40,025 nt of DNA from an uncultured Gemmatimonadota bacterium (GCA_964490075.1 CAZBBK010000055.1:1-40025), one strand, 5' to 3'; positions 1 through 40,025 are shown, counted from the first letter of the stretch. Notes: generated from the letters alone by a model not told the origin. Program-made: numbers and translations.

Positions 1-31
1 CCCATGTCCTGGGTTTCTACGCCGGTCGCGG

Positions 32-439
32 ATGGAAAGCGTGTGGCAAGCACAGATAGGGGCCAGCTCCCTGGTCGTGCAACGCGTCGAGGCGGACGAG
101 ATCGTGACCTTGGGCAACATCGCGGAACGCCTCGGAAGGTCTCGCGAGTCGGTGCGCCTGCTGGCGAGCGGCAAACGCGGCCCTGGCGGCTTTCCCGGCG
201 CAATCGGTGGCCCGCACAGAGGGCGCCGGCGTTTGTGGCTGTGGCACGAGGTGGCTGCGTGGCTGACCGAGCACGGCTACATGGATGACGAGGACGCGGT
301 CGACGCGGCCCGGGTGCTCGACGGGATCAACGGCTCGCTGGCGATGCGGCGGCTGCGATACCGCGAACGAGAGCGCTTGGTCAGCTTTGCGCTCCAAGCG
401 AAGCCGAAGAGCCTGCACTACGTGCGTGACGGGAGTTGA
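32..439 (+). CDS. HTH DNA-binding protein (excisionase/AlpA-like HTH; possible antitoxin-like), probably N-terminally incomplete
   Basis: Motif VTLGNIAERLGRSRESVRLLASGKRGPGGFP...LWLWHEVAAWL; the frame stays open to the window edge, so the true start may lie upstream. Confidence 0.6.
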   Translation: MESVWQAQIGASSLVVQRVEADEIVTLGNIAERLGRSRESVRLLASGKRGPGGFPGAIGGPHRGRRRLWLWHEVAAWLTEHGYMDDEDAVDAARVLDGINGSLAMRRLRYRERERLVSFALQAKPKSLHYVRDGS

Positions 440-445
440 GGACGC

Positions 446-482
446 AAAGAAAGGGGCGGCGCCCCGCAAAGCGAAGCGCCGC
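446..482 (-). terminator. Rho-independent terminator for the 506-1207 gene
   Basis: On the minus strand GCGGCGCTTCGC-TTT-GCGGGGCGCCGC (12-bp stem, 2 G:U) followed by CCCTTTCTTT, between convergent genes. Confidence 0.55.
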
Positions 483-505
483 GCCGACCACGGGACGGGC
501 CGGTC

Positions 506-1207
506 TCATTCCTCGTTGGGGGCGCAGCCGTTGCCCAGGTTGGCGTACGAGCTGCCTTCGGTCACCAGGCCACTGCCCAGATCTTGCGCCACGTACGACA
601 CCTCGTAGAGGCCCGGCATCATCCCGCCGGTGCCGATCACCAGCGCCTGCAACGAGCAGGTCATTCCGGGCGGGGAGGGCGGGAGCAGAATCGGAGCCAG
701 GGGGATCTGCGACAGATCGGGCAGGATCACATGCGCGTCGATCAGGAAATCGCCGCTTCCTTGATCGTCGCCCATGGCCTCGGCCGAGAGCGTCGCGGTC
801 TCGCCGACGATCAGGTCGGTCTGATCCAGCGACAACGCGGCACTCGCCAGGCCCTTGTGGACGATGCCGATGCGTGTGCCATCCTTGGTCCACCACCACT
901 TCTTGATGGTGATCTTGGGACCGCCGTTGGAGAACCTGATCTTGGTCTTGCCGCCGGCCGGGACCGAGCCGCCGTCGAACTCGGCCGAGCTGGAGCCGGG
1001 GGAGCTGTTGTAGTTGTCGAAGGCCCCGTACTTGCCGCCGACCGCCACCGCGGTGACTCCCTGCTTGAACTCGATGTGCAGGTCGTTGGCGGCCTGGCCA
1101 GTGTTGTTGGGGAATTCGAAGGACTTGACGGCCGCGTGGGCGGTGCTGGATGAGAAGATCGCCGCCAGAGCGACGGCGCAGGCGAGCGCGAGCTTGGATG
1201 TGTGCAT
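506..1207 (-). CDS. Secreted hypothetical protein (two probable beta-sandwich domains)
   Basis: Signal peptide ending AHA-A; motifs FPNNTGQAANDLHIEF and KKWWWTKDG; AGGA upstream of ATG. Confidence 0.7.
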   Translation of the reverse strand: MHTSKLALACAVALAAIFSSSTAHAAVKSFEFPNNTGQAANDLHIEFKQGVTAVAVGGKYGAFDNYNSSPGSSSAEFDGGSVPAGGKTKIRFSNGGPKITIKKWWWTKDGTRIGIVHKGLASAALSLDQTDLIVGETATLSAEAMGDDQGSGDFLIDAHVILPDLSQIPLAPILLPPSPPGMTCSLQALVIGTGGMMPGLYEVSYVAQDLGSGLVTEGSSYANLGNGCAPNEE

Positions 1208-1516
1208 GGTTCTTTCCTGGTTGTGCCCGAGCTTTCGGGCGTTCGGGGCGGGGTCATCGCCGCCTCATGGGAATCGGTCGCCCGCACCGGGTCGGATCTT
1301 GGTCGCGCAAGAAAAAAAAGAAGGACCGCCTCCTGGTCCCGGCCGTCCCGACGCCAGCCCGCGCGCCCGGTGGAGTTCCGCCCTCGACTGTGAAACACTC
1401 CCCGGCGCCGCACCTGAGGCCACCGCCCCGCCACCCATCCCACACCGCTACCCAGAGAGGAGTCGCCCGGACTTGAATCGCCCCCTCTCCCCGCCCGGCG
1501 CACGAGGCGGTCGCCC

Positions 1517-2341
1517 GTGATTCGCCTGCTCAGAGCCCGGGCCCGTATCGATGCGCTGGTCGTGAGGATCATCGCCTACAACCTGTCGCGGCGGCGCTGG
1601 ACGGTCGCGCGTCACTATTCGCGGGTGCTGGCGGCCAATCAGCTCGCGCTCGCGGGCGAGATCGCGGCGCGCAGGAAGACCCGCCTGTGTCCCTTCTGCG
1701 GCTGGGAAGGGCGGAGCTTCTTCCCGCTCTTCGGCACCAACTACCTGATCCCCAACGAGAGCTGTCCGATCTGCGCGTCGATGGCCCGCACCCGACTGCT
1801 CTCGCACTACCTCCACCAGCGACCGGAGCTGCTGCCGCCCGGCGCGCGCGTGCTCGAGGCGGCGCCGCTGGCACACTTTCAACGCCACCTGAGGCAGCGC
1901 CAGGGAATCCACTACTGCAGCTTCGATCTGAGCTCCGCCGAGGCGATGACCCGCAGCGATATCACCCGGCTCGCCTTCGCCGACGACAGCTTCCACCTGA
2001 TCATCTGCTACCACGTGCTCGAGCACGTGCCGGAAGATCGGCGGGCGATGGCGGAGCTGCGCCGCGTGCTGCACCCGAACGGCCATGCGATCATCCAGGT
2101 GCCGATCGATGAAGCGCTGCCGCAAACCGAGGAGTACGGCGCGCCGCGCCCCGAGCTCCACGGACACGTGCGAATGTACGGCCTCGACTACCGCCGGCAC
2201 CTGGAGGGATGCGGTTTCCAGGTCGAGGTGGACGATCTGGAGCAGCGCATCGACGAGGCGACGGCGCGTCGATTCGGATTGACGCTCGAGAAGATCTATG
2301 TCGCCAGGAAGGCCGCCCCGAGCACCGCGACGGGGGGCTGA
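1517..2341 (+). CDS. Class I SAM-dependent methyltransferase with N-terminal CxxC...CxxC knuckle
   Basis: CPFCG/CPIC, RVLEAAP, DITRLAFADDSFHLIICYHVLEHVPEDRRAMAELRRVL, GHVRMYG. Confidence 0.85.
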   Translation: MIRLLRARARIDALVVRIIAYNLSRRRWTVARHYSRVLAANQLALAGEIAARRKTRLCPFCGWEGRSFFPLFGTNYLIPNESCPICASMARTRLLSHYLHQRPELLPPGARVLEAAPLAHFQRHLRQRQGIHYCSFDLSSAEAMTRSDITRLAFADDSFHLIICYHVLEHVPEDRRAMAELRRVLHPNGHAIIQVPIDEALPQTEEYGAPRPELHGHVRMYGLDYRRHLEGCGFQVEVDDLEQRIDEATARRFGLTLEKIYVARKAAPSTATGG

Positions 2342-3858
2342 TGCGCAAATCCACCTCTGCCGTCCTGGCGCTGATTCTGGCAATCGGTTCGGCGCTTCGT
2401 ATCTACGCAATCGATCGTCGCTCGCTCTGGCTCGACGAGCTGGCCAGCTGGCACGAGAGCAGCTACGACACGATCTGGGAGGTGATCGATCGCGGCGTGC
2501 GATTCGACTTCCACCCTCCCGGCTACCAGATCCTGCTCTACTTCGTGGAGCAACACATCGGCATTTCAGAAGCGGCGCTGCGCGGCCCGTCGGCGCTCAT
2601 CGGCATCCTCACCATCGTCGCTCTCTTCGGGCTCGGACGCTGGCTCTACGGCGAGCGCGAGGGACTGATCGCGGCCGCGCTGTCGGCGGTGCTCTTCTAC
2701 CCGGTCTTCTTCAGCCAGACGGCGCGCCCCTACGCACTGTTGCTGCTGCTCGCTCTGATCGCCACCGGACTGTGGCTCTTGATACTGGAGCGCATCGGCG
2801 AGAGGCGCCCGCCCACCTGGCGGCTCCTTGGTGGCTACGCTCTGGTCGCGGTGGCCTTCAGCTACGTGCACTATTTCGGCACCTACGTCGTGCTGCTCCA
2901 CGGCCTGGGCGCGGGGCTCGCGGCGCTGCGCCGGCGCTGCTCGCTGGGGCGCGTGGTGCTGCTCTACCTGGGAATCCTGGCCGCGTTCGCGCCCTGGATT
3001 CCCTTCATGCTGGTGCACCTGAGCCGGGCCGCCCCCTGGACCCCTCGTTACCCCCACGGACCGATCCTGGGCTTCTTCTTCTACCTCTTCAACTCGTCCG
3101 CCGAGCTCGGAATGATCGCATTCGCGCTCTGGGGATCGCTGGCCGCTCGCACCCTCTGGGAGCGCCGCCGGGGAACGCCCGCTCCGGTCAGGAGAATCGC
3201 CGGACTGAGCCCCGGCGCGCTCCTGGTGCTCTGGCTGCTGGTGCCTTTCGCCGGGGCCTTGCTCCGGTCGACCCTTGCGGAGCCGGTGAACAGCGGGCGC
3301 AATCTGATCATCGTCGCGCCGGCGGCCTATCTGTTGCTGGCACGGGCGCTGGCGCGCCTGCCGGGCGGAGGCGTGGTGGCGGGGTCCGCCACGGTCGGTC
3401 TGGCGTCGCTCCTTCTGTGCCACCTGCTGCTGATCGTCGACTACTACGGGCCGCCGGTGCCCGATCCGCCCCACGTCCACACCCACTACAAGCAACAGTT
3501 CCGGGAGGCGGTGTGGTCGGTGGTCGAAGAGATCGAGCAAGAGGAAGCCCCCCTGGTGATCGGCTACTCCACCGACAAGGCGATGTTCGACTACTACTTC
3601 CAGCGCGCCGACTCCCCCCTGCGGATCGATATCCTGGCGGGCAGCTGCGAAGATATCGACGAGGTGCGCGGCGCCATCGCCGCCAGCGAATGCCGGCGCG
3701 TGGCCTTCGTCTACGCCCACCTGAGTCCTCGTCCCGAGTTCCTGGGCTTCCTGGCCAACGAGCTGGTCGAGACCGACCACCGGGTGTTCTTCCGAGCCGA
3801 GGCGCGTTTCTACGATGTGCCGGCGCACGCGCCGGAGGCTGCCGGGGCCGGAGCTTGA
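2341..3858 (+). CDS. GT-C membrane glycosyltransferase (GT39/PMT/ArnT-like)
   Basis: SLWLDE, DFHPPGY, ALRGPSAL, SQTARPYALL and many TM helices; ATG overlaps the upstream TGA at 2341. Confidence 0.85.
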   Translation: MRKSTSAVLALILAIGSALRIYAIDRRSLWLDELASWHESSYDTIWEVIDRGVRFDFHPPGYQILLYFVEQHIGISEAALRGPSALIGILTIVALFGLGRWLYGEREGLIAAALSAVLFYPVFFSQTARPYALLLLLALIATGLWLLILERIGERRPPTWRLLGGYALVAVAFSYVHYFGTYVVLLHGLGAGLAALRRRCSLGRVVLLYLGILAAFAPWIPFMLVHLSRAAPWTPRYPHGPILGFFFYLFNSSAELGMIAFALWGSLAARTLWERRRGTPAPVRRIAGLSPGALLVLWLLVPFAGALLRSTLAEPVNSGRNLIIVAPAAYLLLARALARLPGGGVVAGSATVGLASLLLCHLLLIVDYYGPPVPDPPHVHTHYKQQFREAVWSVVEEIEQEEAPLVIGYSTDKAMFDYYFQRADSPLRIDILAGSCEDIDEVRGAIAASECRRVAFVYAHLSPRPEFLGFLANELVETDHRVFFRAEARFYDVPAHAPEAAGAGA

Positions 3859-3865
3859 CCCCGCA

Positions 3866-5851
3866 TCAGTCGGCCGTCTTCTCGCGCACCGCCTCGAGCA
3901 CCAGCCCGATCGCCTCGGCGCTCGGCCGGGCGCCCAGGTCCCTCCGCCCCCGGCGCCGGATCGCCACCTGATCGGCCGCCGCCTCGCGCTCGCCGACCAC
4001 GAACATGAAGGGCACCTTGGCCTTTTCCGCCTCGCGGATCTTCAGCCCGATCTTCTCGTTGCGAGCGTCGACCCTGACCCTCAAACCGGCCTCGAAGCAA
4101 CGCATTCGCACCTTTTCGGCGTATTCCGCCACCGCGTCGGTGATCGGCAGCACCACCACCTGCCGCGGAGCGAGCCAGGTCGGGAAAGACCCGGCCACGT
4201 GCTCGATCAGCACGCCGTAGAAACGTTCGATCGACCCGAACACCGCCCGGTGCAGCATCACTGGCCGGCTCGCCGCGCCGCCGGCGTCGACGAAGCTCAG
4301 ATCGAATCGCTCCGGTAGGTTGAAGTCGGCCTGAATGGTGCCGAGCTGCCAGGAACGCCCGATCGCGTCCTTGATGTGGAATTCGATTTTGGGGCCGTAG
4401 AAGACTCCTTCGCCCTCGGCAATCTCGTAGGGCAGCTCGTGCTCCTTGACCGCCTCTTCCAGGGCGCTCTCCGACCGGTCCCAGACTTCGTCGCTGCCGA
4501 GCCGATCCTCGGGCCGGGTGGCGATCCTGATGCGTACGTCGCTGAAGCCAAAATCGTCGTACACTTCGCTCACCAGGTCGAGGAAGGCGCCAATCTCGCT
4601 CTGCATCTGGTCGAGAGCGCAGAAGATATGGGCGTCGTCCTGGCAGAAGCTGCGCACGCGGGTCAGACCGTGGATCACACCGCTGCGCTCGAATCGGTGC
4701 AGTCGCCCGAAGTCGGCGATGCGCATCGGCAGCTCGCGGTAGCTGCGGCGCGTCATGCCGAAGATGAGCGCATGCCCCGGGCAGTTCATCGGCTTGACGC
4801 CGTAGCGGATCGCTTCCCAGAGGGGGCGCGGCGGGCGCTCGCCGTCCGCGGCGGAATCGATATCCTCTCGGGTGGCGCTAAAAAACATGTCGTCGGCATA
4901 GTGCGGCAGATGCCCGGAGGTATGGAAGATCGAGGTGTCGAAAATCTGTGGCGTGATCACCTCTTGGTAGCCGTAGCGATCGTAGAGCCCGCGCACGTAA
5001 TCGATCAGGATGTTGTAGACACGAGCGCCCTTCGGGAGGAAGAAGGGAGATCCCGGTGCCACCGGATGGGTGGCGATCAGGCCCAGCTCGCGACCGAGCT
5101 TGCGGTGGTCACGCTTTTTTGCTTCTTCGATACGATGCAGATGGGCGTCGAGGTCGCCCTTCTTCTCGTAGGCCGTGCCGTAAATCCGCGTCAACATCGG
5201 CCGGCTCTCGTCGCCCCGCCAGTAGGCGCCCGAGACCGAGAGCAGCTTGAAGTGTTTGATGAAGGCGGTGGAGGGCAGATGAGGCCCGCGACACAGATCC
5301 TCGAACTCGCCCTGCACGTAGGTCGAGGGCACGCCCTCGCCGACGATCTCCTCGATGATCTCGACCTTGAGATCCTGGCCGGCGCTCGAAAAGAGCTCGA
5401 TCGCATCCGTGCGGTCCCGCTCGCGGCGCTCGATCGGGAGCTGCTCTTGCACAATGCGCCGCATCTCCTTCTCGATGCGCGGCAGATCTTCGGCCGAGAG
5501 CGCCTCGTCGAGGGCGATGTCGTAGTAGAAGCCGTCTTCGATGGTCGGGCCGATGCCGAGGCGCGCGCTCGGATGCAGACGCAGCACCGCCTGGGCCATC
5601 AGGTGGGCGCAGGAATGCCAGGTGATCTCCTTGCCTTCGGGATCGTCGAAGGTCAGCACCCGGACCTGGTCGCCGTCCGCGAGCGGCGCCGTCAGATCAC
5701 GAAGCTCGCATCCAACCGCCAATGCCAGCGCCCGCTTGCGCAGCTTCTGCCCCAGGCCCGCGACCAGATCACGTCCCGTCGCGCCCGCCTCGAGCATCCT
5801 CTCGGAGCCGTCCAGGAGGACGACCTTCATCTCTTTCACCGGTGCCGACAC
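3866..5851 (-). CDS. thrS: Threonine--tRNA ligase
   Basis: TGS and editing domains (HSCAHLMAQA, DLCRGPH), GAYWRGD, RDHRKLG, KPMNCPGH, GLTRVRSFCQDDAH, FYGPKI, C-terminal anticodon-binding domain. Confidence 0.98.
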   Translation of the reverse strand: MSAPVKEMKVVLLDGSERMLEAGATGRDLVAGLGQKLRKRALALAVGCELRDLTAPLADGDQVRVLTFDDPEGKEITWHSCAHLMAQAVLRLHPSARLGIGPTIEDGFYYDIALDEALSAEDLPRIEKEMRRIVQEQLPIERRERDRTDAIELFSSAGQDLKVEIIEEIVGEGVPSTYVQGEFEDLCRGPHLPSTAFIKHFKLLSVSGAYWRGDESRPMLTRIYGTAYEKKGDLDAHLHRIEEAKKRDHRKLGRELGLIATHPVAPGSPFFLPKGARVYNILIDYVRGLYDRYGYQEVITPQIFDTSIFHTSGHLPHYADDMFFSATREDIDSAADGERPPRPLWEAIRYGVKPMNCPGHALIFGMTRRSYRELPMRIADFGRLHRFERSGVIHGLTRVRSFCQDDAHIFCALDQMQSEIGAFLDLVSEVYDDFGFSDVRIRIATRPEDRLGSDEVWDRSESALEEAVKEHELPYEIAEGEGVFYGPKIEFHIKDAIGRSWQLGTIQADFNLPERFDLSFVDAGGAASRPVMLHRAVFGSIERFYGVLIEHVAGSFPTWLAPRQVVVLPITDAVAEYAEKVRMRCFEAGLRVRVDARNEKIGLKIREAEKAKVPFMFVVGEREAAADQVAIRRRGRRDLGARPSAEAIGLVLEAVREKTAD

Positions 5852-5871
5852 GACGGATTCCCCAAACGCAA

Positions 5872-5901
5872 CGCGGCGGCCCCTTCGACGAAGCCGCCGC
5901 G
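5872..5901 (-). terminator. GC-rich hairpin between tRNA-Val and thrS (terminator or processing stem)
   Basis: Perfect 9-bp arms CGCGGCGGC / GCCGCCGCG; only a weak U-tract (TTGCGTTT) follows on the minus strand. Confidence 0.45.
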
Positions 5902-5909
5902 AACGATGT

Positions 5910-5986
5910 TGGTGGGCGATACTGGAATTGAACCAGTGACCTCTCGCATGTCAAGCGAGCACTCTAACCATCTGAGCTAATCGCCC
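5910..5986 (-). tRNA. tRNA-Val(GAC)
   Basis: Reverse complement GGGCGATTAGCTCAGATGGTTAGAGTGCTCGCTTGACATGCGAGAGGTCACTGGTTCAATTCCAGTATCGCCCACCA: cloverleaf, anticodon GAC, GGTTCAA T-loop, encoded CCA. Confidence 0.97.
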
Positions 5987-6185
5987 GTTCGATGACCGCC
6001 GCCCGGTCGGAAGCCCGGCTCGCCGTGGCTCCGATCGGGCGGAGGAAGGGTCGGGTCCGCTTGCGCGGGACCTGGGGTGGGACTTTAGCACAATCCGTGG
6101 CTCGGTGGTCGAGCGAGCAGCGCGCATCCCGCTTCCAGCGCGACGCGGCGCGCCGGACCGTGAAGGCCCGGAGCGCGCCAACGCT

Positions 6186-6656
6186 TCAGCTCCCAGCCTC
6201 CACCTGCAAGTTCATCACGACCGACTGCAGCTTGGTCATGGTGTCGACGTAGCGCTGGAAGTAGATCCGGGAGATCCAGGACTGCAGTGTGTAGCCCATG
6301 CGCGGGTCGTCGTCCATCAGCGCGCGGAAGGTCTCGGTGCCGATACGCAGGATCTTCGAAACCTTGGTGCACTGGGCGGTGAGCATGTACTTCTCGTGAT
6401 CGAAGCAGATGCACGAGCCGAACATCGAGTCGCGGGTCAAGAGGTCGATCGGGACGCTCACACCGGCCGGACCGGGCAGGCGCAGGGCGACCTCTCCTTC
6501 GAGCACGACGAAGGCGTAGCGCGCCATCTGACCCCGCTCGTAGATTGCGTCGCCGGCTTCGAACATCACCACGTCGGCGACATCGTTGATCGCGTTCACC
6601 TGCTCGGGACGCAGGTGCTTGAATACGTCTCGTCCTTCGAGTCTGCTGGCCATCAT
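6186..6656 (-). CDS. Stand-alone cyclic nucleotide-binding (Crp N-terminal) domain protein, no HTH
   Basis: FEAGDAIYERGQMARYAFVVLEGEV...MFG; RBS AGGAGG upstream of ATG 6656. Confidence 0.85.
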   Translation of the reverse strand: MMASRLEGRDVFKHLRPEQVNAINDVADVVMFEAGDAIYERGQMARYAFVVLEGEVALRLPGPAGVSVPIDLLTRDSMFGSCICFDHEKYMLTAQCTKVSKILRIGTETFRALMDDDPRMGYTLQSWISRIYFQRYVDTMTKLQSVVMNLQVEAGS

Positions 6657-6709
6657 GGACCTCCTGGTGGGGGCGCACGTCCGGGAAAGGGCTCGACTCG
6701 AGAGCCGTC

Positions 6710-6724
6710 GCATGGGCCGTGCCA
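6710..6724 (-). promoter_or_regulatory. Sigma54 (-24/-12) promoter
   Basis: Minus strand TGGCACGGCCCATGC matches TGGCACG-N4-TTGC with exact GG/GC spacing; lies upstream of the cNMP gene. Confidence 0.75.
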
Positions 6725-6737
6725 TGGGAAGGTCGTT

Positions 6738-6750
6738 GCACAACTGCTTG
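6738..6750. promoter_or_regulatory. Putative IHF site
   Basis: GCACAACTGCTTG resembles WATCAA-N4-TTR and lies between the enhancer and the sigma54 promoter. Confidence 0.4.
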
Positions 6751-6800
6751 GCGGGGTGGATCTTGCGCGATCGAACGAGCGACGAGCGGCACGCGCGGGA

Positions 6801-6846
6801 CTGCAAAAACGCAACCATTGGACGATCCGAGATTGCGGTCTTGCAG
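6801..6846. promoter_or_regulatory. Putative upstream activator sequence (inverted repeat) for the sigma54 activator
   Basis: CTGCAAAAACGCAA (6801-6814) and TTGCGGTCTTGCAG (6833-6846) are inverted copies, 12/14 identical, about 80-120 bp upstream of the -24 element. Confidence 0.6.
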
Positions 6847-6855
6847 AACGGAGGG

Positions 6856-8202
6856 CTACGGCGCCTCGATCCCGAGCTTCTTCATCTTGCGCCACAGCGT
6901 GGTCTTGTGCATTCCCAGCTCGCGCGCCACGGCCGCGCGGTTGAAGTCCAGACGGGTCAGCGCTTCCCGAATCACCTCGGCCTCGGCCCGCCGCAACGCT
7001 CCTTCTGGGCGCACCGCTCCGCGCTCTGCTTCCTCTTGCAGATGCTCAGGCAGATGTTCGACGCGCAGGATCTCGCCGGTGCAGAGCACGAAGGCGTGTT
7101 CCACGACATTCTTCAGCTCGCGCACGTTGCCCTCGAAAGGATGTCGCATCAAAAGCGCCAGAGCCGGCGGATCGATGTGCGAGATCTGCTTGCCTTGGGC
7201 GTCGTTGAAATGGTCGATGAAGTGCTCCACGAGCAAGGGGATGTCTTCTCTGCGCTCGCGCAAGGGCGGGATGGTCAGCTTGATGACGTCGAGCCGATAG
7301 AAGAGGTCGATACGGAATTTCCCCTGGTGCACCAGCTCTTCGAGGTCGGTATGGGTCGCCGCGATCACCCGCACGTCGACCTTGCGGGGCTCGGTACCGC
7401 CCAGGGGCTCGATGGTCTTCTCCTGGAGCACCCGCAGCAGACGCACCTGCAGGGCCGGCGACACGTCTCCGATCTCGTCGAGAAAGATGGTGCCACCGTC
7501 GGCGAGCGCGAAGCGCCCCGGACGATCGCTGCGGGCGTCGGTGAAGGCTCCGGCCAGATGACCGAAGAGCTCGGATTCCAGCAGGGTATCGGGCAGCGCC
7601 GCGCAGTTGACCGCGATCCAGGGCTCCAGTCGGCGCCGGCTCGATGAGTGAATCGCGCGCGCGAAGAGTTCCTTGCCGGTGCCGCTCTCGCCCACCAGGA
7701 GGACCGATGCGTCCGACTCGGCGAGACGGGGCACAATGCCCAGAAGCTCGTGCATCCCCTTGTTCTTGGTGATGATGTCGGCGAACGAAAACCGCCGATC
7801 GAGCCGCTTGCGCAGCGCCTCGACGACGCGCAAGCTGCGGAAGGTCTCGACGCCGCCGGCGATCCGCCCGGCACGGTCGCGCAGCACCGCCGTCGAGATA
7901 CTGATTCGCAGACGCTCGCCGTCGCTGCGCACGATGTGGGCGGTCTTGCCGGTCGCCGGCTCGCCGCTCTCGAGCGTCCGCCGCAGGCAGCAATTCCGCT
8001 CACAGATGTCGGCCTTGAACACCTCGTGACAGCGGCGTCCCAGCGCCGCGCCGCGATCGACTCCGGTGATCTCTTCGGCGGCGCGGTTGAAATATGTGAT
8101 GCGCCACTCTTCGTCGACGGTGAACACACCGTCGGCGATCGACTCGAGGATCGCGTCGCGCCAGAGCGGACCCGGATGCGCGTCCTCGCCTTCCTCTTCC
8201 AT
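6856..8202 (-). CDS. PAS-domain sigma54-dependent activator (bEBP), OrpR-like
   Basis: PAS (ILESIADGVFTVD...FNRAAEEITG, C-X8-C-X3-C), Walker A GESGTGKE, GAFTDA loop, FLDEIGD, FEGNVREL, Fis-type HTH. Confidence 0.92.
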   Translation of the reverse strand: MEEEGEDAHPGPLWRDAILESIADGVFTVDEEWRITYFNRAAEEITGVDRGAALGRRCHEVFKADICERNCCLRRTLESGEPATGKTAHIVRSDGERLRISISTAVLRDRAGRIAGGVETFRSLRVVEALRKRLDRRFSFADIITKNKGMHELLGIVPRLAESDASVLLVGESGTGKELFARAIHSSSRRRLEPWIAVNCAALPDTLLESELFGHLAGAFTDARSDRPGRFALADGGTIFLDEIGDVSPALQVRLLRVLQEKTIEPLGGTEPRKVDVRVIAATHTDLEELVHQGKFRIDLFYRLDVIKLTIPPLRERREDIPLLVEHFIDHFNDAQGKQISHIDPPALALLMRHPFEGNVRELKNVVEHAFVLCTGEILRVEHLPEHLQEEAERGAVRPEGALRRAEAEVIREALTRLDFNRAAVARELGMHKTTLWRKMKKLGIEAP

Positions 8203-8207
8203 GGCTT

Positions 8208-8861
8208 TCAGAGCAGTCCGCAGAACGCCTCGACCGCCGCCTCGATCCCTTCCGCCACCTTGGCGATGCCGCCCTCGAGCATGTAGGCGGGGGTGGAGAC
8301 GATCTTGTGCTCCTGATCGACCACGCAACCTTCCACCGGAGCCTCGACGTGAATCGCGCCCATGGCGCCGAGCGCCTTCGCGGCGTCGGGATCGCAGCCG
8401 ATGGTGAGCCGCACCGCGGGATCGCCCGCCAGAGCCGCGGCCACCACCACCGGGGCGATGCACCAGGCACCGACCGGCTTGCCCTCGGCGACCATGCGCC
8501 GGATCAGCGCGGCGCTGCTCGGCTCGGGGCTGCACTCGGCGCCGCGAATCGCGAAGTCGCTCAGGTTCTTGGCCGCGCCGAAGCCGCCCGGGAGGATCAG
8601 GCCGTCGAGGTTGCCGGCGTCTTCGGGGATGAGCACCGGGCCGCGGTTGATGCGCGCCGCTTCGTCGCGCACGTTGCGAGCCGTCCCCGCCACGGGCTGG
8701 CCGCGATGGTGGTCGACGACTTCGCGCTGGTCGATGTTCGGGGCCAGGGCGACGGGGTCGTGGCCGTGTCGGGTGACGGCCAGCAGGGTGAGTACCGATT
8801 CGTGGATCTCGGCGCCGTCGTAGACGCCGCAGCCGGAGAGGAGAATGCCGATGCGTGCCAT
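8208..8861 (-). CDS. elbB: ElbB/ES1 family glyoxalase (DJ-1/PfpI superfamily)
   Basis: LSGCGVYDGAEIHE, PGGFGAAKNLSDFA, CIAP, KIVSTPAYM. Confidence 0.93.
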   Translation of the reverse strand: MARIGILLSGCGVYDGAEIHESVLTLLAVTRHGHDPVALAPNIDQREVVDHHRGQPVAGTARNVRDEAARINRGPVLIPEDAGNLDGLILPGGFGAAKNLSDFAIRGAECSPEPSSAALIRRMVAEGKPVGAWCIAPVVVAAALAGDPAVRLTIGCDPDAAKALGAMGAIHVEAPVEGCVVDQEHKIVSTPAYMLEGGIAKVAEGIEAAVEAFCGLL

Positions 8862-9042
8862 GGTGGAGAGCTCCGCGGTCTCGGGTCGCTGTGGGTGCGC
8901 CGGGCACGGGATCCTGTCGGCCCGGCATCGAGTTCCATTGGGTCGACTTCTGTAGTAAGAATAGGCGATTCGCCGCTCCTCGGTGCGCGCGGAACGACGT
9001 CTCGCCAGCACCGATTCGGCACGCGCTCGCCCGGCGTCGGGG

Positions 9043-10146
9043 CTACTCCTCTTCGTCCTCTTGCGGCAGCCCGGTGGCCAGATCGGGATAGTCCGCGCGC
9101 AGCTGCGCCAATCCCTTTTTGTCCTTCTCCTCCTCCAAGAGCTGCTCGAGCGTCAGGTAGGCGTGCTCGCTGTTGGAGCCGGCCTTCAGGAGCACACGCA
9201 GATGGGTCTCCGCCGCTTCGTTCTCATCGAGCTCGATGAGAGCGGTGATCAGCTGGATGCGGATCTCCGGCGCCTCGGGCAGCGCGGCGGCCGCAACCTC
9301 CAGGGGCTTGCGGGCCTGGGCCCAGTTCTCGGCGCCGGAGTAGAGCATGCCCACCATCCACGAGCAGTCGACGCAGTCAGGGTTCGCCTGGAGCTCTTTC
9401 TCCAGCAAGCTCTGAGCCTTGGCGCGCGCCGGCTCGTCGCCCGCGGCATCGTCGAGATTCGACCGATGGTGCCAGCGGTAGTACTGAACCCACGGCGAGC
9501 TCGGCCATTGCTTGGCGAGAGACTCGTAGGCCTTCGCGGTCGCCGCCGGATCGGGGCTCATCGAGGCCCACTGCCGGTGGACGTTCAGATCGGTGGGATC
9601 GAGAGCCACCGCGCTCTGGTAATGCTCGGCCGCTTCCACCGGCTCCGATGTCCCTTCCAGCATGATGCCGGCCATGTAGTGGGCGAAGGCCGATTCGGGG
9701 TCCGCGGCGACCCACCGCTGCGCGTACTTCGTGCCTTCGGCTTCGCTTCCGGCGTCCCAGTGGGTCTGGGCCAAGGCCGCCAGGATCTGCGGATCTTCGG
9801 GATGCTCCTTCAGCAGAGCGAGCAGTCCTGCCGCGTCCAGCCCGCTCAGATCGAGCTGGGGTGGGGACTCCTCGATCGGGGCGTCCTCGGAAGTCTGCTC
9901 CGCCTCGGGAGGGGCGGACTCCGCGGAGGCGAGCTCCGTGGCCGGCGCCGCCGGCTCCCCCGCGGGCGGGGCCGAGTCGACCGGCGCCAGATCGGTCGCC
10001 GTCGTGCCGCCGAGCTCGGTGCCGGCCTGCGCGTCCAGGTTCCCCGCCTCGTCCGTCGCGGGCGCTCCAGCTTCATCCGAGCCTCCGCAGCCCCAGACCA
10101 GGAGGGCTGCCAGCAACACGGCCTGCGATCGCCAATTCGTCGTCAT
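9043..10146 (-). CDS. TPR-repeat lipoprotein
   Basis: Lipobox-like LVWGC, acidic Pro/Ala-rich linker, TPR-like helices (AHYMAG...EAAEHYQSAVALDP); RBS AAGGAG. Confidence 0.75.
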   Translation of the reverse strand: MTTNWRSQAVLLAALLVWGCGGSDEAGAPATDEAGNLDAQAGTELGGTTATDLAPVDSAPPAGEPAAPATELASAESAPPEAEQTSEDAPIEESPPQLDLSGLDAAGLLALLKEHPEDPQILAALAQTHWDAGSEAEGTKYAQRWVAADPESAFAHYMAGIMLEGTSEPVEAAEHYQSAVALDPTDLNVHRQWASMSPDPAATAKAYESLAKQWPSSPWVQYYRWHHRSNLDDAAGDEPARAKAQSLLEKELQANPDCVDCSWMVGMLYSGAENWAQARKPLEVAAAALPEAPEIRIQLITALIELDENEAAETHLRVLLKAGSNSEHAYLTLEQLLEEEKDKKGLAQLRADYPDLATGLPQEDEEE

Positions 10147-10318
10147 GGTTGCGACTCCTTCGGGTGGTCCCCGGGCGACCGCGTTACGATCGAGCGCGCC
10201 CCCCGGGAATGGCTCGCCGATCGCCCCACCGGCGAGGCGAAGCGACCGCGAGCTGGCGTAGATCGCAAGAGGGTGCAACAACGCGCCGTTCGACGCAACG
10301 GCACGCGTCCCTAATCCG

Positions 10319-11872
10319 TCATTCCACCTCGAGCACGAACTCCGCGCGATCGAGCCAACCCCCCGTGAGCCGCGCCACGGCCTCGACCGAGAAGCGCCCG
10401 GACGGCGCATTGGGGGGCACCTGCACCTGGTAGGCCGACTGGTCGCTGGCTCCGGGAGCGAGGGTGAGGGGCGATCCGGCGTAGAGATCATGCTCGAGCG
10501 GCGCCGGGTCGGCCACCAGAAGCTCCAGCTCGTCGTAGGACTGTGCGGCGCTGCCACCGTTGGTCAGCCGCAGCTCCAGATCGAAGACCGATCCGGGCGC
10601 GACCGGCTGCGTGGGAGAGGCGACCACCTCGAGCTCGAGCCCGGTGCTCAGGTCGATGCTGTAGACCGACCCGCCGTAGCCGGGCTGGCTGGCGTGGATC
10701 CGCTTGCAGGCGAGGGCGAGCTGCGAACCGTCGGCGCGCAGGTCGAGTCCAAAGACCGATCCCGGCGTGTCTAGCACCAAGATCGGGTCGGGATTGGCGC
10801 GCTCGAAAACCACACATTCCGCGTGCGGATACTGCGGGTCTCCCCAGTAGCCGGCGGCGATGCGCGAGCCGTCGGCGGCCACGTCGATATGCTCCAGAAC
10901 ATCCCAGATGAACCAACCGCCGCCCGGCCCGCCGGCGATTTCGCGCGACCAGAGCGGATCGGAGCCCTTGGTGTCGAACACGCCGAGCCAGTTGTGGCCA
11001 CGGCGCGAGGCGTCGGTGGCGCCGATCGCCAGGGTCAGGCCGTCGTCGGAGAGCCCCACCGCGTCGTAGAAGGCATCGGGAGCGCCGGGCATGCGGAAGC
11101 TCCAGAGCAGATCGTAGGCGGCGCCATTGCGCTCCAGCACCTGGACCTGGGTGGGGAAGGCGCCGGCCGCGGCGGCCAGGTAGCGTCCGTCCCAGGACAG
11201 ATCGCAGCCCAGCGAGAGGGTGCCGATATCTTCCCAGAGCACCGCGCCGTCGGCGGTGTCGAAGGCCCAGACTCGCCCCATGTCGTTGGCCACCGCGGTC
11301 CGTCCGTCGCCCGAGACTGAGAGCGCCTCGAAGGAGGCCACCCAGGTCGGCTCGGATGTCATCCACAAGGGGTCGGCGGAGACCGGATCGAAGACCGCCA
11401 AGTAGACGTTGACCGCGCTGGCCGCTCCGGCCACGATGCGCGAGCCGTCGGCCGATACCTCGCCGCGGGCGAAGAGCGCCCCCTGGGGAAACTCGAACTG
11501 CCAGTCCGGCTCCGAGCTGTCGCCGGTCCACTTGTAGACGCCGCTGCGGGAGTTGGTCAGGTCGCTGTAGACCAGGACCCGTGTGGCGCCGTCCGCCGAC
11601 ATGGAGAACTGGGCGTCGACGGTCTGCGGCTGAATCGGGTATCGCCACAGCGGCGCGGCGTCGCCCTGGGCGTCGAAGAGGGCGGCGGTGGCGGGCTGGT
11701 AGCCGGCCGCGCTGAGAATGCGGTCGCCCGGATCGCTCAGGGCCACGCCGAGCGGGGTCTGTGTGGTGATCGAGCCGTCCCAGATCACGCCGGTGAAGCG
11801 TTGGGCGCCGGCCGTGGGGGGCGACAGAGCGAGGACGAGGAGAGCCGGCAACAGGGTTGCTGCGCGAGACAT
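10319..11872 (-). CDS. Secreted WD40/PQQ-like beta-propeller with C-terminal Ig-like domain
   Basis: Signal peptide ending AGA-Q; repeated S/A-x-DG blades (MSADG, VSADG, VSGDG, LSWDG, LSDDG, VAADG, LRADG) and P-L-W motifs; GGAGG RBS. Confidence 0.8.
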   Translation of the reverse strand: MSRAATLLPALLVLALSPPTAGAQRFTGVIWDGSITTQTPLGVALSDPGDRILSAAGYQPATAALFDAQGDAAPLWRYPIQPQTVDAQFSMSADGATRVLVYSDLTNSRSGVYKWTGDSSEPDWQFEFPQGALFARGEVSADGSRIVAGAASAVNVYLAVFDPVSADPLWMTSEPTWVASFEALSVSGDGRTAVANDMGRVWAFDTADGAVLWEDIGTLSLGCDLSWDGRYLAAAAGAFPTQVQVLERNGAAYDLLWSFRMPGAPDAFYDAVGLSDDGLTLAIGATDASRRGHNWLGVFDTKGSDPLWSREIAGGPGGGWFIWDVLEHIDVAADGSRIAAGYWGDPQYPHAECVVFERANPDPILVLDTPGSVFGLDLRADGSQLALACKRIHASQPGYGGSVYSIDLSTGLELEVVASPTQPVAPGSVFDLELRLTNGGSAAQSYDELELLVADPAPLEHDLYAGSPLTLAPGASDQSAYQVQVPPNAPSGRFSVEAVARLTGGWLDRAEFVLEVE

Positions 11873-12170
11873 GGTGCCTCCGTTCGTGGACGAACTCCCG
11901 GCATGCGCCACTGGCGACGTGGCGCGCGCGTGAACGAGAGCTCGAACGGGACCTGGCGCCGAACGCGGGATCTTGCGGCCGCTCGGCTCCGAGGAGAATC
12001 CTAACGCGGCCCGGGGTGGTGTGCTCTCCAATTCCCCTTCGGACTTCGCGGCGAATCCGAGCGCCAACGCCGCGGTGGCCTCGACACCATCCGCCGCGCG
12101 GGCTGGGCGTGTTGGAATTGACCTTGTCGGCGGAGTCGGACACGGATCGTCAGCGGCTATAGAGTCGCTC

Positions 12171-12569
12171 ATGGGCATGGGAATGAACATCGTCACATCG
12201 GCGCGGACTTGGCGGGGCCCACTCCTGGCAATCGGGCTGCTGGCGCCGCCCGTCGATCTCGGCAGCTCGGCTGGCGCCGACACCACGCCACCACCTCGCA
12301 CGATTCGCGTGCCCGCGGAGCTGCCGACGATTCAGTCCGCGCTGGACGTCGCCGACAACGGCGACTCGATCGTGGTCGCGCCCGGCTCGCCAGCCATCGA
12401 CGCCGGCGATCCCCTGGTCCTGGACGAGATCTCCGACTGGCATCCGCGCTGGCCCGCGCGGGTCCCCAACGGCCCGCGCTCCGATATGGGCGCTTACGGG
12501 GGCGAGGGCAACCGCGGCTGGTTGGCCGAGTTGGAGGTCGGCGTGATCGAAAGCCGCCACTCGGAGTAG
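12171..12569 (+). pseudogene. Internally deleted right-handed beta-helix (pectin-lyase-like) secreted protein
   Basis: N-cap TIRVPAELPTIQSALDVADNGDSIVVAPG joined directly to C-cap SPAIDAGDP...RSDMGAYGG with no beta-helix repeats between. Confidence 0.6.
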
Positions 12570-12637
12570 AATCACCGGGCGCCCTTCCGAGAAGGAGCGG
12601 GTCGCAGCGAATCGCCTCGACCAGACAGGACAAAACC

Positions 12638-13840
12638 GTGAAGAAGATCTACCTGACCAAGTACGAGCAAAGCCGCTTCGGCAAGCTGCCGGAGATCTCA
12701 GTGGACCAGATGGTCGCCGCCGCCGGCGCCCAGGGCCTCGAAGAGATCGACCGAGACCGGATCGACCACATCGCGATCGCCGGGCTCTTGACCCCGATGC
12801 TGAACGATCAGTGCCTGCTGGGCGGCCTGGTGGCGATGGACCCGGTCTACACCAACAAGAGCATCAAGGGGGTCGCCAATGCCTGCGATTCCGGTGGCCT
12901 GGCGGTGCTCGACTGCGCCACCCAGATCCTCGCCGGCCGCGCCCACGCCACCTGTGCGATCGGCCTGGAGAAGATGAACCCGAGCGAGGGCAAGCTCGAC
13001 TCGACCATGATCGGCACCGCGCTCGGCACCGCGGCGCACCGTGAAGACACGTTTCCGCCCTTCACCTTCCCGCATCTCTTCGCGATCATCATGGATCGCT
13101 ACATGAAGGCCTACGACTGCACCGAGGAGCAGTTCGCGGAGATCCCGCCGCTCTTCTACGAAAATGCGTCGCACAATCCCCTGGCGCACATGCACAAGAC
13201 CAAGGCCCCGGTCACGCCGCAGGCGGTGCTGGAGAGCTATCGCTTGTTCAGCGAGCCGGAGGAGCTGCCGCTGAAACTCTTCGAATGCTCGCAGATTTCC
13301 GACGGCTGGGCGCGCATCCTGGTGTGCGACGAAGAGGGATTGGCGGCGCTGGGGATCGACAAGTCGCAAGCGACCGAGCTGGCTGGATTCGCCCAGGCCA
13401 CCGACAGTCTCTCGATCGCCTCGCGCGGCGAGCGGTTGCTGCAGCCGGTGGGCGCCAGGCGCGCCTTCGACGACGCGATGGCGATGGCCGGAGCGGCCAG
13501 CGCCGACATCTCCTTCCAGGAGGTCCACGACTGCTTTTCGGTGATGGGACCGATCGCCGCCGAGACCACCGGACTGGCGCCGGCCGGGCAAGGGCTGCGC
13601 TACTTCCTCGACGGCCACGCCGCCCGCGCGGGCAAGTGCCCGATCAACACCTCGGGCGGCCTGATCGCCAAGGGCCATCCGATCGCCGCGACCGGGGTGG
13701 CGATGGTCGGCTGGGTGCACAACCAGATCCTGGGCAAGGTGCCCGAAGCGCTGCGCCTGGCGCGCGCCGAGCTCGGCACCACGCTGAACATCGGCGGACC
13801 GATCTGCAGCACGGTGGTGACGGTGCAGCGCGGGGCGTGA
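12638..13840 (+). CDS. SCP2-type thiolase / acetyl-CoA acetyltransferase family protein
   Basis: NACDSGG, CSQISDG, EVHDCF, NTSGGLIAKGHPIAATG, NIGG; GTG start with AGGA RBS. Confidence 0.88.
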   Translation: MKKIYLTKYEQSRFGKLPEISVDQMVAAAGAQGLEEIDRDRIDHIAIAGLLTPMLNDQCLLGGLVAMDPVYTNKSIKGVANACDSGGLAVLDCATQILAGRAHATCAIGLEKMNPSEGKLDSTMIGTALGTAAHREDTFPPFTFPHLFAIIMDRYMKAYDCTEEQFAEIPPLFYENASHNPLAHMHKTKAPVTPQAVLESYRLFSEPEELPLKLFECSQISDGWARILVCDEEGLAALGIDKSQATELAGFAQATDSLSIASRGERLLQPVGARRAFDDAMAMAGAASADISFQEVHDCFSVMGPIAAETTGLAPAGQGLRYFLDGHAARAGKCPINTSGGLIAKGHPIAATGVAMVGWVHNQILGKVPEALRLARAELGTTLNIGGPICSTVVTVQRGA

Positions 13841-13891
13841 ACGGCGGCGGCGGCGACGGCTCGGCGAGACCGAGGCGCGCGCCGCCGCGCG

Positions 13892-13928
13892 ATAGAGACG
13901 TTTTATCGGGGCCATAGAGACGCCCACC
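13892..13928. promoter_or_regulatory. LysR-type (OxyR/CcpC-like) binding site upstream of the hdrC-like gene
   Basis: ATAG-N7-TTAT-N7-ATAG-N7-cacc with direct repeat ATAGAGACG at 13892 and 13914 in an AT-rich patch. Confidence 0.5.
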
Positions 13929-14106
13929 GCGGCGAAAATTTATATCGGGCCGAACAAGGGATCTTCTCGGGCGATTAACGAAGTACGCCACAACGACTTG
14001 CGTCGCACCGGCGGGATTCCGGGCCGAGGCGACGAAGAGACGATTGTGGTGTATCTTCTCTGATGTCGAATCGGCGGGATCCTCGATCCTTTTTATCCGA
14101 TCGCAC

Positions 14107-14532
14107 ATGAAGGACCGCCGTCCGCGCCACCGCCGAACCAAGCCAAGCGAGAGAGACCTGCCCATGGTTGAGAAGATCAACGAGATCTCCGGCGAGAACC
14201 TGCGCAAGTGTATGCAGTGCGGAACCTGCAGTGCCATCTGCCCGATGGGCGAGGCGATGCCGATCACGCCGCGGCGCGGCATGATGCTGCTGCAGTACGG
14301 AGAGATCGAGGCGGTGCAGGAGGCCGCCATCGGCACCTTCTGCGCCTCCTGCCATACCTGCGAGGTGCGCTGCCCGCGCGGCATCAGCGTGGCGAAGGTC
14401 TACGAGGCGGTGCGGCTCCTGGCGCTGCGCGACAACATCAATCTGATCGAGCCCGAGGCGATCCCCAAGGAGACCCTGGCCGAGGCTCCGCAGATCGCTT
14501 TCGTGAGCGGCTTTCGCAAACTGACGGCGTGA
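14107..14532 (+). CDS. hdrC: HdrC-like 2x[4Fe-4S] protein (start may be 14164)
   Basis: ISGENLRKCMQCGTCSAICP and CASCHTCEVRCPRGI; adjacent to HdrB-like gene. Confidence 0.8.
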   Translation: MKDRRPRHRRTKPSERDLPMVEKINEISGENLRKCMQCGTCSAICPMGEAMPITPRRGMMLLQYGEIEAVQEAAIGTFCASCHTCEVRCPRGISVAKVYEAVRLLALRDNINLIEPEAIPKETLAEAPQIAFVSGFRKLTA

Positions 14533-14539
14533 GGAAACG

Positions 14540-15424
14540 ATGAAGCTCGCCTACTACCCCGGCTGCACGCTCAAGACCAAGGCGCAGAACCTCGACCGCT
14601 CGGCGATGGCGGCGCTCGAGGCGCTCGGCGTGGAGGCCCTCGAGCTACCGCGCTGGAACTGCTGCGGCGCTGTGTTCTCGCTCGCCGACGACGACCTGAT
14701 CCACCACCTGGCGCCGGTGCGCAACCTGATCCGCACCATGGAGTCGGGCTGCGACACGCTGGTGACGCTCTGCTCCCAGTGCTACAACACCCTGGCGCGC
14801 GCCAATCTCTTGATGCGCGAAGACGCCGAGAAGCGCGACACGATCAACCGCTTCATGACCGAGGAGCCGGACTACGCCGGCGAGATCGAGGTGCAGCACT
14901 ATCTCAGCTTCCTGCGCGATTCGGTCGGCTGGGAGAAGCTGCGCGCGGCGGTCGAGGTGCCGCTCGAGGGGCTGAAGGTGGCGCCCTTCTACGGCTGCAC
15001 GCTGCTCAGGCCGAACGAGGTGGCGATCGACGGCGGCCCCAGTCCGCGTCTCTTCGATGAGTTCCTGGCCGCACTCGGCGCCGAGCCGACGCGCTTCTCC
15101 GCCGCCACCGAGTGCTGCGGCTCCTACCAGTGCCTGATCCACGCCGACGCGGAGTCGGAGCGGGCCGCCGAGGTGCTGGCTTCGGCCGAACGCGCGGCGG
15201 CCGACGCGCTGGCGCTGAGCTGCCCGCTCTGCGAGTACAACCTCGGCACACGGCAAGGCGCCGTGCTCGAAGGGCGCGAGGGTCTCGCCCCGCTGCCCAC
15301 CTACTACTTCTCGCAGCTCCTGGCGCTGGCTCTCGGGCTCGACCCGGAGCTGTGCCGTTTCGATCTGAATCAGCCGCCGGCCTTGCAGCTCGTGCAAGAG
15401 CGGGACTTCGTCTCCTCGTCATGA
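14540..15424 (+). CDS. hdrB: HdrB-like CCG-domain protein
   Basis: YYPGC, WNCCG, LCSQCYN, FYGC, ECCG, SCPLCEYNL (two CCG domains). Confidence 0.88.
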   Translation: MKLAYYPGCTLKTKAQNLDRSAMAALEALGVEALELPRWNCCGAVFSLADDDLIHHLAPVRNLIRTMESGCDTLVTLCSQCYNTLARANLLMREDAEKRDTINRFMTEEPDYAGEIEVQHYLSFLRDSVGWEKLRAAVEVPLEGLKVAPFYGCTLLRPNEVAIDGGPSPRLFDEFLAALGAEPTRFSAATECCGSYQCLIHADAESERAAEVLASAERAAADALALSCPLCEYNLGTRQGAVLEGREGLAPLPTYYFSQLLALALGLDPELCRFDLNQPPALQLVQERDFVSSS

Positions 15425-15448
15425 GGGGACCGGCACGAAAGGGCAACG

Positions 15449-16207
15449 ATGGGAACGAGTGACAACGGAAAGAGCACGGCCGCGATCGAAATGATACCGG
15501 TGTTCGTGATGGGCAAGCGCTACGAGGTGCCCGCCGAGCTCACGATCATGAAGGCGATGGAGTTCGCCGGGTATCAGTACATTCGCGGCTGCGGCTGTCG
15601 CGGCGGAATCTGCGGGGCTTGCGCGACGGTCTATCGCAAGGCCGGGGACTATCGGATCTACACCGGGCTGGCCTGCCAGACGGTGATCGAGCCCGATATG
15701 TACCTGACCCAGATCCCCTTCTACCCGGCCAACCGGGCCGGCTACGACTACGCAGCCGTGGCGGCGGAGCCGGAGACGATCTTCCAGCTATACCCCGAGC
15801 TCTTCCGCTGCGTGGCCTGCAACGCCTGCACCAAGGTCTGCCCGATGGACGTCCAGGTGATGGACTACATCGCGGAGCTGAAACGCGGCGATATCGAGAA
15901 GGCGGCCGAGACCTCGTTCGACTGCATCCAGTGCGGACTCTGCGCCAGCCGCTGCATGGGCGAGCTGGCCCAGTATCACATCGCGCAGCTGGCGCGCCGT
16001 CTGGCCGGCGGCAAGCTGGCGCCGCGCGCCGAGCACCTGGCCAAGATGGTCGAGTCGATCGAATCCGGCGCCTTCGAGGGGATGCTCGAAGAGCTGAAGA
16101 CGATGGACGCGGAGAAGCTGCGTGCGCTCTATGTCGAGCGCGAGATGGAGCCGCACATGACGGGCGAGGACTGGCGACCCGCCGAGACCGTCGGATTGGC
16201 GACATAA
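15449..16207 (+). CDS. SdhB/FrdB/TfrB-like Fe-S protein ([2Fe-2S] plus 2x[4Fe-4S])
   Basis: GCGCRGGICGAC...LAC; CVACNACTKVCP; CIQCGLCASRC. Confidence 0.85.
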   Translation: MGTSDNGKSTAAIEMIPVFVMGKRYEVPAELTIMKAMEFAGYQYIRGCGCRGGICGACATVYRKAGDYRIYTGLACQTVIEPDMYLTQIPFYPANRAGYDYAAVAAEPETIFQLYPELFRCVACNACTKVCPMDVQVMDYIAELKRGDIEKAAETSFDCIQCGLCASRCMGELAQYHIAQLARRLAGGKLAPRAEHLAKMVESIESGAFEGMLEELKTMDAEKLRALYVEREMEPHMTGEDWRPAETVGLAT

Positions 16208-16273
16208 TAGACGCGCAGCGCGGATGAGCACTCCCAGGCTCCCGAACGCCCGCAGAAGGAAACGAGAGAAACG

Positions 16274-17944
16274 ATGCCTTATCCCGAATCACTCCAGGAG
16301 CTGATCAAGGCGGTGGAGAAGACCCGGCCGGAGCGGGTGGAGCGCAAACGCAAGGGGGAGGAGGTCCCCTTCCTCGATCTCGATCAGCGCAAAGAGGTGC
16401 TGCACTTTCACCCGGACCACCGGGCCGAGGGACGGCGCGAGCTGGCGGTGGGGCCGAGCAAGGGTTATGGGATCCCGCATGAGATCGCCGACCTGCTCGA
16501 AGCGCGGCCGCGGGTGCAGCCCGACAAGGTCGATCTCTCGCATCCCGACTACGAGACCGATCTCCTGGTGATCGGCGGCGGCGGCGCGGGATCGTCGGCG
16601 GCGATCATCGCCCAGCAGCAGGGCGTGAAGACGATCGTGGCGACCAAGCTGCGCCACGGCGACGCCAACACCATGATGGCGGAGGGCGGCATCCAGGCCG
16701 CCACCAAGGGCGAGAAGGACTCTCCCTACTTCCACTACCTCGACGTGCTAGGCGGCGGCCACTTCACCAACGTGCCGGAGCTGGCCGAGGCGCTGGCGGT
16801 CAACGCGCCCGACGCGATCCGTTGGTTGGAGCACCTGGGGGTCGGCTTCTCCAAGGACGCCGAGGGCCGCCTGATGACCATCCACGGCGGTGGAACCTCG
16901 CGCAAGCGTATGCACTACGCCGCCGACATCACCGGCGCCGAGATCATGCGCACGCTGCGCGACGAGGTGCGCAACCGCGCGGGCGACATCGAGGTGCTGG
17001 AGTTCAGCCCGGCAGTGGAGCTGATCCTGAACGAGCACGGCCACTGCGCCGGCGCGGTGCTCTACAACATGGAGACCCAGGAGTATTTCGCGGTCAAGGC
17101 CAAGGCGGTGCTGATGGCGACCGGCGGCTGCGGCCGGCTGCACATCCAGAACTTCATGACCACCAACCACTACGGCGCCACGGCCGACGGCATCGTGCTG
17201 GGCTACCGGGCCGGCGTGCCGGTGGCCTTCCTGCACACCGTGCAGTACCACCCGACCGGAATCGTCTTCCCGGAGCAGGCCGAAGGGATCCTGATCACCG
17301 AGAAGTTCCGCGGCGCCGGCGCCAACCTGGTCAACGTCGAGGGCCAGCAGTTCGTCAACGAGCGCGAGCCGCGCGACGTCGAGGCGGCGTCGATCATCAA
17401 GGAGTGCGTCTCGAAGGAGCTGGGGGTGCCGACCCCCACCGGCAAGCTCGGCATCTGGCTCGACTCGCCGATGATCGAGATGCTCGAGGGCGAGGGAACG
17501 GTGCGCCGCGAGTTCCCGGGCAAGTACATCCTCTACAAGCGCTTCGGCATCGACATCTCGAAGCAGCCGATGCTGATCTATCCGACCCTGCACTATCAGA
17601 ACGGCGGGCTCGAGTTCCAGGCCGACGGCGGCACCTGCCTGCCCGGCCTCTTCGTGGCCGGCGAGGTCGGGGGCGGAATCCACGGCGCCAACCGCCTGAT
17701 GGGCAACTCGCTGCTCGACATCGTGGTGTTCGGGCGGATCGCGGGCGCTTCGTCCGCCGACTACATCAGCTCGCAGGCGAAGGATGGGGCGTTGACCCTG
17801 GATCATGCGCGCGACTACCAGCAGGAGCTGGAGAAGAGCGACGTGGGCGGCGACCGGGTGGCCCCGGCGCTGATCCCCGACTACACCGACCCGGAACTCA
17901 AGGCGCGCCAGCTCACCACCAGCTACGTTGGCAACGTGCGCTGA
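16274..17944 (+). CDS. Fumarate reductase/succinate dehydrogenase flavoprotein (TfrA-like, probably non-covalent FAD)
   Basis: GGGGAG, NTMMAEGGI, TG..IM, QYHPTG, LITEKFRG, EPRDV, LHYQNGG, HGANRLMGNSL. Confidence 0.88.
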   Translation: MPYPESLQELIKAVEKTRPERVERKRKGEEVPFLDLDQRKEVLHFHPDHRAEGRRELAVGPSKGYGIPHEIADLLEARPRVQPDKVDLSHPDYETDLLVIGGGGAGSSAAIIAQQQGVKTIVATKLRHGDANTMMAEGGIQAATKGEKDSPYFHYLDVLGGGHFTNVPELAEALAVNAPDAIRWLEHLGVGFSKDAEGRLMTIHGGGTSRKRMHYAADITGAEIMRTLRDEVRNRAGDIEVLEFSPAVELILNEHGHCAGAVLYNMETQEYFAVKAKAVLMATGGCGRLHIQNFMTTNHYGATADGIVLGYRAGVPVAFLHTVQYHPTGIVFPEQAEGILITEKFRGAGANLVNVEGQQFVNEREPRDVEAASIIKECVSKELGVPTPTGKLGIWLDSPMIEMLEGEGTVRREFPGKYILYKRFGIDISKQPMLIYPTLHYQNGGLEFQADGGTCLPGLFVAGEVGGGIHGANRLMGNSLLDIVVFGRIAGASSADYISSQAKDGALTLDHARDYQQELEKSDVGGDRVAPALIPDYTDPELKARQLTTSYVGNVR

Positions 17945-18017
17945 GATCGGCGGGGCGAGTCTCGCCCACTATGGAAATCGACTGCATCACGCCGGAAAGT
18001 GGCTGCTGGTTGGGCTA

Positions 18018-18032
18018 GATTCAATTTGAATC
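18018..18032. promoter_or_regulatory. Palindromic operator candidate
   Basis: GATTCAA-T-TTGAATC, a perfect AT-rich inverted repeat about 85 bp upstream of 18117. Confidence 0.4.
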
Positions 18033-18116
18033 GCCGCTCGGCCCAGCCGCCGGTTTCGAGACGCCCGCGTCCGGTCGAGGGGAGCGATCCGGTCGCGATC
18101 CACAAGGAGGCGTCCC

Positions 18117-18701
18117 GTGTATGCGCGAAACCGGTTGGCGGCACTCGCCACGGCGGGGTTGGTGGCCCAGGGCGCAAGCGCCAATCCAGTCCTCGAGTAC
18201 TACCTCGACCTGATGGGCGATCCCCAGACCCAGGAGGTCCCCGAAGACGGCTCCGACTGGCTGGAGATCTACAATCGCTACGGCACGATCCACCACCAGC
18301 AGGAGTACCTGGACAGCGACTTCGACGGACTGATCTCCTCGGGAGACGAGATCATCTTCTCCGGCGGCCCAGACCCCTTCGAGGTGCTCGGCGTGTTCCC
18401 CTCCTATCACCTGAACGGCGGCGAGATGGTCTTCCTCTCGACCAGCTTCGATCCGCCCCCGAATCCGGTCGGTGAGACCTGGATGTTGATCCACCCGAGC
18501 TTCGGATCGACGCACCTGGTCGAAGCGTGGCTGGACGTCAACGACAACGACATCTTCGACGCCGGCGACGATCTCTACATCGACGGAGTGCGGTACTCGG
18601 TGCACCAGATCGGGCTCAACGCTTCCGGCTACTTCACCCAGGGGGCCGCGCAACGGAGCTCTTGGTCTCGCATCAAGCAATGGCTGGGCGGCCGGCGCTG
18701 A
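18117..18701 (+). CDS. Secreted hypothetical protein with duplicated DxDxDG-like repeat and C-terminal SWSRIK tail
   Basis: AAGGAGG RBS plus GTG; signal peptide ending ASA-N; two internal repeats. Confidence 0.75.
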   Translation: MYARNRLAALATAGLVAQGASANPVLEYYLDLMGDPQTQEVPEDGSDWLEIYNRYGTIHHQQEYLDSDFDGLISSGDEIIFSGGPDPFEVLGVFPSYHLNGGEMVFLSTSFDPPPNPVGETWMLIHPSFGSTHLVEAWLDVNDNDIFDAGDDLYIDGVRYSVHQIGLNASGYFTQGAAQRSSWSRIKQWLGGRR

Positions 18702-19306
18702 AGAGCGCGCTCGCGATTGCGGCGCCGGTGGGGATCATCTGCGCCGTCTCGGGTTGCTCGAAGGGGCGCCCGGGCGCAGAGCGCGATGCCCCGCGTTTCG
18801 TCGCCGAGCGGGTGCGCATCGTGGTGCTCGACGATTCTCTGGAGGTCAGCGGGCACTACACCTTCGTCGCGGCGCCGCCGGGCGCGAGGGCGATCCCCAT
18901 GCTCTACCCCTACCCCTCCGACAGCCTGCTCGGCGGAGCGACCACGATCGAGCTGGCACTTCGCGAGCAGGGCGGCGGATGGTCGCCGATCGCCTTCGCC
19001 GAGAAGCCGCGTCTGCCGGGGGCTCGATGGTTGATCCCTCCTGTCGCCAGCGACACCTTCGAGGTTCGCACCCGCTACCGGCAGCAGCGGCGTGCCGACT
19101 GCCTGCGCTATATCACCACCACGACACGAACCTGGGGCGCGCCGCTGACACGGGCACGTTTCGAGATCGTGCTGCCGGCCGACGCCGTCGATCCGTGTTT
19201 CAGCCACGACTTCGAGCGGGTCGACGAACGTGCGCCCTACGTCTACCAGGCACGGCCTTTCGCCGGAGAGCGAGATATCGTCGCGACCTGGTCTCGCCGG
19301 GAGTAG
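18680..19306 (+). CDS. Hypothetical lipoprotein (DUF4424-like)
   Basis: Lipobox AVSGC; FVAERVRI...VSGHYTF; YITTTTRTWGAPLTRARFEI; start uncertain. Confidence 0.55.
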   Translation: MAGRPALKSALAIAAPVGIICAVSGCSKGRPGAERDAPRFVAERVRIVVLDDSLEVSGHYTFVAAPPGARAIPMLYPYPSDSLLGGATTIELALREQGGGWSPIAFAEKPRLPGARWLIPPVASDTFEVRTRYRQQRRADCLRYITTTTRTWGAPLTRARFEIVLPADAVDPCFSHDFERVDERAPYVYQARPFAGERDIVATWSRRE

Positions 19307-19316
19307 CGGGCTCCGC

Positions 19317-21284
19317 TCAGCCCCCCGACATCCGCCGCTCCGCGCCGGCGAAATCGAGCTCCAACCACTCGTCCTGGCGCTCGATGCGGATCGGATCCTG
19401 GCCGAAGCTCGTGCGGCAGTAGGGATTGTCGAAACGATCGTCGTGGTGGATCTGGACCGGCCGGCCGTCGATCTTGAGGCGCGTTCGCCAGCCCACCTTC
19501 ATCTTGCCCTGTGACGGGGAGTGATAGGTGACACGTTTTCCCAGCACCTTCACTTCTGCCGCAACGATGTCGTCGACGAACTCGTCGAAGGTGCCGTCGG
19601 TGGTCCGGCAGCCCATCTCGCAGATCCAGGTGTTGCTGGTCCCGTCGGCGATCAGGTCCTTCCCCGCCCACTCCCCGGTCTCGTTCCAATGGGTGGGACG
19701 ATTGGAGAACAGGGCCAGGTAGGCGTCGCCCTTGCGGCCCAGGGTCCACTTGTCGATGGCGCGCACTTCGTCGAAATGCTGCCGCGGGAAGTAGGCGTGG
19801 GTAAAGGGCAGCACCAGGGTCGGCACGATCAGGGAGGCGGGCCGCCACTCGTAGAGCACGATCGCGACGTTCTCCGCCTGCACCACTTTGGGCATCCAGC
19901 CGCCGGTCCAGTAGCCCGGCGTGCGCCCTTCCAGCGAGCCCGGATGGGAGGTGAAGACGACGGCGTCCAGATCGATGGTGGCCTGCCAGAGGTGGGTCTG
20001 GAAACCGAGCTGTCCGGGGCGCTGGTCCTGCGCGCAGGCGAGCATGTAGTCGGGGCGGCGGTAGGTGTAGGTATCGACCCGCGAGAGCACCGAGCCGCTG
20101 GTTGCGTTTTGGGCGAGAAAGGAGAGGGCGGGCAGCAGACCCAGCTCGTAGAGCGGCACCAGGTCGGCGAAGGGGGCGAAGAACTCGTTCTCCCAGAGAT
20201 CGTAGGCCTCGGCGGTCGCGAAGGTCAGATCGACCACTTGCCAGGCCGCGTAGGCGCCCATCCCCCACCAACGGATGGCGGATTCCGGGCTCTGGAAGTC
20301 CAGGTCGAAGTCGGCCGCGTCGGCAAAGCGCAGGCTCATGCGCTCGCGATCGATCAGCTCATCGGGCTGGTCGGCGGCGATGTCCCGAATCACCCGAGGC
20401 GGACGGTAGCGACGGCTGGTCGCCAGCGACACCGCGCTGCGGCTGCCACGGCTGTTGTAGATCCCTTCGCCGGAGACCAGGCGCGACACACAGGCCGTCG
20501 ACTCGCGGCGTCCGCCGGTCACGTGCTCGGAATAGGCGCGGCCGTGCGAGACACCGAACATGCCGCGGTGGGAGTTGAGGCCGATGTCGAAATGCAGCAG
20601 ATCGAGCACCATCGCCGCACGCACGGCGATCTCGGGATCGGGCGCGAAGTCGGCGAGGTTCTGCAGCGCCGCGAAGTCCTCGTCGTAGTAGACGTTGGAA
20701 TGCCACTCGCTGAAGCCGGCGCGGAAACGGTCTTCCAACCACTGCTCGATGCGCGCTCGGGCCTTGTCGGCGTGGTCCCGGCCGCTCATTCCGGCGTTGG
20801 GGAAGGTGGCATCCGGATAGAGGCTGCCGGCGAGATATTCGGCGGATGCGAAGAGGATCTGGTGATTCTCGCTCCAATAGACCATGCTGTCGGTGCCCGG
20901 CTCGTCGATCCAGTACTTGAAGCCCAAAAGCGTCTCTTCGATCTCGTCGCGCAGCAGAGGATCGAGCAGAGGATCGGCGGCATACTGATAGAGGATGCGC
21001 AGCAGCGCGGCGACCCGGAAGTCGGCGGTGTCGTTGCGGCCGGCGACGAAATCCAGAGCATCGCGAACGATGCTCTCGTCGATCGGTCCCACCCCCAGCT
21101 CCAGGCGGGCGAGCTGCGTCCACAAGCCTTCGCCGCCCAGCGAGTCTCCGTAGACGCAGATCTCCAGGTACTCGTGCAGGCGCGCGCCGTAGTCGTCTCG
21201 CGGGGCCTCCTGCCGGCCGATCCGCAGGGCCTCCGCCGCCATCGGGGACAGCACGCTCAGCAGAACGAGCAACAACATTTTCAT
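19317..21284 (-). CDS. Secreted uncharacterised protein, heparinase II/III-like (alpha-toroid plus beta-sandwich) candidate
   Basis: Signal peptide; WSENHQILF, GFSEWHSNVYY, HGRAY, QTHLWQA; ATGA overlap with the upstream GH gene. Confidence 0.65.
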   Translation of the reverse strand: MKMLLLVLLSVLSPMAAEALRIGRQEAPRDDYGARLHEYLEICVYGDSLGGEGLWTQLARLELGVGPIDESIVRDALDFVAGRNDTADFRVAALLRILYQYAADPLLDPLLRDEIEETLLGFKYWIDEPGTDSMVYWSENHQILFASAEYLAGSLYPDATFPNAGMSGRDHADKARARIEQWLEDRFRAGFSEWHSNVYYDEDFAALQNLADFAPDPEIAVRAAMVLDLLHFDIGLNSHRGMFGVSHGRAYSEHVTGGRRESTACVSRLVSGEGIYNSRGSRSAVSLATSRRYRPPRVIRDIAADQPDELIDRERMSLRFADAADFDLDFQSPESAIRWWGMGAYAAWQVVDLTFATAEAYDLWENEFFAPFADLVPLYELGLLPALSFLAQNATSGSVLSRVDTYTYRRPDYMLACAQDQRPGQLGFQTHLWQATIDLDAVVFTSHPGSLEGRTPGYWTGGWMPKVVQAENVAIVLYEWRPASLIVPTLVLPFTHAYFPRQHFDEVRAIDKWTLGRKGDAYLALFSNRPTHWNETGEWAGKDLIADGTSNTWICEMGCRTTDGTFDEFVDDIVAAEVKVLGKRVTYHSPSQGKMKVGWRTRLKIDGRPVQIHHDDRFDNPYCRTSFGQDPIRIERQDEWLELDFAGAERRMSGG

Positions 21285-22441
21285 CGCTCGGCCTCCGCGA
21301 CTTCGGCCAGGAGCAGCAGCGAAGCCCCCACCCCCCACTTGCGGTCGGGCCAGGTGGGGATGGCGACGTAACCCCAGTAGCCGCTGGGATTGGTGCCGAT
21401 CGAGGCGCCCACCACCCGCGCCCGACCCTGGTCGTCGGCGAAGAGCCGAGCGCGGATCGCGCCAATGCCGAGGCGCAGCTGCTCGCGATCAGGCGCCGGC
21501 GCGAGCCCGGCACGGGCCGCGAGGATTGCGGCCTCGACGATCAGTGCCGTGGCGGTGGTCTCGGTGTAGTTCAGCGGACCGTCGGGCCGGTCGACCACCG
21601 TCCACCAATGCCCGCTGGCCGAATCCTGCAAGTCGAAGAGGCGCTCGAGGCAGCTCTCCAGTCGACGTCGGGCCGGCTCGTGCTCCGGCAGGCTCGGCGA
21701 AGCGATCTCCAGCACTCGGGCGAGGGCCGCCACCGCCCAACCGTTGCCGCGTCCCCAGAAGGCGTCGTTGTGATGGCGCCAGGGCGTGGCCCAGGGCGAG
21801 AGCAGCCCGTTCTGGTCCCAGCCATGCCAGTAGAGGGCCGCGCTTTCGGAGTAGAGATTGCCCGCCAATAGCTGATGCTGGCGCAGGGCTTCCTCTACGT
21901 AATCGTCGCGACCCAGGTAGCGACCATATCCCGCCAGAAAGACCGTGGTCATGAAAAGCGTATCGACGTACTGCAGGTCCACGACCGGGAAGTGGAGCCA
22001 GCCTCCTTCCCGGGCACGGGGCGCGTCGAACATCAACCACTCGGCCAGCCGATCGCAGACCGCGGCGTAGCGGGCGTCGCCGCTGAGCTGGAGCATTCCC
22101 AGCGTGGCGATGCCCGGCGCGATCCGGTCGGGATAGAGCAGAAGCTGGTCGAGCTCTCCCTGCGCATCGATGTGGGCGTCGAGAAAACGGGCGACGTAGT
22201 CGCCGTAGCCGGCGTCTCCGCTGACCTGACCCGCCCGCAGCAGGCCGTAGGCGCAGATCCCTTCGCCCCAACTCCAACGCCAGCGCTCGGGATGGGGCCA
22301 GAGGTCGACCACCGAGTCCGCCAGCCAGACCAGGTCGTCGCCGGCGGTCCGGGCCGGACGAGAGTCGCTTGCCGGCGCCAGCGTGGCCAGCTGGCAGCCG
22401 AGCAGCGCGGTGATCAGCATCGTCGTAGTGGATGAGCGCAA
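21281..22441 (-). CDS. GH88/GH105 unsaturated uronyl hydrolase
   Basis: WSWGEG, YVDTLFM, LYWHGWD, FWGRGNGW, QDSASGHWWTVVD, YTETTATA; start TTG 22441 or ATG 22420. Confidence 0.85.
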   Translation of the reverse strand: MRSSTTTMLITALLGCQLATLAPASDSRPARTAGDDLVWLADSVVDLWPHPERWRWSWGEGICAYGLLRAGQVSGDAGYGDYVARFLDAHIDAQGELDQLLLYPDRIAPGIATLGMLQLSGDARYAAVCDRLAEWLMFDAPRAREGGWLHFPVVDLQYVDTLFMTTVFLAGYGRYLGRDDYVEEALRQHQLLAGNLYSESAALYWHGWDQNGLLSPWATPWRHHNDAFWGRGNGWAVAALARVLEIASPSLPEHEPARRRLESCLERLFDLQDSASGHWWTVVDRPDGPLNYTETTATALIVEAAILAARAGLAPAPDREQLRLGIGAIRARLFADDQGRARVVGASIGTNPSGYWGYVAIPTWPDRKWGVGASLLLLAEVAEAER

Positions 22442-22482
22442 GTCGGGCTCGCTTTCTGCGCGGCCTTCGAATCCCAGCCGGT

Positions 22483-23208
22483 CTATCGAGGTTTCGGCAG
22501 CAACATGCCGGCGCGCGCACGGTAGGCGTCCCAGGTGGGATGGCGCGACATCGATGCTTCTTTGAGCAGGATATTGGTGGAGAAGAGCGTGGACCAGACG
22601 AAGAGCAGCACTGCCCAGGGGATCCAGTGCCCGACGATCAGGGCGTAGGCGCTGTAGAGCATCATCTCGCCCAGGTAGTTGGGGTGGCGGACGCGGGCGA
22701 AGAGGCCGTCGTCGATCAGCCCGGGGCGCGTGCGCAGCAGGAAGTACTTCTGGCAGTCGGCGGTCATCATCAGGACCACACCGAGGGTGTGCAGGGCGAC
22801 CGCGCCGCCGAGCAGAGCGGGCGCGGGCTCCGGGCGGGGGCCGAGCACGTCGGAGATCAGCAGATAGGGGAACGACCAGTAGGCCGCCAGCAGCAGTGCC
22901 GTGGCCACCGCGGCGCCCACCGTGATGCGTTGGTCCCAGCTCCGATCGGGGAAGGCCAGGTGCTTGAGCAGCCAGCACAGCCCGTAGCTGCCGTGCAGCG
23001 CCAGGTAGACCCAGGCGGCCGCGGAGTCGTTGCGGTAGTAGAGCATGAGGGCGGCCACGAAGGGCGCCGTTCCCCCTTTTTGCAGATTGATCACCCACGA
23101 TGTCTTGAGCAGGCGGGGCCCGCCCCCCAGGTCGCGCGACAGGTGATCGTTGAAGCGGCCGATCGCGGCCGCCAGCGGATGGGGGCGTCGCCCTCCGTTC
23201 TGAGTCAT
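22483..23208 (-). CDS. DUF1295 / steroid 5-alpha-reductase-like membrane protein
   Basis: INLQKG, YLALHGSYG, ADCQKYF, GLFARVRHPNYLGEMMLY, KEASMSR. Confidence 0.8.
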   Translation of the reverse strand: MTQNGGRRPHPLAAAIGRFNDHLSRDLGGGPRLLKTSWVINLQKGGTAPFVAALMLYYRNDSAAAWVYLALHGSYGLCWLLKHLAFPDRSWDQRITVGAAVATALLLAAYWSFPYLLISDVLGPRPEPAPALLGGAVALHTLGVVLMMTADCQKYFLLRTRPGLIDDGLFARVRHPNYLGEMMLYSAYALIVGHWIPWAVLLFVWSTLFSTNILLKEASMSRHPTWDAYRARAGMLLPKPR

Positions 23209-23327
23209 GTCGATACCTCCACGGCAAAGCGTACACGAGGCGGGGTCACGGGCGCGACGGCCGGGCTACAATGAGCCGCCGGGCCAGCGGATCGGTCGCG
23301 GCGCCTCCCTCATCGGCAACACCACCC

Positions 23328-24170
23328 ATGTCCGACACCATCTCCGAGCTGCTCGAGCGAACCCTCGTGGTCCCCGGGATCGCCCGCGCCTTCGACTCCC
23401 TGGGGCTGCCGGAGGAGGGCTACGACCAGTGGGGATTCAATGCCGAGCAGAGCCGGCTCTGGTACTCCCTGGCCTATCCGATCTACCGCTACTTCCGCCC
23501 GCGCGTCCACGGCGTCGAGAACATCCCGCCGGGACGGGTCCTGATCGCCGGCAACCACTCCGGCCAGCTGCCTTTCGACGGCATCGTGATCGCGCTCTCG
23601 ACCTTGCTCGAAGCCGATCCGCCGCGGCTCCTGCGCCCCATGGTCGAGCGCTGGGTGCCGACACTTCCGGTGATCAACGAGATCTTCAGCCGGACCGGAG
23701 TGGCGCTCGGAGACCCGATCAACTGTCGCAACCTGCTGGAGGCAGACAACGCCATTCTGGTCTTCCCCGAAGGAGCCCGGGGACTGGGCAAGACCTCGGA
23801 GCTGCGCTACCGTCTCGAGTCCTTCGGGCGCGGCTTCATGCGCCTGGCGCTGCAGACCGGCAGCCCCATCGTTCCGGTCGCCGTGGTGGGGGCCGAGGAA
23901 GCGCTGCTGAGCATCCACAACGCCAGCACCCTGGCGCGAGTCCTGAAGTTCCCGTACTTCCCGATTCCCCCTCTGCTGCCGATCCTGGGGCCCCTGGCCT
24001 ACCTGCCCCTGCCGGCGAGATTCCATCTCTACTACGGAGAGCCGATGCACTTCGAGGGACCCTTCGACGACGAGGATCCGGTCATCGACGAAAAGGTGCG
24101 CCAGGTTTCCGAGCGGATCGAGTCGCTGATCGCCCGCGGACTGGCCGAGCGCCAGACGGTGTTCGGCTGA
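23328..24170 (+). CDS. Lysophospholipid acyltransferase (PlsC/LPLAT family)
   Basis: GNHSGQLPFD, LVFPEG, FGRGFMRLA, PIVPVAVVGAEE. Confidence 0.88.
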   Translation: MSDTISELLERTLVVPGIARAFDSLGLPEEGYDQWGFNAEQSRLWYSLAYPIYRYFRPRVHGVENIPPGRVLIAGNHSGQLPFDGIVIALSTLLEADPPRLLRPMVERWVPTLPVINEIFSRTGVALGDPINCRNLLEADNAILVFPEGARGLGKTSELRYRLESFGRGFMRLALQTGSPIVPVAVVGAEEALLSIHNASTLARVLKFPYFPIPPLLPILGPLAYLPLPARFHLYYGEPMHFEGPFDDEDPVIDEKVRQVSERIESLIARGLAERQTVFG

Positions 24171-25123
24171 TGGGAAGCGACACTCCGCGGGCGCTGGTCA
24201 CCGGGATCAAGGGAGGACTGGCGCAAATCGTCGCCAACAAGCTGAGCGCGCGCGGCTATCGGTGCATCGGCGTCGACTACCGGCCGCTGGAGACAGTACC
24301 CGAGGGTCTCGAAGAGTGCTATCAGGCCAACTACAACAAGACCCGAATCGAGGACATCTTCCGCAAGCACCGACCCACCCATGTCTTTCACCTGGGGCGG
24401 GTCGGCAATCTCAAGGAGAAGATGGGCAAACGCTTCGATCTGAACGTGATCGGCAGCCGCAAAGTGATGGATCTGGCGCTGAAGTACCAGGCGCGGCGCC
24501 AGGTGGTACTGTCGACCTTCCATATCTACGGCGCTCATCCCCACAATCATATTCCGATCTACGAAGACGATCCGCTGCGCGCCGGCAGCGCCTTTCCACA
24601 GATCGCCGATGCGATCCAACTCGACAATCAGGCCATCGCCTGGCTCTATCGCAACCGTGAGGTCGGCACGGTGGTGGTGCGTCCGTCCAACGTGATCGGA
24701 CCCGACATCGGCAACGAGATGAGCAAGACGCTGCGCGCCCCGCTGGTCCCGGTGATGTTCGGCTTCAGCCCTATGGTCCAGTTCGTGCACCAGGACGACC
24801 TCTCCGACGCCGTCATCGTCGCCGCCGAAGGCTCCACGGCCGGTGTCTACAACGTGACCGGAGTCGGATCGCTGCCCTGGCGCGACAGCGTGGGGGTGGC
24901 GGGCGCCCGACAGGTGCCGATTCTGGCGAGCCTGGCCACCAGCTACCTGCGCGCGGCGGGCCTCTTCACGCGCACCCTTCCCCCCTACATGGTGAACTTC
25001 TTGAAATTCCCTTGCGTGGTCTCCGACGCCGCGCTTCGGCGGGATTTCGACTGGGCACCGCGGATCGAACAGGTGGCGGCGATTCGCGATACGGTGGCCG
25101 AGGTTCGGGGACCGTCGTTCTGA
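24170..25123 (+). CDS. NAD-dependent epimerase/dehydratase (extended SDR)
   Basis: ALVTGIKGGLA, FHLG, LSTFHIYG, QFVHQDD; TGA/ATG overlap. Confidence 0.85.
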   Translation: MGSDTPRALVTGIKGGLAQIVANKLSARGYRCIGVDYRPLETVPEGLEECYQANYNKTRIEDIFRKHRPTHVFHLGRVGNLKEKMGKRFDLNVIGSRKVMDLALKYQARRQVVLSTFHIYGAHPHNHIPIYEDDPLRAGSAFPQIADAIQLDNQAIAWLYRNREVGTVVVRPSNVIGPDIGNEMSKTLRAPLVPVMFGFSPMVQFVHQDDLSDAVIVAAEGSTAGVYNVTGVGSLPWRDSVGVAGARQVPILASLATSYLRAAGLFTRTLPPYMVNFLKFPCVVSDAALRRDFDWAPRIEQVAAIRDTVAEVRGPSF

Positions 25124-25198
25124 TCGATGCCTCGCATCCACAATCGGGATACTCTGAGAGCTTCTTCTCTTCCATCGCCTGATACCGAGCCAACCGCC

Positions 25199-26494
25199 AT
25201 GCGCATCACGACTGTCCAACCCGTCTATCGACCCGCGATCGGCGGCTGCGAGATCTACAGCCACGCACTGGTCAGCCGCCTGCGCGAACGCCACACGGTG
25301 CGGGTGATCACCGTTCTCAATCGCCAGGAAGACAAGCTCGCCCACCCCGATCTGTGGCGCAATTGTCTGCTGCACGCCACGCGCGGCGGCCAGCGTGACG
25401 AGGTCGACGGAGTGCCGGTGCACCTGGTGTCGCTGTCGGCGCTGGAGCGGCGGCTCTGCTACCCGATGCTGCGCGGCTACCGACACTTCGAAACCGCGGC
25501 GATGGCGCTGATCGAGCGTCTCTTCGCCGCCAAGATCGCGCCGCTGATCGAAGACTCCGACATCGTCCACGTGATGCACGGAGGCGTGTCGTTCCTGGGG
25601 CGGGCGGCGCAGCGCGCGGCGGCCGCTCGTGGCATCCCCTTCTACTTCACTCCGGTCCTGCACGAGTATCACGGCTGGGACCATCTGCTCCGCGATGGAG
25701 CAGGAGCGAAGGGGGGCCGGCAACACTTCGGCGAGCAGATCCCCTACGTGCGCAAGATGCCCGCGACCTACCACGATCGCTACTGGGCGGAGCTGGCCAG
25801 GAGCGCCGACGGTGTCATCGCTCTGACCGATCACGAGAAAGGGATCCTGGTCCGCGAAGGGGTGGCCGAAGAGCGAATCCACGTCACCGGGATCGGACCG
25901 GTGGTCGCTGCGGGTGGACCCTCGCGCGACGAGCTGCGGCGCCGCCACGGCATCGGCGACGCGCCGCTGGTGCTCTTTCTGGGTCGCAAGCACGAGCTGA
26001 AGGGGGTGGTGGAGATCCTGCAGGCCGCCGAGAAGGTCTGGGAGCGCTTCCCTGAGGCGCGCTTCGCCTTCGTCGGTCCGGTCGAAGGCAGCACCGAGGC
26101 GGCGCTGTCGCGCTACGCCGACCACCCCGGCGTGATCGATCTGCCGGAGGTGTCGGACGCCGAGAAGAGCGGCTGGTACCGAGCCTGCGATCTCTTCGTG
26201 AGCCCCTCGGTGCACGAGAGCCTGGGTGGCGTCTTCCTGGAGGCGTGGACCTTCGGCCGGCCGATCGTCGGCGGCGACATTCCGCCGGTGCGCGAGATCT
26301 CGATGAGCGGGCGGACCGGCATCCTGGTGTCGCGACGCGATCCGGGGCAGATCGCGGAGGCGGTCCTGCGTCTCGTGTCTGACCCCGACGAGGCGGCCAG
26401 ACTGGGGGCGCTGGGCGCGGAACGGGTGCGCACGCGCTATAGCTGGGAGCACATCGTGGAGCGAACCGAGTCGGCGTTCGGCGCCACGTCCTAG
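25199..26494 (+). CDS. Glycosyltransferase family 4
   Basis: YRPAIGGCE, LFLGRKHELKG, PSVHESLGGVFLEAW, YSWEH. Confidence 0.9.
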   Translation: MRITTVQPVYRPAIGGCEIYSHALVSRLRERHTVRVITVLNRQEDKLAHPDLWRNCLLHATRGGQRDEVDGVPVHLVSLSALERRLCYPMLRGYRHFETAAMALIERLFAAKIAPLIEDSDIVHVMHGGVSFLGRAAQRAAAARGIPFYFTPVLHEYHGWDHLLRDGAGAKGGRQHFGEQIPYVRKMPATYHDRYWAELARSADGVIALTDHEKGILVREGVAEERIHVTGIGPVVAAGGPSRDELRRRHGIGDAPLVLFLGRKHELKGVVEILQAAEKVWERFPEARFAFVGPVEGSTEAALSRYADHPGVIDLPEVSDAEKSGWYRACDLFVSPSVHESLGGVFLEAWTFGRPIVGGDIPPVREISMSGRTGILVSRRDPGQIAEAVLRLVSDPDEAARLGALGAERVRTRYSWEHIVERTESAFGATS

Positions 26495-28218
26495 ATTCGA
26501 TCGCGGGCGAAATCGGCCAGCCCGGAGCTCGAGATCACCCGGACTTCTCCGCCTTCAGCCGGCACCACCAGCACGCCCTCGCAGTCCGGCAGCGATTCGA
26601 GAAGCGCCAGCCCCCGTTCCGCTCCGAGCACGAAGCAGGCGGTGGCGGCGGCGTCGGCCAGGAGCGCCTCGTGCGCCACCACCGTCACGCCGAGGAGCCC
26701 TCGGCAGGGGCGGCCGTCGCGTGGATCGAGAATGTGGCCCCAGCTCTCACCCTCCGCCTGACGATTGCGCTCGTACTGGCCGGAAGTGGCGACCGCCCCC
26801 TCGCGCAGCACCAGTTCGCCGAGGGTCGTGCCGGGCCGGAGCGGATCGACGATGGCGACCAGCGGCTCGGGCCCCGCGCCGAAGAGGAGAAGCCCTCCGC
26901 CCAGGTCGAGCAGAGCGCCGGTCGCGCCGGCCTCGCGCATGGCCCGGGCCGCCAGATCGAGCGCGTACCCTTTGGCGATGCCGCCGAGATCGAGGCGCAC
27001 GCCGGCGGCGTGGAATCGCAGGGTGCGACGCAGGGGATCGAGCTCCACCCGCTGATGCCCGATCTTCTTCAGGGTCTCGCCCAGCGCCGAATCGGAAGGC
27101 ACCGCCACCGCTCCCTCAGCGCGAAAGCCCCACAACTCCACCAGAGGCAAGACCGTCGGATCGAAAGCCCCCTCGCTGCGCCGCGCCATCTCCAGGGCGG
27201 CGTTGATCACGGTGTAGGCATCGGTCGACAAGGGGACCGGGCGCTGGTGGGCCTGCGCGTTGATGCGCATGAGCTCGCTGTCGGGGCGCCAGGTGCTGAG
27301 CGTCGAGTCGACGTGCACGAAGGCGGCGAAGGCGGCGTGCACCGCGGCCTCGGCCGCGCTCTCGGTAGCCGCCCAGGCATGGACTCGGGCCAGGGTGCCC
27401 ATGATCAGGCGGGCTTCCTCGTGACTGGCCGCGCGCGACTCGTCTACCTGCTCAGCGGCAATCGCTCGGCAGTCGAGCGACACGCCGGCCAGCAGCAGCG
27501 CCAAGATTCCCACCACGCATGAGACCGAGCGTCTGCGCCTGCCCCTGTTGCGCAACCCGGCCAGCGCCAGACCGCTGAGCGTCAGCACCAGCAGCGCGAA
27601 GGCGCCCGCACTCACGATTGCGCGGCCCGTGTTGCCCAGCCAGTAGCCGGTGTGTAGCTCGTGGACCACTCGATGGAGATCTCGATCCGGGCGCCGGGAC
27701 GGCCAGGGCAGGTCGCTCCAGGTGTCGCCACCATCGCCGCTGCGCAGCACTCCGCCGGCGCTCAAGAGCGCGATCCGTCCCGCGGCGCCGACACTCAGAT
27801 CGAGCGGTTCCAGCCACGCCTCTGCCGGCGGCGGAGGCAAGACCACGGATTCCCAGATCCGTCCGGAGTCGTGCGACACGACCAGGCCGTCGGCGCCCAG
27901 CACGTAGACGGTGTTGGCATCGTCCGGCGCGAAGGCGATCCGCAACACTTCTCCGGGTGGACGCAGCATCGGCGTCTCGCGCCAGCTTCGACCGCGGTCG
28001 GTCGAGATTTCGATCCCGTAGCGGGTGCCGCGCAGCCAACGGTCGGCGTCGTTCGGATCGGCCGCGAACGCGCCCGGCGGATCGGCGGGCGGCCCCAGAA
28101 GATGCGGAAACTGCAACAGCAGTCCGGTGCCGGTGGCCCCCAGCACCAGGACCGCCGCCGCCACGCCGAGTGCGCGATGCAGACCCCCGATCGACGATTC
28201 CATGCGACTAATTTGCAA
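26491..28218 (-). CDS. apbE: PepSY-TM / BNR-repeat / ApbE (FAD:protein FMN transferase) fusion
   Basis: LHRALG...TGLLL, Asp-box repeats STDRGRSW/SHDSGRIW/SGDGGDTW, HELHTG..LSGL, then ApbE motifs MGT, FDPTV, DLGGIAKGY, ATSGQYER, HILDPRDG. Confidence 0.85.
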   Translation of the reverse strand: MQISRMESSIGGLHRALGVAAAVLVLGATGTGLLLQFPHLLGPPADPPGAFAADPNDADRWLRGTRYGIEISTDRGRSWRETPMLRPPGEVLRIAFAPDDANTVYVLGADGLVVSHDSGRIWESVVLPPPPAEAWLEPLDLSVGAAGRIALLSAGGVLRSGDGGDTWSDLPWPSRRPDRDLHRVVHELHTGYWLGNTGRAIVSAGAFALLVLTLSGLALAGLRNRGRRRRSVSCVVGILALLLAGVSLDCRAIAAEQVDESRAASHEEARLIMGTLARVHAWAATESAAEAAVHAAFAAFVHVDSTLSTWRPDSELMRINAQAHQRPVPLSTDAYTVINAALEMARRSEGAFDPTVLPLVELWGFRAEGAVAVPSDSALGETLKKIGHQRVELDPLRRTLRFHAAGVRLDLGGIAKGYALDLAARAMREAGATGALLDLGGGLLLFGAGPEPLVAIVDPLRPGTTLGELVLREGAVATSGQYERNRQAEGESWGHILDPRDGRPCRGLLGVTVVAHEALLADAAATACFVLGAERGLALLESLPDCEGVLVVPAEGGEVRVISSSGLADFARDRI

Positions 28219-28789
28219 TGCCGAACCTCGCCCGCGCCAGGTGCAGGACTCGCTTGACGCCGGCCGCCAGCGCCCGGCTCGACATGGTCGCGCCGCTCAG
28301 CACGACCAGATCGCGGTTGAGACGAATGGGATCGTCCACTTCCTTGCCCCGAAACTGCTTCACAAAACGCTTGCGCCGCACTCCGTCGCCGCGCGACTCG
28401 CGATAGACCATCACCTGCACGCTCTCGACCCGCCCGCGCGCGGAGACCTTCACCATGAAAGTGATCGGCTTGAAACGACCGATTTCCTCGGTCACCATGG
28501 CCACGCCGAGATCGCGCCCGCCGCGCCGACCCCGATGAAACTCGAAGGCGGGCTCGGGCAGCCGCCAGCCCAGCTCCGTCTCGAGCGCGCCGCGCCCGGC
28601 GGCGCTCGGGCTCCAGCGCTCCGTCCAAAGTGTGTCGGCACCCGGGAAGGCACGCTCCAGGGCCTGTTCGAGGCTCAGGTAGACCTTGACGTGCTCCGGC
28701 CCGTCCGGACTTTGGGTCAGGCGATCGGCCCGCGCCGAGCAGGGAACGACCAGCAGCAGCGCCAAGAGCGCGCAGCGGAGTCCGCTCAC
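28208..28789 (-). CDS. Periplasmic FMN-binding (flavinylation target) protein
   Basis: Signal peptide; PITFMV, VMVYRESRG, flavinylation motif VLSGATMSS; GTG start. Confidence 0.85.
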   Translation of the reverse strand: MSGLRCALLALLLVVPCSARADRLTQSPDGPEHVKVYLSLEQALERAFPGADTLWTERWSPSAAGRGALETELGWRLPEPAFEFHRGRRGGRDLGVAMVTEEIGRFKPITFMVKVSARGRVESVQVMVYRESRGDGVRRKRFVKQFRGKEVDDPIRLNRDLVVLSGATMSSRALAAGVKRVLHLARARFGIAN

Positions 28790-28790
28790 C

Positions 28791-29924
28791 TTAGAAATAC
28801 GTCGCGAACGAGAAGAAGAAGCGAGCATGCGCATCGCCGGCATCACCGTTGGCCGGAGTGGCGCGACCCAGATTGTAGTCGGCCTTGAACGCGGTCTCCT
28901 CGGTGGGCCGGAAGTTGATGCCGAAGGTCAGCCCTTCCTGACTGTCGCCGTCGGTGTCGGAGTCGAAATCGACCCAGTCTCCGCGGGCCACCAGGGTCAT
29001 TACCGAGCCGGGCATGAGCGCGTCGTGCAGAACGTGGTAGTTGGCCTGTGCGTAGGCACCGCGCTGGCTTTCGGCCGCGCCCGGATGGGCGTCGGCATCG
29101 ACGTCGGCCTGCACCGATGCAACCTCGCCCTGCAGCTCGAAGGGTCCCAGGGCGGTCTTGGCGTCGAAGGCGGCGATCGTCACCCGATGCTCGTCGTCAG
29201 CGTCGTAGTTCCCGCTGTGGACGGAAGCGCCAAGGGTGGTGCCGACGGCGGGGCTGAGCCCGAGGTGACCGACCAGCGCCTTGTTGCGGTTGTTGTCGGA
29301 TTTCTGGCTACCGCGCCCGCCGCGCACGCGCAACGCGCCGTCCTCGTTGATCAGTCCATCTTCGAAGCCGTTCACCAGGTAGGCCTCGTAGGAGACGATC
29401 CAGTCTTCGCCGAGGGCCGACTCGCCGAACAGACCCATGCCGGACTCCGAGAGGGTCGAGGGGATCAACTGGCGGGAGACCACGGGGCGCGCGGTCAGGT
29501 CGTTCAGCGGACTGTCGTGCAGCAGGTTGAACGATCCGAGTGGGCTCAGGATCACGCCTCCGCGGAAGCTGAGGGCGTCGGTGACTTCGAAGTCCATCAC
29601 CGCGTACTCCAGCTTCAGCTCGCCGTCGCCGCCGACGTTGCCGCCGTGCTCGTACTCGATCTCGGTCGACACGGTAACCCGCTCGGAGACATGGGCGGTG
29701 AGGAAGGGGATGAAACGGTGCTGGTCGAAGGTGTTGTCGCCCCCCTCGTTCCACTCGAATTCCATGTCCATATAGCCGCCCACCGACACCCCGCCGCTGT
29801 CGTCGCGCAAGTAGGGCTTGTCGTAGATACCGCCCGGCAATCCGGGGCGGGTGAGCGGAGAGGCCTGCGCCGCGGAGCTGGCCGCGATTCCGAGGGTGAG
29901 GAGGGTGATGGGCAGCTTGATCAT
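28791..29924 (-). CDS. Outer-membrane porin (OprO/OprP-like beta-barrel)
   Basis: Signal peptide; GGYMD, EIEYEHG, amphipathic strands, C-terminal FSFATYF; AGGAG RBS. Confidence 0.82.
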   Translation of the reverse strand: MIKLPITLLTLGIAASSAAQASPLTRPGLPGGIYDKPYLRDDSGGVSVGGYMDMEFEWNEGGDNTFDQHRFIPFLTAHVSERVTVSTEIEYEHGGNVGGDGELKLEYAVMDFEVTDALSFRGGVILSPLGSFNLLHDSPLNDLTARPVVSRQLIPSTLSESGMGLFGESALGEDWIVSYEAYLVNGFEDGLINEDGALRVRGGRGSQKSDNNRNKALVGHLGLSPAVGTTLGASVHSGNYDADDEHRVTIAAFDAKTALGPFELQGEVASVQADVDADAHPGAAESQRGAYAQANYHVLHDALMPGSVMTLVARGDWVDFDSDTDGDSQEGLTFGINFRPTEETAFKADYNLGRATPANGDAGDAHARFFFSFATYF

Positions 29925-30027
29925 GAGGTTCTCCTGAGCGTCTCGCTCCTGCGAAGGGCAACGCTTCTCGTGTTGCGCGCTCGAATCGAGCTCGGGGCCC
30001 GGATCCTCCGGGCCGTGTCAGGTGAGA

Positions 30028-30061
30028 GAGATATCTCAGTCTGTTAGAGGTGTCAACCTAA
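30028..30061 (-). promoter_or_regulatory. Sigma70-type promoter for the porin operon overlapped by palindromes
   Basis: Minus strand TTGACA-17 bp-TATCTC; palindromes GAGATATCTC (30028-30037) and TTAG-N10-CTAA (30044-30061). Confidence 0.45.
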
Positions 30062-30195
30062 ATCTGACCCGTCACCCAGGACTCCGCGGGCGGCAACCCA
30101 TCCATGGGCGCAGCGGCTTGCGCGGAAAGGGAATCGGTCCTTCGCTGGGAAATCGCGCGGCGCCGCCGCTCCACGACCCGCACAGGAATCCTCAA

Positions 30196-31272
30196 GTGCC
30201 TCGAAAATCGTTCGACCGGGCCGCGCTCGGCCTCCTCGTCCTGCTGGCGGCGAGCGATGCCCACGCCATTCCGCGCTACTCCATCCGCTACCGCCAGGAC
30301 TGCAACCTCTGCCACAAGAACCCCTCGGGCGGCGGCCAGCGCAGCGCCTACGCCGCGCAGTACCTGGTTCCGGCCGAGCTGGTGATGAGCCCGCGCGGCG
30401 CCAAGGAGCTGGAGAAGATCGACCCCCAGATCGGCGCCAACCTCAGCGTCGGCGCCGACCTACGCACCCAGCACATGACCGACCTGGCGGGAGAAGGGCT
30501 CCAGGACTTCTTCCTGATGCAGGCCGATCTCTACTTCACCTTCTCGGTGGACGGCCGCAACCTGCTCTACCTCGAGCGCGGGCTGCGCGAGGGCTACGAT
30601 CTCTACGGCCTCTCCTACACGCTGCCCATGGACGGCTACGTCAAGGTCGGCCGCTTCGCCCCGACCTACGGCTGGCGCTTCGCCGATCACAACCGCTTCG
30701 TGCGCAGCGAGCTGGGATTCTCCCCGCCGGCCCATACCGACGTCGGCGTCGAGTTGGGAATCGCGCCCGGCGAGACCACGCTGAGCCTGGCGCTGATGAA
30801 CGGGGCGCCCGGGTCGACGCTCGACGGGGACGGCGATCCGGCATTTGTAGGGCGCGCGGCGCGGCGGATGGAGCTCGGGACGATCGGCCTCAGCGCCGGC
30901 GCCTCGGTCATGCACACAGATGCCGGCGGCGCTCGGCGCACCGTGGCCGGTCCCTTCGGTGCCGTCCACTGGGGACGGTTGACCTGGATGGGGGAGCTCG
31001 ATGCGGCGCGCAGCGAGGTCGGCGGCGGCACTCTCACCGGAGTCGTCGCTACCCAGGAGCTGGCGCTCGCGTTGCGTCCCGGTCTCGACCTGGTCGGCGT
31101 CTACGATTTCCACGATGCCGACATCGATCTGAAGAGCGGCAAGGACACCGGATTCAGCGTCGGCCTCGAGGCCTTCCCGCAACCCTTCGTCAAGTTCTTG
31201 GCCCTGGTTCGGGGCTGGCAGGGGCCCAGCGACAATACCCAGGCGATTCTGCAGGCCCATTTCCTCTATTGA
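30196..31272 (+). CDS. Monoheme cytochrome c / outer-membrane beta-barrel fusion
   Basis: Signal peptide ending AHA-IP; CNLCH at the mature N-terminus; KVGRF, VGVELG and amphipathic strands; C-terminal QAHFLY. Confidence 0.78.
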   Translation: MPRKSFDRAALGLLVLLAASDAHAIPRYSIRYRQDCNLCHKNPSGGGQRSAYAAQYLVPAELVMSPRGAKELEKIDPQIGANLSVGADLRTQHMTDLAGEGLQDFFLMQADLYFTFSVDGRNLLYLERGLREGYDLYGLSYTLPMDGYVKVGRFAPTYGWRFADHNRFVRSELGFSPPAHTDVGVELGIAPGETTLSLALMNGAPGSTLDGDGDPAFVGRAARRMELGTIGLSAGASVMHTDAGGARRTVAGPFGAVHWGRLTWMGELDAARSEVGGGTLTGVVATQELALALRPGLDLVGVYDFHDADIDLKSGKDTGFSVGLEAFPQPFVKFLALVRGWQGPSDNTQAILQAHFLY

Positions 31273-31886
31273 TGATCCCATTGCCCGAAAGACTCAAGAT
31301 GAAAATGCGTTTGCTCCTGTCTCTGCTGGTTTCATTATCGACGCTCGCCGAGGCGTCGGCCCTGGAGCTGGTGGTGCGGCCCGGCGCCGAAGACAACCTG
31401 GTGGTGTTTCGGTCGGAAGCCCCGATGGAGTCGTTCGAGGGCAAGACCCGCGAGGTACGGGGTGAGATGTCGGTCGATCTGGGCGCTCTCGAAGGTCCCT
31501 TCCGCGCCCGTTTCGAGGTCGACCTGGCCAGCTTGGAGACCGGCAGCGGCATGCGCGACAAGCACATGCGCGAGAATCACTTGGAGACCGACGAGTTCCC
31601 CAGCGCGGTGTTCCGGGCGCGGGAGATCAGGGAAACGTCGAAGCCTGCACTGGAGGTCGGAGATACCGTCACATTCTTGGCCAAGGGCGAGTTCGATCTG
31701 CACGGCGTGACGCGCAAGATCGAGGTTCCGATCGAGGCAACGCGCGAGGACGAGGGCCAAGTTCGCATCAAGGCACAGTTCGGCGTGAGGCTGTCCGACC
31801 ATCGAATCGAGCGTCCCAAATTCCTCTTCATGAAGCTCGGTGAAGAGCAACAGGTGACCATCGACGTGCGGGCGGGTGTGAAGTGA
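31272..31886 (+). CDS. YceI family protein
   Basis: ESFEG, VDLASLETGSGMRDKHM, LETDEFP, LHGVTR, LSDHRIERP; signal peptide; start may be 31299/31305. Confidence 0.88.
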   Translation: MIPLPERLKMKMRLLLSLLVSLSTLAEASALELVVRPGAEDNLVVFRSEAPMESFEGKTREVRGEMSVDLGALEGPFRARFEVDLASLETGSGMRDKHMRENHLETDEFPSAVFRAREIRETSKPALEVGDTVTFLAKGEFDLHGVTRKIEVPIEATREDEGQVRIKAQFGVRLSDHRIERPKFLFMKLGEEQQVTIDVRAGVK

Positions 31887-31903
31887 AAGGGACGGAAGCG
31901 ACA

Positions 31904-32275
31904 ATGAAATCCCGAGTGGCGGCGGCAGCGCTGGCGCTGGCGATCAGCGCCTGCAGCGATCTTGGCAGCAACCCGGAGGATCCACCCGGTCCCGAGCCGG
32001 ATTCGACCTGGGACGATGGCATCGAGACTCTGCTCACCGGTCGCTGCGGCGCCTGCCACTCCGTGCCTCCGGCCAACGGGGCGCCGGGCGGCTTTCGACT
32101 CGACCGCTACGATCGCGCCGACGCCGGAGGCGGAATCGACGGCGCCTTCGAGAAGCGCAGCCGGATCCGTACCCGCGCGGTGGACGCCGGCTCGATGCCC
32201 CCGGGCGCTCCCCTGCCGGCCGCCGAGCGCGACGAGCTGGAAGCCTGGCTCGATGCCGGGGCGCCGCGCTCGTAG
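31904..32275 (+). CDS. Lipoprotein monoheme cytochrome c
   Basis: Lipobox ISAC; CGACH; distal Met motif SMPP; WLDAGAP. Confidence 0.82.
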   Translation: MKSRVAAAALALAISACSDLGSNPEDPPGPEPDSTWDDGIETLLTGRCGACHSVPPANGAPGGFRLDRYDRADAGGGIDGAFEKRSRIRTRAVDAGSMPPGAPLPAAERDELEAWLDAGAPRS

Positions 32276-32411
32276 GGATCGGACTGGGGAAGGGAAACCC
32301 CTCATCGAATCGTCAGCGGGGCCGACGACGATCCTCCGGTGATGTAGATTCCCCTGGATCGAACGGACCCGCGCACCGGGTCCGACCCGCCTACCGTCGA
32401 AAGGAGAACCG

Positions 32412-34235
32412 ATGAAGGGGTCCCCCCGCCGCCACGCCCACCGCGCACGACCGGTCGCCGCCCTGCTCGCCGCCTGCGGCCTTCTGATCTGCCTCGCCGG
32501 ATGCGCCTCGACGCCCCGCTACGGCGCCGCTCCAGGCGGCCGGCGTGCCCACGAGCGGCAGGTCGATCGGGACGATTCGGGGACGACCCACGAAGCGCGG
32601 CCTGGCGCGCCGGACACCTCTGTCGAGAGCAGCGCACCGCCCCCCGGCGAGGACGGCGCCTGGAGTGCTCCCCCGACTGCGGCCACGGAGAAGGGCATTC
32701 CGTCCCCTCAAAGCCTGCAGACCGAGGCGATCGAGGCCTGCGAATCGGCCGAGATCTTCCTGGACGAGGGCGAGCTCGACGATGCCATCGCGGCGCTCGA
32801 CCGCGCCTACCAGCTGGTGCTGACCATGCCGGAGAACGGCGATCCGGCCGCCGCCCAGACGCGCGCCGACATCCGCAGAATCGTCGCCGAGAAGCTGATC
32901 GATATCTACGCCTCGCAGCGCACCGCGGCCGGCGCGCCGCGCACCTCGTGGGACCTGGAGATCCAGCTCGTTGCCAACGATCATGTGCAACGCGAGATCA
33001 AGTCGTTCCAGACCTCCGAGCGCAACTTCTTCCTCGATTCCTACCGGCGCTCCGGACGCTTCCGCCCGATGATCCTCGCCAAGCTCCAGGAGGCCGGACT
33101 GCCGAGCCAGCTCAGCTGGCTGCCGCTGATCGAGAGCGGCTACAAGGTCCACGCCTATTCGCGGGCCAAGGCGCTGGGCCTGTGGCAGTTCATCCTCTCC
33201 ACGGGGCGCCGCTACGGCCTCACACGCGACGCCTGGACCGATCAGCGCATGGATCCCGAGCGCTCGACCGACGCGGCGATCGCCTATCTCGGCGAGCTGC
33301 ACGACCTGTTCGGGGACTGGCCGCAAGCGCTGGCCGGCTACAACTGCGGCGAGAATCGGGTGCTGCGTCTCGATCGCCAACGCAGCGATCAGGATCTCGA
33401 CTTCTGGGACCTCTACGCGCAGCTTCCACGCGAGACCCGGCGTTACGTCCCGCGCTTCTTCGCCACGCTGCTGATCCTCGAAGACCCCGAGGCGTACGGG
33501 ATCCAGCTACCCGCGCCCGACGATCCGCTGCCCGATCCCGCCCTGATCACCACGCACAAGCAGTACCAGCTCGAGGCGATCGAAAAGCGTGTCGACCTGC
33601 CCTCGGGGCTGCTCGGCACCTACAATCCGGTGCTGCGCCACGGAATCACTCCAAAGGACGAGTTCTTGTTGCGGGTTCCGCCAGAGCAGCATGCCGGCGT
33701 GCGCGACTGCCTGCGCGAGATGCCGGAGTACACTCCCCCCGAGCCGGAGTTCGTGGTTCACCGAGTGCGGCGCGGTCAAACCCTGTCCACCATCGCCGCC
33801 AAGTACGGTGTCTCCATCTCGACCATCGCGCGCGCCAACGACATCCGCAATGTCAACCGCATCTACCCGGGCCGACGCATCAAGATTCCGCTGCGCGCCT
33901 CGGCTGCATCAGCCCGTCGCAGAAGCTCGGGCGAGCCGGTGTTTCACGTCGTCCGCAGGGGCGATACCCTTTGGGACATCGCCAAGATGTACCGCACCAG
34001 CGTCAACACGATCAAGCGCGAGAACGCCTTGCGCAGCTCGCGCATCAATCCCGGCCAGAAGCTCCGGGTCTCACCCGGAAGCAGGCAGGGTTCACGAGTC
34101 CACGTGGTGCGCCGCGGAGACACCCTGAGCGCCATCGCGGAATCGTACGGCGTCGGCCTGCGGGCGCTGCTACGCATCAACGGCTTGAGCAGCCGCAGCA
34201 CGATCTACCCGAATCAGCGGATCGTCGTCCCCTAG
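32412..34235 (+). CDS. mltD: Membrane-bound lytic murein transglycosylase D-like (SLT plus 3 LysM)
   Basis: Lipobox LAGC; IESGY, GLWQF, AGYNCGE, ETRRYV; three LysM repeats (HxVRRG(Q/D)TL..IA). Confidence 0.88.
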   Translation: MKGSPRRHAHRARPVAALLAACGLLICLAGCASTPRYGAAPGGRRAHERQVDRDDSGTTHEARPGAPDTSVESSAPPPGEDGAWSAPPTAATEKGIPSPQSLQTEAIEACESAEIFLDEGELDDAIAALDRAYQLVLTMPENGDPAAAQTRADIRRIVAEKLIDIYASQRTAAGAPRTSWDLEIQLVANDHVQREIKSFQTSERNFFLDSYRRSGRFRPMILAKLQEAGLPSQLSWLPLIESGYKVHAYSRAKALGLWQFILSTGRRYGLTRDAWTDQRMDPERSTDAAIAYLGELHDLFGDWPQALAGYNCGENRVLRLDRQRSDQDLDFWDLYAQLPRETRRYVPRFFATLLILEDPEAYGIQLPAPDDPLPDPALITTHKQYQLEAIEKRVDLPSGLLGTYNPVLRHGITPKDEFLLRVPPEQHAGVRDCLREMPEYTPPEPEFVVHRVRRGQTLSTIAAKYGVSISTIARANDIRNVNRIYPGRRIKIPLRASAASARRRSSGEPVFHVVRRGDTLWDIAKMYRTSVNTIKRENALRSSRINPGQKLRVSPGSRQGSRVHVVRRGDTLSAIAESYGVGLRALLRINGLSSRSTIYPNQRIVVP

Positions 34236-36389
34236 AAGCGTCACCCGCACATTCTTGAACGCCGGAGTGCGCGACAGCGGATCGACTGTTGTTGGATACA
34301 GAGTATTCGCCTCGGGGTAGTACATCATGGCGCAGCCGCGGCTCACGTCGAAGGCGCGCACGGCGATCTCCGGCAGCTCTCCGTGCTCGCTGCGCACCCT
34401 CACTCGTTGATCGGTGCTCAGGCCCAGTTGGTCGATGTCGGCGGGGTTCATGAGAATCACATCGCGGCGTTTCTGCCCCCGGTAGAGGTCGCCCTCCTCG
34501 TAGACCACGGTGTTGAACTGGCCTTCGGAGCGCACGCTCATCAACAAGAGCTCGCCCGGCGCCGGTGGCTCGGAATACGGAATCGCGACGGCCTGGAAGG
34601 CCGCGCGGCCATCGCTGGTGCCGAAGCGAGCATCGCGCGGCGCACGTCCCGGAATGTGGAACTCCTGGCCTCGCGCCAGAGGCGCGAAATCCGGAATCGC
34701 TTTGGCGATCAGCTCGCGAATGGTGTCGTGCTCTCCCAGCGACCCCCAGTCGACCGGCCCCTGGGATCCGAACAACCGCTTCGCCAGGTCGACCACGATC
34801 GAGGTCTCGGTCCGGGTGTTCGGATGGCGCGCGGGGCCGCCGGCGCTGCGCCGCACGTACGAGAACATCGACTCCTGGGTCGTGCATTGCGGCTCCTCGT
34901 CGCGGGCGCGCACCGGCAGAATCAGTGTCTCCTTGCCGCGACCGTGAACGTGGCCGGTGTTCAACGAAGTGTTGAAGCAGACCACCTGATCGATGCGCGC
35001 GAGCGCGCCGGCGGCGAAGCGGCTGGCCGGGTTGGATCCATAGAGATTGCCGCCCAGGCACCAGGCCACACGCATCTCGCCGGCCGCGGCCCGCTCCATG
35101 CAGGCCATGGTGTCGAGCCCGGGCTCGGACGGCAGCGCGGCGCTCAGTTCCGCCTCCAGACGCTCGATCAGCGCCGCCTTCAGCCTGGGCACCACGCCCA
35201 TGGTTCCCATCCCCTGCACGTTGGAATGACCGCGAAGAGGCAACAGTCCGCATCCCGGGCGCCCCACCATGCCCCTCATCAGCGCCAGGTTGGCGATGCA
35301 GCGCACGTTCTCGACACCGTGCCGGTGATGTGTGATGCCCATCGCCCAGGCGAAGATGGTGGCCTTCGACTCGGCGTAGATCGCGGCGGCGGCGCGGATC
35401 TCGGCCACGCTCAGCGCGCATGCGGCGACGATCTCGTCCCAGGTGGCGCGCTCCACCACGTTGCGCCACAAGGGCCAACCCTTGGTGTGCTCCGCCACGA
35501 AGCCCCGGTCCTCGGCGCCGGTCTCGAGCAGGTACTTGGCGATGCCGATCATGAGCGCGATGTCGCCGCCGATGCGCGGCTGCAGCGTGCGAGTCGCGAT
35601 CTGGGAGCCGAACAGCAGACTGCGCCAGTCCGAGGGCACACGGAAGCGGCATAACCCCGGCTCGCGCGCCGGATTGACCACCACCACCGTGCCCCCACGC
35701 CGCCGCAGCTGCAACAGCTCCTTCATGAAGCGCGGATGGTTGGAGGCCGGATTGGCGCCCATCAGGAAGAGCGTGTCGCAGCGCCGCAGGTCATCGAGAC
35801 GCACGCTCGCGGTGCCGGAACCGATCGCCTCGCCCAGACCCACCCCCGAGGCCTGGTGACAGTAATAGGAGCAGTTGTGGACGTTGTTGGTGCCGTAGAC
35901 GCGGGCGAAGAGCTGCAGCAGGAAGCCGGCCTCGTTCGAGGAGCGGCCGCTGACGTAGAAGAAGGAATGGCGCGGATCGGTGGCGGCCAGCTTGGCGCCG
36001 GCGCGTTCCAGCGCCTCTCCCCAGCCGATCTCGGAATAGTGCGTCTCTCCCTCGCTCAGCAAGAGCGGCGTGGTCAGACGTCCGGCCTGCTCCAGCTCGC
36101 GCGGCGTCATCCGGGCCAGCTCGGCGACGCCGAATCGCTCGAAGAAGCCGGGCGGAATCGCGCTCTGCATGTCGGCCGCCATCGCCTGCACCGACTTCTT
36201 GCACACTTCGAAACGCCCGCCGACCTCGTTGCGCATGCCGCCACGCGCCCCGCCCATGCCGAACGCGCAGGTCTTGCACGCGTTCGGGGCCCGCAGTGCG
36301 CGCCACATTTTCCGGGGGCCGCCGCGACGCATGGCCTGGGCGAATGTGTAGCGAACGGCGGGCCAACCGCCTCCGGACTGAGCGCTCAC
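34170..36389 (-). CDS. FdhF/YdeP family molybdopterin oxidoreductase
   Basis: GGGW, ACKTCA, CKKS, YVSGRSSNEA, GTNNVHNCSYYCH, NPASNHPR, WAMGITHH, LRGHSNVQG, SVRSEGQFNT; GTGA overlap with upstream gene. Confidence 0.9.
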   Translation of the reverse strand: MSAQSGGGWPAVRYTFAQAMRRGGPRKMWRALRAPNACKTCAFGMGGARGGMRNEVGGRFEVCKKSVQAMAADMQSAIPPGFFERFGVAELARMTPRELEQAGRLTTPLLLSEGETHYSEIGWGEALERAGAKLAATDPRHSFFYVSGRSSNEAGFLLQLFARVYGTNNVHNCSYYCHQASGVGLGEAIGSGTASVRLDDLRRCDTLFLMGANPASNHPRFMKELLQLRRRGGTVVVVNPAREPGLCRFRVPSDWRSLLFGSQIATRTLQPRIGGDIALMIGIAKYLLETGAEDRGFVAEHTKGWPLWRNVVERATWDEIVAACALSVAEIRAAAAIYAESKATIFAWAMGITHHRHGVENVRCIANLALMRGMVGRPGCGLLPLRGHSNVQGMGTMGVVPRLKAALIERLEAELSAALPSEPGLDTMACMERAAAGEMRVAWCLGGNLYGSNPASRFAAGALARIDQVVCFNTSLNTGHVHGRGKETLILPVRARDEEPQCTTQESMFSYVRRSAGGPARHPNTRTETSIVVDLAKRLFGSQGPVDWGSLGEHDTIRELIAKAIPDFAPLARGQEFHIPGRAPRDARFGTSDGRAAFQAVAIPYSEPPAPGELLLMSVRSEGQFNTVVYEEGDLYRGQKRRDVILMNPADIDQLGLSTDQRVRVRSEHGELPEIAVRAFDVSRGCAMMYYPEANTLYPTTVDPLSRTPAFKNVRVTLLGDDDPLIRVDRAAAAQAVDA

Positions 36390-36964
36390 GCAGGCGCCCC
36401 TTCGGCGGCTGCCTCCGGCGCGGTGCGCCCCGCCGGCCGCGCATCCGGCAACATCTTGGTCAGGATGGATCCGGCGAGCAGGAGCGCGGCCAGGTCGTAG
36501 AACGCCGCCAAGGTGTGGAACTTCCAGCTTTGATACCACCAGATCGGTTCGCCCAGATTGGCGAACACCGCGCAGACCAGAGCGGTCAGGAGCAGCACTC
36601 CGGCGCGCTTCTCCCGCGCCAGGGGCCGCAGCAAGGCCCCGAGCAAGACGCACGACACGAGCATGTGCAGGAATCCCCCGGCGAACACCCCGCCGGCCAT
36701 GACCGGAGCGCCGGCGCGCCGGTAGTGCACGAAGGCGATCGGTCCGGCCTCGTGCAGGGTGCGAAACTGATGCTCGTCGCTGCCGTAGCCGGGCAGCACG
36801 TAGGCACCATCGGCGCTCAGATGCTGCTGCAGCGCCGAACCGAACGCGGCCTGGTCGTCCGCCAGCTGGGTCATCCCGATCCAATCGGCCGCGAGTCCCC
36901 AGAAGACAAATCCCCAGAGGAACATGGCGAGGGCGGCAACGAGGTGGGCGAGTATCGCTTTCAT
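36386..36964 (-). CDS. Hypothetical integral membrane protein (~4 TM)
   Basis: Hydrophobic segments FLWGFVFWG etc.; translationally coupled to the ydeP-like gene. Confidence 0.7.
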   Translation of the reverse strand: MKAILAHLVAALAMFLWGFVFWGLAADWIGMTQLADDQAAFGSALQQHLSADGAYVLPGYGSDEHQFRTLHEAGPIAFVHYRRAGAPVMAGGVFAGGFLHMLVSCVLLGALLRPLAREKRAGVLLLTALVCAVFANLGEPIWWYQSWKFHTLAAFYDLAALLLAGSILTKMLPDARPAGRTAPEAAAEGAPA

Positions 36965-37000
36965 GTCGAGCTCTTTCGGTGGTTCGCGACCACGGATGGA

Positions 37001-37702
37001 TCAAACACCCAATTTGCTCTTCAGGCGGTCGCTGGACAGATGCTTGACCAGGTCGAGCGGCTCGCAGAAATTGGCGCCGTAGTCGACGCGGATCGGTCCG
37101 ATCGCCACAGCGGCCTCGAGCGCCGCTCGATGCAAAGTCGAATTGCGCTTGCCGATCCCCAGCAGCGCCAGGCTCATGGCGTCGCGGACCCAGTTCTCCT
37201 CGCCCGCGATCGTCCCTCGAATGCGCGCCACGTGGTCGAGAAAGAAGGCATCATCCCGGGCCTTGCGCCCCCGGGCCTTCGACATCTCGTAGAGCAGCAG
37301 ATAGCCGCAGCGGCGCCGCATCGGATCGGCGGCGGCGATCCAGTCGACCGCCAGGTCGGGGGCGAAGTCGGCCTTGGCCAGGGTGGCGTCGCAAGAGGCG
37401 AAGACATGCGCGAGCATCCCGGCGCCGCGCTCCTCCACCTGCGACTCCGCCTGGGCGCGCGTCATCTTCGCCGGCTCGTCGATCAAGAGGCCGACGATCT
37501 TGGCGTCGTAGCTATCGCTGCGCCAGAGCTCGAGCGCCAGGTCGTGGTCACGGCCCACGCCTTTGGCCAGCTTGCGCAGCTGCGTCAATCCGATCCCGAA
37601 GCTGCTCAGAGGACTGTCCTCGCCGGCCAGTCTCTTCCAGTGGGCGATGCCGCGTTCGTTTCGGTGCTCGCCGAGCAGGGTCATCACGTCGCATCGGTTC
37701 AT
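37001..37702 (-). CDS. DNA alkylation repair protein (AlkD-like HEAT repeat)
   Basis: FGIGLTQLRKLAKGVGRDHDLALELW, YDAKIVGLLIDEP, ALLGIGKRN. Confidence 0.82.
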   Translation of the reverse strand: MNRCDVMTLLGEHRNERGIAHWKRLAGEDSPLSSFGIGLTQLRKLAKGVGRDHDLALELWRSDSYDAKIVGLLIDEPAKMTRAQAESQVEERGAGMLAHVFASCDATLAKADFAPDLAVDWIAAADPMRRRCGYLLLYEMSKARGRKARDDAFFLDHVARIRGTIAGEENWVRDAMSLALLGIGKRNSTLHRAALEAAVAIGPIRVDYGANFCEPLDLVKHLSSDRLKSKLGV

Positions 37703-37879
37703 GGCACGTCCCGCGCATGGGTATCGATTTCGAGCTGGAACCCAGAATAGGCCGCAATCGGCGGCGCGGGCGCGGAGCTCCCAAATCACCTCTGAGCCGG
37801 GCAGTGGGCTGCGGAAGCGGGCCCGGGGCTGGCGTGTTCTAATGGGGAGACAGACCCTGCCGCAGTCAAAGGAACCGCA

Positions 37880-39355
37880 ATGCAAGCCAATGCCCTTCTC
37901 CTTCTTCCCTTGGTCTTCAGCACGCCCCTCGCGGCCCTCGACGTGGACGGGCGCGTCGTCGGCCCCCTCATCGCGTGGCAGGCCGCCGACCTGGCGACCT
38001 TCGACCCGGCCTGGATCCATCTGAAGTTCGTGGAGGATTCGCGGATCCATCTGGTCGCCGGGCGCTTCGTCGACGCCGCCGGGCACGACCTGAGCGAGAT
38101 CAACACGCTGCTGCACCGGGCCCGCCGGATTCGCCGCACCTTCGCCGGAGACCCGATCTCGCTGGGCGAGCTGAAGCGCCGGGGGGAGTCGGCCGCTGGA
38201 CGGGCCGGCCCCAACCTCGCGCTGTGGTTCGACGTGGAGCTGCCCGCGGGGCACCACGCGCTTGCGGCGCTGCTCAACGAGCTGAATGCGCGGCCGCTGG
38301 TCGAGATCGCCCATCCCGCCCCGATCTGCGAGCCGGCGGTGCTCCGGGCCGCGCAACGCATCGACCGAATCGAGCTGCCGATCTCCGACACTCCCGACTT
38401 TCGCGATCAGCAGGATTATCTGTACGCAACACCGGTGGGTCTCGACGCGCCGGCGGCCTGGGCCGAGCCCGGCGGTCGCGGGGCGGGCATGAAGTTCATC
38501 GACGTCGAGCTGGGATGGGTGCTAGATCACGAGGACTTCAACCAGAACAGGTTCTTCCACCAGGGCGGCGCACCGCTCGATCCCTACTACTTCGACCACG
38601 GGACGGCGGTGGTGGGAGAGGTGGTGGGTGATGCCAACGGTTTTGGCGTCACCGGCTTCGCCAGCGACGCGCAATGGGGCGTGGTGGCGGTCGACTACGA
38701 CGAATGGCCGGAGGTGCCGCATCGCTTCCAGGAAGCGGTCGACAATCTCGACCCTGGCGATGTGTGGCTGATCGAGCTGCAGATGTATCCACCGGGAAAA
38801 GGCGCGACGCCGATGGAGTGGCTGCAGGTCAACTACGATGTGATCTGGACCGGTTGCTGGAGCAAAGGTGTGGTCTGTATCGAGGCGGGCGCGAACGGCT
38901 ACCAGGACCTGGACGACGCCAGCTGGGGCGGAGTATTCGACCGCGAGCTGCGCGATTCCGGCGCGGTGCTGGTGGGCGCCGGAACGCCGACCGGGCGGCT
39001 GGCCGAGTGGTTCAGCAACTATGGCAGCCGCATGGACGTGCACGCCTGGGGATCGGAGATCGTGACGACCGGCTACGGCTACCTCTACAACGGGGGCAGT
39101 CTGCAGACCGAGTATACGAACGACTTCGGCGGCACCTCCGGCGCCTCGCCGATGGTGACCGGGGCGGCGCTCTGCCTGCAGGGGATCTCGCGACAGTTGC
39201 ACGGGCAGCCGATGCCGCCGGCGATGCTGCGGCGGCTCTTGTCCGCGACCGGGATCCCGCACCTGGACCCGGTGAAGGAGATCGGTCCGCGACCCGATCT
39301 GGGGGCGGCGGTGGCGCGGGTGATCGAGGGGCGGGAGCGACGCGACGGGTCGTGA
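37880..39355 (+). CDS. Secreted S8 (subtilisin-like) serine peptidase
   Basis: Catalytic Asp FIDVELG, His DHGTAV, oxyanion AGANG, Ser FGGTSGASP; signal peptide plus propeptide. Confidence 0.92.
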   Translation: MQANALLLLPLVFSTPLAALDVDGRVVGPLIAWQAADLATFDPAWIHLKFVEDSRIHLVAGRFVDAAGHDLSEINTLLHRARRIRRTFAGDPISLGELKRRGESAAGRAGPNLALWFDVELPAGHHALAALLNELNARPLVEIAHPAPICEPAVLRAAQRIDRIELPISDTPDFRDQQDYLYATPVGLDAPAAWAEPGGRGAGMKFIDVELGWVLDHEDFNQNRFFHQGGAPLDPYYFDHGTAVVGEVVGDANGFGVTGFASDAQWGVVAVDYDEWPEVPHRFQEAVDNLDPGDVWLIELQMYPPGKGATPMEWLQVNYDVIWTGCWSKGVVCIEAGANGYQDLDDASWGGVFDRELRDSGAVLVGAGTPTGRLAEWFSNYGSRMDVHAWGSEIVTTGYGYLYNGGSLQTEYTNDFGGTSGASPMVTGAALCLQGISRQLHGQPMPPAMLRRLLSATGIPHLDPVKEIGPRPDLGAAVARVIEGRERRDGS

Positions 39356-39358
39356 CCG

Positions 39359-39568
39359 TCAGACCGCGCTGTCCTGCTGAATCATCGCGACTCGGGCGGG
39401 AACCGGCACCAGCCGGCGCAGCGCCGCGTGGACTCGCTCACGCCGAGCGCGGCGCCGATTCGCCCGGGCATTCCGAGCCTCCTCCCAGATCTGGAAGTTG
39501 AAGCGGGTGCGGTGGGCGACCTCCAGCCGGGAGATCGTGCGGTGGGGCAGGCAAGTGATGGATTGCAT
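39359..39568 (-). CDS. Small basic hypothetical protein (69 aa)
   Basis: ATG preceded by GGACGGA; stop lies 4 nt beyond the peptidase stop; no recognisable motif. Confidence 0.3.
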   Translation of the reverse strand: MQSITCLPHRTISRLEVAHRTRFNFQIWEEARNARANRRRARRERVHAALRRLVPVPARVAMIQQDSAV

Positions 39569-39746
39569 GATGTCCGTCCGGTGAAATGGAGCCCCGAGGG
39601 CTCCGGGCCGCCGTCCTCGCGCCCGCTCTGGTGCGCTCGGTTCTCGGCGTCTACCGCTAGACATGAGGCGGGCGCGGCGGGTGTTACGTCGCAATCGAGG
39701 ATCTGGGCCCGGTTTGGTCGCCGGCCTGTTTGGTGCTCGAACGAAC

Positions 39747-39954
39747 TGGATTCCGGCTTTCGCCGGAATGACGGGGAAGGAGGCGTCGACGAGTGGATCG
39801 CGGGCTGCGTCTGCTCGCGGAGGGGGCACGCGGCTCCACTCCGCGGACCGGGCGCCCATCCGGCCACGTCTTGCCGATGCGCCTGCGTCTCGTCGTGCCA
39901 CCCCGTCTCGACAATTCGCCCCGTATTCGTCATTCCGGCGAAAGCCGGAATCCA
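39747..39954. repeat. Inverted pair of REP-like palindromes (REPIN-like)
   Basis: TGGATTCCGGCTTTCGCCGGAATGACG (39747-39773) and its exact reverse complement CGTCATTCCGGCGAAAGCCGGAATCCA (39928-39954); each is itself a hairpin. Confidence 0.85.
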
Positions 39955-40025
39955 CGCCCGCGGATTGGCTCGATCCGCGGATACTCGCCCGGTTCCAACG
40001 GAGCAGAGTCAAGAGCACGCGAATC

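Follow-up and report, generated by a model that had tools for sequence, protein, structure and literature searches.

A short Cyc2-like haem-porin with a YceI neighbour lies beside a flavinylation arm in an uncultured Gemmatimonadota bacterium

The envelope redox locus described here, six genes in two divergent arms, is best divided into two modules, each of a known kind. We lean towards regarding these as independent units that are neighbours by chance in this genome: to the right a Cyc2-like haem-porin/YceI/cytochrome module, to the left a flavinylation module. This view draws on the domain content, predicted fold, gene order and gene-order conservation found for a window of 40,025 nucleotides (the whole stretch of DNA analysed, CAZBBK010000055.1) and for related loci. 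Across genomes the conserved unit is the right arm, which is self-contained and widely conserved.

Both arms are compact, with neighbouring genes that abut or overlap by a few bases, and they diverge from a 271-bp spacer. An earlier sequence-only reading of the window had described two operons diverging from a spacer of about 270 bp, and all six of its gene calls are correct:

26491..28218, minus strand: PepSY_TM-Asp-box-ApbE fusion protein, 575 aa (Pfam PepSY_TM and ApbE; topology predicted from sequence)
28208..28846, minus strand: secreted FMN_bind (RnfG-like) protein, a likely flavinylation substrate (Pfam FMN_bind, SGAT)
28791..29924, minus strand: outer-membrane beta-barrel porin, 377 aa (weak Porin_O_P-type matches in its family)
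29925..30195, no strand: divergent spacer, 271 bp, defined by sequence
30196..31272, plus strand: short Cyc2-like fused cytochrome-porin, 358 aa (AF2 model, Foldseek, family alignment)
31269..31886, plus strand: secreted YceI-family protein (Pfam YceI 2e-20; likely start ATG 31299)
31883..32275, plus strand: lipoprotein monohaem cytochrome c, PSCyt1-like (lipobox, CGACH; likely start ATG 31904)

The length of the spacer follows from placing the start of the cytochrome-porin at GTG 30196. The longest open reading frame begins at 30022, a start that we set aside because GTG 30196 is favoured by the homologue alignment and by a database protein that is 99% identical and 358 aa long. For the FMN_bind gene, the in-frame GTG at 28789, directly after the porin stop codon, is the likelier start. 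The spacer has an RNA fold with z = -2.9, a value of doubtful significance, and neither a sigma-70-like promoter, a terminator, a Fur box nor an Rfam match was found inside it. Each arm encodes extracytoplasmic redox proteins, which bears out the earlier idea that both take part in extracytoplasmic electron transfer.

The fused cytochrome-porin and its companions in the right arm

The cytochrome-porin begins with a signal peptide, a hydrophobic N-terminus ending in AHA, and carries CNLCH at residues 36-40 (nt 30301-30315), the sole C..CH of the protein. Its AF2 model (pLDDT 87.7, pTM 0.84) comprises a short N-terminal haem segment and 16 strands. The top Foldseek matches of this model were all porins, and the highest TM-scores belonged to OprP (2o4v, E 9.1e-11, TMq 0.64) followed by OprO (4rjw, E 2e-9, TMq 0.63), the two proteins that the available text of PMC8406198 names as structural homologues of Cyc2. 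In the predicted model, the architecture is that of the Cyc2 iron oxidase. The sequence-only reading did not name this architecture.

Comparison with Acidithiobacillus ferrooxidans Cyc2, Leptospirillum Cyt572 and Mariprofundus Cyc2PV-1 reveals a shared plan: a signal peptide, a single N-terminal CXXCH with its His at about residue 40-47, a similar pre-haem pattern, A-x-P-x-[FY]-[AS]-x-R-[YT], and a 16-strand, OprO/OprP-like barrel preceded by a short fused cytochrome segment. The window protein is shorter (358 aa, whereas Cyc2s have 439-556 aa), its family has N-P-x-G-G-G-x-R in place of PXL, and it has a near-obligate YceI neighbour, of which our literature search found no mention for Cyc2; namely, queries for YceI or a synonym together with Cyc2, porin/cytochrome or iron oxidation did not return the pairing. 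We also applied the formal Cyc2 criteria, as given in the consulted text of PMC8406198 and in FeGenie. The signal peptide with a single N-terminal CXXCH is present, as is, in the AF2 model, the OprO/OprP-like 16-strand barrel fused to a cytochrome. The pattern AXPXFAR[Q/K][T/Y] before CXXCH is absent and a related one, A-I-P-R-Y-S-I-R-Y, stands in its place (of 384 stored proteins, about 120 of them porin homologues, none matched P.FAR[QK][TY]); PXL 4 residues after CXXCH is likewise missing, the segment reading K-N-P-S-G-G-G-Q-R (family consensus x-N-P-T-G-G-G-x-R); and 358 aa is below the FeGenie cut-off of at least 365 aa, as are 12 of the 57 closest homologues, 3 of those being probable fragments. 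With the strict sequence criteria failing, it is by architecture only, and by analogy, that an Fe(II) oxidase role would be assigned. Like MtrCAB, MtoAB and PioAB, described in PMC8406198 as outer-membrane barrels with haem that exchange electrons with extracellular iron, the protein combines a barrel with haem, but those systems use 26-strand barrels and separate decahaem cytochromes, whereas here one haem would be fused to a 16-strand barrel.

The haem site is well conserved within a large family. C36, C39 and H40 are present in 39 of 39 aligned sequences and M108 and H165 in 40 of 40, while P26, R27, P43, G45-G47 and R49 around the haem site are kept in 38-39 of 39; the loop between strands 5 and 6 is highly conserved as well. 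CxxCH followed by P-x-G-G-G is retained by nearly all full-length proteins, both among the top 150 profile matches and among those of another search that reached about 25% identity. The profile search gathered 3017 clusters at 50% identity, unannotated and with nearly all members from uncultured lineages, and every named match is a "hypothetical protein". MAGs of Eisenbacteria, Gemmatimonadota and Krumholzibacteriota have been described as carrying Cyc2-like genes (PMC9769843); one locus with a family member (L018) shares its bin name with an Eisenbacteria MAG listed in that report.

The YceI protein passes the gathering score of Pfam YceI (PF04264; 74.1 bits, cutoff 23.7), and the family profile of the module's YceI matches PDB 1y0g (6.5e-18) and the X158 domains 2x32/2x34 (1.2e-12). 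YceI proteins are polyisoprenoid binders according to PDB molecule names and the available text of PMC8981238, which also describes X158 YceI-like domains as ubiquinone-8 binders that, in Cbp2D, share a polypeptide with c-type cytochrome domains. Like E. coli YceI (1y0g) and Cbp2D/E (2x32, 2x34), the window protein is a secreted Pfam YceI member; its extracytoplasmic association with c-type cytochromes has a parallel in Cbp2D. Unlike the X158 domains of Cbp2D/E, it is encoded by a separate gene beside an outer-membrane haem-porin and is not a domain of a carbohydrate-binding protein; it also differs from known YceI contexts in not being a neighbour of cytochrome b561. The last gene encodes a cytochrome c with the lipobox ISAC, a single CGACH (nt 32045-32059) and a conserved MPP downstream; this lipid-anchored monohaem protein probably has His/Met ligation. 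It scores below the cutoff of Pfam PSCyt1 (PF07635; 16 bits, cutoff 22, E 0.019), a cutoff that three homologues exceed (54.5 in L042, 26.4 in L069 and 23.3 in L002), and it matches an HMM of 49 homologous C-terminal domains with E 5.9e-7.

The flavinylation arm

The leftward fusion protein matches Pfam PepSY_TM (4.5e-8, 33.7 bits, cutoff 28.8; a partial match covering profile positions 3-220 of 295) and ApbE (4.4e-75, 253 bits), and resembles solved FAD:protein FMN transferases at about 6e-40 (PDB 4xdt, 5.9e-40). Its predicted order is a TM helix with His14, a periplasmic region with three Asp-box (BNR-like) repeats, H182/H186/H189 ahead of a second TM helix, an Arg-rich loop, a third TM helix and ApbE at residues 273-548; the two PepSY_TM helices are flanked by His14 and H182/H186/H189. 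The three S.D.G..W strings lie at residues 72, 115 and 160, and BNR-type families gave only sub-threshold scores (Sortilin-Vps10 6e-5, below cutoff). The adjacent gene product matches Pfam FMN_bind (1.8e-7, 32.1 bits, cutoff 22), with a below-cutoff score for NCBIfam rnfG (6.5e-7) and a PDB match to RnfG (0.0047). A scan of nine window proteins found no [ST]GA[ST] string other than its SGAT at residues 184-187 (nt 28286-28297).

The porin of this arm starts with a signal peptide and ends in ...FATYF. In Pfam it scores only below threshold, with no PF07396 match above the gathering score, and no solved relative was found by sequence. The family is well conserved, with 747 homologues, of which the top 120 have 58-100% identity. 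Many homologues bear a precomputed PF07396 label, and a scan of 36 members returned SlpA_C in 10 and Porin_O_P in 8 (E up to 0.01, best 5.7e-6).

PepSY-like flavinylation clusters are defined in Meheust et al. 2021 (PMC8238504, as far as its available text goes) by a PF03929/PF16357 protein clustered with ApbE or a flavinylation substrate, the ApbE target being shown there as [S/T]GA[S/T]. The window has PepSY_TM and ApbE on one polypeptide with an FMN_bind gene adjacent, and the FMN_bind protein bears the target motif. Judged by sequence, the left arm is a variant of these known PepSY-like/ApbE systems. It shares with them the clustering of a PF03929 membrane protein, ApbE and a [S/T]GA[S/T] protein and, apparently, conserved membrane histidines; it differs in the fusion of PepSY_TM to ApbE, in the Asp-box repeats of the periplasmic part, and in having an FMN_bind protein as the putative substrate where DUF2271 is usual. 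The same source describes the FoxB type (structure 7ABW) as having two haem sites with two conserved histidines each; phmmer found no match between the fusion protein and FoxB 7ABW at E up to 1. In such a system the ApbE fused to the membrane PepSY_TM unit would flavinylate the neighbouring FMN_bind protein, with FMN going onto its SGAT threonine, and the porin may be a dedicated entry route for the substrate.

Gene neighbourhoods across genomes

Relatives of the cytochrome-porin, with identities as low as 31%, served as anchors for 80 loci that carry at least 13 taxon labels; at least 3.5 kb was available upstream in 60 loci and downstream in 64. Many other genomes share the rightward gene order, far more than chance would give. 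YceI adjoins the cytochrome-porin in 74 of the 79 loci with at least 500 bp downstream, 72 times directly downstream on the same strand and twice upstream. In 56 of 80 loci a PSCyt1-like lipoprotein cytochrome is encoded on the same strand no more than 2.5 kb away, 27 times upstream and 29 times downstream; among the 24 loci that lack it, 22 were examined and 19 of these have no CxxCH-bearing ORF beside the cytochrome-porin/YceI pair, so the periplasmic acceptor is not constant. The module has cytochrome P460-type genes nearby in 8 of 80 loci. Other recurring annotated neighbours are all unrelated housekeeping genes; across these neighbourhoods we found no conserved inner-membrane partner near the module and no linked respiratory oxidase.

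These patterns bear on whether the protein is simply an ordinary porin with an incidental CxxCH, kept next to YceI merely as inherited gene order. For 57 pairs, the patristic distances of cytochrome-porin and YceI correlate with a Mantel r of 0.83, a value that none of 999 permutations reached; shared ancestry alone could suffice for this result. We nevertheless regard an ordinary porin as very improbable, given the haem-site conservation described above and a YceI adjacency found under many phylum-level labels, where every other neighbour varies.

The pairing of the two arms gave the opposite picture. The sequence-only reading had proposed one co-regulated envelope conduit of six genes, with flavin and haem carriers and two barrels serving metal reduction/oxidation or iron uptake, and had named as its check the adjacency of both arms in other genomes. 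The head-to-head placement of the arms across the spacer fits such a conduit, as do the extracytoplasmic redox proteins on both sides and a distant likeness of the two barrels (hhalign probability 82%, E 1.1e-5, 150 columns). Conservation is where the proposal fails: ApbE occurs around the cytochrome-porin relatives in 0 of 80 loci, and an FMN_bind gene together with a porin relative in only 1 (L057). There, an SGAT-bearing FMN_bind gene lies 1.4 kb upstream of the cytochrome-porin/YceI pair, and a porin relative with 29% identity is also upstream, at about 4 kb, which speaks for a link, but the gene order is different and ApbE is missing. L001, the closest locus (57% identity), offers 444 bp of upstream sequence, which contain the end of a cytochrome P460-type gene and no divergent porin. 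A regulatory element common to both arms was looked for and none was detected. A single conduit is therefore improbable in our view. The locus L057 suggests that the module may have an occasional functional link with flavoproteins, and the pairing of the arms could be conserved within a narrow lineage, since the closest relatives of the window cytochrome-porin (P0002 and P0003, 62-68% identity) lie outside the 80-locus sample.

Possible function of the haem-porin/YceI module

Taking the arms as two modules, we infer for the right arm the haem ligation, the direction of electron flow, the Fe(II) substrate, the YceI ligand and the protein contacts as follows. A single c-type haem would be held by C36/C39 and ligated by H40; the N-terminal segment bearing it would span some 55 residues ahead of the 16-strand OprO/P-like barrel. 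By analogy, the haem-porin most likely exchanges electrons with a partner outside the cell, which on the Cyc2 model would be dissolved Fe(II) entering the pore. Electrons would then pass to a periplasmic cytochrome, and YceI could provide docking or carry a cofactor, perhaps presenting an isoprenoid quinone.

The module may also be real without being an Fe(II) oxidase, acting in electron export to acceptors outside the cell, in envelope redox sensing or protection (a role that has been proposed for YceI with cytochrome b561), or in handling lipophilic quinones or isoprenoids across the outer membrane; we consider this a credible though unlikely alternative. The absence of the strict Cyc2 motifs and of a linked respiratory oxidase points this way, as do the P460-type genes, whose products are known for reactions with nitrogen oxides, not iron. 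The available text of PMC9769843 presents most of the carriers as heterotrophs, and polyisoprenoid binding by YceI proteins (PMC8981238) would suit a lipid-related role. Against it, the fused cytochrome-porins characterised so far, in the accounts of PMC8406198 and PMC7029218, are iron oxidases only, and a haem within a narrow 16-strand barrel fits a small soluble donor.

A bolder and less probable proposal, offered tentatively, is that the short haem-porin and YceI constitute an unrecognised type of outer-membrane conduit, in which an isoprenoid quinone held by YceI relays electrons from the barrel haem, alone or with the lipoprotein cytochrome, and which gives abundant uncultured phyla a capacity for iron oxidation or extracellular electron exchange. 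Cyc2 is the main genomic marker for inferring iron oxidation, and the family described here comprises a large set of shorter Cyc2-like haem-porins that partly escape the published motif and length filters. Cytochrome-porin plus YceI offers a two-gene signature that is more specific than the poorly conserved porin. By analogy, the YceI link hints that electron transfer at the outer membrane may involve a cofactor that is a lipid or a quinone. If the proposal is true, Eisenbacteria, Krumholzibacteriota, Gemmatimonadota and others would have a capacity that current Cyc2 criteria partly miss.

Gene layout of the two divergent arms

The region at 26491–32275 holds six genes in two divergent arms, within a window whose GC content per kb runs from 63 to 72%. 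Coordinates, domain matches, motifs and gene junctions all bear out this layout, which the sequence-only reading had proposed:

26491–28218, minus strand: fusion of 575 aa with PepSY_TM (33.7 bits, cutoff 28.8), three Asp-box strings and ApbE (4.4e-75)
28208–28846, minus strand: FMN_bind protein (Pfam FMN_bind 1.8e-7, over cutoff), SGAT at aa 184–187
28791–29924, minus strand: left-arm porin, a secreted protein of 377 aa with C-terminus ...FATYF
30196–31272, plus strand: haem-porin of 358 aa with one CNLCH, first gene of the rightward arm
31269–31886, plus strand: YceI (Pfam YceI 2e-20)
31883–32275, plus strand: lipoprotein cytochrome of 123–130 aa with one CGACH, third gene of the rightward arm

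Within either arm, each gene meets the next end to end or shares a few bases with it. The longest open reading frame for the haem-porin begins at 30022; we placed its start at GTG 30196 because a 99%-identical database protein has 358 aa and the aligned homologues start at the signal peptide, and the spacer between the arms (29925–30195) is therefore 271 bp long. Searches of this spacer found no promoter or terminator, no Rfam family and no Fur box. It contains short GC-rich hairpins, and its RNA folding is more stable than that of shuffled sequences (z = −2.9; 0 of 200 shuffles equally stable); a palindrome, GAGATATCTC at 30028–30037, occurs no more often than chance would give. Elsewhere in the window, four genes in a row at 14044–17944 carry Fer4-type, CCG, Fer2/Fer4 and FAD_binding_2 domains; to judge by these, they may encode an enzyme of the succinate dehydrogenase/fumarate reductase type that includes a CCG-domain subunit.

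Left arm and its occurrence beside haem-porin relatives

The left arm qualifies, by the operational criteria of PMC8238504, as one of the PepSY-like flavinylation systems, of which 3220 clusters are counted there, a role in iron reduction and assimilation is proposed, and [S/T]GA[S/T] is a demonstrated ApbE target. The SGAT of the FMN_bind protein is the sole [ST]GA[ST] string in the nine window proteins scanned, and the ApbE domain of the fusion matches solved FAD:protein FMN transferases at about 6e-40. The arm differs from those systems in having PepSY_TM fused with ApbE and an Asp-box insert, in carrying an FMN_bind substrate in place of DUF2271, and in being led by a porin gene. This porin belongs to a large and unusually well conserved family (747 matches, the best 120 at 58–100% identity) that gives only weak matches to Porin_O_P-type models. 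Its C-terminal half is distantly like that of the haem-porin barrel (hhalign 82% probability, E 1.1e-5 over 150 columns; BLASTP E 0.006).

To compare neighbourhoods, we took the best 80 of 94 confirmed haem-porin relatives, one genome per species, all from metagenome-assembled genomes (MAGs) and at 31–57% identity, and numbered their loci L001 to L080. At least 3.5 kb of flank was available upstream in 60 loci and downstream in 64, and the taxon labels comprised Eisenbacteria (26), Krumholzibacteria-type (13), Gemmatimonadota-type (5), Latescibacteria-type (2) and ten further labels. Tblastn with the window proteins recovered the ApbE fusion in none of the 80 loci, and FMN_bind and a left-arm porin relative in one each, both in L057, the sole locus with left-arm-like genes near the haem-porin module. 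There the porin relative (29% identity, opposite strand) lies about 4 kb upstream; across L057:4715–8590 it (−) is followed by a gene that resembles glucose/sorbosone dehydrogenases and carries an FlgD_ig domain (+), then by FMN_bind (+; Pfam 1.9e-8, SGAT motif), with no ApbE in the locus. A regular expression for FMN_bind-type sites matched 9 of the 4577 open reading frames from the loci; two of these were checked against Pfam, the L057 protein being FMN_bind and one from L001 having no Pfam family. L001 is the closest locus (57% identity), and the 444 bp of upstream sequence available there contain the terminal part of a gene of the cytochrome P460 type.

The sequence-only reading had proposed that all six genes may form one co-regulated envelope conduit and had named, as what would refute it, arms never adjacent in other genomes and not co-regulated. 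As a conserved system the head-to-head pairing does not survive the comparison, which covers haem-porin-centred loci and has the nearest relatives, P0002 and P0003 (62–68% identity), outside its set. What stands of the proposal is its general sense, extracytoplasmic redox; the single six-gene system is not supported, as the arms are not paired across the 80 loci. On the present evidence two modules lie side by side here, most probably variants of kinds already known.

Conserved partners of the haem-porin

YceI adjoins the haem-porin in 74 of the 79 loci with at least 500 bp downstream, as the next gene downstream and co-oriented in 72 and about 2.6 kb upstream in 2; five loci lack it (L014, L040, L065, L079 and L080). 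The patristic distances among the haem-porins correlate with those among the YceI proteins over 57 pairs (Mantel r 0.83, a value reached in 0 of 999 permutations), which agrees with co-inheritance of the two genes, yet shared ancestry alone would also give such a correlation. One database open reading frame, P0047 (489 aa), runs from haem-porin into YceI. It could be a real fusion, but it is a single case, the start of the haem-porin is missing and the signal region of YceI persists between the two parts, so that loss of a stop codon, or an error, may account for it.

All-against-all clustering of the 4577 open reading frames within 7 kb of a haem-porin yielded one further widespread neighbour family, a lipoprotein with a C-terminal monohaem domain present in 58 loci. 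By an HMM of that domain, which the window lipoprotein matches at 5.9e-7, 56 of 80 loci have the lipoprotein cytochrome no more than 2.5 kb from the haem-porin and in the same orientation; it comes just before the haem-porin in 27 of them and downstream in 29. Several homologues pass the Pfam model PSCyt1, to which the window protein scores 16 bits only. Among the 24 loci without this cytochrome, 22 were examined, and 19 of these have no CxxCH open reading frame beside the haem-porin/YceI pair. In L052 (11995–14742) and L054 (11876–14689), both without the small lipoprotein cytochrome, the pair is followed by secreted proteins of 915–937 aa with two CxxCH each.

In 8 of 80 loci the haem-porin/YceI pair has cytochrome P460-type genes, some of them two-domain, as immediate neighbours (L001:3–335, L029:3694–4632, L065:8593–9603, and L031, L042, L061, L069 and L072), and the window has none. 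The remaining recurring neighbours that were annotated are unrelated (peptidases, kinases, GNAT, MeaB and others). In the window itself, a 136-bp gap separates the lipoprotein cytochrome from an MltD-like lytic transglycosylase (32412–34235, plus strand; SLT domain and three LysM repeats), a gene not recovered in the other loci. An FdhF/YdeP-family molybdopterin oxidoreductase (34170–37004, minus strand; TIGR01701, 1.3e-201) is encoded some 2 kb past the downstream end of the right arm; L014 and L040, the two Krumholzibacteria loci that have no YceI, also carry relatives of it at no more than 9 kb from the haem-porin.

A short Cyc2-like haem-porin

No Pfam or NCBIfam model matches the haem-porin, and a scan of 40 family members gave only sub-threshold matches (Cytochrome_CBB3 in 12, OMP_b-brl in 4, Porin_O_P in 3). 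A profile built from these 40 reached 3017 clusters at 50% identity with E ≤ 1e-3, of which 1547 reach 1e-10 and 452 reach 1e-30, and all named family matches are annotated 'hypothetical protein'. The window protein and its relatives P0001, P0009 and P0015 have no Atlas entry; among the Atlas clusters, the database relative P0018 led to unnamed ones only, the nearest Pfam-labelled cluster having Porin_O_P on 20% of its members. The family is marked by an N-terminal signature, A-x-P-R-[FY]-[AS]-x-R-x-G-x-x-CxxCH-x-N-P-x-G-G-G-x-R, kept in the full-length proteins of the best 150 profile matches and in those obtained when a distant member served as a second query. One member of the wider family, P0341 (402 aa, 'hypothetical protein'), belongs to a bacterium in culture, Persicimonas caeni. 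No plasmid sequence matched by tblastn.

Searched with the family profile, the PDB sequences returned one weak match (6qvm, E 0.027) and no solved structure sharing the haem segment by sequence. The AlphaFold2 model is confident (mean pLDDT 87.7, pTM 0.84) and has short helices at 26–72 followed by sixteen strands at 83–357; an amphipathic-strand count on the sequence, giving 10–17 strands depending on threshold, proved too crude. The top Foldseek matches to the model are all 16-strand porins, with the lowest E for chitoporin 5mdq (3.8e-11) and the highest TM-scores for OprP 2o4v (E 9.1e-11, TMq 0.64) and OprO 4rjw (TMq 0.63). Outside the haem site, conservation peaks at M108 on strand 2 and at G152–P177, with D164 and H165, between strands 5 and 6. 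At this position classical porins have a constriction loop folded into the lumen. The G152–P177 loop and the N-terminal segment would build a haem pocket inside the barrel or at its periplasmic mouth and, given such a pocket, M108 or H165 could be the sixth haem ligand.

Cyc2 proteins, as described in PMC8406198, have a signal peptide, one CXXCH and a 16-strand barrel structurally homologous to OprO/OprP, with the motifs AXPXFAR[Q/K][T/Y] before the haem site and PXL after it and a working cut-off of 365 aa; the characterised ones measure 439–556 aa, none with an experimental structure (PMC13741234). The window protein shares the signal peptide, the single CXXCH and the 16-strand OprO/OprP-like barrel, but lacks both motifs, reading A-I-P-R-Y-S-I-R-Y ... 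CNLCH-K-N-P-S-G-G-G, and at 358 aa is under the cut-off, as are 12 of its 57 closest homologues. The strict motif occurs in none of 384 proteins, some 120 of which are porin homologues. The protein is thus not a Cyc2 member as Cyc2 sequences have been defined in print, and since the architecture agrees while motifs and length do not, we call it a short Cyc2-like haem-porin; it probably works like Cyc2. Cyc2-like genes, mostly of Cluster III, are reported from MAGs of Eisenbacteria, Gemmatimonadota, Krumholzibacteriota and others (PMC9769843), and the bin name in the title of L018, which carries a family member, equals that of an Eisenbacteria row in a table there, a link at the level of the genome and not of the gene.

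The YceI profile of the module matches E. coli YceI at 6.5e-18 and the YceI-like X158 domains at 1.2e-12. Ubiquinone-8 is among the polyisoprenoids that X158 domains bind, and Cbp2D joins such domains to c-type cytochrome domains in one protein (PMC8981238), which gives precedent for a YceI fold in an extracytoplasmic electron chain. The literature searched, with subscription journals and supplements outside its scope, held no description of a YceI/Cyc2-like haem-porin pairing, and papers on YceI, iron oxidation and cytochrome appeared unrelated by their titles and the starts of their abstracts. The function of the right arm, the role of YceI and any contact between the proteins are inferred. 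This arm, which has no annotation and recurs widely among uncultured bacteria, combines a minimal Cyc2-like haem-porin with a YceI partner that is nearly always present and a lipoprotein cytochrome that often is.
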